Positions 1 through 64,000 of a stretch of DNA of 64,000 bases are shown in pieces. Position 1 is the stretch's first letter; the number at the start of each line of letters is the position of its first letter. The notes under the pieces were generated by a model, which was not told the origin of the DNA, searched no databases, and saw only the letters and a list, made by a program, of their open reading frames with translations. This DNA comes from Yuukianura sp. NJ FZ-2021 (lineage: Eukaryota), in the NCBI GenBank assembly GCA_046563655.1, contig CM102289.1, forward strand, positions 1,736,001 to 1,800,000, written 5' to 3'. The translations under genes and the position numbers were made by a program.

Positions 1-1615
1 AAGAAAAACTTTTAAATTTTCCCGCCTGCTGCGAGAGTTGAGCAGAGGGCTGGAGGAGAGATGAGATAGATTCCAAACGTCAATTATAGGCGAGTTTAGG
101 GTAGGGATTTATTGAGAAAAGGCCAAAAATCCTGTCTATGTTCAAACTACGCGCTTTTGTGTACGCTACACTCCAACGTCCCCCTTCACTGATAAATTAC
201 CTCATTTAGAATTGAGCCAATCTTCGCTTTCCCTTTGTACTTTCGACAGCACAAAACATAAAAGCAAACGGCTCCTTCAAACCACACGCAGAAAGTTTTC
301 AATAAAAAAAAGTCACCAATTGAAAAACTAACTTCATTAGGTGTAGCGTTTGAACTTTCAAAATACCCGATTTTATCAAAAACATTCCTGAAATTTCGAT
401 AAATATTCAGGTTTCGGACAACAAATTTCGCCCGTTGGTTTCATTGAGGAGCTTTTTGTCATCCCTGCTTTACATCCAAATTTTTAAAGGCGTTGCCAAA
501 TTGTTCCAATGCTTTGAAAATTTGAAAAATATACGCTGGAAATGTTCAAAATGCATTGTTGCCAAAATGTTTAATGCCCGTTGTTACCATCATGCTCAGC
601 CTGCATTGTTGCCAACTGTTGGAAATACATTGTTGCCAAAAAGTTTAAGCTCCATGGTTGGCAACATGTTCAAGGTATATTATCACCGAAATAGTTCATT
701 CGCACTGTTGCCAATACCTTCATGGTTCATTGAAGCCAAAATATTTATGGTACGTTGTTGCCAAGTAGTGCGAAATTTCTGAAATTGAAAAATTTACTTC
801 ACCCCAGGTTTTATTTGCTTGAATGTTGGCAACAGAAACCACAATGTGCACACAGACGTTGAAAAATTGCAAACGGGATTACTTTTTGTTTGTGTTGCAA
901 AAAGCTGTACTACTTTCACAAGTAGTTTTCAGAAAATCAGCTAAAATGGGTCTGAATTTTTCATTAGGCTGAGAGCCCATTTTCCCGAGGAAAAAGTTTT
1001 TGACAGCAGAAGATGAAAGGAAGTAGTGAAGGAAGAGGATGATGATCTCCATAAGAAATCAATTGTTTCATTTTATCAAAAGGAAGAAACACGAGAATGT
1101 CTCAATTCTGCGTGGAGGAAGATGTTTATTAGAAGGAATCAGAGAAAATGGCATTATTTGGTTTCATAAATAAATATTAGATGGAGTCTTGGATACTGCG
1201 CAGCCCTCTTTTACTCTGAATACACTTACTGCGCAGCTTCTCATTTCCAATTCAAAGGCAGCTGAGAATTGTTGGTTTTTCGTAGGAGATAAGCTTCATA
1301 CTATTACTTTTTTCTGTTTTCGGGGTGTCTTTTACTCAAAGTAAAAGTAAAAGTCCGAGGCGGGAGAAGAAGCAGATGCCCGGTTCTGGTGGGTGGGGAG
1401 CGGGAGAGTGACGGGGGCGGGGGAATGTGAGAAGGGATAAAAGGCTGGAATCTGTTCTGGGCCATTTGAGTAGAGTGTTCCTGTGGCGGCAAAACCCATT
1501 CTTGCATAAATGCTCACCTTCCTCTTCCCTGGTCCTTTTTACACGTATCCGGACACTTGCAAACGGAAACTTGTGTACCGGAACACTTACAAACAAGAAT
1601 TAACAAACAAAACCC

Positions 1616-1830
1616 CAGTGCTGCTGGATGGATAAAATGTTTCTTCCACTCTCCTCGCAAGTGCTACCACTTTCGAGGAGAGTGGAAGAAACAGTTTCTA
1701 TCTGGATTTTATTGGTTTCTTCCGGATGAAACACAATTTCGTCCAGTGGAAACTGGATTCTGTCCGGATTTATCTATTTATCCAGTGGATGAAATCCTAA
1801 AACCGTTGCTGGATATATTCAGCAACACTG
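1616..1830. mobile_element. hAT-like MITE (215 bp)
   Basis: Terminal inverted repeats CAGTGCTGCTG (1616) / CAGCAACACTG (ends 1830). Near-perfect 8-bp flanking duplication caaaaccc / caaaactc. Internal TCCAGTGGA/TCCGGA motifs recur in a related element at 38706-39167. Confidence 0.65.
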
Positions 1831-4659
1831 CAAAACTCCCACCCAACAGAATTCCTAGACATCCACTGGTACATTCCGTCCAAAATTTTCCGTCCATAGA
1901 TTTAGCTGTCCATGGATGTCCGTCCATGAGTGTTGGGGAATGTTGAAAAGACAAGGGAAAGTGCGGGGCATAAAGGAAAGTCAACTGGAGAAAGCAAAGC
2001 GTCATTTCCACGTCTATGAGTCCAAGACAACGCTTTACGACTTCCGGCTTTATCTACCGCGGCATGGCGCGAACCGCAAGCCACACGACAAACGCCCGGC
2101 AAGGTTCAAAACTTTCAAAATTTCCCTCCCCCGCCATGGCGCCTTCAATTCAAAAAGTTTACCTCGTGTCACTGTGAGTGCTATTCCCAAAATCAGTTTT
2201 GATTTGAATCATGATCTCCCTCCCGCGCTTTTGTACTCAAAACTTATTCTCTTGTCTCCTGTCAAACATAAGTTCCCACACTTCAGTCATTGTCTGTTTC
2301 CATTTTTAAATCATGCGCACTTGACTGCATGTATTATTCAAACAAGTGCACTTCCCCCTCTCTTCCCGCGATTTAAAACTATGTTCAAAATGCATTATTG
2401 TGAAATGCATATTCATGAATAAGAAGAGCCTTTAAGTTAAGGAGGGGAAGGTGAAAGCTTGTAAGTTTGAAGAGCATTTTTCGAGTCTCTTTTTACTAGA
2501 TTTTATGAGGCATTTCAAGTGGAGTGGCGCTCAAAAACTTCAAAAGTGCTCCAATTCATAAAACCTGGTGAAGCACGTTATGCTTTTCGAAAGAAAAAGA
2601 GCGCCATATTTCCGTTGTTAGGCGGAAAATGCTTTTACCCTCTGTTTTCTGATGCTAAAATTTCAAAAGTTCTTAATCCCCGTCCTCTGTTTTTCAAAAA
2701 CCAAAATTATCTCCTGAACTAAGCGCTCCAATTATTCTAAAGTAATAAAACAAAAGGACTCTCTGTTTCCAGGATGGATTTGGTTGCTAAGGGATGAAGT
2801 TTGAGTGTAGATAATTCCAGGATATTAGGCTAACATAAACCCTATAATTATCTACAACCATCTTCCACTGCCGCCACTTGGATTCGAACCCACAACTACC
2901 ACACAATGAAGTTGAACAAAGGGGAACAAGGTTACGACGATACTTTCAAAAGTTCCCTTGGTTGTTGTTCCCATCATGCCACATGCATTTTTGAACAAGG
3001 AAGGTTGAAAAAAGCTGTTTCTTAAAAATTTAAAACGAGCAATTCACATTCATTCTACGCAATAAATTTGTTTGTGTGAAGTTGAACAAATCGAACCAGG
3101 GTTTTGCAGTGCCCCTCTGGGCAAGCAGGGTTTTAACGCAAACAAAAAATGAAAAATTGAACTTTAGTTCACGTTTGTTAAAAAACACGTCTGAAACCCA
3201 CACACAAAATTCGCATCGTGAAATTACCGCGTGCAGTTTTCAAAATTCAAAATTTAGAATTTTTTTTATGCTTCTGTGCTACTTTTGCTGTTTTTTTTTT
3301 GTCCCAGCGGTGTGCAATGGTTAGTGATACAACGAGACTTCAAAATTTCAAAATTTCCGCTATTTTTTTAAAATGGAGCATGAGGAACCCTGGACAGTTG
3401 ACTCTAATTTGTGAAATGAAAGACGTATTCTTTTTCCTGCAACAAGAGAAAGGTGGATCCAATGAATAAAAAAGAAGGTTAGGATGAAGAAAAAGTTAGG
3501 TTATGTTAACTTAACGTAACTGAAGTCTTGTGATCGCATGCAAGACTCTTTTTGCACACCCAGCAACCGAAGTTGCCCAAACGTGAAAAATACCGTTTCC
3601 TCGCTAAAGAAAAAATCGATTTCACTTTTGACCAACTCTGTTGCCGGGCTTTCCGAGTTGGTGGATACGAGAGTTCTTTCTAGTCCAGAAAAAACTCATG
3701 CAGAAAATGATTATGCTGCAGAAAATGAAGGGTTGGCGTGCACTTTTCCAATAATATGACCAACAACATTTCTCAATTTCACAGCTCCACAGTTTGAACT
3801 GGAAGAGCAGGACTAAAGAAGGGGCATAAAAAGTAACACCTCATAAAAGGGTGGGTGCAAGAGTGTAGGCTTGTTCCAACCAAAATCATAAACTGAACAG
3901 AACATGACCAAAAGTACTAAAATTCTAAATTACAAAATAGTAAAACGAAAATAGTGACAAGGGACACGAGAGTTCAGAGGGCACAACACGCAGCACCGAT
4001 TCACGAAGACGACGAAAAAAGTTCAACTTTCGAAGGAGAAAAAAAGTATTTGAAAAATGCCAAAGAAAATATCGTAACTTTGGAAAACGGAAAAAAGAGG
4101 AACAAATCTTCTCAACTCCACTAAAACTTTTGAAAATTGACTAAAGTCTTAAACTTTGTTGGTTTCTGAAGAACTTTCTCAAAAACCTAAAGCCTCAACT
4201 GAATTAGGTTATAGGTTAACCTAACTAACCTAATATGGTATAGCTGATAGCCTAACGGTTAGGTTTACAACGTAACAAAGTTAGTCCCTAGATGTAGGAG
4301 GCACTTTTTATGAGGCGTAACGGGGGATTAATCAATAACGGTAACTTGAGGCTTAAACTCGCAGTGTTTCCAGGATCGTGTCAAATAAACTCGTTAATTG
4401 CTTGATGATTAATTAATTTGGTTCGAATAAGATCAAAAGTGAATGACTTAACAAAAACTACCCTAACAAAATGACTAGCTTAACAAAGAAGCGAAAGTTT
4501 AGCGTCAGTAGCTTTTAATATTGATTCTCTTTAAACAGACTTTATAGTTGAAGTGGCAGTTGAAAAACTCTTTCAAAGTTTCAAAAATTCAAGACAATTT
4601 TTTTGAATTTTTCATGTTATCAACAATTTGGCACCAAATTTTGAAACGTCTAAACTTAC

Positions 4660-7600
4660 TTGTCATAGAAAAGAAATTTGTCTTCGTGACTCTCGAGACA
4701 GATTCCCTTGGTGGCAATTGACTTTTGATCGATTCCAATTGCTTGCAAATTCAAACCAGACTGAAACCAGCGTCCATGCCACGACGTCGGAAGGGCACAT
4801 CCACCTGCAAATAACAAAGTTTCATAAATTTAAAAAAAATTCATCAAAAAATTAAAAAAGAGTTAGGAAATTTCATCAAAATTTTCACTAATTATACATA
4901 TAATTTTTTTGTTTTTTTCTCACATCGTTTCTTTTCATTTTTTTTTCATTTTCACCCGATTTTCTTTTGTTCTAAGCCACAAACTCTGCAAAATTTTGTG
5001 TTTACTGTGTTTAAAACTCATGCGCAGTAAAAATGAAAATGAAAGCATACTGCAGTTGGCAGAGGCATAAAGTAAAAATGATGTTGAATAGATTCAAAGA
5101 AGAGGTTCAATTAAGAGTTAAGGGCCCTCTCTGCTCCCTTGTCTTCGCATCATAACTCCCGCGCCCTCCATTTTCATCTTTCTTAATGCACTTCATAAAA
5201 CCAAAGTTCCAGAAGCAGAAGAACAGAGACTGAATGGTTATGAGGAAATTTAGAAAATATGCTTATGACATCCTAAATTAAAAACCATCAACATATACCA
5301 CAATGACATTCTCAAACTTCAAATTTCAAATTTTACCACCTTAAAAGGCCTCAAACACATTTTATTAGTTTTTTTTATTAGTTATTATTAGTAAAAAGCC
5401 GCTCCCCTCGGGCTCGAAGCCCATGGAGCCAAAATCATTTGCCTCAAACGGGGTCACAAGGAGTTCGAATTATAGGATCACACAGTAGAAAATAGAATTT
5501 GCTTAGTAAGGCTAAATGTACTGCTAGATTATGGTCACATTTCTAAGAGGTGATTATTCTAAAAATGTGATGCGCGTTGCAATGATCGGGTTCACTGACG
5601 TGGAAGGAACACTGTTCAAAGTACAATTTTCAGCTTAAATTAGGACTACATTGGAATGTGATGGAAGAAGTAAAAGTACAAATTTGAATGAGCAAGGATT
5701 TTAGACTGGAATGACGGCACCATCCGGGTCCACGGTGAAAGTTTTGATTGACTTGCCATTAACCATGGTCATCTTCCCTTGTCGGATCTCAAATCTGGCA
5801 CCGGGATGATCGTTTCTTAGGTTTTTTCTGGCGGCTCTCAAAATTCCCTCTTTTTGACGGTCCATCTTTGTTCTTTCCGGGTTAATAAAAATTTTCTTCA
5901 GAAATGGATCATTACGCTGTTGCGACTTTCGTTCCAAAATAGTGTACTTGTCTCGCTCGCGCAGTAACTTCACTTGAACAAGTCTGGCTCTGTTGGTCTT
6001 CCTTCCCAATCTTCGGCATTGGCTAAAGTCAAGCGATGAAAGGTTCAATTTTTGAAAAACTGTTCTAACGATTTGGTGTAGGTCCTCAAATGATTCTTCA
6101 TTTCCTTCTTCAAGTCCGGCGATAATGACATTTGCTGCAATCAGTTTCTTATTGACGCGATTCAATTCTTCGTCAATGGCTGTGAGTCGGTTGTCCACTG
6201 CGATCGGGTCAATAGTGTCGATGCCCTTTAATTTTTCCCACATCGGTTGCCATTCTAGGAATTGCTGCACTAAGAAACGCATTTGATCTTCTAAAGTGCC
6301 TGAGAGAGGATCGACGCTCTGGATTAAGTCCTTATTTTTCTTGTCGTCATTGGTCAGCGGTGACGAAGCGGGACGTTTTAGCGAAGATGGCTGTGATAAA
6401 TTCGGGTTCGACGAAGTAAGATTGGATCTTGAGCTCGATTGGGAATTGTATTGGTTCATGGTCGGGGAGCGAAGCAACTTTGACATGTTCACTATTGTAA
6501 CAAACTTAATTGTGCTTTGATTTAGTAACTGTGATTAAGGAGAGTATAAGGAGAGTAGCAGTAATATGCGACTGTCTCCGTCAGGATCTCAAATCGAACT
6601 CAAACACATTTTAAAAAGACTGCCAAAACAATTTCACCTTGCCATCAAAATTTAAAACAAAAACAGAGACAGCACAGAGATCAACTTCTTGGAAATTTTT
6701 TTTGGGTGTGCGCAAGTAGCGTAAGTAGTTTTCGGTGACTTTTTTTTGGTTTTGAATTTCAAACACTTACATCGCTGCCAGTAAATCCTTTCACCCACTC
6801 TCCTTCGCTGCAAAAGTGTCAAATATTATTTTGTCCCTACCAAGTGAACTCAGTACCATCGATTTTAAAAATCCTCTTTCTTGTAAAACTAAATCTGATC
6901 TTTTTAAGTTCTTTCTACATAGACAAACTGAATTAACAAATTCACAAATTGCTAATGAATTTGATGAATCCTTCTCTTGACTAAACTCACAATTTTACCT
7001 TTTGTTTCCTCTTTTTAACAACATTATTGTCATTAATTTTAACCTTAAATTTAATTTTAATTTTAAACTCGCCTGATGAAGTGACTGAGGTGTAATTGCC
7101 TGTTTATACAGGGTACTTTCAGAATAAACAAACAAACAAACAAACAAACAAACAAATTTAATAGTTTCAGAATTTGACAAAAATATTGTAGTTTTTTGTT
7201 CGCTTTTTTTTGTTGATGAAATTTTATGCGGAGTAAGAGTAGCTGAAAATTAGGCTCCGTTTGTGTGCTGTTTGAATTTGAAAGGAAAAGCAGCTGGAGA
7301 GATCCTGCTGCTGCGTTTGAATTGAAAGTGGAATGAAGCTGTAAACAAGCCTTTTCTGGTGAATTAAGTCCCTATACATAAGGATCCTATGGATTCTGAC
7401 TGACATCCTCCTAAATCCGTCTTTGTTGACAATTTTGAAATTGGTCCCTCCCGCCAAGCACCAGACACAAACAATACTACGAGCAACCCAGCGGTTTTCC
7501 ACATAATTTCCCAGGGTGACCCAGTTAAACCCAGAAATGGGAAACGGGAGGTCATCTTCCAATTACGCAACTCTCTCAGTTTCTATGTCTACCCCAGGCA

Positions 7601-10600
7601 CACTGTTGCCAGTGACAACATAATAAGCACAGAGTAGAGTTCAATGGAATTTAAGAATTTTCATCGATTTTCATCACTGTCTACTTTTAGTCGAGTATTC
7701 ACCAGCAACTACTCAACATTTTAAACTGCTTGCTAAAATAAATTAAATTTCAACTGGATTACTAACTATGAGTTTAGCTTTTAAAAATTTGTTTTGTGAA
7801 AAATTTTCAGAATTTAAAAGAGAACTTTTTTTTTGTTGTTTTAATCAACAAGTGATTAATTTACAACAATCTTCGAACTTCGCCCTCTTGTTCATCTAGC
7901 CTCGCTCTCCGGTCAGTTTTCGTTTTTGAAATTCCCGCTACACTCTGGCTATGGTTTCCCCTTCCACTACTCAGCCGAAGGCAACCACAAATGACAACTT
8001 CCTCCAAATTAAAAATAACATCTCGTTTTCCAAACTCTGCTTTCGAGATAACATGGGTTTCCAAAAAATGAAAAACAAGATGAAACTACTACTACATTTT
8101 GTGTGACATCATCATTAGCAATTTTGGTAAAACTGTTCATCTGTCACCACAAATATTTTCATTGCTCGTGTTTAGGCATTGTCTAAATTTTTATTATTTT
8201 GAGCACTTTAAAATATTTTTCGAAATATTTTTGTGTTCTACTTTTTTTTAATTTAACATCCAAAGTGTGTCATGTCGGCAGAACTGGGAAGTTTTAAGTA
8301 GCGCAAAAGTTTTTCCTATTCTTTCTTATCGCCTTCAACTTTCAAATTTAACCTGGATGGTTCTGTTAAATTGAAAAACTACATGTTTAAAATATTTTCT
8401 TTTGAAATTCTTTTTCTTTTCGGAATCGGAGTATCGAGTTAAGACCTTGGTTTGGTTGCTAAGCAGTGTTGGCATGATCACTTTTCGGAGAAATATGAAA
8501 CAGAGAGTCCTTGGATACGCGAAACCAGGAGATGAATAAGAGCTTGATTTTTCAAAAAAAAAAAAAATTTTGTTGAAAGTAAAGGCTGAAAGAAGCTTCT
8601 TGTACCAGTTACTAGTTAGGTCTCCCTTAGATCAAAAGAAGCGACGAAAGAAAGCACAAGAAGAAAATGAATTCCCATGAAAAGCTTTTGAATTAATTCC
8701 GTGTGTCGAATCTTAAGATGAAATGGAGAAGCGTACACAGTTCACAGTTACCAGATTCCAACTTTCTCTTAAGAAAAGTTTTTTTTCCTACATTTTTTTC
8801 AGTTTTTGCGTCCAAAACTAACAAACCCTATTCACTTTCCAACTTAATTTAAAGAATTGCCTAATTCCAAGAAATTCTAAAACAAAATGAAACAAAAAAA
8901 ACTAAATCCGAAACTACAAAACGAGCCAAAAACTCCCATCAAATCAGAGACGTCAATGACTGGGTTGCAACTAACCAACTAAAATTTCAAAAACCAGTAG
9001 TACATGTAAAACAGGTAGCACGAAAGCAGATTTTTGAATGTAAATATTCAATTACTTTTCAAAATATTGAAATTCTAAAAAAAATTACACTGCAATTTGG
9101 AAACTTCAAGGAAGTTCTAACGTAGTCGACTGTGATTAGCTCTTAATAGAGAAATAAATATTTCCTCCTAGAACAAAAATACAGCGCTGGCAGAAAACTG
9201 TAAATTTTTCAAATTAATTGCCCCAACAAAACCCCACTAAGCACTCTGTTTTCTTTTTTTCAAAAAGGAATTGCCAAAAAAAAACTCAACTTTTTTGAAT
9301 TTTGAATTGAAAAGGGAGCTCCCACACAGTCCTTAATCCCACTTTGTCTGGCTCCCATTCAAATTGCACGGAAAATCCCGCCATTTTCCTTTCTCCATCT
9401 TTATTCCTCTGTATTTCCACTTTAACCTAATAGAGACGAAGGGAACGGAGGACTTTAATCCCACTCAAATGGATTCGAATCCCTTCAAAAGAAGAAACAG
9501 GGCCCGCGTATTTTAAAAATCAAAGTTTAAATCCTTTATGTTCAATCTGCCCCGTAATCCGCCTGTTTTTCCTTTTAAAATTTCAACTTTTGTTTTGGAG
9601 CAAAGAGATTTTGAAAAGTGAAAAGTGGTAGATGGGCTGAAGTGATAGAAATGATGAATTTGGTGAGTAGTTGAAGTGTTTCAATTATGGATGTGGATTT
9701 GGAATGTCAAAGTGTCCACTCCAGTTGACAGAACAGGTTCAAATAGTCGAATATAAGCCGTTTGAGAGAAAAAATTCAAAAAAGTGGGAAAAGTTGAAAA
9801 CAGGAGAGATTTTTATCTTGATGAGGAGCATAGGGAAGAAGAAAAGGAAAAACGTAAAGGATAAGAAGAAATAAATCTTTCGACGGTTGGATGCATCTCG
9901 CTCCTTCAGTCAGCACCAACAACACTCAACACCCTGCCAAGACGAGAAACAGACGTCGGCGCATTAAGTCCTCACCCAACATACTAAATTATTCGTGACA
10001 TTTCGCTCACTTTTGGTTTTAATCACTTTAAACTCGATTAGAATCACAAATTCCAAAAGTATGCTCGACTTTGACATAAGTTTTCATGAAAAAGCTGAAA
10101 ACAGACGCAAAAATTTAGTCACCAAATTTTACGCTTCTATTAGCCACCATCAGTTACGAAACTTCTGATTTAAATCACTGTAAATATTTTGACTTTAAAA
10201 GAAAAATTGAAATCGCAGTTAAAAAATTTTTTTTTATTATTGATTAAAATATGAAAGTAGGCAGTTGAATTCCAAAGTAAACGATAGGTATAATTAAAGT
10301 GTTTTCATCAAGTGATAGAAATGTGATTTTAATCGATTAAAATTTATACCGAGGACAGAAAGTTCGAAAGCTACGTTTGTCATTGACGTGAGTAATGTTT
10401 GAAATAATTCTTCAAATCCGTGGTGCATAACGACTGGCGAAGCTCCTCGTTAAAAATTTCAAGTGAAAACTCCATTTCCTTCTTTTTTTGAACGGAAAAG
10501 CTGGACGTTTTTGAAACTCGGCGCTTTTTTTTACAGAACAGGAAGAACTGGACACGTTTGAAACTCGGCGCGGCAGATTTGAAGTGGTGTCAGGAAAGGT

Positions 10601-13600
10601 TTCCTTTCAACGTGAATCAGATGCGATCCACATGTGTTGACATGGCAACCACTTCCATCTGCCTAACAGCCTTTCAGCTCCAAGTCCACTTCCACAAAAA
10701 TACATGCACTAAACTTGTCACTTGTCACCACTTTTACCTTCTGGCGCTCAATTTAAAATATTCATGTCTTCATAACCAAGTCATGAAAGTTTTTTTTTAA
10801 AAGCGTGTGGCAAAGTCATGCTGCTGAAAATTTTCGGCTCTTTCTCGCCAGAATCCAGGAAGATTTTTGTTTTTAAATTCAGCCGTTACCACTTTAGGTA
10901 AACAAAATAAAAATGGAACGAGGTCTGCTCTTTTCGCAGAATCGACTTTTCTTTTAAACTTTCGTTCCAGTTTTAAATTTCTTGTTTAAAATCCTTAAAA
11001 CCGAGTTTAGAAGAAGACGTTTTAATTTCCTGGAAGGCGAGACGTGAATCTTCCTAAACCTGAGAGTGCCAAGAATGTTTTCTATCTCACCGAATTTTCG
11101 GAGGATAAAGGCGAGAAGTGATTGGAAAGTGAGTGAGAGCGTGTGGAGAGTCATTAAGAATCTTAGGTTAGGTTAGACATGCCCTCACTCTTCACTTCTC
11201 ATGCCCTCAAAATACCTTACATAAACAACACACACTTATCTTATACGATTGTCTTTCAAAAAATATCGTCTAAGTTTGGAAAAAAAAAGTTTTGTAAAGC
11301 TATTTCCTAGGGCAAGCATTTTGAAAAAAAGTATCCAAATTCTTAGGAAATTGAAGTTATTCTATATGAAAAATTTTTTCATGTCCTTCGCTACTTCTGT
11401 ATAACCAAAAAAAAATTGAAGATTTGTTATAACAAAGTTGTGAAAAACATCTAAAAAAAACTTACAAGTTTCATTTAATTTTTATTTGAACAGATAAAAA
11501 GTACATGTAGAATACAATTGAGCATGTAGCTGGACTCTGGAACACGCTGATGTCCTGGAGGTTGAGATAACGAGCTAAATGACCTGACGTGGACATGACA
11601 TCATTCGATTCTCCCGGTAATGCTTTAACTCAATTCAGAGAAATGGAATAAATGGAGTTAGAGTTTGGCATGGCGGGAGAATCGAACTTTCCTTTTCGTT
11701 TCATTTGACCTAATGGCCCTTCCCCTTTCTCTCATCACACCATGGAGGAACAACTGGGGCCTCAACACAAGAAAAGTTTTCTACCATTTCCTCATCCCAT
11801 TCAAATCCAAATCACACTTTCTCACCCTCCCCCCCCCTAACATAACACTCCTGCAATATGCAATTGGTAAGTGCTGGGAAGGGGGCGGGGTAGTGTGACG
11901 GGTACGTACTGCACGGGGGTGCATTGGATTTTGAGACAGTTTGAGGACACTGAAATTTATAGACTTGTGTCTCCCCTCACTTTCACTTTCTCTTTACTTT
12001 CACTTTTTCAGCTCTCAGCTCCATTTCAAATCTCCCTCCAAAAAAAGAGAGAAAAAACCGAACGTTACGAAGAAAAGGAATCCTCGAGAGTATTTTCAGC
12101 CGAAACTGAATTCCCCCCACACTCTCCTCCCCCGCATAGCATGACAAACTTTACAAAGCCTCTACCCCCCCCCCTATTTCTAGACCCCTCCCCCTCTTCC
12201 AGAACCCCCCCCCCCCTTCTTCTCCACCCACCGCACGCCCTAACAGTGTTGGGCAAATAGATGAAGACGCAGGTGTGTAGAGGATCCAAAGTAATAAGGG
12301 AATTATTTACTTTCACCGCATCTCCTACGCAAAGTAAACACAAAGAAAATACGATTTAAACGAAACAGACACCCCCACAATTCGTTTTGTGAAGCACAAA
12401 TTTTAAATTTTATGCCACCCGGAAGTAAAATCCAAAAAAAATTCTCGCAACTCCACAATACAGCTAGCTCAATTCAGACTTTACAATTTTGAATGTCAGA
12501 ATTACGTAAAATTAACCGAACTACTACTCCGCATCATTCAGCATATTCAAAACGGGCATTAAAGTCACAAAACTTTTATTTTATGACTAAATTTTTGTAG
12601 TTCAAATTATGAAAACAAAAGAAAGCTGTTAATTTTTTAGAATAAATTTTGAAAATGGGTTTTCAAAGTTTCCTGCCCAGAATAAATATTTCAAAAGTAG
12701 AAAAGTAGGGTTTGACTGTGTTGAATTAGTGTTTTCCCCGCCCTTTTCATTATCATTCCATCTTCTCATTTTCCACTTTAAGTTCTCAACCTGTCAAAAA
12801 CCTCGTTAGAGCAGGAACAGATTCTCTTCAAACCTTCATCCGTGTGACACTGTCATAAACTCAACGCCTTCCAAATCCCCTCCTAAATTCAAAACTTCAA
12901 ATTTCAAAATCGTAAGCTTCCATCACAAAGATCAGCAGCCTCTCCCTCTTTTACAAAAAATTGAAGCAAAAACTTCAACTGTTGTTACAACTTCAACAAT
13001 GAAAAAAAAATGAACAAAAGCAACTTCTGAAGAAGCTGGTTTCAAATGTTACACATTTCACTTTTTCTGAAAATGTTTACAGCTCGAAAGCACGAAATGT
13101 ATTGCAACCATTCCAGTTTTTTATGGATGTTTTGTGAAAACAAAAACTCAAAAAGCCGGTTTTAAGTCAAAACTAAACCAGAAATTATCTAGATTGATCT
13201 AAATTCATTAAATTTTGAAAAGTTTGGAAAGCGAAACTAACTGCGCAGACTCTTCACGCTTATGGATTTTCCAGAGGTCATCTTCAGGGCATCTCCAGGA
13301 AGCTGTTCTAAAATTTTGAACAAGAAAAGAGAAGGAGGAGGGAACATTTGAAATATTTTGAACAAAGCATGTCACTGTCCAAGGAATTCCGTGTCTGCCC
13401 TCTACAACAATTGAACCTTAGCAGGAAACAGGCCTTTTCAAATTCAACTTTGGAATGGAAACCACCTTTAACCACCCTAAGGGCTCCGAATTTACGTCAG
13501 ACAGAAGGAGGCTTAAGGGCCCCCTTATTTGAAACTGGCACCAAAAAAATTTGAAAACTGGCGCCTTTTGTTCACTCTCTACCTTCAGCTCAGCTCTCTG

Positions 13601-16600
13601 CTCTTTGTAAAATTAATTTGAAAATTTAGTCACACAGTTTGTGCCTCCAGGGTGGCTGTGTCAAAGATGCAGAGATTCACACTTTGTGTCATGGGGCCTA
13701 TCTCTTCCCTTAGTTTTCGTTTTCTATAGATTTTACACGCACCATAAGTCCAAGTAAACCAGAGTTATGACACGCAAGCTCCAGAAAAATAGAATTTTAA
13801 CCTCAAAGTAAAAAAAAACGCCAAAATTTCTCAATGCTGGAAGCATACTAGTCTCATAAGTCGAAAAAATTGAAAGCGGTACACGTTCGGTCAATATTTT
13901 TCTTGGAGAAATTACAAACCACGAGTCTTTTCCCCTCGGGAGACAAAAATATCCGAATATTAATAGACTATTTCCCAAAACACACATGAAAACATACCAT
14001 ATCATCACATATTGGTTTTCATTTAACTAGAATTATGTTATTATCTAATACTATAATAATTATATATTGCCGTACCATAATTATATAGTATTTATAGCAT
14101 ATTGGTTTTAGTACCACATTTGCCGCTACAAACATTGAATTTTCCTGTGGAACAAAATTTCTCTCAACTCCAAAATTTTTGAAACGTCTCACTTAAACTT
14201 TCATCCGCAATGTATCATTTGCTAAATTTCTTAATTAACTACTAGTTTTTACTATAATAGACTGTGATGGACTTTATGTATATTGTATTATGCATACAAG
14301 GTTTGTTGACCTGTGATTTTCTATAACAGGTTGGGCTATACTACACCATAATATACTATGATATGTATTTTAAGTATATTTTGTATATTATAATATGATG
14401 TTAAGTGTATCACGTAGACTATTCTATGTGGTTTGTGTATGTGAGCATATTCGAAACTATTTTTTTGGAATGCCGAGCATGAACCGGTTTTAAGAACAGC
14501 TTTCACTTGCAAGTTCCATCGAATGTAATTTTCTTATTTTAGAATAATGGGTAAGCAGCGGGAAGCTTCATAACCAAAACATCGAAAAGAAGCCTTGTGT
14601 GAGCACTTCTCCGGCGATTCTTCGTGAATATTGGATGAGATAGGAAGTTAGTGTACATACAAGGACAGTCAGGAAGTACAGCATGTCCCAAATTGCTACA
14701 CTTTTAAACTACGTCGTGCATTGCACAAAACTATTACACTCTTTGTCCTTTCACCAAAACTTTTGACACACGTTGGAAAGTGGAGCTGGAGACAATTGGG
14801 TTCTTAAGCTTGAGAACGTGACTGTTTGCGGAAGAAGGGGGCTCAGGGGAAGAAGTGTGCTTGGAGTATCTCCAGCCTTCCAGAAACAGCCTCCAAAAAT
14901 CCCCAAAGAAACCAACAACATCTCCCCAGAGATTATGGACCAAAATGGAACGCTGGAAAATCCTACGTTTCGATTAGCATCAACAGAGAAGAAAACCTAC
15001 TGGAGCATACGAGGTTTGGAAATATCGAGGTTAGGGTAAACAGGCTCAAACATTTTTTAAACTTTTCAAAAAGTAATCTGCCTAACATAGTCGACCGCAT
15101 AAACTGTGCATAGTAAAAACCGAAAGCACGAAAACAATCATTTTTCGGTTATCTCACTTTCAACAAAAACACACAACGGTTTTTGGTTTTTCCAAAATTT
15201 TCTGTAAGCAGCGAAGCAGTAAAACCGATTTGGTAAACCTAACCCTGAGCTTAACTTAAAATTTAACCACAAAATTAGTATAAGAGAATCGAGTTTCAAA
15301 AAAGTTTCAAAATTTTGAAAGTTTACCTTCGTAGTTTCTGTTTCCGCGGAGGAAGGTCGGCCTGTCTTGCTGGTGAAAGTTTTCAAAATCAAAAATTCCC
15401 TCGCTTTCACTCCCGCTCTCCACTTCTGAAATAAAACGAAAAAAAAAGTTGTGGAATTGAAACTAATAGTTTTTTTTTCATTTTTTATAAAATGTAACAT
15501 GTCGTTGACATTTTTTGTTTTTCCGAGTACAGTTTCAACTCAACTTTGTTTTTGTCATTTTTCATATTAATGTTTGAACAGTTCCGCTCATGCGCAGTAG
15601 TCAACTTGATAGTTTCGTGCTTCGAATTGAAGCACAAGTGAGTATAAGGGAGCTAAACAAACAAATTATAGGAAGGACGAAGAATGATGGGAAAAGTCAA
15701 AAGTTGTTGATTCCCGCCAGGACTCAAAAACTCCCGGTTTTCCCTCAAGGGCTTCAGAAGGAAGAAGGAAAGGATCCCGGAAGCCTCTGGAAGCAACTAG
15801 AAGGAGTTTGAAGTTAAGGTGAATTTGAATTGGAAACTTTTCCCGGGAAAAAAGTTTTGTAGTTAAGGAGCTTCTTCTTCTTCTTTTCTTCGACAGTACA
15901 CTGTTCCCACACACACAAAGTTCCCAGAAGGGAGAGAAAGTTGGAATCTTTAAGCAAATAATTTCCAAACACTCAAAAGCAAACTCTAACTTTTATTTTC
16001 CGCCTTCTTCCCTTCCTTTGTATTGACATCAGAATTTATTCCATCATCACTTTCCGCTGTACTATGAAAGGAACCGTATGGAATTCCCATAGGGTATGGT
16101 TAGGTTTAGTTAGGTTAGGGGAATTTGACTAGGGTGAAGGCAGTGACACTGGAAGATGACATTTCAAATGTTCCCTCACATGGAAGGGCAAACCCATTTC
16201 ATGGAACAGAAACTCCAAGTTCATTGTCTCTAATTACGGAGAGGAGAGGGAAACTTTCACTTCCTTCAAGCACCCTCATTGTTTCAAAAACTTTCTCATT
16301 TGCTTTCCGAAGCAGAAAATTTATGAAAAATTTCAAACTTTATTTGAATACAACAATGCACGGGAAAAGATGAGGGCGAAAATGAAAAAAAAAAAAGAAT
16401 TGAGTGAAAACCGCGTCATTTTCACCAACACCCACAATATGTACCACAAATTAAATTTTCTGCCAAAAACTAAAGTAAAATATTTTCAGTTTTGGAGATT
16501 TAAAATCTAGAGTATAACTGCTAGACAAAAATTTGAAATTTTGAAAAATAAAATTTTTGGTGAAAGCAGATTTTTTTTTGTATGGAAAAAAAAGGCTTGT

Positions 16601-19600
16601 TTAACTACTTTTGTTGTTTGTTTTTGTTATTCCATCTCAAGCTCAAGCTAATTATCAAATCAATCCATTTTTCAAAAAATTCTTAAAGCAAGGATTTAAA
16701 AGTATTCTTTAAAGTTGTAATTTCGAAATATTGTTTTCGATAATTTTTGAGCGTAGTTGCAGACGGATGAGAAGTTTGTATGACCGTCTAACATTACGCC
16801 AACGCTGATCCGCGGTAAGAAAAAGTTTCGTAACCAAGCAGAAATAGTTTTTAGAAAGCAGAAGCTGCGTCCTTTGAGCTTCTCCTTTACTTTCCCATTC
16901 TGCTGTAGGACGGAATTCAATAAGAACTTTTCCCTTTGAAGCCTCGGAGGAGGGAGGAGGGGAGAAAGTGGGGGCGGGGAGTGAAATATGAGTGTTTCCA
17001 TATCATCTCACTTTACACACATTTCATTTATAAACACATTCCAAAAACTCAACAACTTTTGAGTCTCCCGGGACTTGTGAGCGGCAAAAGGAGAGAGTGA
17101 GACAAAAGTTTTTAGAATTGGAGACGCTCTCTGAAACTGAAATCGGAGATGGGCGACTACTCTTTGAAACTCATGCCCACCTCTGTTTCATTTGCTTTCA
17201 CCAAAAACTTCAGTTAGGTTTTGAGCAACAACACACTCAGTTTTAGTTTACATGTCCTTGGTGGACGAGGTAATAATGATTGTAGGAAAGTTGTGTAGAC
17301 CACCAGAAGAGAGAAGTGGAATGAAATAGTTAGATGCTGATGTTCCGGAATCACGCCACGACGGTCTTTCACGACCGGAGCGGGAAATCGTGCTGTAGTG
17401 GAAATTGTATAATCATGTAATGATCGTGTAACGTTAAATTCCGGAGAGAGGTACATGGTGGATTCAAGTACATGCGAAACCTACAGTTTTACATCTAATC
17501 CCAAGAGCTTTCCGTGTTCAACTTACAACATTCTCCAAACTTCGGCTCTTACTCATCCCAAACTTTAAAAAAAACTACTTCAGAATCAATCTCAAATTCG
17601 TCACAGACACTCTCATGCTCCAGAAATTTAAAAGAACAACAAAGGCAACGAGAATTTTACACCACAAAGACCAGGCTACACAAAGAAAAATTTTTTTAAA
17701 CTCAAAATTTTGAAAATGGAAATCTAAAAAATGAAATTTGGAAAATTAATCATAATTTTCGTGCAACGTTTCTGCACGGCCACCATTTTACTGTTCTACA
17801 GAGTCAAATTTTCAAACTTTCCCCTCTGTTATCTAAGCCAAAAAGCAAGAAATGCTCAACTCACGATCAGTTTATTTTTAGCTTCAAATTATAAAACATG
17901 GAAAGGTAATTTTTTCTTTTGAAAATTGAAATCAATTGGGCAAAGAATGAGAAGAGGAATGACTTTGAACTTTTGTGAGAAGGTTAAGGACTGTCGGTAC
18001 AGCTAGGAATTTATGAGTGGAGTTTAACAGTATTTTAGTACAGATGAGAAGTGTTGAACTTTGACGAAATTGCAGAGCGTGAAGTTTTGAAATGAATCCT
18101 CGACCAAGAACAGGCTCATTTATCATTTAAATGATTCATAAAAATTTAATTAGGTTTTGGACAGGAGGAAATTAATGAGAAAATGTGCTCTTTTTTTGCA
18201 GCATCAGTGATACTCTTCTGCTAGGGCAATAAGCCAAAAGCCATCATCACATTACCACATACATCCTTCTCAGTTAAAAGAAAAGGAGTTGCCTTAATTG
18301 TGAATTGTGTAATGAAGAAAGTTGTACTGCTCCTGCAAGGTTTTTGGATCATAATCGCAGTTTAACCTTTAAATTATACTGCAAAACGGAGACAATGGTT
18401 TATCATTGTAAGAAAAAAAGTTCCCGCGCGAAAATTCAAAATTCCTGGACCGTGGGATTGTCCAACTCCCACCGGTTTTGACATTTCATGTCAGATTTGC
18501 GTTTGCCTAAATCACAAACTGTAATTTCAAAAATTTATGATTTTTCTTTCATTTTACTTTTGTCTGCGCCAATCGAAAAACAAAACATCCTGAATCATTT
18601 TTGGAACATTTCAACTTCATCTTTTTTTCTGAAAAAACATACAGTGTCTCACTCATTAATCTAGTTTCGTAATCCATTAATTTTGACAAGTTCTAAGTTT
18701 CATATTGCAAATTTGTATCAACATTTTGCAAATAGGCTTCAAAATGTCCAAAGTATTTCAAATATTTGCAAAAAAAAAATTTTTTTTTGTGGCAAGTTGT
18801 CAGTCATAGCCTACCTGAATTTCTAGCATGTAAATGTAGCATGTTTAAACAACAAATGATTTATTGACAGGTCTGTTTCATTTGCTCATCTCTTCTCTTG
18901 TAATTGATGTCGTCAAACTACTCTCAAGGAAATTAATAATCCATCAACCACATCAATGGTTGCCAACTAGAATCACATGTTACAGTAACATAGTAAAGAC
19001 CAGTAACCACCACCAAGGTAACCACCATGGTAACCACCTCAACGTTTCAACTTTTTCAGAAAAATATGGGCACTTATCGATTTTTCCAGGATTTATCATA
19101 ATTTATCATCAAATTTCAAAAAGCTTCTAAAAGCTGCTTTCAAAAGCATCAACTATCAAAGTCGAAAGCGTCTGCCAACCGCGTACAGTTGAAATTTAGT
19201 TTAAATTTCTGAAAAACTGTTTAGTTAACTACTAACCTAAGTTAAAGTAGCCTAACACTTAAGTAACCATTGACCTCCTCGAAAGCCACGCCCAGTAACC
19301 ACGATGGTTACCGTGCAGATCGTTATCGTTTGCTCACGGATTCTAAATTTTGCAGAAGACACTGCGTAAGATATGCTTGGGATAAGGAATGTTAATAGGA
19401 CGGAGCGGGATGAGGCATGACTTTGGCAGTTTAATTAATCCACTCAAGCGAAACGTTGCAGAGGCTGCACTGTCTTCAAGTTGTTCCAATTAGCATCTCC
19501 CATGAAATATGAAGTCAAAGCCCACCACATGAAATCCTCCTCATCATCACCCTTCTCAAAACGAAATTTGCAATTTTGGCGCTTAGCATCCACAACGTAC

Positions 19601-22600
19601 AAGTTTAAGACTTATTCATTCATCCTTACTCAAAAAAAAATTGGACTCCATGAATCTTGTTTTGTAATTTGGAGAATCACGACTAGAACTAAACCGGTTT
19701 TTGGCAAAAATCGCGAATTACTTTTTGCAAATCCTGAATTAATTGCAGTATTTGGCGAAATTGAAACAGGAAAGAAGGCGTGGCTTAAAGGCAAGATAAT
19801 AATTGTTTTTCAAATGAACATTTAATTTGAAATAAAAAGAAAACTTAATTTAAACGTCAAAAGTTTGAAGCGTGAGCAGAATTTTTTGTTAGGTTTTGAT
19901 TGAAAACTTAATTTTAGGATTTCCAAAAAAAAGTGCACAGGATTAGATCAAAAACCTCAGTTGAACTTATACCAAAAGGAAAAATCCTAACGTTAACAAA
20001 TAATTTGTGGCTGCCAAATCGTGGACATGTTGTAGGAAAAATTTGTTATTGTCTAAACCAGACAGGTATTGTGCGATTGTCTAACTTTCACATTTTGGCG
20101 GAAATTGAAAGTAACGTGAAAAGACTCTTTGTGGTTTTGGTTTGTTGGCGGAAGAATCGGAGCTTCGGCCAAGTGAAAGTGACGAGTCTGAATGAAATCG
20201 TAATGCTGTGTACTGATCTTATGTGCGGTTGGTGAGTCATGGTGAAAAGCTCAATAAAAACATAGTTCAAACTACACTTTCACTCACACCATTTTACTCG
20301 ATTAAAATCGTTTGAACAAGATACAGTAGTTCACCAAATAATACTAAAAAAGTTAAATTTTTGACACAAAATAGTTTTCCCTCGACTGAGAATTTAGTTA
20401 AAATTGATTTGTAAGAAATTAGACATTTCACAAAATTTGCTCCTGAAATTTTTAAAATAATTTTCTCCAAATAAACATTTTCGCCGATTTAGTTTATCGT
20501 TCAGATTAGCTTTATTAATCTGCTAATTTTGGAAATCCAGTGCTCGCCATCGTGCTTTCAGTAAATAATCGATTAGAGATTTTTCTAATGATCGATTATT
20601 AGCTGGATTTAATCGATTTTTTCGTTAGTTTTAATCATATGTGGACCATACGCTAGTATGTTCGTGGTCTTTAAGCAGGAAAGGTTACTATTAGGAACAA
20701 TTTCTTTCTGTCCAGTGATCACCAAATAAATGAGGTTGGGTTGAGTGGAGAACAAACACAATTTGGAACCACATCTTGTGGATGCTGCATCTCCCGAGAT
20801 GCAGTCCACAAGATCAAAGTGCCGACACAAGGAATAGGAAGGGGTCAAAGGAAGAACCAAGGGAACTGCCCTTCCCATGACTCCTCTACCCAAACAACTC
20901 TGGGAATAGCTCAACTAACACTAACGTGCCAAGTGACTACAATAACAATGGCAATTTCAAATGCTAATTACACTCAACTCATATTTTACCTGGAATTACC
21001 ACTCATTTGTTACCATCGACTCTAAGCCTCTCAAGTTTATGTGAATCACCAACTTCTAACAACTTCTTCCAAATTTCGTATTCTGTTCCACCCTTTTACC
21101 ACTTTTTTGAAAAATCGGAATTCAACTTTTTGTTTTACAACTAAAAATTACCACTTTTTTGAAAAATCGAAATTCAACTTTGTGTTTTACAACTGAAAAT
21201 TGCATGATGGCACATCAAATACTCAAGAACGCAGTTTAAAATTCCGACTTTTCTGGGTAATAAATTATCTCTAAATTTTTTGAATCTTTCTGGCTTTTTG
21301 CATCTTTTGACTAAAATTTCTTTCTCATTTTGTTTTTTTCTGTTTAAATTTTTTAGTTTAACTTTTTCTCTAGATGTTGTGGAGTTGGGCCTATAACATT
21401 GGAAAGGTCAGAGGTGAGTTGTTCGATTTAGCATATGCTAAGCCTAATGTTAGAATTGTGTAGCTGTAGTCTAACATTGGCACCACACTTGCATATTCAG
21501 GATGTCTCTGGAGTACTTTAGGGATGTAAATAAGTGACGAGATGAGAAGTGGGGAAGAGAGTTTGTTTGATTAATGAAGTGTCAATTCCTGCCTCACCGA
21601 CAGTTTATTTTCAACTTCTTCCTTAAGAGACACTCTTGAGTCACTTCCACTTGACTTACACCTCAGGACTCCAACTCCAAGTGGATTTGCATCTCTTAGA
21701 CTATATTTAGTGAGCCTATAATCCAAAAGTCTATGAACTCTATAGAGTTCAAGGTGGGTTCCAAGAAAATGAGACTCGGAATTGCTCAACTCGGAAACAG
21801 GCGAAAAGAATCCTTCACTTTTTCATAAACTAAGCGTTTTTAAATCTGCTCATTTTGAAATTTTTTGAATTTTTGAATTTTAATTTTTGGGGTTGTGATT
21901 TTCAAAAACGCACGTAAAAGCTGCATGTAAGCGAACACCTCGATCATATTTTTTGTTAACTTTTCGGTTGTAATTTTTTTGGTACTCAAAAAGTGTTCAG
22001 AATTTGTGAAAATAAAAGTACAGTTTAAACTAAATAAAAAATTTACGGAATAAAAATTGCGTCACGTTTGTCACTGACAAACGTCTAAATTTTTTGATGC
22101 AGAATTTCCAAAATTGTTTCCAAATTTACAAAAAATGTAAGGAAAATAAACCGTTGGGGGAGAAGATGAAGGATGAAGTTTTTTAACGCCATGTCGGACT
22201 GAAAGCAAATATTTTTTGTTGTGCTGTTTTTCGAAAAACTTCTATGTTTTAGCTTATAGAGAAATAGAAAAGTAGGGAACTTTTCCTTCGTACATTTCAT
22301 TCCACTTGAGATGGAATCCTCAAACCCGGAAAATTGTAAATGGTAGCAGTGTAGGCACAGAGTGGATTGAAACTGTTTAGATTTTAAGTGTGCGTTTGAT
22401 TCGGTTGAGCAAGTACAAGGTAGCTCCAAGGCACAAGTTCCAACCACAAACTTCCCGCTAAAATGAATCCATTCAGTGCACTTATGCACTCTCTCAAAAT
22501 GAAAAGCGGGAGTTTCGGGCAGAGAGCTCTTCAAAAATTATGAAAAAGTCTAATTTACCTGGAGGCAAAAATCCTTCTCCGGCTGCTCCTTAAAATAAAC

Positions 22601-25515
22601 AAAAACTTCGTAATCATAACCAAATTTTTTCTGCTTCAGCTACTCCCGCTAAAAGCGTCATTTTTTGAAAATCTGTTACATAGCCTAAAAATGATTCAAT
22701 AAACTAAAACATAATCGTAAAACCAAAAACGTACCTCAACTTTACTTAAAACTTGAAACATAACCTAACGCAAAACAAACTTTAAACTACGAACTGTTTA
22801 AAAAATGCACCTGATCTCAAAATAGTTTTCACAACTTGAAGTCCTAACCTACAAACTAAAGCGAGACAGTTTTGAAAAAATAAACGTGAGTAAAATTTTG
22901 TGTTTTTGTTCAATTTTTTTTTCCAAATTTTTTTCTGCTAAGCGGAGGAGCAAGTAAGATAGAATCTGACAAAAGTTAATGAGGGTGTGTCACATAAATA
23001 ACTTAATGTAAGAGACTTCATTCATGAGTGCAGTTAATTTTGGCACACAGAAACACTGTGTTACTGTTTTCATACAAAAAAAAAACACTGAAAGTGTTTC
23101 TGTTTTACTTGTTTGACACTATAAAACTTTTTTTAAAAATACACTGAAAAAACTAAAGTCATTGAGTTTTATTTATATTTTGAACTTTTAAGTCTGGACA
23201 CTTCTACACGTATGAGATAAGATAAGGCAAAACTTAACCTAAAATTGGACGGCGTTTCCGTCTTTAGAGCAACACTAAATCAGATGGAACGTGTGAAATT
23301 TCGAGAAAGTAAAAATAAACAAACTTTGAAGTCGGCACAGATTTTCGCCAGGTTCGTAGGAATCGCAAAGTCGCAAAAATTTATAGCCATTTTCCAGAAA
23401 CCATAAAAATCTAATCCGGTTAAAACAAAATTCTTTGAATTTTTACTTTTGGCCTGCCAAGTAATGCGCCAACGTTGTAGGAATTCGAACAGCTTAATTT
23501 TGTTAAATTTCGAAATTTTGAACATCTTTAGTTTTACAACTGCAGTACACCCAGTTTGAAATCGTCATTACTTAGGTATTGTAATGATACCGCAAAGGAT
23601 TTTGACTTGCGCCGGAACCATAGAAGACAAAAGTTATAGATTTTTTGGTTAAATTTGAATTTGCAAAGTAAAGTTTTGAGCGTCGTCTCCCATGCGCTAG
23701 AGTCGCTCACAAGAGTTGGCGCAAAATTGAAATTTATGATCAAATAAATGAAACCACGCAAAAGAGCTTTAAGGATTTAAGTTCGCAGTTTCTAAGTTTC
23801 TCGTTTCCCGGGAAAAGGCTTTCTCCTTTGTCATTAGGTTAGTGCTTTAGGTTAGTTAGGTTAGGTTTGCTCTCTTCCATTTCCATTGTCTCTTTCAATT
23901 GTCTCATCTCTGAGCCCAAAGTAACGCAACTTTTGCAAAACTGTTCCAGGAACTTTTACTTTTAAATAAAATCCCCCGCCAAAAAGACTTTCTCCCTCCG
24001 GAAACTCTTTTCTCCCCGCGTAGCTTTTTACTTTCCGTCATTTTCACTTTTTAGACACGAAACGACTTTGTTTAAACTGGCTTTTTAGTTGTAGTGACTC
24101 TCGGGCCTTGTAGCACTCCAAATTAGAGTAACTTAGCCTGATGGCACCCGGAGTCACTTTGGGGAAAGTGAGACACTAATTTGGATGACTCCGCCCCTAA
24201 TTTACAATTATCAAGCCCTTGTCAACCTCGGTTCACTGCAACTGTGACAGTACCATGAGTAAAACATGAGCAAAGTAGTGTTTTATGCAACGAGCCTAAT
24301 GGTGAGAATGACTAACTCACAAAAATGAGTCCGGGGTTCGAATCCCACCTCATCTAATTTTCATGCTTACTTTTTAGAAGATTTCTTTTAAATGAAAACA
24401 GTCAAAATCAGCGTTGTAAGTTGTAAAAGCAATCTTGGGTGAAGTGAGACAGCAAAATGAATAAATTAGGTTTTATGCAAACGGCGTAATAGTGAGAATG
24501 ACTTGCTCACAAAAATGTGTCGTGGGTTCGAATCCTACGTTTCATGATCAATTTGTGACTTTTTTTTCGCAAAAACTGACAAAATTAAAATTGGTATAAA
24601 GATTAATGTTCATTGAAATTCTGAAAAGCCGTAATTAATGCTGAATTAAAGTGAGAAGTGTGAATTGATGAGACCTAATTTTTTTTTTGAAAATTTATAG
24701 TTGCTTAAATGCCATTGCCAAAAAGCTCAAAAATTAACCACAAAGAGAGCAGAAATTCTGAATTGGACCAAATACTCACTTTGAATAATAAAGATTTCCG
24801 TTAATTATTACCACTTCCAAAAAATGTAAATGTCCAAAAGCTCCTAAAGAAAAAAATGGTGTAAAAAAGTGGCGGTTCACAAACAAAAATTAGGCACGTC
24901 TCACTTCGGATTCCCTCATCGTCGGCTTCGCTCTGAAGCGCTCGGGAAACTCATTTCCCAAAAAAGTCACGTCACTTGGCGTTTTTTCTTGGAGTGGTTC
25001 CATGCTCACTTGTCATATTTCGCACGTCAGACAAAAGTCGGAGTCTCACTTTCTTTCCTTCGGCTGCTCCACAACCCTGCCTGGACATGGCATTTTTTGG
25101 TTTTTTGGGCAAAAGTGACAGGAAGGTGAATTTATGTGAGTGACTCACGCGAATGGAACAGGAAGAAAACAGAAAACAAAAGGAGATTAACAGGAAATCT
25201 AACACTTGAAGATTAGCTGACCCCTGCACATGCGCTCTTCGTTGAAACAAAACTGTTGGCGCAGGGGCAAAATGACCAACTTTGTACACACACTGCACCT
25301 ACCGCAATTATAACCCGAATTTTTGAAATTTGGAAAAATGAAATTATGCCAAATCTTATGCCAAAAATTTTGTTTAGTGTTGTACTTTTTGAATCCAGTT
25401 TAACGTCTTGCGTTAAATTTGAATTTTGCTTACCGTGGTCTTGGTGAAAAGCGAGTCCGGTGACATAGAAGAGCAGGAGCAGGAAAATGCAGAGTTTAAT
25501 TGACTTGTTCGCCAT
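4660..25515 (-). CDS. 5' part of a large-intron gene for a secreted, arthropod-conserved uncharacterised protein (C-x-x-P-x-x-W-x-G-x-W-F-Q-S-G family); continues beyond the left edge
   Basis: Exon 25515-25434 (tttcag|ATG...CACG|gtaagc) encodes signal peptide MANKSIKLCIFLLLLFYVTGLAFHQDH and ends in phase 1. Exon 4804-4660 (tttgcag|...|gtaagt, 145 nt) opens in phase 1 and reads GGCALPTSWHGRWFQSGLNLQAIGIDQKSIATKGICLESHEDKFLFYDK. I recognise this from memory as the N-terminal domain of a conserved arthropod family (PANTHER LP06548p-like). The join between the two exons is inferred from phase and content. Confidence 0.7.
5365..6598 (-). mobile_element. Non-autonomous non-LTR retroelement carrying only ORF1 (half-LINE-like)
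   Basis: 15-bp direct repeat CTCAAACACATTTTA at 5350-5364 and 6599-6613. The minus-strand 3' end has a stem-loop (GCTCC..GGGCT-TCG-AGCCC..GGAGC) followed by a (TAA)n/A-rich tail. It contains a single ORF and no RT or endonuclease ORF. Confidence 0.85.
5701..6486 (-). CDS. LINE ORF1p-like nucleic-acid-binding protein (coiled coil + RRM + CTD; Transposase_22/L1-type)
   Basis: Intronless ~261-aa ORF from ATG 6486. It has a Ser-rich N-terminus with KRPASSP, a heptad segment (VDNRLTAIDEELNRVNKKL), and RRM-like NVIIAGLEE...RRLGRK..RARLVQVKL followed by KIFINPERTKMDRQ. Confidence 0.8.
   Translation of the reverse strand: MSKLLRSPTMNQYNSQSSSRSNLTSSNPNLSQPSSLKRPASSPLTNDDKKNKDLIQSVDPLSGTLEDQMRFLVQQFLEWQPMWEKLKGIDTIDPIAVDNRLTAIDEELNRVNKKLIAANVIIAGLEEGNEESFEDLHQIVRTVFQKLNLSSLDFSQCRRLGRKTNRARLVQVKLLRERDKYTILERKSQQRNDPFLKKIFINPERTKMDRQKEGILRAARKNLRNDHPGARFEIRQGKMTMVNGKSIKTFTVDPDGAVIPV
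7126..7153 (+). repeat. (AAAC)7 microsatellite
   Basis: Seven consecutive AAAC units read directly. Confidence 0.9.
21096..21201 (+). repeat. 52-bp tandem duplication
   Basis: ttaccacttttttgaaaaatcg(g/a)aattcaacttt(t/g)tgttttacaact(a/g)aaaa occurs at 21096 and 21148. Confidence 0.85.
24280..24540 (+). repeat. Two tRNA-derived (SINE-like / pseudo-tRNA) units, 24280-24350 and 24470-24540
   Basis: Both have an A-box-like GCCTAATGG/GCGTAATAG, a shared core gtgagaatgact..ctcacaaaaatg and B-box GGTTCGAATCC. No closing acceptor stem is present. Confidence 0.6.
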
Positions 25516-28500
25516 CTGAAAATCAAAAACAAAATTACATCAATTAAAATATAAACTAATTAATTATTTTAAAATACTTATTTGTAATAAATATTGTCGC
25601 TTGTCACTGACTGTCCTGTTGCCCAAATTCACTTCGCCTGTAGCACGTTTCTGATCGATTTCCAATTGGAAAATATTATAGTTATTTAATCCAACTGACA
25701 TTAATGAAGCTCGTTGCGTTTAATTAACTTAATTGTCCGAAGTGCTAAGTGACTGAAATTGTATCAATTGACTGAACGGACGCTGTCACGAAACTATGGT
25801 TTACATTTTTTAGTAACTTTTGCAGTCGATAACCCTAATCTAAGCACAACCAACGTCACAGTCGCCTGGACACACCAAAAACTTAAAAACTTGAAAAATT
25901 AAAAAAAATGAAGATTTAGCACAACTAGACAATAAGAGCAACTGAATTTTCATGCTACTTTTGCGTTTTAGCTTTTCTGTACAAACTTTGCCACTTTTTT
26001 TTTTGAAATTTCACGCTGCTTTTATGAGGACGCGTGTTTTACAAAGGTCAAAAAAGTCGTTGACCTTTGCTGACCCACCATCTGCTGCGCGGGAACTTTC
26101 AAAATTTGAAAATGGAAGTAAAGGAAATGCTTTGGGTTTGCATTTAATAAAGTCCGGATGGACGATCGTAAATCCTCTTCCTTTCCACTTGGAACTAGAA
26201 GTGGACTTGAGCGGGAAGAATTGAAATTGCATTCTCGTATCATTTGGGGGTTTGAAGAACATCAGTAGTCACGCAAGGGGAATAAACTGAATGTAAACAA
26301 TCTGCCACTTCAATTTGGAACTAATTTAGGAAAGAGATGGGCATCCAGAACTCAGGGGCTAAGCAGAGATGGGCAACAATGACCTCGTCACACGCACGGG
26401 GGTCACAACAACAGAAAGCATCCCTCCAAGTGTCCAAGCGTTTGGCTAAACCTTTGTTATAGAAAGAAGAACAATGATGAGAATTAGGAGAGCTGCATCT
26501 GAAGTGAATATGAACATGATTTAATTACACACTTTCATGCTTCAATAGCAGTCGAATCATTTCCAAATTTCAATTCTTTTTAAATTGTTCCATTTAAATT
26601 ATCCCGCCAGTCACAGGCAAATGAATTCTAAAACCGCCCTAATCCAACAGAACAAAATGAAAAACCAAACACCCGAACACGCTTCCAACCATAAACATCA
26701 AATTCAAAAAAAAAAAAACTTAATTAGAATTAACAACCTTTTCAAAAAAAGAATTTTCGAAACATTTTGTACTACAAATAAATTTATTACGAATAAATTT
26801 CCGCTACAAAATACAACATGAAAAAGTGTTTTCAAAAAACCTGCTACATACCAAATTCGTGCACAAGAAAAAATATGCTGATGTTCAAATTTGTACACAT
26901 ACAATATTTGCTAAACTTCAATTTTGTACACACCAAATTACTTTTTTACCACCCCAAATGTTACACCAAATTACCAAATTTGTAAATAAAATAAGTTTTT
27001 AAACTTTGCAGTTGCCAAACTTTAAAAAGTAACAAAAAAATCTCTCAAATCTAAATCAAAACATCAAATTTTAAAATTGTAAAATTGCAATCCAGAAATA
27101 ATGTAACAAGTCGATTCATATACAAAAAGAATTGTATATGAAAAATTGTGGAACCAAAAAGTTGTAAAAGGAGGTAAAAAACAACACCCAAAAAACTTTG
27201 CACCTAAACATTTACATTACCGCAGTTGTAAAACATAACAAAAATTTGTAAACTCTCTTAATTTTTTTTTGTTTCTCTCTTGAACTACGTTGTGTTCCAT
27301 TTGGTTTAGTAAATTGCAGGGTGTAACATCATGTTGAATTTGAGTAAAACATGAAAGATGATGGAAGGTAACACGAGATCTTGTTTCCCCGGGAGATTTG
27401 AATCTTTTGTAGCTCAGGGAAAGGTAGTCATCCAGAGGATAGGAAGTCATAATCCCCTTAATTGCAGTTTTTACAGCTCATTTACAACCCGAAAAGAAAT
27501 AAATGATGAATCATGGGGCAGTCACAACACCATCATCACTCATTCGCCCGTCTGCTCCTCAACCATTACGTTCTTTCCAAATCGACATTCAACAAATACT
27601 AAAGTAGTGCTTAACTGTTGCTAAGTTCCCAAAATAAGCTGTATTTCGAATTCTTTGATTTGGAAATGGAGCGGCAACTCAGCAAATCTTTCCATCTTTT
27701 TTTCAAAAGACAAAGAACGGCCTTTGTCCTTGTTTCCGTTTCTTAGAATTTGTGTTCATGATGTTCGGATTTCGACTTGACGTGGAGAAACAGCAAAGAG
27801 CTGTGTAGGATTAAGCGTTATTTTGTGACAAGCATCATTGTTTCCAAAAATAACAATGGTTTTGGATTCCTCAGTACACCACCACACCCTAATGTTTCTT
27901 GTAGTCATAGCACTTGATGAAAAAACGCGCCTGCGCAGTGCAGAAAATGACAAACCAATTCAACTTATGTTTCTAAAGTGCGTGGTAGCGTTTCGTACCT
28001 AATGAAATATTGACAGTGGAATTGTTCCCAGCGGAACCGTAACGTAAAGCAAAAACTTTCAAGTTAAAAACTAATCTCTCCAAAGCATCAAAACTTGCAA
28101 AAAAAAATTCACTCACTCTAAAATTTCTGGGGTTGAAATTTTCGTGACTGAACGTAACCATCAAAGACAAAATCAATAACTTTAACGTTTGAAAATGTCA
28201 AGTCAGAAAACAGCTAAGATGAAAACAAATTGTTAAAAATAAACCAATTACGATTTAAAATATATTATTAAATTAGATAAAAAAATATTATTAATAGGTT
28301 TCCGTCCTGCCTGCCACAAATAATTAAGATCAATTGTCCAACATCAAAGCTTCCACTCTTGCTTTTCCAATAGTCGCTACTTTCAACAGGAAAAATTTGT
28401 CGGACTCACATATTTAAAGTTTACGGTCGTTTTTTTATACATTTTTAGTTAATCAGTTTACGAGTTATTTCTAATTACGCGCCGTTGGCGCGAAAATTTA

Positions 28501-30932
28501 GCACTCAGAATGTAGTCCAACACTAAATTTTCCTGAGGAAGAAAGTTGTGGGAAGAGCAAAGTGGACGTTATGGGTTGGATAATTTTGTTATTTCGGGTT
28601 TCGTAATTTTCGTTTTTATGGCGCGGTTTTATTTGGCGGGTTGCTAAATCCATTGTGGTTTAGGCTCAGCTGTATGCAAAATTTTCACAAATTTTGGTTT
28701 GTTCGGTGTAAATTTTTATGCTTTGCAAATTTTATATTATAGAAAGCATCTAAATATTTACCAATTTGATTATTTAACTTTTCAACTGACCTTTGACTGA
28801 AGTATGGTGACTTTGAAGCTCAGTAGTGTTAAAGTGACAATTGAGGTTTCTCTAGAAGTATCAAAAGTTTAGCCACAAACAGCTACTTGAAGAAGATGCC
28901 GTTAATTGATTAATAGTGCAATTATGAAACAAACTGCTCCTACTTAGGACCAGAGTTCACTTCACACAAAATGTTACTTAACTCTTGTTCCTGATCAAAC
29001 GAGTTCACTTTTGTGATTCAAAGGACAAAACGATGAAACTTTTAATTACAAAATTACTTTAGTTTAAAACTTGTTCTCCAACTTTACTTTAATTCTTAAT
29101 GTTTTCTGGTTCTGTGATGATTTGATTCAGTTCCATTGAAGATTTAAACAGAGGCTTCACATTGTTGTGAGTGTGTAAAATTCTTTTTTTTTAGAGACTG
29201 TGGACTCGGAGAATCGATCGCCCGTCGCTGTTACTTTCCTGCCATTTTCATGGAGTGTGTAACAATGCCTTAAGTTGAAGTAGGAGTGAAAGCACTTCCA
29301 CACGAACTGGAACCTCCAAATCAACTGAAACCAAAATCTTTTCGGGCGGGCGTCATGTGCACTACACAGTAACTTTCTCAAACATCTCCCCTCTGCTGCT
29401 GCCGGCGGAGTTAAGAGAGACACGAAAAAGTATAAGCAACAAACTCATGCGCAGGATCGAATCCTACAAGGTGAGTGAAAAAAAAAGTTCAGAGGTGTAA
29501 AGTAACTTTACGCCTCTCTTACAGTTCAAAATTCGACAGTAATCAACCACCACGTTAAAATTTTCCAAACATCTTTTTTACATTGAAAATGTTTTGCTTC
29601 TAAACGGGACTTGTCATAAAGTAACTTTTTAGAAGTTTGGAAATTTTTAAAACCGGCTTGTAGTTTTTCAAAAATCGCTCTGTCTTTCTATATCCCTTGT
29701 AATGTGACTGGATGTATGGAATGGAATATGCTATGCAATGTTATGTAGTAAGTACAGTAGAATGGAGAAAGACTGAATTTGACAGAGAAATATTTATTTT
29801 ACAAATTTCTAATGACTAACGGCTTTATTCTTTAATTTTGTTTTGGGGTATACCACCAATGCGTAGTCAGTAAATTTTTAAATTCAAACCGAAAACATTT
29901 CGAAATTCCCGCCTAACTCAACAAACTATGGTCAAAATACGTGTCAAATTCCAGAACTACTGAATACCCAGAATACATGAATACGACCCAGAATGATGAT
30001 ACATGTAAGGTTCCACGGTATAAGTTTTTACAGGAATTAAGTAATTTTCATCATAAATTAAGTTTCGCACAACGGCCAATTGAAAACTGAAACTTTGAAA
30101 CTTAGGTTACATTAGTTCTTCACACTTCCTTTGTGAAAAAGTAATTTGAATGGAGGTAGAACTCCGATCATGGAATAACATTTTCCTGCAGCAAATCTCC
30201 AGGCAACGGAAAAATTTTGAAACTTTAAAAATCGAAAATGCCCTCAGAATCAAACCATTCACAGACATCAAATGGCGTGCTACCATTGGCGAATATTTTA
30301 AACCAAGTTCTCCGAAGCCAATTCCGCCGACTGAATTGCTCCGAAAGAAACATTGCTCCAGAATTGAATTAGTTTAAGGTGTTTAGAGTCAATAGTTCCG
30401 ATTTGCTGCCAGGGATTAACCTGGTCCACCTTGACCTTTGACCCGGAAGGGTTGATCCACCGAGATGATATTCATTGGTGACTACCGCCGGGTTTTCCGG
30501 TGTTTGCTAGTGAAAACAGATCCCCGGACCCTAAGCCGTTTCCGGGGATAATTGGAGCCAACGACCGGACAGAGAGACAGACAGACAAACAAGTCAGCGC
30601 ATAAAGTAGCTTTCGCTGCTTAATTAATAAAAATGCCGCAAACGGCAAAGCTTTAAACAAAAGAGTCTTGCCTTATGGTGTGTTGCCTAAAAAAAGTTTT
30701 GTCTATGAAATAGATATAACGTATTCACGTAATACTCAGCTTAAAATTTCTATTAAGTTTAGTTCTAGCAAGGAGCTAAAATTTCTTGCATTTTTAAACT
30801 GTTCTTGTGCTAAACTAAAAGTTGCCGCTTGCCACGCTATCGATCTCCTGCATGAGGTTCCTTAAAAATTTAACTTGAGAATACCAACTCAGAAATGTCA
30901 TGGACTTTTTTAAAGTCTATAATGCTATAGTC

Positions 30933-32819
30933 TTATTTTATAGCTAGGAGATTTGCTACTGCGTAGTTGATGATATTTTCATTCACAGTTGCTGTCGTAC
31001 CATAATCTACATAGTTCAGTGGACCACATTTCAGGCAACACTGTTTCAGTCCATTCACCATCATCAAGTCCACTTTGTTTTTCTGCCACTCAGGCATCCT
31101 CAACTGGCGAATATACTTATCAGAGTAACTGTATACGAAAGAACCCGACATAAAGTAAATATTTATGAATACAAATAAGAATGTTGCCAAGACCATTACA
31201 ACTAAACCAACAAAAGACACGCCCAGCTTTAGAGATGCGGCAAACCACAGAGTGCACAGCGTGCTTCCACACACAGCGAAGCTAGTAAAAAGCAACAAGG
31301 TAAAGTCATTGAAAAGCAAAGAAAGGACGGAGATGGCGTTGTATCGACGGATTTCAACATTCGTATTTGAGTTGGGTTTCCTGCGCAAAAGATAAACTGG
31401 AGACAAGTAAAACATGGATGTGTTCGCGGAAAGGAGGATGATCATCAAGTATTGCAGAACCTTGTAGGTGATGAAATACATTTCGATGACAAAGCAAGCA
31501 GACGCACATACTGTGGCAAGAAGAGAAAAATCCTGCGTTAGTTTCGGATCCAATGGCGGCAAATACATCTTTATCGCGGCTGTGAAGAGAAGTACGACAT
31601 CCCGATGAAATGCTATTGGTAACCAGATTGTGTAAGCTGCAAGTAAAACTGGAGTCCCAATGTAAACTACTTTCATGAGACGCAGCATTATCATCTCATC
31701 TGGGATGTAAAACATATTCCCTGTTAAATTTTCAACAAAAAAGAGGTTTTATTTAAACGAAAACGGAATACATAAATGGTTCGAATAAATTTGCCCAATA
31801 ATTCTTAATAAACGCCAGCTACGGAGTTACAGTGCTGAATCTGTACAAGGTGCAAAAATACAGTAGATGTGACATATTTTGTTGCTAAAATCGAGGAACT
31901 GAAATAAAACTTTTTTTTTTTCGTTTCCAAGTCGGCAATATTCAATATTGTACTTTTGCACCGAGAACGAGCGCAGCATGGTAAGTCCGTAGCGGTCGTA
32001 ACTTTGCAAACTGTGTTTGTACATAACTTGCATAAATTTGTTTAGGGCGGATTATTTAGAGATATTTAGTTAAATGCTCCATATATATTTATGTGGATAA
32101 AGTATATAATACAAATCAAGGTTAGTTGAGTAAGAAGTTGGGGATTACCTCATGTTATTTCGATTTTGGAACTTTTCAAGCTTTTCATTTCGGTGCATCG
32201 TAGTCACAACAATGCAGCCATTTTTTTTTAAATGTTGCATACGAATTGGTACCAATTTTTGGGATTGGTACCAAAATTGGTACCAATTTTTGTTTTTTTT
32301 CATTTTTTCGTCAACAAGTGAGGTAGTACCCAACCTCTTAACGGCAAACAAAACAACAATTTTCCGTTGTCAAGGAACCTTGATACAAATAATGGTAAAT
32401 ATACATGTAGTATGACATTTACCTTTTTTATTATTCAGTAGAGTGAGAGATGAGTTAATAAATTGTTGCCACTGTTTTGCTCTGTATATTGCATTAAGAT
32501 CAATGCATATACATATAGGCAGGGTAAACGTTATACCCAATAACATTACCGTTGTGGTCTGCTCCAGTTTGGCAAAGTAGTTGACCCACGCTGTAAATAC
32601 AGAGAACATGAGCAGCCCAATATCCCAGACCAGAATTAGCGTAGACAAGATTCTAAATTTCCAAGAACTGTTCAAATAAAACTGTTGTTTACTACTGTTC
32701 CAAATGAGTGGAAATTGATATGTGGCTTGGGCTTTTTGAAAGGAACGAAGTAATAATTGGACGCAAGGCCTGGCGTAACAAGAAGCTGCCTTCGAATTTT
32801 TGGTTTTCCTTGGATACAT
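30933..32819 (-). CDS. Gustatory-receptor-like 7TM chemoreceptor, copy A (~394 aa, 2 exons)
   Basis: Exon1 32819-32423 (AAAG|gtaaat, phase 1) and exon2 31720-30933 (aacag|GG AAT ATG). Multiple hydrophobic TM segments and a GR-like terminal helix (TATVNENIINYAVANLL). The start could alternatively be the in-frame ATG at 32912. Confidence 0.75.
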
Positions 32820-33551
32820 GACAGCTTCCTCGGAAAGTACATCAACAAATAAAACAGAACCTACACAGGACAAACGATTTTGTCTAAAACAGTCAAATTT
32901 TCTTAAGTCCATTAAAAATTAAAATTAAAAAAGTCCATTAGTGACATTTCATGTTCTAAGTCAGCGGTTTTAGTAAAGTTGAACTCCCCTTGAAGAACTC
33001 AAAACAACGAATCCTTGAAAGTCAATTTCAACATGCTTTTACGTTTCACTGCTACTGTAACGTTGGCCATGTCACATTTGAACAACCCACCAGGCAACAT
33101 TTTTGAACCGCGGAATTGTCAAAGCCACCAGCAACTCACCAGTGCTCCCAAGCTCATTTCCCCGAATGAACTACGACAAACTACGACGAAACCCATTTTT
33201 AGGCACACCCTTTTGGCCAAAAGGGTGTGCCTAAAAATGTTTTGTCATAGCTTATGAGCTTACGTGCCTTTGTTAAGTAACCCTCTTCGCAAAAAAGAAT
33301 TTTGAATTATTTCGTGAAATCGCTAAATATTCTCATTAAAGCTAGACTAAAGTTTGGTTTTAGCGAGGGGCTGGTTAAAGTTGTGAAGCTTATAAAGTGT
33401 TCTAGTCTTCAATTAAAAGTTTCCGCGCTATCGATCTCCGCCGCAAGAGAAGAATATGCTGAAAAATTTAGTTTACGGGGAATATCCTTTGTACTCAAAA
33501 CAACGGAAATAGATTACGAGTCGTGATAATTTTAAGTTTAAAGCTAAACTT

Positions 33552-34339
33552 CTACTATATAGTTAGGAGAATTGTTACTACGTAGTTGATAATATTTTCA
33601 TTGAGAGTGGCCGTCATTCCATAATCTACGTAGTTCAATGGACCACATCTGATTTAACACTGTTTGAGTGCATTCACCTTCCTCAATCCCGCTGTGTTCT
33701 TCCGCCACTGTCGTAACTTCAACTGACGGATATAGTCACCAGAGTGGCTGTATACAAAAGAACCCGCTAAAAAGCAAATGTTTATGAAAATAAAGAAAGC
33801 TGTTGCCATGACAATTACAACCAGACCAACAAAAGATACGGCCATCTTCAGGGATCCGCCGTAGAATAAAACACACAATGTGCTTCCAGAGACAGCGAAA
33901 CCACTGAAAGGTAACAAATTAAAGTCATTAAAAAGCAAAACGAGAACGGATATGGCGTTGTATCGATGGATTTCAACGTCCGCATTTGTGTTGTTTCTTC
34001 TGCGCAGAAGATCAGCAGGAGACAAGTAAAAGAGTGATGTGTTAATGAAAATGATGATGAGCATGCAGTATTGCATAATCTTGAAGGTGATAAAATACAT
34101 TTCTACAGCAAAGCAAACCAAAGCACATGCTGTGACTAATAGCGCGAAACTCTCTGTGAGTATAGGGTTCATTGGCGGCAAACACATTGTTATCGCGGCT
34201 CTGAACAGAAGTAGGAGATCCTTGTAGAACGCTATCGGCAGCCAGATTGTGTAACTCGAAGCTAGCAGTGGAACTCCATAGTGAAATATATTCATCATGC
34301 GCAGCATTATCATTTCATCTGGGATGTAAAACATATTCT
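33552..34339 (-). pseudogene. Orphan exon-2 copy of the GR-like family (copy B)
   Basis: Highly similar to exon 2 of copy C. It has a premature TAA at 33654-33656 where paralogs have TAC (C-Y-I-R-C). The acceptor is changed from ag|GG to at|AG, and no exon-1 homolog lies between 34340 and 35075. Confidence 0.75.
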
Positions 34340-35074
34340 ATGTTAATTAAACAAAAAGGTTATACAAGTCTTACAAATTAATTTTGTCCCTGTCGCTTAG
34401 TATTATGTTTATCTGTCGAGTACTGACTTCAATCATTGCTTGAACTTACATGGAGGCTCCAAGAATTTTTTTTATGTAGCAGTCCTACATAAAAATTTTT
34501 TACTTGGAGCCTTGTGCTACTGTAGCACACATTGGAATTTGTTGTTCCGTCGACTTATAGTACCTTATCTGATGAGTTATTTGCAATGTTCAATTTTCAG
34601 CTAACTTTAGTGATATTAACGAGAAAAGACTTTAAAAATATGAAGAAAACAAGATTATAACCCGGTTTTTTTGAGATTTTATCGAAAAATCACACAAACA
34701 TATCGGCTGGACCACCAAGAAAGGTGAAATTTCGCCGAAATTGTCGAAATATTTAAAAAATATTTATATTTTCTCAAAAAAACGCCAAAAATTTAAAAAA
34801 ATATTTACATTTTTTAAAATCGCGAAATATTTTTTTTAAATAAAAAAATATTTAATATTTAAAAAAACATTTTTACCAGGTCTATTAATGAGTATACGAC
34901 CCAGCAATGTCATGGAGTTAACAATACCTGGATTATACACAGAATAGTACTATTATTAATATAAATAAGTAATAGTATGGTATAATTATAAGTACTACTA
35001 CGTATAATAGCGCTAATAGTACATATTCCCTGTTTTAATGTATTATAACTTGAAAATTAAACTCTAATGCTTTT

Positions 35075-36742
35075 CTATTCTATAGTTAGGAGAATTGTTA
35101 CAACGTAGTCGATGATATTTTGATTTAGAGTGGCTGTCATTCCATAATCTACATAATTCAATGGTCCACATCTGATGTAGCACGGTTTGAGTCCATTCAC
35201 CTTCCTCAATCTCTCTGTGTTTTTCCGCCACTGTCGCAACTTCAACTGACGAATATATTCACCAGAGTAGCTATATACAAAAGAACCCGCTAAAAAGCAA
35301 ATGTTTAAGAATATGAATAAAGCTGTTGCCATGACAATTACAACTAGACCAACAAAAGTTACGCCCATCTCCAGGGATCCTGCGTAGAATAAAACACACA
35401 AAGCGCTTCCAGAGACAGCGAAGCCGCTGAAAGGTAGCAAATTAAAGTCATTAAAAAGCAAAACGAGGACGGATATGGCGTTGTATCGATGGATTTCAAC
35501 ATTGGCATTTGTGTGGTCCCTTCTGCGCAGAAGCTCAGCAGGAGACAAGTAAAATAGTGATGTGTTAATGAAAATGATGATGAGCATGCAGTACTGCGTA
35601 ACCTTGAAGATGATAAAATACATTTCTATGGCAAAGCAAACTAGAACACATGCTGTGACTAAAAGCACAAAATTCTGTGTTAGTGTAGGATTCATTGGCG
35701 GCGAACACATTGTTATTGCGGCTCTGAACAGAATGAGGAGATCCTTGTAAAATGCAATCGGAAGCCAGATTGTGTAACTCGAAGCTAGCAGTGGAACTCC
35801 ATAGTAAAAGATATTCATGATACGCAGCATTATCGTTTCATCTGGGATGTAAAACATATTCCCTGGTAATTAAAGAAAAAGGTTACACAAGTCTTTTTTT
35901 TACATAAATTATAGCGGAATACATAAATGTTTTTAAATTTGCCGTATAATCCCTACCAACTGTGCAAAATACGTTTGTGTACAGCGTGTCACACTTAAAA
36001 CTGAACACCTTCAGCCTAAGCAACTTATTTATTTTTTAAACCATTAGGGGATCTCTGAGCCAATTTCTGAAGTATTGAAAAAGTTTGCCAACTTATTATT
36101 GAAAATTATTGAAAAGTTTGGGAATATGCCTCCATGTTTTGTCACTTTTGAAGTGATTGTCATGAAAATTATTTTAGGGTGTTCAGTTTTAAGTGTGACA
36201 CTTAAATGCTTAAATGCATAAATGCTTGCTGAATAAAACGCAAGTGCGTGTGTACAGTTTACAACGTATATCAAATTGCTTCGAGAGATTTGGTTAAAAG
36301 TGCTTTATATTAAAGTGCGTAACGTACATTATGTGAAAAGCACAAACATACACGCAGGATCACAGTTACCTTTTGTACTATACAGTACAATGAGTAATGC
36401 GTTAACGAATTGCTGCCACTGTTTTGCTCTGCATATTGCATTGATATCATCGCATATGCATAGAGCCAGTCCAAACGACATGCCAAGTATCATTACCGTC
36501 ACGATAGACTCCAATTTGGTAACATGGTTGACCCATGCTGCGAATGCAGAGAATATCAACATTGCAATATCGCACATCAAAATTAGCATGGACAAGACTC
36601 TAAATTTCCAAGAATTGTTCAAATAAAACTGTTTTTTATAACTGTTCCAAATGAGTGGATTTTGGTATGTGGCGTGGGCTTTTTGAAAGGAACGAAGCAA
36701 TAATTTGACGCAAGGCCTCTCGCTAGCAAACCTGTTTCTCAT
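35075..36742 (-). CDS. Gustatory-receptor-like 7TM chemoreceptor, copy C (~386 aa, 2 exons)
   Basis: Exon1 36742-36370 (MRNRFASERPCVKLL...; AAAG|gtaact) and exon2 35862-35075 (accag|GG). Same intron position and phase as copies A and D; the frame is open. Confidence 0.75.
35986..36201. mobile_element. MITE (Tc1/mariner-like end) in intron of GR-like copy C
   Basis: Perfect 24-bp inverted repeat GTGTCACACTTAAAACTGAACACC (35986-36009) / GGTGTTCAGTTTTAAGTGTGACAC (36178-36201). The left arm is preceded by TACAGC. Confidence 0.65.
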
Positions 36743-37109
36743 TTTTGCTATGTATGTACATACAAGACACCTTCTCTGAAATATACAGTGACAAAGAAAA
36801 CAAAACCTACACAGCACAATCGGTTTTGTCTAAAGCAGTCAAATTTTCCTCTTAAGTCCATTAAAATTAAAATTAAAAACGTCCATTAGTGACATTTCAT
36901 GTTCTAGCGGTTTTTTAGTAAAATTGAACTCTCTTTGAACTTGAAAAACTCAAAACAGCGAATCCTCAAAAGTCAATTTCCAAATGCTTTTACGTTTCAC
37001 TGTTAATGTAACCTTGGCCATGTCATATTTGAATAACCCACCCGGTAACATTTTCGAACCGCGGAATTGTCAAGGCAAACAGCAACTCGCCATTGCTCCT
37101 AAACTCATT

Positions 37110-37442
37110 TTTCCGAATAAACCACCACGAAGCCCATTCCTCCGAAAAACAAGTTGCTCCGAAACTAATGAATGCAATGATGTGCTCAGCGTTTGCATAG
37201 GTTTGGTTTGGATAACAATAAGTTGATTACAATTTAGTTTATACTTAGTCTCAACAAGGTTACGTTAGATTAACATGCATTAATATTTTCGGAGTAATTT
37301 ACCGTTCGGAGCAATTGGTGACGTGGCAATTGATTTGGAGCTGTGAGCCTCGTCGCAATTTATTAGGACTAATTTGCTTCGGTAGAATTTATTCGGAACA
37401 ATTCGCTCCGGTGCAATTAATTCGGAGCAATGGAATGGAACC
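37110..37442. repeat. Dispersed MITE-like family with internal ATTGCTCCGAA / TTCGGAGCAAT repeats
   Basis: The motif is oriented inversely in the two halves and ends in ...TTCGGAGCAATGG(A/C)ATGGAACC. Related copies lie at ~40455-40777 and ~30282-30365. Confidence 0.6.
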
Positions 37443-37924
37443 AACAGAACTTAATAAATGCTAAGCTGACGAGTATTAAAAAATTACTTATTTACAAGGA
37501 CATTATCTAAAAGCAAAGGTTTTTAGAACCCTTTTAGTGCGGATTATATCTTATAAAAAATGGCAAAGTCATGTTAGAAAGTAGAAAAACAAATACTAAC
37601 GGAATTAAAAATATTTTTCTGAAATTACAATCGACCAATGGAAAAAAATTGTTGAAAAAACTGAGTTATACATTATATCCAACTCAAGGCAAAAATCTAC
37701 TTTCTTAGCATCAATGAATTGTATAATCAATCATAAACTCTCTATTTTTTTTTATAAATGAAACTAATCCAAAACTCGACAAGTTGAGATATGTTTTTTG
37801 CAAATTTATTTGAAAAAAGGCAAAAAATTTGTGTTTTAAGCATCAATCTATACAGTTTCGATTAGAAAATTATGCTGTTGAAAGTTTTGCATAAAATTTC
37901 CATGTAAGCGGTTCGTCTGTTGAC

Positions 37925-39656
37925 TTATTGTATCAAGTTGCCAATGTCTGTAACAGAGGGAATAGGTGCCCAGGAAAAGCTGTATCCACTTAGTTCGACT
38001 GAACCGTCACTGGAAAAGTCAACGATGACGTCACTGTTGACCAAATAGTGGAGAGCAGTGTTCGAGGTTCCGGTGAATCTGAAATACAAAAAATTAATAT
38101 TAGATCTAAAAATCAACTTTATTGTAATGGACACAGGAAGAGGATGAGAATTAGCATGAACAGCGTAGTTCACACCACGGAGGCTTTGGTAGCTCAGTGG
38201 ACAGAGCGAGCTCCCCGGATTGGAGAATGGCGTGGGTTCGATTCCCACAGACCTCACTTTCGCCACAGCGCTTTTATAGCAATACTTACTCTGGGACATC
38301 ATCGAGAACGGAATTTCCTTTGCTATAGACAACGATGGAATCAAATCCAGATTCCAGATTGACACTTTCAATGGTGAAGACAGATTGTTGGTTGATTGGG
38401 AGGATAGCTAGGATGTTGTCGTAAGGAGAGTAGAATCCGCTAATGAAGATTCCGCTAGATCCGATCAGGAGGCGCGTATCTTGACGCGCCATGGTATTAA
38501 TAGAGCTGTTTGCTACTAAAGATCGTTGCTGAGCTGCAGCAGCGATTTCAGCTGTGACGGAAGCACTTGGAGCCCATGAAACGGTGAATCCAGTCTGCTG
38601 GACTGATCCATCGCTGGAGAAATCAACAATGACGTCACTGTTGACCAAGAAATGGTCCGGGGTGTTTGTGGTTCCGCTTAATCTGGAATTTCAGAATTTA
38701 ATACTTAGTGTTGCTTAGCTAAAACTGTACCCTCAACGTTCCTAAACGAGAGTAAAAAATTTGAAACATAGATTGCGCTCAATGTTCGTGGATTCTAAAC
38801 ATCCAGTGTCTTAATTGCCACTTTCACTGGATATCCAGTGGATGAAATGGGCTCCTACAGGACGGTGGATGGAAGAAATCAGCTGAGTTTAAAAATTTAG
38901 CGCGAATTTCAATTTAATTTAAATTAAATATTATAAGATAATTTAATTTACTATTTAAACCGCTTTTGTATGATTGGTTTTGTTATTTGTAATTTTGTTA
39001 CTAGAATTTGCTGTTGTTTTATAGTGTTTTTGATTTTTGTCCGCTCTTTATTGCTAAATTATTCATATCCCGCGGGCAAAGCTCCGCATCTTTGGATCCG
39101 TCCATTTTGTCCGTTTTTTCCACTGGATATCCAGCCGTGGGCGAAATGTGGATATACAGCAACACTGATTGTGCTTAAAAAATCTCCTACCACTATGGTA
39201 GTTTTGCTTGAGCGGGATCTGTTTCCATTTTTTTTTACTTTTGATTTTAAGAAACCCCGACGGTATGAACAGAAAACTTACTCCAAAACTTGGCTGAGGA
39301 CAGAATTCTCTTTGTTGTAGACAACGATAGAATCGCTTCCTAATTGAAGGTCTGTACGCTCAACAGTGAAAACTGATGGTTGGTTGATTTGAATGATGGC
39401 TAACACATTGTCGTAAGGGGAGTAGTTTCCGGTGGTTGGATAAGAGAATGTTCCGCTAGATCCAGTCAGAAGGCGGGAACTTTGAACTGATGTGGTCTTT
39501 ACTGGTTTCTCCAGGAGCAAAGATCCTATGAAACAAAATTTGAAAGTAAATTTTAAGTGCTAAAAACACAAAAATTTTGTTAGTCTCGATGTTATGGTGA
39601 ATACCTTGAACCGCAGCGATGAACACGGAAATTATAACAACTGCCATGGAATCCAT
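37925..39656 (-). CDS. Secreted protein with two tandem CUB-like domains (280 aa, 4 exons)
   Basis: Exons 39656-39605, 39525-39282, 38682-38290 and 38078-37925, all GT-AG, total 843 nt in frame. Signal peptide MDSMAVVIISVFIAAVQG. Two internal repeats carry GxFS/ISxxxYSPYDN..., DSIVVY and VIVDFSSDGSVxxxG(F/Y)xxSW, matching the CUB C-terminal FxSDxSVxxxGF motif. TATAAA lies at ~39757-39752 on the minus strand. Confidence 0.8.
38180..38256 (+). pseudogene. tRNA-like sequence (pseudo-tRNA or SINE head) in intron 3 of the CUB-like gene
   Basis: D arm TAGCTCAGTGGACAGAGC, stem CTCC-ccggatt-GGAG, and perfect T arm GTGGG-TTCGATT-CCCAC. The acceptor stem pairs only out of register. Confidence 0.6.
38706..39167. 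mobile_element. hAT-like MITE in intron 2 of the CUB-like gene, related to 1616-1830
   Basis: Termini TAGTGTTGCT / AGCAACACTG and internal CACTGGATATCCAG palindromes. No clear TSD. Confidence 0.5.
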
Positions 39657-39783
39657 TTTTTTTAAGGTAGTGATGGTTGTGGGAAGGTTCGTTAATGAAT
39701 TTGGTACTCGGTTTCTGTGAATTGTGGCAATATTGGAAATTTTCAACATATTTATAACTAAAATTCCCTCAGGGTAGTTTTTA

Positions 39784-39955
39784 AGCCCAATTTATACTTT
39801 TCGTTTCCCTGGCGTTTCCCGGGCAAAAGTTTGTCGTAGACGTCTATAACAACCGAATTTTAAATACAAACGTCATGAAGTTTTCGTTAAAATCGTGTCC
39901 TACGACAAACTTTTGCCCGGGAAACGCCAGGGAAACGGAAAGTATAAATTGGGCT
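39784..39955. mobile_element. PIF/Harbinger-like MITE (172 bp)
   Basis: 56-bp terminal inverted repeats with one mismatch (AGCCCAATTTATACTTT...TTTGTCGTAG / CTACGACAAA...GTATAAATTGGGCT), flanked on both sides by TTA. Confidence 0.85.
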
Positions 39956-39972
39956 TTAAAGCGAGTTCAAAT

Positions 39973-40385
39973 TAGTGCTTCAAGTTCGGGCCAAAAATGA
40001 AAAGTTCGTACTTCGAACCTAAGTTCGAACCTTCTGAAGAGCAAGTTCGAACTTTCGAACCTTTTTTTATATGCAAAAAGCAAGGGGCAGTGAAAAAAAA
40101 AATGGCGAGGGTGATAAATTTCGCAATTCACATCCGAAGTGCATTTCCCCATGTATTTGAATTTTTTTCAAAAACTAACTTAAAACAATAGGTTTAAAGT
40201 GAACTAAAACTACTTTCTGAGGCAATATGCCTCGGTTTTTGTTGAAATCCATGCATTGTTGAATATTTGCCAATATTAACGGGTAAGTTCGAACTCTTTT
40301 GGCTGAGGTTCGAACTTCGAACCTAGGAAAACACCCAGGTTCGAGTTCGGAAGTTCGAACTCTAAAGTTCGAACTTGAAGCACTA
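39973..40385. mobile_element. hAT-like MITE (413 bp)
   Basis: 16-bp TIR TAGTGCTTCAAGTTCG / CGAACTTGAAGCACTA. Perfect 8-bp TSD GTTCAAAT (39965-39972, 40386-40393). Clustered subterminal GTTCGAAC motifs. Confidence 0.9.
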
Positions 40386-41927
40386 GTTCAAATGCCCTCA
40401 GGATCATCCTATCATAGACTCAAATGGTAGCGCACCAATACTTCGAATCAAATACTCCGAAGCGAATTGCTCCGAATGAGTTGCTACTAAACCATTTTTC
40501 CAAGGTACATTGCTACGAAAGTGAATTAGGTAAAAATGTTTAGATTAAATCGCTTTGATTAAAAATCGCAAGGCTAGGTTTTGTTAAGGCTGACAATAAT
40601 AAGGTCACAGTCGTTGGAGTTATAAAGTCATTACGCTAGACTAGGTTAGTATATAAAACTTTTTTTAAACCATTTTGCCAATCGTAACTATACGCCATTC
40701 GGAGCAATTGGATTCATAGGAATTCATTTGTAGTAATTCGCTTCGGAGCAAATCTTTCGGAGCAATGGCATGGAACCATGTCAAATTGAGTCATTTTCCT
40801 GTTGAGCCATTTTTGGAAATATTGTTCATTTGTTTTGGATCAATTTTTGTAGATTTCGCTGGAAACTGTATTTGATCAACATGTAGTTGGCGTAAATATT
40901 AGAAGATAACATATTTAATCAAATTACGCTTTTGAAAGGTGAGTGAACTTTAAGATAACTCGGATTTGTATCAGCTTTTAGTACAAATAACTAACAGTCG
41001 CATTTCCTGTTTTTCATCTTATCATTCATTTGTCATACCGCCAATTTTCAGGCACAGGGTATTTGAATCTGACAATCGACATTCATGGCGACAACACACA
41101 GAGCTGCGTTGAACCGTAACTATTGGAGGTTTTTCAATTGACAAGACATATGGTATTATAATTGATAATATTCTAATATTACAGTTATTGGCAAGAAATG
41201 ATAGTCAATAGTGAACACCGCAAGGTTTTTCCGGTTTGCTAGTAAAAACAGATCAAGGGGAATTGTTGAACCATTTTCGGAGTAATTACAGCTAACAGCC
41301 GGACAGCCAGACAAACGGACAAGGGTGACGCATAAAGTAGCTTTCCCTACTTAATAAAAAAATTCCATAGAAGGGAAGGCTATAAATGAGAAATTCTTTT
41401 TCATTTCAGGTATTTGGAAAAATAGGGTGTGTCGCCTAAAAACGTTTTGTCAGTCTATGTGTCTTCGCCAAGTAACCTCCAAAATCCATAGTAATTAGAA
41501 ATAGTTCACGTAACATTCTACTTAAATTTACATTAGGTTTAGTTCTAACAGCGACAAGCTATTCTCAAACTTTTAAAGTGTTTTTGTGCTAAAGTTCCCA
41601 CGCTATCGATCTCCTGCACGAGTTTGCTGAAAAATTTAGTTTGAGGAGAATACGAACTTAAAAATGTGATGGACACAAAAACAACGGGAAAATACTATGA
41701 ATAGCAGTAAAACCTAGTTAAGATGTAACTTATTTCCGTATTTTATGTACATCGGGTGTACCATAAGTCCGTTGGATCTTTCTCTACACAAAACTCATAA
41801 GCTCCAAAAACTCCACAGCGAGAGATAGGAGATGAGATGGAAAAGTTACACAGGGAGAAAGAAGATACAACGGACTTTTGATACATATAAGTTGAAAATT
41901 ATAATTTTCAAGTCTACTGTGAGAGTG

Positions 41928-43209
41928 CTACTTTATAGTTAGGAGAATTGTTACCACGTAGTTGACGATATTTTGATTAACAGTTGCTGTCATTCTATAA
42001 TCTATATAGTTTAATGGACCACATCTGATGTAACACTGTTTGAGTGCATTCACCTTTCTCAACTCTGCTGTTTTTTTCCGCCACTCTCGCATCCTCAACT
42101 GGCGAATATACTCACCAGAGTAGCTATGTGCAAAAGAAGCCGCTAAGAAAGAGATGTTTAAAAGTGTAAATACAAACGTTGCCACGACAATTACAACCAG
42201 ACCAACAAATGATACGCCGATCTCTAGAGATGCCGCAAAAAATAGAGTGCAGAGCGTGCTTCCAGTTACAGCGAAGCCACAAAAAGGCAACAAACAAAAG
42301 TCATTAAAAAGCAAACCAAGGACGGAAATGGCATTGTATCGATGGATTTCAACATTCGTATTTGTGTGGTTTCTCCTGCGCAGAAGATGAGCAGGAGACA
42401 AGAGAAACAGGAACGTGTTGGCGGAAATGAGGATGAGCATGCAGTATTGTAGCATCTTGTACGTGATGAAATACATTTCTATGCCAAAGCAAACCGAAGC
42501 TAATGCTGTGACCAAAAGAGCAAAATTCTGTGTCAGTGTAGGATCCATTGGCGGCAAGTACATTGTTATTGTTGCTGTGGACAGAAATACGGCATCCTGG
42601 TAAAATGCTATTGGTAGCCAGATTGTTAAAGCTGCAATTTGCAGCGGAACACCAACGTAGAAGATGTTCATGAGACGCCGCATTATCGAGTCATCTGAGA
42701 TGTAAAACACATCCCCTGTTAAAGTTACAAGAGAAAAGTTTTCGTATTCAAATTATATTGGAATACATAAAATGTTTTAAAATTCATTCAGTAAGTAAAG
42801 ATGTACATAAATGTATGTATTTAGTATGACAATTACCTTCTTTGTTGTTCAGTAAGATGAGCAATGCGTTAACAAATTGTTGCCAGTGCTTGGCTCTGTA
42901 TATTGCATTGATATCATCGCATATACTTAGAGCCACGGCAAATGATATACCAAGTATGATTACCGTCAGGATTTGCTCCAGTTTGGCAACGTAGTTGACC
43001 CATGCTGCAAATACGGACAACGTGAGAAATGCAATATCACCAAACAGAATTAACATAGACAAGACTCTAAATTTTGTAGAATTGTTTAAATCAAACTGCT
43101 TTTTATAACTGTTCCAAATGAGTGGATTTTGGTATGTGGCGCGGGCTTTTTGAAAAGAACGAAACATTAATTCAACGCAAGGCTTCTCGCTAACAAGCTG
43201 ACTTCTCAT
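41928..43209 (-). CDS. Gustatory-receptor-like 7TM chemoreceptor, copy D (~386 aa, 2 exons)
   Basis: Exon1 43209-42837 (MRSQLVSEKPCVELMF...; GAAG|gtaatt), a 121-bp intron, and exon2 42715-41928. Clear paralog of copies A and C. Confidence 0.75.
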
Positions 43210-44274
43210 TTTTGACTTTTTGTGTATATAAAGGACCACTTTTTTGGGAAGCAAAAACACAAAGAAAACAAAATCTACAAAACACAAACGGTTTTGTCTA
43301 GACAAAGCCTTAAAAAAATGCATTTTGTTCTTCGAAATCAGCCGCAACTTCAATTTTACCAAAGTCTAAATGGTCTTAACACACACAATACTGGAAATCC
43401 AAGCAGATCAATATGAAAATGCATTTAAGTTTTCTCATTCCTCATACGTCAGCCAATTTAAACTTGAAAAGCCCATTAGGCAAAGTTTTCAAAAGCGATA
43501 TTATCAACGACAACTTAATAATGCCGTAGCTGACCAGTTGCTGCTAGGAAAGAAAAAAACGCTTTTATAAGCACATATTTAAGAGCAATTTAGGACCTTT
43601 TAATGTTGGTTATTTCTTATAAACAAAAGAAATGACAAAGCCATGTAAAAAATATGGAAGCAAATAATTAATAAAACACGTTGAAAGCAAACATAAAAAC
43701 ATAAAAATGCAATCGATCCTGCAAAAATAATAGGTATACAGAGATACTCAGCTCTACATTGTATCCATGAGAAGTGTAAAGTCTAGGAATGAATAATTTT
43801 GAATCCAATGATTTTATATACTACAAATTACAGTACTTATTTGTACATTGTTATACTTTTGGTATTAGCATAAATATATGTATATTTAAAAATATCCTAT
43901 ATAAGAATATGCACTATTATTTGAAACTCTAGTGGTTTATGCTACTATGGCAATGACTCCAAAAGTTCCGCTAAAACTCATGTTTAAGAAGAATTTTCGA
44001 AGGCCTTTATGTCAAACTTGGCAATATTTAAAAGTATGCCATGTACCAAAAACTTAAAAAAGTTACTTTTATAGTAAAATCCACCAATAATATTGTTGTA
44101 CTTGTACTTGTACTAGTTTCTGGTGACTAAAATCCGCACAATGCACAACTTCGCAAACGTTAAGCGTTGCAATTTGGTTAGCCTAAAACTAGGTTAACCT
44201 AAAACTTGACGAATCTTAAAAGAGTGACATCCGGGTAACTTCGATTCGGCGGTTACAAACGTGTTACCGCTGTG

Positions 44275-44706
44275 CACAGTGGGGTCGATTCGTATAAACA
44301 ACGACACGCGTTTCGGAGGAAACAAATTAATTGTTGGAAAATAGACAATTATGGAGGCTAAACAGTCGCTAAATTATCAACATAGCAACTGTAAACACTG
44401 CGCGATTTGAATTTTCATGATTGGTGACCTAGGTGACCCCTCATAGACACAATTTTACCCCAAATTCAAAAATCAGTTAAAAATACTAAAGTGCCAAAGT
44501 GGCACGAAGTGGCAGTCGGACTTGGTACGTAAAGGTGTCTAGTTTTTATTCCAACTTTTAGATTACCAGTGGGTTACCGGGATTTTTCGGGATTTCGATC
44601 TGCGTAAATCCCGATTTTGACATTCATTTTTAATGTAATTACGAAAATTAACTTAACGTTTCCCCTAACAACCGTGGCCTGTTATTTTTGATTCTGCCCC
44701 ACTGTG
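44275..44706. mobile_element. Non-autonomous Transib-like DNA transposon (432 bp)
   Basis: TIR CACAGTGGGG / CCCCACTGTG and a perfect 5-bp TSD CTGTG (44270-44274, 44707-44711). CAC-start TIRs with a 5-bp TSD are characteristic of Transib. Confidence 0.85.
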
Positions 44707-44898
44707 CTGTGTAGTTCAACCAGGTCTGCTGTTTACGAAAAGTCAGAAGAATCGTCAGACACCCCGATTAGCATGGCAAGATCACATTATATCAGCTGTC
44801 TGTCGGTCCGATTACAAAGGAGAGACACGTTAAAAGTGGAGTTACTGGATTGGTTACGTGATAAGCTGTGTTACGACGATTAATTGTCGCAATTAGTC

Positions 44899-47871
44899 AT
44901 GCCAAACATAAGCAATATTTCGAAAGTTTTGGTTGCCAATCGAGGTGAAATCGCTTGCCGTGTATTTCGGACATGCAAGAAGATGGGTAAGTTAAGTGAC
45001 ATTCTTCATTGACGTATTTTCGTAACGCGGCGAAGACGCGTAACATTACTCATATAACTTTTTGATTTGTAGGAATTAGGACCGTGGGAGTTTTTTCTGA
45101 ACCGGATGCGAATTCTCAACATGTCCAAATGGCCGACGAGGCCTATTTAATCGGTCCCGCAGCTAGTCGTCTTTCTTATTTAAATCAAGACAAAATCTTC
45201 GAGGTAAGAAAAAAGTCCTTTGCTAATACTTGAAGAAGAAGTCGGTCGAATCCTTAACACTACTTGATATTCGATTACTAGGTTGCAAAACGTTCTGGAG
45301 CTCAAGCAATTCACCCTGGTTATGGTTTCCTCTCTGAAAACTATGACTTTGCTGGGAAATGCAACGACAATGGACTAATATTCATTGGGCCACCACCACA
45401 AGCCATTTATGACATGGGAATTAAGAACAAGTCGAAGGAGTTGATGGTTGCCGCTGGTGTTCCTGTCGTGCCGGGATATCATGGTAGTCAAGCTGCCAAC
45501 GACCTTAACTTACTCAAAGAAGAGGCACTCAAGTATGAGACCAAAGTTTTTAATTAATGAGTCATTTACAATTCGAACCTTATTCACAAACGTTTTGAAT
45601 AGAAATCTCTGATTCTGGACTCTGATTTGTTTTAATAATGAATTATTGACATTAATTTTTAGGCTCGGATTTCCACTAATGATCAAAGCTGTGAAAGGAG
45701 GTGGTGGGAAAGGTAGAGTGTTAGGAGTTTGTGCAATCCTAAATAACTGGATACTAAAATAACTGTATAATCATAATGTGCTGATAATTGTATGATCCAG
45801 GAATGCGAATTGCTCGTACTGCAGAAGAATTTCTTAGCCAAGCCGAATCCTGCCAGTCTGAAGCGGAGAAAGCATTTGGAGATGGGGCTCTATTAATTGA
45901 AAGGTAAGAATTTCTCCCAAAATTTATGAATTACTCATTTGGCATTGATATTTTACAGATTCATTGAAGCACCTCGTCACGTCGAGGTCCAAGTTTTCGG
46001 AGACTCTCATGGCAACTGTGTGTACTTGTGGGAGAGAGACTGTTCGGTACAGCGTCGTCATCAGAAAGTAATCGAAGAAGCTCCAGCTCCCGGACTGGCT
46101 CCTGAGACACGAAAGAAAATCGGAACAGCCGCTGTTAATGCTGCTAAAGCAGTTCATTACGCTGGAGCCGGCACGGTAGAATTCATTGTGGAAAATCAAG
46201 ATTTTTATTTCATGGAGATGAACACTCGGCTTCAAGTTGAGCATCCCGTTACGGAAGCCATCACTGGTTTGGATTTGGTTCAATGGCAACTCCAAGTAGC
46301 AATGGGCCATGAACTACCAATCAAAAATCAAGACCAAATACCAGGTATGTTATTTGATAACAATTTTAACTTTACCTTTGTTGATATCAATTTTATGTAA
46401 TCATTAATCAAGAATCCTGTCTTTAGGCCCGTTCGGTCATGCCATGGAGATGAGAATTTATGCGGAAGACACTGCTGCTGGTTTTGTTCCTGCACCAGGA
46501 CACATTCACACACTCAAAGTTCCTACATCAGATTGCCGTGTCGAATCAGCTGTTATAGAAGGTAAGTGTGCAAATCATAAAATGAAATGAACTAATCAAC
46601 TAAAGTTAGCCTAACAACCTAACCTTATGTTATCACTTCCAGGCGATGAGGTTAGCGTTCACTATGACCCTATGATTGCGAAACTGATTGTCTGGGGAGA
46701 TAACAGATCTGAAGCCATTCGAAAGGCAGACTTGGCCTTGAGTGACTTTAACGTCGGTGGAGTGGAGACCAACATTGACTTTATGAGAAGAATTCTTCAG
46801 TCAAAGGCCTTCGACGGCTCTAAAGTTGTCACAACCAAATTCATTGAAGAGAATAACGATGAATTACTGTCCAAGAAGGTGCTAACTCCTCACCAAGTTG
46901 CCATGGCCACACTAGTGTTATCTGGAATCCAGGATTACTCTACTGGGTCAACTCTTGTTAAGCGGTTCCGATTGAATACGGAGATGAAGTCTCACTTTGC
47001 ACTTAAAGATGGAGAAACGAATGTTCAAGTGTCGTTTGCTTCTCAGCCGAATGAACAAGCTAATCTGAATTGTTTCACCATTGGGAACGTACCAAACTGC
47101 CAAGTGTTTCGAGTCTGGAAAACTGGAAATACATATGACTTGGAAATTCAAGTGGCTGATAAAATGGAAAAAGTGACTGCGTCCCTAGCTGAGAACGAGT
47201 TGACAATCTTCAGCAAGGTAACCTATGCAAAAATTTATTTCTCAATTCTTGTCGATGAAAATAGAAGCAATCTGATTGGCTCTTTTCGTTTGTTGTTTCG
47301 TAGGACGGTTGTTTCAAATTAGAAGTTCCTACACTTGGAATTCAAGACAGAGCGAGTGGGGGAGATCCATCTGGGTCTGGCAGCATAGTGTCACCAATGC
47401 CAGGAACGCTTGAAAAAATACTGGTTTCGCAGGGAGACAAGGTCACAAAAGGTCAACAACTTGGAACACTCGTCGCAATGAAGATGGAGGTAACAGTTTT
47501 TTGGAAATTCTGTTAAGAATTGTATCAGAATTCTAGTGAAAATTCAAATGAAAAGTCGTATGAGAATTCAATTTGAATTCAAATCCTTCAGGGAATTCTT
47601 GCCAGAGTTGTGAGAACTCTTATGAGAGTTTTTGTGAAAGTACTTCTAAGATTTTTTGTTAGAATTTTTCTGAGAGTTCCTATGAGAATTCTAAGAATTC
47701 TTTTAAGAATTCGTTTCAAAATTTTGTTAAAATTCTTAACTGAGTTTTTTTTCTTTGTGTTAGCATGTACTACGTTCTCCATGTGATGGAACCGTTGAAA
47801 AAATCCATCAAGAAGTAGGAAAAACCGTTGCAAAAGGCGGGAAGCTGTTCACTGTCGTGGGGAAGCAATAA
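44899..47871 (+). CDS. MCCC1: Methylcrotonoyl-CoA carboxylase alpha (biotin-containing) subunit, 670 aa, 10 exons
   Basis: Exons 44899-44986, 45073-45203, 45282-45532, 45663-45712, 45801-45903, 45959-46344, 46427-46561, 46643-47217, 47304-47489 and 47764-47871 (2013 nt). Motifs [74 protein letters not shown] and the biotinylation site AMKM. Confidence 0.9.
47505..47745 (+). repeat. Degenerate ~12-bp minisatellite (tgagaattctta-like) in MCCC1 intron 9
   Basis: Periodic gaattc/gagttc/gaactc cores about every 12 nt. Confidence 0.65.
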
Positions 47872-48165
47872 GCCGGATTCCCATGTTTCAGATCTGAGCG
47901 TCTTTAGTGCTTCAAATGCGGAAATCATCTGATTAACAACACAATAGAACTTTATTTTTCAATTGAATTTAGTTTAGAAGTTTAGTAAAAACGAAAATTC
48001 CTAGTCTTTCAGTCACTTGATGTGGTCCAGTTAAATGGAGTTTATGGAGTTTACTTTCACGTTTTAATTACAAATTTTAATTCCGTACTGTTTAGATATA
48101 AGTAAAAGTAAAGATAGAGTTTTCATTTTGTATCGAGTTGCGAATTCAGATTAATTAAGAAAGTT

Positions 48166-50314
48166 TTAGGCAGTTGGGAGTGGGATTTGAGCTGCGGCGG
48201 ATCTAAGGACTTTTCCTGTTTTTCCTCTTGGCAAAGCCTCAATGGCGTACACCCCGCCACGGAGTTTCTTGTACACGGCAAGTTTTTCTGAAAAAGTATA
48301 TATAAATTGATTGTAAATTGAAATAAAACTCTTTTTTTTTTGTTGTTTTCAGATTGTTTTCAACTCACGGTCAGCGAATTCCCGAATTTCGGTGGTGGTA
48401 GCGGTGGTTCCCGGTTTGAGAACGACGAGGGCTCTTGGAATGTGATCTCCTCCGTTTGGGTCGGAGATTCCGAAGACAACGACTTCGGCGACGGCTGGGT
48501 GATGGAGGATTTCGGCTTCGATTTCAGCTGGTGAGATCTGTAAAACCAAAAAAGTTCAGTTAGTTGAACCGGATCTCCTGATTAATTTTTTTTTGAAAAT
48601 TTCAGGAAAGGCGTACGTGATTGTTGTAATACTTGAACGTTTCCTTGATCCTGTCCACGATGAAGACCCATCCGTTATCGTCATAGTAACCCATATCACC
48701 AGTCTTCATCCACCCATTTTGAAAAGTGGCGGCAGTCTCTTCCGGTCGGTTCAGATAGCCTTGGGCCATAATCGGATTCTTGACACACAGTTCACCATTT
48801 TGGTTTGGTCCAAGGGTCTTGCCTGTTTCGAGGTCAAGGACCTTAAGGGAAGTGTTTGGCAGCAGCCGACCGACGGTCAAGGTTGGATGGTTTTCAATGG
48901 CCTTGAAGTCGTCAATTTCTCCGAGGTGTCCCGTTTGGTCCAGTGTGGTTGTCAAGACTCCGCATTCCGTGAGTCCAAATCCATTCAAAATGCATTTGAT
49001 ATTGGGCAGTAACTTCATGACCTTGAAAAAGTTCTCTGGAATAACCATGCCTCCGGTACAAACGGACACTATAGAACTTCTGTCATATTTGTGTGCCTCT
49101 GGATCAACTGCAAGGAGCATCAGGAACGTGGGGAATCCAAAGGCAAAGAATGGCTGAAATTCAAAAAATATCAAGGTTAGATTTTTTTTAAATTTTTGAA
49201 TTCTGAAAAATTCTTGTTGGAAATTTGAATTCTGAAATCGTGATTTCTACTTTTTTTTACCTTGTAGTTGTGAACGGCGTTGAAGATGTTTTCTTTTGTA
49301 ACTTGATGCATCATGACACCATGAGTTTTGCCAACGACATTGCGCATGGGCAGGAGCACTCCAAGGACATGCGTACATCTGAGGAGGAGGAGCGCCGGCT
49401 TATCAGTTGGTGGAATTCCGTTGAAGCTCATGAGGAACCCAATCATCGACATGTTCGTATACACTGCTCCCTTACTCTGGCCTGTCGTTCCACTCGTACA
49501 GAGGACCAGGATTGGATCACTCAACTGAGCATCGGGAACTCGAGCGGGGCAAGCTGAGTCAAAATTTCAAAAATTTTAAAATTAAAGTTCAAATTTACAT
49601 TTTTAGGTTAAATTGAATTACCTTCTCCATCATCCAATAAGAAATCATCGACTGAAATTGCTCCGTCGGCTTTTCCAAAAACAAAGACGTCGATTGGCCA
49701 ATTGACTTGCGCAATGGCTGCTCTTGCTTGTGGAACGGAAATTGGATCGCAGAAAATAAACTTCGCCTTGGACTCACGGATACGCATGATCAAAGTTTCT
49801 GAAAAACGTCAACCATGTTCTTTAAAAATACTAACTTTTTTTTTGGAAAATCTCGAAATGAAAAAATTTCAAAAAATTTTGTTTACCAATAGTGTCTTCT
49901 GGATATGAAGAGTACATGACACCACCAGCACGCCAGACACCAACAATCACTCCAAAAATCCGGGTAACGTCACTGGTCAAGTAAAGTGCGAAATCTCCCT
50001 TCTGCATTCCACGCTTGACCAAAGTGCTGGCAACTTTTCTGGAAAATGGTTCCAGTTCCGGTGCAGTCAACTCCTCACCAGTTACGGAGTTTGTCTAAAA
50101 TTTTTAGAACCATTTTGAAAAACTTAAAAAAAAAACTTTTCTTAAAATTTTCTAGACTTACCATCCATTTGACCTGACCAGCAGCCACATTTTCTTTGGT
50201 CTTCTCCAGCATGTACTCTACAGCACTGGTGGTAGTTAGTTTTGGAAAAGGGACCGGCGGATACGTCGAGTGCAAAATCTTTTCCTCATTGTCTTCGTTC
50301 GGTTTGACAACCAT
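48166..50314 (-). CDS. Luciferase-like / 4-coumarate-CoA-ligase-like acyl-CoA synthetase (ANL family), 552 aa, 7 exons
   Basis: Exons 50314-50162, 50094-49887, 49798-49622, 49553-49261, 49153-48617, 48537-48369 and 48287-48166 (1659 nt). P-loop TSGTTGQSKG, GFGLTE, GELCVK, GWMKTGDMGYYD, VDRIKE, ISPAEIE and terminal LPRGKTGKV. Confidence 0.9.
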
Positions 50315-51300
50315 TTTGAAAAAATTGAAAGTTGTGCCGGGAAGTAGCGAATTAAGTCTAGACTGCGGCTGATCTCAAGGATTCTGCTCGAATGACACTG
50401 ACTCCAAGTGAGGCCGGCGTATTTATCGATCTGTCTGTCGATAACAAAATACATTGTCTCCTATACAAAACACGACCAAAGTGTGTGTTTTTAGCTTATC
50501 GTCCTTGTCCAACTTTCCAGGTTCCATAAGTGTATTGTTTTTTGGAAACTGGAAATGTGTCACACATCAATCCGAGATAATTAAAAAAAGCCATGGGTTG
50601 ATTACGAAATGAAACAATAAGCTACAAGTGCCAAGGATTGTGCCTTGACACTTATGGAAAAACGGCACACGTTCGAAAACCCCGCTGCATTGCGCAGGCG
50701 TGAAACCCCAGTTTGGACAACAACTTGCAAATATTTTGAAAAATTGCGCAATAACTGCAATTTTGGATAGTTGTTTTAAGTAACTTGTGATTTCGGACAT
50801 TCCCTCCGGGGTAAACCCCAAGTGGCCATCGAGACCCGGGAAAACTCAAAATTTTGAAGTATCAAAAGATAACTTTTTCACAATGTCGTGTGACGTTTGT
50901 GATAAAATGGGCTGAAAATAAATGGGAAATTTGGAAATATTAAACTTTCCCATTCAATTTAGGGATTCCAAATTACGTTCATCTCGATTTATATTTTAAA
51001 ACGACTCTCCACTTTTAACAAATACGTACAACTACTTGAGAATTTTTGAATTTAAGTATTTTCCACCTGCAAAATTCTAGGTATTTCACAATTTTTTTTT
51101 GCGAAGCGCCTATTTTTGTGTGGTTTCGATGAATTCTTCGATTTTTCTGCAGAAATTTCAGTCTGATGCAATATGCTGTGCTTTCTCTAAAAGCTTACCA
51201 AAATAGGTTACTTTACTGTGCTAAATTTGTTTCGTCAGAATAAAAAATTGGAGAAAAAATTTACCAATTCAAACAAAAAATGACGAGAACGTTTTTCTTT

Positions 51301-51733
51301 AAGATGCGATGACTTAACCAACCGTCTTTCAGTCTGCTAAAAATATCTCGTTTTGTCTCCATATGCTCCATCAGTTGAAAACTGAGGAATAGACGAACGT
51401 TTTCACCATGAGCAAGGCAAAGAAAGGTCAAAAGAAGGGCGTGGTCACGTATCCTAAGAAAGCAGATTTCGAATGTGTTCCGGACGAAGATGCTGTCACG
51501 GTGGAAAACAATGGGAAATTTTACGAGGTACTCGAAAAAAAAAAGTATAGTTCAAATAGAATTTTTTAAAATTTGATCATTTTTTTTTTTGAAAAGTTGT
51601 CTATGGATGCCCGGAGTTTTAAGCCGGAAGAAGTAAAAATTCGGATCACGGCTACTCACGTGATTATTGAAGGCCTGCATGAAACTGACGAGGAAATTAC
51701 GGAATGTAACGAAGAAATTGTCATTCCGGAAGG
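51301..51733 (+). pseudogene. Truncated duplicate of the 5' end of the multi-alpha-crystallin gene
   Basis: 51337-51733 nearly matches 56851-~57246 (ATG 51408, exon 1, intron 1 and half of ACD1), and 51301-51338 matches 56357-56394. Similarity stops at IVIPEG and the frame ends at 51812. Confidence 0.85.
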
Positions 51734-52259
51734 AATGTACAATTTAGTAGGCTACAATTTATTAAAAGAAGTGTCACAAGTGAAACTTTGTATTTTGAGA
51801 GGTTATCATTAACTTACATCGACTTTCGAGTTACTAGCAGTCATTAAAAATGCTATGGATTTTTTGAAATGCTTTGCAGAAACATGATCCAGAAAGGTGG
51901 TTGTTAAAATACAAACTCATCCACAAACCCAACATAACGTAACCGCCAGGAAGAAAGAATACCTTGTTAAGAGTACTCATTATTAAAGTAATGTCAATAT
52001 GAAATGTCATTCCACGAAGCCTTCTCTAAACCCAGGTTTTAAGTATTTAATTAAGAGGAGAGTAACATATGTTTCAGGTTTAACCTGCTTCTGCTCGCCG
52101 CAGCAACTGACAAACTCTGAATTTGCCTTCAAAAATGAAACTGAACCAAAATTTAAAACAACAGAGGATCCCTCGTTTGAAATCTTTAAAAAAAAGTTTG
52201 AAAAAGTACCCCGGAGTACTCAATGTCATTTGACTATAAAGGCATGTTTGTCAAACACT

Positions 52260-53100
52260 AACTAAACAAAATGATGCTATCATTCCCAAGTCCCACGAAC
52301 CGTTTAAAACTTTTGGTGGGGCGGATTGCCTTTTTTTGTTTGTTTTTAATTCTTATTTAGTAACGTCTTCCATCGTTCAATCGATCGGTAAAGTACAAAG
52401 TAAATTCCTCCAACTGAAATAAGCTTGGCTCCGTCCTGAATAACCTGGGGAGGATTGCTCAAACCAATGATGAACATTTAAACGGGCATATTTCACTTGG
52501 AGGAATTCACTTTGTAGAAGGGTAGTACGAAAGAAAACGTTGTTAAATAAAAATTAAAAACAAACAATCCACCCCACCAAACAATTTCGCAAGAAACAAT
52601 TAAACAACTACTCTTGAGACTACCCAAGGTAACTAAACAAAATGACACACCGCATTACTAAGGTAGTCTCACGAGCGGTTTTTTTCAGTTTTTTTGCAAA
52701 AGTATATAGTGGGGTGGATTGTTTGTTTTTAACGTTTCTGTGCAAACGTTTTCCTGTGGTTGGAGTACAAAGTAAATTCATTCACTGTAACCACTCAGTG
52801 TAACCACTCATCAAACCTGTAGTTTATATCGGTTTTAGGATTGGAAAATGGAAGAAAAAGTTTTATGCTTATAGTTGTTACTAAAAATTCATTCCATCTC
52901 AATTGCAAATTAGTTGATTTTGTGCCAAATATCGAACACTGGTTGCAAGTAACACATATCGTTACCTCAACCAACTTAAGCACGAATTTATCGCCTTGGA
53001 TACCACCCCATAGACTTTCGCAAAAAACAATTTAAAAACGGCTCGTGAGACTACCTTAGAAAGCCCGTGTGTCTTTTTGTTTAGTTGCCTTGAGACTACC
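52260..53100. mobile_element. Composite of two related MITE-like inverted-repeat elements
   Basis: AAGGTAACTAAACAAAATGACACA...CTAAGGTAGTCTCACGAGC (~52627-52677) is inverted at GCTCGTGAGACTACCTTAG...TGTGTCTTTTTGTTTAGTTGCCTT (~53042-53091). A diverged copy of the same left arm starts at ~52260. The GGTGGGG(C/T)GGATTG / CAATCCACCCCACC motif appears in both orientations. Confidence 0.6.
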
Positions 53101-53674
53101 GTAGTATGTGATAGTGTCAATTTGGTTAGTTTCCTTGGGCACAATTTGGCAAGGTCAATATTTTTTTTCGTTTTCACGGCTCTTTAAAAAGCAACAACTC
53201 CTGTTTCAGAAAGTCGTACAGCATAACCCCATGGACAGGCTAGGTATTGAATTTGCATTAAATAGTGAACATCTTTACACCAGAGCTGGAGACACTGACA
53301 ACATCAACACTCCGTGCTCCCATCTCCGTGACGACGGCAACATCAAATTCATTGGCAAATTTGATTTGGAAAAGCAGTGACAACGACAAAATTACAAGGC
53401 ATCTAACTGTGTTGGCATCTTGGCATCGATTATGCTGGCGCCCAAATTACTGGAGAGGAACAATAAAAATAATTTTAATGTGTTATAATAATTATATTAT
53501 ATTATACTATATTACGTTATTATATTAATAATAATAATTGTATAAAACAAATCAGTTTAATATTTATTAAGGCTGATCTTAATATGTTAACCTTCCATAG
53601 TATTTAGAACTAAATTCTACATTACCGAATTATGTCTGACAATATACTTGCGGTAAGGAATTGCCATTTTTGAT

Positions 53675-53970
53675 TATACCTCTACTAAGCTACAATTTAG
53701 TAGTAAAGGTTAATTACTCTAGTGGGCTACAGTTTACTAAAAAAAAGAGGTTAATTACTCTATCAGTCTATAATTCACTAAAAAAAATATTTTTACTCCA
53801 ACATTGCTCTGCAATTTACTGAAAAAAGTTAATTACTCTAGCAGACTATAATTTACTAAAAAAGTTAATTATTCCAGCAGTTTGCAAGTCACTAAAAACG
53901 ATTAATTACGCTAAGGTTACAATTTACAAAAAAAAAGTTTCTCTAGTTGGCTACAATTTAGTAAGAAAAA
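53675..53970 (+). repeat. Degenerate ~40-bp tandem repeat (~7 copies)
   Basis: Unit approximately gttaattactctagxxgxctacaatttactaaaaaa. Confidence 0.75.
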
Positions 53971-54433
53971 CTTTTAACAAGTTCTTCAAGCATGTAATCT
54001 TTTAATAACATATCATCAACTTACAATTACCTTAGACTTTACTACCCGCCAGGCAAGAAACTGTATTTTTTAAATACCTTGCATCAGCCAAGATGAAAAA
54101 TTTTTATGTATATAATTCGAATTTCCTCATAAACCAACTTCAAACAACCGCCAAGGTAGAAAAAGAAACTTTTTAAGGGAGAACAAAGTTTCATTATACA
54201 ATATCAATCCTAGAATCAAATACAAAAATTTAATTAACTTCGTATAAAATGAAAAAAAACTGTTTTCTGAACGTTTGAAACAAGTACGTATTTGTTTTAA
54301 TTTTAACCAAGGAACATTCTCAGAATACATGAATAGCTAAGGTATAACTATAAAATGTAAAAACGTTCTACTTTTTCGTGTTACCGCTTTAGATATTTTT
54401 TTTTGTTCATTAAGGCATAAAAATTAAGGCATA

Positions 54434-56052
54434 ATGAAGGATCAAACCAATTTGTGGGTAAGCCTAATGTATACTTGGATAAGTTTTATGCGCTACGTAC
54501 CGATAACATACCATTTTGGACAAGGACGACCTGATACTATTGCTCACATAAAAAACAAGCTAGCTTACAACTTGTTTGCCGTATTTTCTACGGTTGCTGT
54601 TGGAACAGCTTTATCATTTTGGTACTACGAAGCCATGCTCGGCACTGCGACGGAATTTGAAAAAATAATTGCTTTTGGTGTAAGCAATCTCCTTAGTGTA
54701 ACGCATATATCACAATGGATTCTACTTATTCCAACTACACGACAACGTTTCATCAATGTCACAAACATTACGCTAGATACCAAGTTCAATCTTTCCAGAA
54801 AGTTGCCGCGCTCCTATGAAATGATAAGTTTCCTCTTCTCTGCCGCATCAATAATGTATCCATTTATCATACTGCCATTTGTATACGCTATGTCATGGGC
54901 ATTACCTGGGCTGTTCACAACAATTCACAATGTACTGGCAGTTACAGCGTCACAACTCAGCATCCCGCAGACTACCGCCTACGTCTGGCTATTCGCCGTA
55001 TTTAAGATAGTTGCTTTCACCAGTATTGCAATTGGCATGGGTCATGCAACTGTTAATGTTGTTACTCTGTTTCATTTGATCTTTACATATTTGTTCACAA
55101 CTAATCAACTAATAAAGGATCTCAGCTGCATAAGGTAAGTTTAGCCCAAATCACAGTTTATATGAAACGAAAATAGTTTTTTCTTTAATAGGTTAGGCAA
55201 TAAGTTGCCGTTTTATTTTTTCGTTTTGGAAATTCCTCAAATTAAAACGCATGTCGGCAACTTCCGTTTCTCTGGAAATTTTTCCTCCGAACTTTTTTTT
55301 TTATTTCAAACGTACTTTCTGATTGGGCAAAGTTTTAAATTTTTGCACAAAAAGAGCAATAAGCAAGTTCAAGGGAAAAAATTGTTTACAGCGACATTTT
55401 TGGAAAACGAAACTTATTGCCTAACCTGGTAAAGGAAAACTATTTGGTTGCTATAGAAACCTTGGCCCCAATTTTCATTATACTGCATTTATTCTTTTAG
55501 ATAAGTTTGAAGCACTTTTTATTAACTCACACTTGAAAAAATATTTTACTTCTTTTATTATATAGCGAAGTACGGCGGCAGAAAGGTGGCAATTGCTCAG
55601 GAACTCAAATTTGTCCAGATTCATTGGAGTATCTCAAAGTTAAAGTAATTGGTGAATCATTTAAAGCAGCTTCTGGAGATATAATTACTGTATTTGTAAT
55701 TAATGTTTTGACGGGTATTGTCGTCTTCTCATTTTTTGCTATTCGTGCCAGCAGTGACTATCCCCTTGCGATAGTTTTTGCTATTGTTAGTGCCGATTTT
55801 GTTTCTATAGCAAGTGCAGCCCTGCTCTTATCCATGTCCACTGATCAGTACATTTTATCTAAAAGTTTAATTGAAATGGCTCGTCACCAAGCAAGAAAGT
55901 CCTGTTCAAAATACGAATCAAAATTTTGGAAGGGCATGACTCCATTGCGCATCGGTATTGGAGGTTTTGCTTCCCTTGAAACAAAAGAATTCATTTTGTT
56001 CATTTGGTCACAAGTCATTTCGTCAATTCTGAGTCTCCTCTTAGCATCTTAG
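54434..56052 (+). CDS. Gustatory-receptor-like 7TM chemoreceptor, divergent subfamily (395 aa, 2 exons)
   Basis: Exon1 54434-55134 (AG|gtaagt, phase 2) and exon2 55566-56052 (tatag|C) join in frame. Several TM segments, basic loop KFWKGMTPLRIGIGG and a terminal hydrophobic helix. Confidence 0.7.
55144..55469. mobile_element. MITE in the intron of the plus-strand GR-like gene
   Basis: Imperfect long TIRs containing the exact inverted pair AGGTTAGGCAATAAGTT / AACTTATTGCCTAACCT. Confidence 0.65.
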
Positions 56053-56554
56053 AAAACATTAGTAAGTACAAAATAGTGCAACTTAATGTATCTAGAATAA
56101 TGCAATATTCGTAAACTTATCGCGTTGGATGAGTGAATTTAAACCGAAATTTTACTATTGTTCATTTCATTGACTTTTTACATGTTTGTTTTAGAATGAA
56201 TAACTCAATGGGCATTTGTTGAATGCCAAAATTAATAATTTGCAAGTTTAAGAACTCACATTATTCTGTTATATGTACTTCATTTCAAAGCTCCACGTTG
56301 CAAATGGCTAATTAAAGAAATGTTCAGTTGTTATTTTACTTTTAACTTTTTTATTAAAGATGCAATGACTAAGCCACCCGTCTTCCAGTCTGCTGCATTT
56401 TTGAATACGTTATATTTAGAACTTCACACCCAACTTCTATCCAAATGGATTCGACTTTGAAAAAAAATGGGTTTGAACAAACACAAAAAATTGGCAAAAA
56501 TTCTTCTTTTTTTAAAATCCTCCTTAAATCTTTTCCAAAATCTCTGCATCAGTA

Positions 56555-56672
56555 TCAGTTCTTACACGGATACTGAACTCTACAAAACTTTCGTTCTTTT
56601 GCTCACTTGTTACTGCCAACGCCTTCGTTGTTTGAAAAAACACTTTTGACATTTGAAAATACTGCTAAAAAG
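56555..56672 (+). promoter_or_regulatory. Putative initiator and non-coding first exon of the multi-alpha-crystallin gene
   Basis: Arthropod Inr TCAGTT at 56555 and a strong donor AAAG|gtaaga at 56672/56673, ~240 bp upstream of the ATG. Confidence 0.45.
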
Positions 56673-56912
56673 GTAAGAAAAAAGTTTTGAAAATCGTTTT
56701 ATAATTTGCGACGCTGCTAGTTAAAGTCACTCACTCCAAGTAATTCAATATTTTCGAATTAACTTTTTTGAAATTTATTGAAATCCGACTTGGAGCGGAT
56801 CCAATTTCTACGAAGATTTTTTCAAATTAATCTTAAACTTTTTTTGAACACTAAAAATATCTCGTTTTGTCTCCATATGTTGCCATCTGAAGAATAGACG
56901 GACGTTTTCACC

Positions 56913-59125
56913 ATGAGCAAGGCAAAGAAAGGTCAAAAAGAGGGCGGGGTCACGTATCCTAAGAAAGCAGATTTCGAATGTGTTCTGGACGAAGATGCTG
57001 TCACGGTGGAGAACAATGGAAAATTTTACGAGGTACTGAAAAAAAGTATAGTTGAAATAGAATTTTTTAAAATTTGCTCATTTTTTGAAAAATTGCTTTT
57101 TTTGAAAAGTTGTCTATGGATGCCCGGAGTTTTAAGCCGGAAGAAGTCAAAATTCGGATCACCGCTACTCATGTGATTATTGAAGGTCTGCATGAAACTG
57201 ACGAGGAAATTACGGAATGTAACGAAGAAATTGTCATTCCGGAGGGAGTTGTTCCATCGACAATTGAAGTTCTGATGAATTCAAATGGAGTTTTGAGAAT
57301 CCGCGGTCCAATTAAACTTAAAGAAGTTGACCTGCCATGTACCGAGACCACACGGACCGTGACCACGGCAGAAACAACGGAAAAGACTAATGTCAAGAAG
57401 TCAACTGTCATTGACGAGAGTTCTGAGGAGGTCAAGGTCGTTGAGACGAACGTCATGGATCCATCTACTGAAGCTAAAATTCTGCAGGACAAGAAATTTG
57501 TCGACTCCACCAAGGACATTGTCACCAAAAATGGAAAACTGGAGGCAAGTTTTCAACAAAATTTGAAACTTTTTTTTTTGAAAAATTACTAAATTTTGAA
57601 TTTTCGAAACATAGTTGAACATTGACGTGAGAGGTCGCAAGGAAGAAGACATCAAGGTCAGTGTGTCCAAACGCATCGTGGCTATTCAAGTCGTTGACAA
57701 GGAAAGCAAAGACCGCTCGAAGGAAATTCACAAAAAGTTTTTGATCCCGAATGGAGTCGATCCCGCGTCCTTTCGAACGCTGCTGAAGAAGGGCGTCCTC
57801 ACTGTGAGCATGGACGATCCCAAAGCAGCTGCTCCACCAAAGGCAGCTCCTCCACCAAAAGCAGCCCCACCACCAAAACCTGCCCCACCACCAGTTCAGG
57901 AGCCACCAAAACCGGAGCCACCAGTGCCACTGGAATCAAAAGTTGTTGAACCCAGAGAAGTCGCGGCACTTGAACGTCGGTGTGAAGATATCACCAAGCA
58001 AGTTGTCAAAACTGAAAACAAAAAATTTGAGGTCATTTTAAAAAAATTCTAAACAAGCGGTAAATTTTGATTTTGAAATTCAAAATTTCCATTTGTTTAG
58101 GCCAAAGTGAATGTAAGCGGATACAAAGCCGAAGAGCTCAGAGTCAAAGTGACCAAGAAAATTGTGATCGTCCACACCGAAACCCGCACCATGACGAGAC
58201 AATTCAACAAGAAAATTGTTTTGCCCGCAGGCGTAAATCCGGATTCGGTCGTCAATTCTCTGACACCTTCGGACGGAATTTTAACAATCTCGGCGCCAAT
58301 TACGGACGAACCGCTTTCTGAACCGGTCGAAGTCACTCCGCAATTGGATTTGGCCAACACTACAACCACAACGGAATCTCAGTTTGAAGACATTTCCAAA
58401 CAAATTTCTCCCGGGAAATTTGAGGTCAATTTTCAAAAAGAAAGTTCTAAAAATTTTAATTTCATGTTTTCAAAATTTACTTTCAGGTGGAAATGGATGT
58501 TTCGGCGTTCAAACCGGAAGAAATTGAAGTGAAAGTAATGAAAAGCATTGTGACCATCAAGGGCCAGCAGTCTGTCCAACAATCACAGTCGTCTTCAAGC
58601 CGCCAATTTTTCAAAAAATTTAACATCCCCCAAGGGGTCAAGGCCGAGCAAATCAAGTTCACTTTTACTACAAAAGGAACGCTAAGAGTCTATTCTGAGC
58701 AGACGCAGACGCAGACAACTCAAGAGACGACGCAGTTGAGCAAAAGTGGATCCACGATTAAACCGGAAATCATTGGCAGTGGTCTGGGGTCCACGTCGGG
58801 TGGAATGGTCGCCAGTGGCGACAGTATCAAATTTGAGGTAGGAATTTCAAAAAAGTCGGGTTTTGCGAAAAATTTTAAATTTGAATTTCATTTGTGTTCA
58901 TTTTAGCGGAAAGTTGATGCTGCTGGATACAAAGAAGATGAAATCAAAGTGTCGATTGCAAATGGGTGGATCACGGTTACCGGCAAACAGCAAATGGGCC
59001 CGGAACTAAATTTCCAAACGCGCCAATTTACAAAGAAATTTTCTGTTCCTTATGGAGTTAAACCAGAAACGATCACTTGCAATTTGCAACCAAGCGGAAC
59101 TTTGGTCATTTCTGCCAGTCCTTAA
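56913..59125 (+). CDS. Small heat-shock-family protein with five tandem alpha-crystallin (HSP20) domains, 621 aa, 6 exons
   Basis: Exons 56913-57032, 57110-57544, 57615-58031, 58101-58424, 58487-58837 and 58907-59125 (1866 nt, all introns phase 0, intron 2 is GC-AG). Five repeats of KFE|xxxDVxx(F/Y)KxEExxVxV...F..K..xPxGV.......GxLxI. Confidence 0.9.
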
Positions 59126-59746
59126 TAACGAACTCTCCCATTTGATTTAAAAAATTTCCCACGCTACACTACTGCTTGTCTGTCCTGTGTGCTGCCTCCA
59201 ATAAAAAAAAGTGTTCTAGAACGAAAACAGAAGTCTCAAAAAATATTTCTCTACTGTTGCTCTCACAACAGCAAAAAAAAGCTCATAAAGTTCAATTTCA
59301 TTTCAATAAAATACGTGAGATAAAAATTTAAATTTACTTTTTAGCAGAGTTTTCCTTCTCTTTTTTTTTTTGTACAACATGTTCACCTCCAGATGCTAAT
59401 CTCGTTAATTAATTACCTTTGTAGAGAATTTCCGCAAGAGTGATTCTTGTTAGAAAAAATGGACTGAAAGTTTTATGCAATGATTGCACACAAATGATTA
59501 AAATGAAGGTCAACTTTTGCTTGTTGAAGTCTTCTCACAAATAAACTGACAAGAACCATTTGAGTCACTTTTGCAGGATTTTGAATAAAAACTATAGCAA
59601 ATTTTCTTTTCTACTCTCCCAACTCAAATTTAGAATTTATTTTTAAAAGTTGCATCGTAAGTTAAACTTTAAGTTTAAATCTTAAAAGTTGATATACTTT
59701 GGACACTTTTTAGTCTCAAGAGTTGGTGAATCGGGAATCTAGGAAG

Positions 59747-62082
59747 ATGTCGCCAATTTTGGCGACTCCGTTGACATACTGGTCACTTGTTGTGGCTTCA
59801 GTGATTTTATGGTACTTGTTTGCAAAGCAGTGGAGGTCAAAGGTCAACCTGAAGCGCAGAGGGTTTGTTGGAGCAAAAGGTTTCCCATTGGTTGGAAATG
59901 CTTTTGAACTGGCTGTGCCTACACACGGTAAGTAGGAATCACAAATTAACATATAAATTATGAAGAAGAAGGAAGGCCTAAAAAGAAGTTTAAATAAAAG
60001 TAAAAAATTTCAAATAATAACATAAAGTTAAAAAAAATATCAAAATTATATTGTTTTTTCCTCTCAGAGATGATTGGTGTAGTCACCAAGTGGGCAGATA
60101 TTTTTGGACCTATTAATGTAGCATGGTTGGGAAATCAGCCCTACATTTTCATTTCAGATGCCACTGCCGTTGAGGTTGTAATCATTTTTGTTAACTTCCA
60201 AAAAAACAAACAAAAAAAAAAACAAAAAACGAAATTCAACGAAAACGAAAAAATTCTTGACCAAATATCACTTTTAGAGCCTGCTGTCGTCAACTACTGA
60301 GATTCAGAAAAGTCTCGAGTACGGTTTTCTGCACAAGTGGTTGGGAACTGGATTAATTACAGCCAAAGGTCAAACATAAAAAAACATTTATGTAGTAGGT
60401 TTTAATAATATAGGATTTTACACATTTTGGTACATTTTTGACAACATTTTTACTGTAGGTGAAAAGTGGCATGAGCGGAGAAAGCTACTTACGCCCGCCT
60501 TTCACTTTCAAATTCTAGAACAGTTTATGCCAATTCTCAACGAACAGAGTCTCATTCTGGTTGACCTTTTGACCCACAAAGTTGGTCAAACAATTGACTT
60601 TTCTCCTTACATTACAAATTGTGCCTTGGACATCATTTGTGGTCAGCCCATAAACTTTGATGCCAAATTTTACCAATTCGAAAAGAATTTTTTAAAAACA
60701 ATGTTTGGTGTTTCAAAATTTTAGAAACTGCAATGGGTGCAAGGATTGATGCACAAGGAAACACTGAGTGTAAGTACGCTCGCGCAGTGTGCGAAATGAC
60801 AGATTTGACGCTGCAGCGATTTACAAAACCCTGGTTACGATCTGATCTCGTCTATAACTTAATTAACGGCAGACGACAGAAGCGATTACTAAAAATTTTG
60901 CATGGCTTCACCGAAAGTGTAATCGAGGAACGAAAAAAGCAAAGAAATCAAAAAACTAAAACTGCCGAGCAACACTCAAGTAAGAATTTAGAAATCACGG
61001 AATTTATGATTTTTTTTTATGTTTAAATTTTGAATTCTTATTGAAATATTGAATTTTAGAAAATCATCGAATGGCTTTTTTGGATTTGCTCTTGGAAGCA
61101 TCAGAAAATGGCCAAAATTTATCAACTGCTGACATTCGGAATGAGACTGACACATTCATGTTTGCTGGGCATGACACTACTGCAACTGCAATTGGCTGGG
61201 CCACGCTCCTTCTTGCAGCCAATCCGCAATGTCAGGTAGAAACAATAGCGTCAAATTTGAAATTTGAATTCAAATGTTGATTCAATTTGAAAATTTGAAA
61301 ATGTTAAAAAAACTTCTATTGTTAGAAAAAACTACAAAAGGAACTGTACGGCATTTTTGGAAATGACAGGCGGAGACATGTTACCAATAAAGACCTTTCT
61401 CAAATGAAGTACCTCGAATGTTGTATTAAAGAATCATTACGGTATAACTGATTAACTTATAAAAATTTCATTTAAAATGTCTATAAAATACAGTCGTTTG
61501 GTTAAATTCCACAGAATCTACCCAAGTGTACCATTTTTTGCCCGGCAACTGACGCAAGATCTTGACCTGGGTATGTTTCTTTCACAACTTTTCAATTTTT
61601 TGTTAACATTTTAAAAAAACTTTTAAGAATTTTAATTTTGAAGCTTTTCATAACTGTCAACCAATAGGAAACGGTCTCGTTGCACCCAAAGACGCCGTCC
61701 TATTCGTCGTGGGGTTCCTCATACATAGGAACCCCGAAGTTTATGAAAATCCTGAACAGTTTGTACCGGAGCGATTTCTGCCGGAGAATCGTGTTGGCAG
61801 GGGAGCATTTAGCTACTTGCCATTTTCAGGCGGACCAAGAAATTGCATTGGTAAAATTTCAAAAACAAATTATTTTTTTGAAATTTTGCTCAAGATAGTG
61901 ATAATTATTTTGAAATTTTAGGACAAAAATTTGCATTGATGGAGGAGAAAGTAGTGTTGGCGAATATATTCAGAAATTTCACGGTAACAACGGAGCAGAA
62001 CCTGAAAACAATGAAGCTCATTCCCCAATTAGTTCTTCGGCCTGGAGACGGTTTACATTTGAAATTTTCAAAATTACCTTAA
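59747..62082 (+). CDS. Cytochrome P450, CYP4 family (502 aa, 10 exons)
   Basis: Exons 59747-59927, 60068-60174, 60278-60368, 60459-60641, 60725-60979, 61060-61235, 61326-61441, 61515-61570, 61668-61850 and 61922-62082 (1509 nt). N-terminal anchor, [40 protein letters not shown] and [10 protein letters not shown]. Confidence 0.93.
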
Positions 62083-62095
62083 AAAATCAAAGTTT

Positions 62096-64000
62096 TTATG
62101 TTATTTAAAAAGAGTGATTTTCCTACTAAATTTTTAACTTTTTGGAATTTGGAATTATGTTATTTAAAAAGAGTGATTTTCCTACTAAATTTTTAACTTT
62201 TTGGAATTTGGAATTATGTTATTTAAAAAGAGTGATTTTCCTACTAAATTTTTAACTTTTTGGAATTTGGAATTATGTTATTTAAAAAGAGTGATTTTCC
62301 TACTAAATTTTTAACTTTTTGGAATTTGGAATTATGTTATTTAAAAAGAGTGATTTTCCTACTAAATTTTTAACTTTTTGGAATTTGGAATTATGTTATT
62401 TAAAAAGAGTGATTTTCCTACTAAATTTTTAACTTTTTGGAATTTGGAATTATGTTATTTAAAAAGAGTGATTTTCCTACTAAATTTTTAACTTTTTGGA
62501 ATTTGGAATTATGTTATTTAAAAAGAGTGATTTTCGTACTAAATTTTTAACTTTTTGGAATTTGGAATTATGTTATTTAAAAAGAGTGATTTTCGTACTA
62601 AATTTTTAACTTTTTGGAATTTGGAATTATGTTATTTAAAAAGAGTGATTTTCCTACTAAATTTTTAACTTTTTGGAATTTGGAATTATGTTATTTAAAA
62701 AGAGTGATTTTCGTACTAAATTTTTAACTTTTTGGAATTTGGAATTATGTTATTTAAAAAGAGTGATTTTCCTACTAAATTTTTAACTTTTTGGAATTTG
62801 GAATTATGTTATTTAAAAAGAGTGATTTTCCTACTAAATTTTTAACTTTTTGGAATTTGGAATTATGTTATTTAAAAAGAGTGATTTTCCTACTAAATTT
62901 TTAACTTTTTGGAATTTGGAATTATGTTATTTAAAAAGAGTGATTTTCGTACTAAATTTTTAACTTTTTGGAATTTGGAATTATGTTATTTAAAAAGAGT
63001 GATTTTCGTACTAAATATTTAACTTTTTGGAATTCGGAATTATGTTATTTAAAAAGAGTGATTTTCCTACTAAATTTTTAACTTTTTGGAATTTGGAATT
63101 ATGTTATTTAAAAAGAGTGATTTTCCTACTAAATTTTTAACTTTTTGGAATTTGGAATTATGTTATTTAAAAAGAGTGATTTTCGTACTAAATTTTTAAC
63201 TTTTTGGAATTTGGAATTATGTTATTTAAAAAGAGTGATTTTCGTACTAAATTTTTAACTTTTTGGAATTTGGAATTATGTTATTTAAAAAGAGTGATTT
63301 TCCTACTAAATTTTTAACTTTTTGGAATTTGGAATTATGTTATTTAAAAAGAGTGATTTTCGTACTAAATTTTTAACTTTTTGGAATTTGGAATTATGTT
63401 ATTTAAAAAGAGTGATTTTCCTACTAAATTTTTAACTTTTTGGAATTTGGAATTATGTTATTTAAAAAGAGTGATTTTCCTACTAAATTTTTAACTTTTT
63501 GGAATTTGGAATTATGTTATTTAAAAAGAGTGATTTTCCTACTAAATTTTTAACTTTTTGGAATTTGGAATTATGTTATTTAAAAAGAGTGATTTTCGTA
63601 CTAAATTTTTAACTTTTTGGAATTTGGAATTATGTTATTTAAAAAGAGTGATTTTCGTACTAAATTTTTAACTTTTTGGAATTCGGAATTATGTTATTTA
63701 AAAAGAGTGATTTTCCTACTAAATTTTTAACTTTTTGGAATTTGGAATTATGTTATTTAAAAAGAGTGATTTTCCTACTAAATTTTTAACTTTTTGGAAT
63801 TTGGAATTATGTTATTTAAAAAGAGTGATTTTCCTACTAAATTTTTAACTTTTTGGAATTTGGAATTATGTTATTTAAAAAGAGTGATTTTCCTACTAAA
63901 TTTTTAACTTTTTGGAATTTGGAATTATGTTATTTAAAAAGAGTGATTTTCCTACTAAATTTTTAACTTTTTGGAATTTGGAATTATGTTATTTAAAAAG
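62096..64000 (+). repeat. 59-bp tandem satellite, >=32 copies, running off the window
   Basis: Unit TTATGTTATTTAAAAAGAGTGATTTTC(C/G)TACTAAATTTTTAACTTTTTGGAATTTGGAA, nearly invariant. Confidence 0.98.

Follow-up and report, generated by a model that had tools for sequence, protein, structure and literature searches.

A springtail small heat-shock protein gene with five tandem alpha-crystallin domains

Human alphaB-crystallin, HSPB1 and HSPB6 are small heat-shock proteins (sHSPs) whose single alpha-crystallin domain is flanked by a long N-terminal region and a C-terminal tail with an IxI motif; their assembly is non-covalent. In ordinary sHSPs, client binding and assembly depend in large part on the N-terminal region. 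Because normal sHSPs exist as shifting, polydisperse oligomers, their assembly and its control of activity are still debated. A substantial N-terminal region is also present in the flatworm proteins Tsp36 and p40. Tsp36 carries two alpha-crystallin domains (PMC2850924; PMC9075518). Annelids possess double-domain sHSPs besides the three-domain EfsHSP68 of Eisenia fetida (PMC13226371; PMC9075518). The whiteleg shrimp has three- and seven-domain genes for chaperones containing the alpha-crystallin domain (ACD), which a citing description characterizes as heat-responsive with an expression peak at 12 h (Zhang et al., 2023, Sci Total Environ 880:163239, cited in PMC13226371). According to the authors of this work, neither the oligomerization of multi-domain sHSPs nor their function has been investigated (PMC13226371; PMC9075518).

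The five-domain protein described here is real and conserved and belongs to this known, little-studied multi-domain group. One springtail gene with six exons encodes it, located at 56913-59125 on the forward strand of the window, i.e. the whole stretch of 64,000 nucleotides analysed (Yuukianura sp. NJ FZ-2021, contig CM102289.1, positions 1,736,001 to 1,800,000). The spliced product comprises 621 aa. The features are the following:

56913..57032, + strand: exon 1, 40 codons; start, N-terminal stretch of 28 aa, lead-in and beta2 of domain 1
57033..57109, + strand: intron 1, 77 nt, GT-AG, phase 0
57110..57544, + strand: exon 2; beta3-beta9 of domain 1 with the acidic beta6+7, Thr/Glu-rich linker 1, lead-in and beta2 of domain 2
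57545..57614, + strand: intron 2, 70 nt, GC-AG, phase 0; GT in the orthologue on metagenome contig L001
57615..58031, + strand: exon 3; domain 2, Pro-rich linker 2, lead-in and beta2 of domain 3
58032..58100, + strand: intron 3, 69 nt, GT-AG, phase 0; position kept in L001
58101..58424, + strand: exon 4; domain 3, Thr-rich linker 3, lead-in (FEDISKQI) and beta2 of domain 4
58425..58486, + strand: intron 4, 62 nt, GT-AG, phase 0; position kept in L001
58487..58837, + strand: exon 5; domain 4, Thr/Ser/Gly/Gln-rich linker 4, beta2 of domain 5
58838..58906, + strand: intron 5, 69 nt, GT-AG, phase 0; position kept in L001
58907..59125, + strand: exon 6; domain 5 and stop codon, without C-terminal extension
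59200..59205, + strand: AATAAA, candidate polyadenylation signal read from the sequence, 75 nt past the stop

All six exon lengths are divisible by three. The GC-AG borders of intron 2 were absent from the earlier note on this DNA; the other four introns are GT-AG. The start ATG is the first in-frame ATG downstream of a stop at 56895-56897, and similarity to L001 begins at this methionine. The gene is devoid of in-frame stops up to the TAA at 59123-59125. Exons 3-6 begin with TTG, GCC, GTG and CGG, none of them an ATG. No signal peptide is evident in the 621-aa protein.

RNA evidence derives from a single run, an outdoor metatranscriptome with 0.07 of the sampled words, and covers positions 57003-57645 only. 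Two of the five junctions, between exons 1 and 2 and between exons 2 and 3, are spanned by RNA contigs that are 95-99% alike. At intron 1, where exon 1 ends in a GT donor, 57029-57109 is skipped with four letters in between, which we read as the last four bases of exon 1 with two synonymous differences. At intron 2, 70 nt are skipped, from 57542 to 57613 with two ambiguous letters, which fits the junction 57544|57615. The single six-exon transcript proposed earlier is thus seen in RNA for the exons carrying domains 1 and 2; for domains 3-5, the joins are deduced from the gene structure and from its conservation in L001.

Each intron lies between strands beta2 and beta3 of a domain. Hence, the repeated unit is one exon, composed of beta3-beta9, a linker, and the lead-in and beta2 of the next domain, with phase-0 introns at its borders. 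The gene therefore grew by duplication of an exon-sized module. Exon-like ORFs with identical start (beta3) and end (...KFE, then V) were present in 8 of the 150 best database matches.

The six exon translations were compared with Pfam HSP20 (PF00011, cut-off 20.8 bits). Matches were obtained for exons 2-6 with 27.3, 32.9, 39.0, 48.2 and 35.7 bits (E-values from 3.9e-6 to 1.3e-12), bearing out the reading of one gene with five alpha-crystallin domains. The translation of exon 1 yielded no HSP20 match. Every match begins at profile position 11-12, because beta2 of each domain ends the preceding exon. Identity among the five domains is 22-40%. A profile built from them retrieved chains of alphaB-crystallin, HSPB1, HSPB6 and C. 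elegans Sip1 as best matches (E-values of about 1e-16 to 1e-13). Tsp36 of Taenia saginata (PDB 2BOL) was matched at 8.9e-11, and alphaB-crystallin more strongly, at about 2e-16. An AF2 model of domain 1 reached a pLDDT of 85.9 and forms the acidic segment as one long strand (residues 33-41). The top Foldseek matches of this model were human alphaB-crystallin domains (TM 0.80-0.83, rmsd 1.4-2.4). With the fold comparison covering domain 1 and domains 2-5 assigned from sequence, the five are classed as metazoan-type alpha-crystallin domains.

The low-complexity linkers agree with the earlier description: linker 1 is Thr/Glu-rich (61 aa), linker 2 Pro-rich (53 aa, 18 of them Pro), linker 3 Thr-rich (26 aa) and linker 4 Thr/Ser/Gly/Gln-rich (33 aa). 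The short N-terminus and missing C-terminal tail were likewise found. With no more than 28 residues ahead of the lead-in of domain 1, the protein lacks the substantial N-terminal region of a canonical sHSP. The protein ends 2-3 residues past the last strand without a C-terminal IxI/V extension, as does the L001 protein. Hydrophobic-x-hydrophobic motifs occur inside linkers 1-3 only. An AF2 model of the exon 4 translation, based on a three-row alignment, had a pLDDT of 55.2, a pTM of 0.32 and linker values below 50, and was uninformative on docking of the linker motif.

Domain 1 is acidic and domains 2-5 are basic, as first noticed from the translation. The net charges of domains 1-5 are -7, +6, +5, +4 and +2, and domain 1 of L001 has the same charge of -7. 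In the 16 residues ahead of the IPxGV motif, domain 1 carries -7 and domains 2-5 carry +2 to +3. The basic positions of beta6+7 read R...KK in domains 3-5, K...KK in domain 2 and T/gap...EE in domain 1. The five-domain consensus 'r..f.kk' aligns onto 'R..F.RK' of alphaB-crystallin, with no loop insertion across the beta6+7 segment. The conserved basic residues of this strand would correspond to Arg116 and Arg120 of alphaB-crystallin. Basic residues are retained in four of the five domains and reversed in domain 1.

L001 harbors six collinear phase-0 exons for a protein of 622 aa with five domains and 75% amino acid identity. The two genes differ by a pN of 0.158 and a pS of 0.764 overall (Nei-Gojobori); pN is 0.130 in the domains and 0.245 in the linkers. 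The dN/dS ratios are 0.059 for domain 1 and 0.046 for domain 2. All five domains are under purifying selection and predate the split of at least two springtail lineages. Orthologous exons were identified in L001 and P0072 for exon 3, in L001 and P0085 for exon 4, and in L001 for exon 5. For exon 2, exon-sized ORFs in two other lineages are 73-75% identical. In a third lineage, exons 2, 3 and 4 each have an exon-sized counterpart ORF; the Logan contig that carries it is listed with 2909 nt in all three cases and is possibly one and the same. The acidic strand segment of domain 1 has only two variable positions, both conservative (D/E and I/V), and three of three lineages share the same core, TECNEEIVIPEGV. 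The motifs [VI]-x-V-[VI] of linker 1 and V-x-L of linker 2 are kept in all three lineages, V-x-V of linker 3 in two of them only. Linker length and composition are kept between the window gene and L001.

A tree of 87 domains was based on 94 alignment columns and left many forks unresolved. Each domain of the window gene paired with the same-numbered domain of L001 (SH-aLRT 98-100). A grouping of all 10 springtail domains was not rejected on the 94-column alignment (p-AU 0.352). The decapod multi-domain proteins formed clades of their own apart from the springtail domains, which suggests that both arose by independent expansions. Orthology with the decapod and beetle multi-domain proteins was considered and dismissed, as decapod, copepod and beetle domains group by lineage in this tree.

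Two or more alpha-crystallin domains, ten at the maximum, were present in 140 of the best 152 database matches. Names were looked up for 30 of the 150 best; multi-domain matches came from decapods, krill, copepods, beetles and nematodes. For decapods, krill and beetles, public databases contain predictions of proteins with 5-10 domains. Pfam stretches number nine in Coccinella septempunctata XP_044752623.1, eight in Homarus americanus XP_042240681.1 and five in Eriocheir sinensis XP_050702182.1. Relatives with long Gln/Ser-rich linkers carry automatic names such as 'titin-like', 'serine-rich adhesin for platelets-like' and 'dentin sialophosphoprotein-like'. The literature and database search found no characterized five-domain orthologue, and among the titles and abstract openings listed on small heat shock proteins of Collembola none named a multi-domain form. 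When exon 5 was used as query of a word-index search for longer proteins, none of 240 candidates was scored. The claim of novelty is weaker, the architecture being already common among arthropod database entries, though hardly studied. In the earlier note, the list of known forms, two-domain proteins of flatworms, was incomplete, omitting the three- and seven-domain shrimp genes, as known from the citing description, the three-domain earthworm protein and the 5-10-domain predictions.

When all six frames of the complete window were scanned with the five-domain profile, the five domains and one truncated copy at 51570-51809 were retrieved; this copy corresponds to the 5′ end of the gene and lies 5.5 kb upstream. 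In a tblastx comparison, L001 matched the window only in the gene and its truncated copy, and no flanking genes were in common. In a neighbouring gene, for methylcrotonoyl-CoA carboxylase, one exon shares 90% identity with Allacma fusca and Orchesella cincta, which identifies the DNA of the window as that of a springtail. No perfect heat-shock element was detected in the roughly 1 kb preceding either the window gene or its L001 orthologue. Elements with one mismatch occurred at the background rate of the window, 0.55 per kb. The scan is weak evidence, made with the promoter position unmapped, and gives no support for heat induction.

The most likely role of the protein is that of a cytosolic, ATP-independent holdase of the sHSP type, in which covalent links replace oligomer assembly; a probability of about 0.6 is assigned to this reading. 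In ordinary sHSPs, the domains are gathered by the long N-terminal region together with the IxI tail at the C-terminus; here, the linkage of five domains would take over this part. Hydrophobic-x-hydrophobic motifs of the flexible linkers may dock in the beta4/beta8 grooves of adjacent domains. Domains 2-5 retain the basic beta6+7 strand and could use it in antiparallel pairing. Domain 1, with its nearly invariant acidic strand and without the conserved Arg/Lys, would most likely pair heterotypically with a basic domain or some other protein, or cap it, instead of pairing with itself. Since the N-terminal region measures 28 aa and the IxI tail is lacking, classical holdase behaviour is not assured. 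The earlier note had argued that charge-asymmetric domains in odd number cannot all pair internally, so that the protein may be pre-linked or polymerizing. This argument is not compelling, because a domain 1 that possibly does not pair canonically leaves four pairable domains.

Several other explanations bear on the same data. Separate genes of one domain each, arranged in a tandem cluster, or a pseudogene in decay might be suspected where RNA cover leaves exons 4-6 outside and where the truncated upstream copy indicates that the region has undergone duplication. Such an artefact is highly improbable: exons 3-6 lack an ATG, beta2 of each domain is in the upstream exon, the introns have canonical splice borders (GT-AG in four, GC-AG in one) with two of five junctions confirmed in RNA, no in-frame stops occur, and L001 has the same structure with pN far below pS. 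The RNA joins, the missing ATGs, the split beta2 and the L001 structure also render mutually exclusive exons, considered in the earlier note along with separate genes, unlikely. It is possible, though doubtful, that the five-domain product is one isoform of a set with one to five domains, a situation compatible with a holdase. All internal exons, here and in L001, are phase 0 at both ends, so that skipping keeps the frame, and multi-domain relatives of crab and crayfish are recorded with many isoforms (X13/X15, X3/X5). On the other hand, the only RNA evidence consists of the constitutive joins 1-2 and 2-3, and each domain is conserved separately by position in the 87-domain tree. Moreover, a five-domain ORF of 850 aa in another species (P0008) fills its 2726-nt contig, leaving no room for introns, and is read as a single transcript.

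Concerning function, the protein might mainly provide structure or elasticity as a scaffold, protect against desiccation or cold by forming condensates, or belong to the cytoskeleton or muscle, with the domains as interaction modules on low-complexity spacers. The very short N-terminal region, the absent C-terminal tail, the linkers kept between lineages, the missing upstream heat-shock element and names like 'titin-like' among the relatives would agree with this. A non-sHSP partner is known from the solved complex of the HSPB7 alpha-crystallin domain with an Ig domain of filamin C, according to the title of its entry. The names, however, are automatic, composition-driven labels, and domains 2-5 retain hallmarks of chaperone-type metazoan domains; a primarily structural role is thus considered unlikely. 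A bolder reading, regarded as speculative and rather improbable, sees the multi-domain proteins as a separate way of assembling, an 'sHSP oligomer on a string'. In it, acidic domain 1 would pair heterotypically with a basic domain of its own or of a different chain and thus act as cap or switch. Changes in pH, temperature or hydration would release this cap and thereby free client-binding grooves or let chains connect, and the linkers would render the network elastic or condensate-forming. If that were true, such a network would fit the tolerance of soil springtails to cold and desiccation.

Five covalently linked, individually conserved domains fix the stoichiometry and would offer a tractable model of sHSP assembly. 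Multi-domain alpha-crystallin proteins are common in Pancrustacea and often mislabelled (e.g. 'serine-rich adhesin for platelets-like', 'titin-like'). The advantages of the springtail protein are its small size (621 aa), the short linkers and a charge-reversed domain kept in three lineages.

Among known systems, human alphaB-crystallin, HSPB1 and HSPB6 share the fold and the type of long beta6+7 strand with the springtail domains and are closest by sequence, alphaB-crystallin also by structure. Flatworm Tsp36 and Schistosoma p40 resemble the springtail protein in tandem domains within one chain, but have two domains instead of five and give no sign of orthology. EfsHSP68 and the annelid forms are multi-domain sHSPs of soil animals, like the springtail protein, but belong to a spiralian lineage, have two or three domains and were described from transcripts. 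The whiteleg shrimp genes are pancrustacean with more than two alpha-crystallin domains, as is the springtail gene; this comparison follows the citing description only. The predicted arthropod multi-domain proteins likewise carry HSP20 domains on low-complexity linkers, but comprise 1072-2415 aa and are not orthologues; an acidic first domain is reported in none of them. In P0008, five domains are recognized by the springtail profile and three by Pfam. Its first domain is weak and net acidic (-4), it ends directly past the last domain, as the springtail protein does, and this last domain groups with springtail domain 5 (SH-aLRT 89, 87-domain tree). P0008 differs in long Gln-rich linkers, with an identity of 32-42% per domain.

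The gene at 56913-59125 (+) consists of six exons in the spliced model:

Exons of the five-domain gene
56913-57032, + strand, exon 1
57110-57544, + strand, exon 2, Pfam HSP20
57615-58031, + strand, exon 3, Pfam HSP20
58101-58424, + strand, exon 4, Pfam HSP20
58487-58837, + strand, exon 5, Pfam HSP20
58907-59125, + strand, exon 6, Pfam HSP20

All six exon lengths are divisible by three, hence every intron is in phase 0, and the spliced product comprises 621 aa. Four of the five introns are of the GT-AG type; intron 2 (57545-57614) is GC-AG. In a Pfam search of each translated exon, exons 2-6 matched HSP20 with 27.3-48.2 bits (cut-off 20.8 bits), the five matches expected in the earlier note, and exon 1 had no HSP20 match. 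The alignments all start at position 11-12 of the 102-position profile, because each preceding exon supplies strand beta2 at its 3' end. The junctions in the protein, marked by a slash, are ...GKFYE/LSMD..., ...GKLE/LNID..., ...KKFE/AKVN..., ...GKFE/VEMD... and ...IKFE/RKVD.... The repeat unit is therefore one exon, encoding beta3-beta9, a linker, and the lead-in and beta2 of the next domain. Domains 1-5 share 22-40% mutual identity.

A six-frame profile scan of the whole 64 kb revealed domains 1-5 and one more partial copy. Aligned with 56851-57247 over 410 columns, this copy shows 89.3% identity and takes in some 60 nt from upstream, the entire exon 1, intron 1 and about the first 48 codons of exon 2, where the likeness ends. 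This 5'-end duplicate, probably a pseudogene or gene fragment, lies among the following features:

Other features in the window
5701-6534, - strand, 277-aa open frame, all Pfam matches sub-threshold
30933-43365, - strand, tandem array of ORF pairs (about 270 and 180 aa), paralogous and membrane-protein-like
30933-31748 with 32370-32918, - strand, ORF pair of the array
35075-35869 with 36329-36829, - strand, ORF pair of the array
41928-42752 with 42784-43365, - strand, ORF pair of the array
45930-47322, + strand, methylcrotonoyl-CoA carboxylase alpha exons, CPSase_L_D2 and Biotin_carb_C domains
48602-49246, - strand, AMP-binding enzyme exon, acyl-CoA synthetase or luciferase-like type (PF00501, E 2.2e-21)
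51337-51734, + strand, partial 5'-end duplicate
59714-59935, + strand, 73-aa open frame just downstream of the gene, hydrophobic N-terminal anchor, no Pfam match

The open frame at 5701-6534 may be a mobile-element gene. Two ORFs scanned from the array gave no Pfam match at E<=0.01, and the array may represent a lineage-specific receptor family. Proteins of Allacma fusca and Orchesella cincta share 90% identity with the carboxylase exon 45930-46400; further named matches reach at most 73%. By this exon the window belongs to a springtail (Collembola). The 73-aa frame presumably resembles the beginning of a cytochrome P450.

Exons 3-6 open with TTG, GCC, GTG and CGG, none with ATG. One public run, an outdoor metatranscriptome with 0.07 of sampled words, matched part of the window. 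Two of its contigs align to the window at 95-99% identity. The first connects 57028 to 57110 with four intervening letters, taken to be the final four bases of exon 1 bearing two synonymous changes. The second runs from 57542 to 57613 across two ambiguous letters, a join that fits 57544/57615 and with it the GC-AG intron. Junctions 1-2 and 2-3 of the proposed six-exon transcript are therefore observed in RNA; exons 4-6 lie outside the RNA cover, which is neutral for them.

A profile of the five domains was searched against 1.84 billion representative proteins, yielding 3650 matches at E<=1e-3, of which 15 reached E<=1e-30. Comparison of the spliced protein with 152 retrieved proteins (blastp) gave ORFs of exon size that match exons 2, 3, 4 and 6 at 52-72% identity. 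One of these led to the metagenome contig L001, which carries the entire gene in six collinear exons, all phase 0 and all GT-AG. Its 622-aa product is 75% identical to the window protein. A third lineage, distinct from both, is represented for exons 2, 3 and 4 by ORFs of matching size, all on Logan contigs of 2909 nt that may be one and the same. The intron 2 donor in L001 is GT in the place of the window's GC, and a third-lineage ORF continues past this junction with Val, as expected from a GT donor.

Between window and L001, pN is 0.158 and pS 0.764 (Nei-Gojobori), with synonymous sites saturated. Values of pN are 0.130 for domains versus 0.245 for linkers; domains 1 and 2 have dN/dS values of 0.059 and 0.046, respectively. 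Purifying selection acts on all five domains and the linkers. A quick IQ-TREE analysis covered 87 domains from 21 proteins of the authors' choosing, using the first two of six near-identical firefly domains and domains with at least 46 matched profile positions. Every window domain groups with the same-numbered L001 domain (SH-aLRT 98-100), by which the five-domain state is older than the window/L001 split. The five Pfam matches, the L001 orthologue and a pN far below pS confirm the five-domain gene of the earlier note as conserved and constrained; gene and architecture are very probably real.

The linkers are Thr/Glu-rich (1), Pro-rich (2), Thr-rich (3) and Thr/Ser/Gly/Gln-rich (4). Their types, the short N-terminus (28 aa) and the tail-less C-terminus had been described correctly; L001 ends equally abruptly. 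Linker lengths are nearly equal in window and L001 (61/61, 53/52, 26/28 and 33/31 aa). Within the linkers, conservation is strongest directly before each beta2: TEAKILQDKKFVDSTKDIV is unchanged across the three lineages, and the ...FEDISKQI... lead-in is conserved in the same way. Hydrophobic-x-hydrophobic motifs occur in linkers 1-3, retained in all three lineages for linkers 1 and 2 and in two of three for linker 3. These motifs could dock into beta4/beta8 grooves. The fold prediction for exon 4 was poor (pLDDT 55.2).

As noted earlier for the dimer strand, domain 1 is acidic and domains 2-5 are basic; the net charges of domains 1-5 are -7, +6, +5, +4 and +2 (L001: -7, +2, +7, +5 and +2). 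The profile consensus 'r-q-f-n-k-k-f' aligns onto 'R-E-F-H-R-K-Y' of alphaB-crystallin, whose residues there are presumably Arg116 and Arg120. Basic residues are retained at these positions in domains 2-5; in domain 1, Glu-Glu replaces Lys-Lys and Arg is absent. The acidic segment varies at just two positions, each a conservative exchange (D/E, I/V), and all three lineages share its core TECNEEIVIPEGV unchanged. Modelled by AF2 from a 20-row alignment, domain 1 (pLDDT 85.9) has this segment as a single long strand. Top Foldseek matches were human alphaB-crystallin domains (TM 0.80-0.83). Together with the charges, the model predicts domain 1 to be a well-folded metazoan-type domain with a charge-reversed pairing strand.

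The gene encodes five metazoan-type domains joined by flexible linkers in a conserved and cytosolic-looking protein, which arose by exon-module duplication. The protein may act as an ATP-independent holdase; covalent linkage would then substitute for assembly via N- and C-terminal arms. Domains 2-5 could pair via their basic strands, and domain 1 might serve as heterotypic partner or cap. A structure of the HSPB7 domain in complex with a filamin C domain (by its entry title) shows that an alpha-crystallin domain can take a non-sHSP partner. The earlier argument from an odd number of domains loses force if domain 1 does not pair in the canonical way. A classical stress chaperone role is disfavoured by the 28-aa N-terminus, the missing C-terminal tail and, as weak evidence, the absence of a perfect heat-shock element from the roughly 1 kb upstream of each orthologue. 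The mechanism as a whole is tentative, its odds somewhat below even; gene, architecture and mechanism together are given a probability of about 0.6.

Among the top 152 matches of the five-domain profile, 12 proteins have one domain, 83 two, 39 three, seven four, four five and four six, and one each has 8, 9 and 10, counts that differ from frequencies among sHSPs because scores sum over domains and the ranking favours multi-domain proteins. Names were looked up for 30 of 150 clusters and included lobster, crab, crayfish, prawn, krill, copepod, ladybird, firefly and two nematodes, with no named springtail among these 30. Pfam found nine HSP20 stretches in the ladybird protein, eight in lobster and five in crab. 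Decapod proteins with 4-8 HSP20 domains each (P0003, P0009, P0016, P0034, P0058) have been auto-labelled, for instance, 'serine-rich adhesin for platelets-like', 'titin-like' or 'dentin sialophosphoprotein-like'; low-complexity linkers appear to drive such labels, masking their sHSP nature. P0001 (Abscondita terminalis, 600 aa) shows six almost identical alpha-crystallin repeats, which reflect a very recent internal amplification or else an annotation that fused tandem genes.

In the 87-domain tree, decapod, copepod and beetle domains form groups of their own by lineage, and constraining the ten springtail domains (window and L001) together was not rejected (p-AU 0.352). This fits independent expansions; the alignment behind the tree is short and many of its forks lack resolution. 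P0007 and P0012 have two alpha-crystallin domains each within one ORF without an intervening intron, each on a 3431-nt metagenome contig, possibly a single one. P0012 has long Gln-rich linkers and terminates at the ...KFE/V boundary as the window module does. This points to a further multi-domain gene whose exon layout is partly different. Exactly equal module boundaries were found in exon-like ORFs for eight of the 150 best matches; Gln-rich linkers and a lead-in of the FEDISKQI type are frequent among them. P0008, an 850-aa ORF occupying a whole 2726-nt contig, resembles the window protein in its five domains, a weak acidic domain 1 and the abrupt end past the last domain. The module therefore marks a wider family in soil samples.

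Little literature on multi-domain sHSPs was found, namely two annelid papers (PMC13226371, PMC9075518) besides a 2010 survey, all in excerpt. Tsp36 is the only two-domain sHSP named in the available part of that survey (PMC2850924). Three- and seven-domain genes are known from whiteleg shrimp (Zhang et al., 2023, as cited in PMC13226371), and a three-domain sHSP from earthworm; the same excerpt describes oligomerisation and function of multi-domain sHSPs as unstudied (PMC13226371). The earlier interpretation is partly supported: its description of the gene holds, and its account of known forms was incomplete. Two-, three- and seven-domain kinds are already reported; such proteins are abundant yet uncharacterised in arthropod databases. 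Within this kind, the window protein is useful for its compactness, clear exon module and conserved charge-reversed domain 1.
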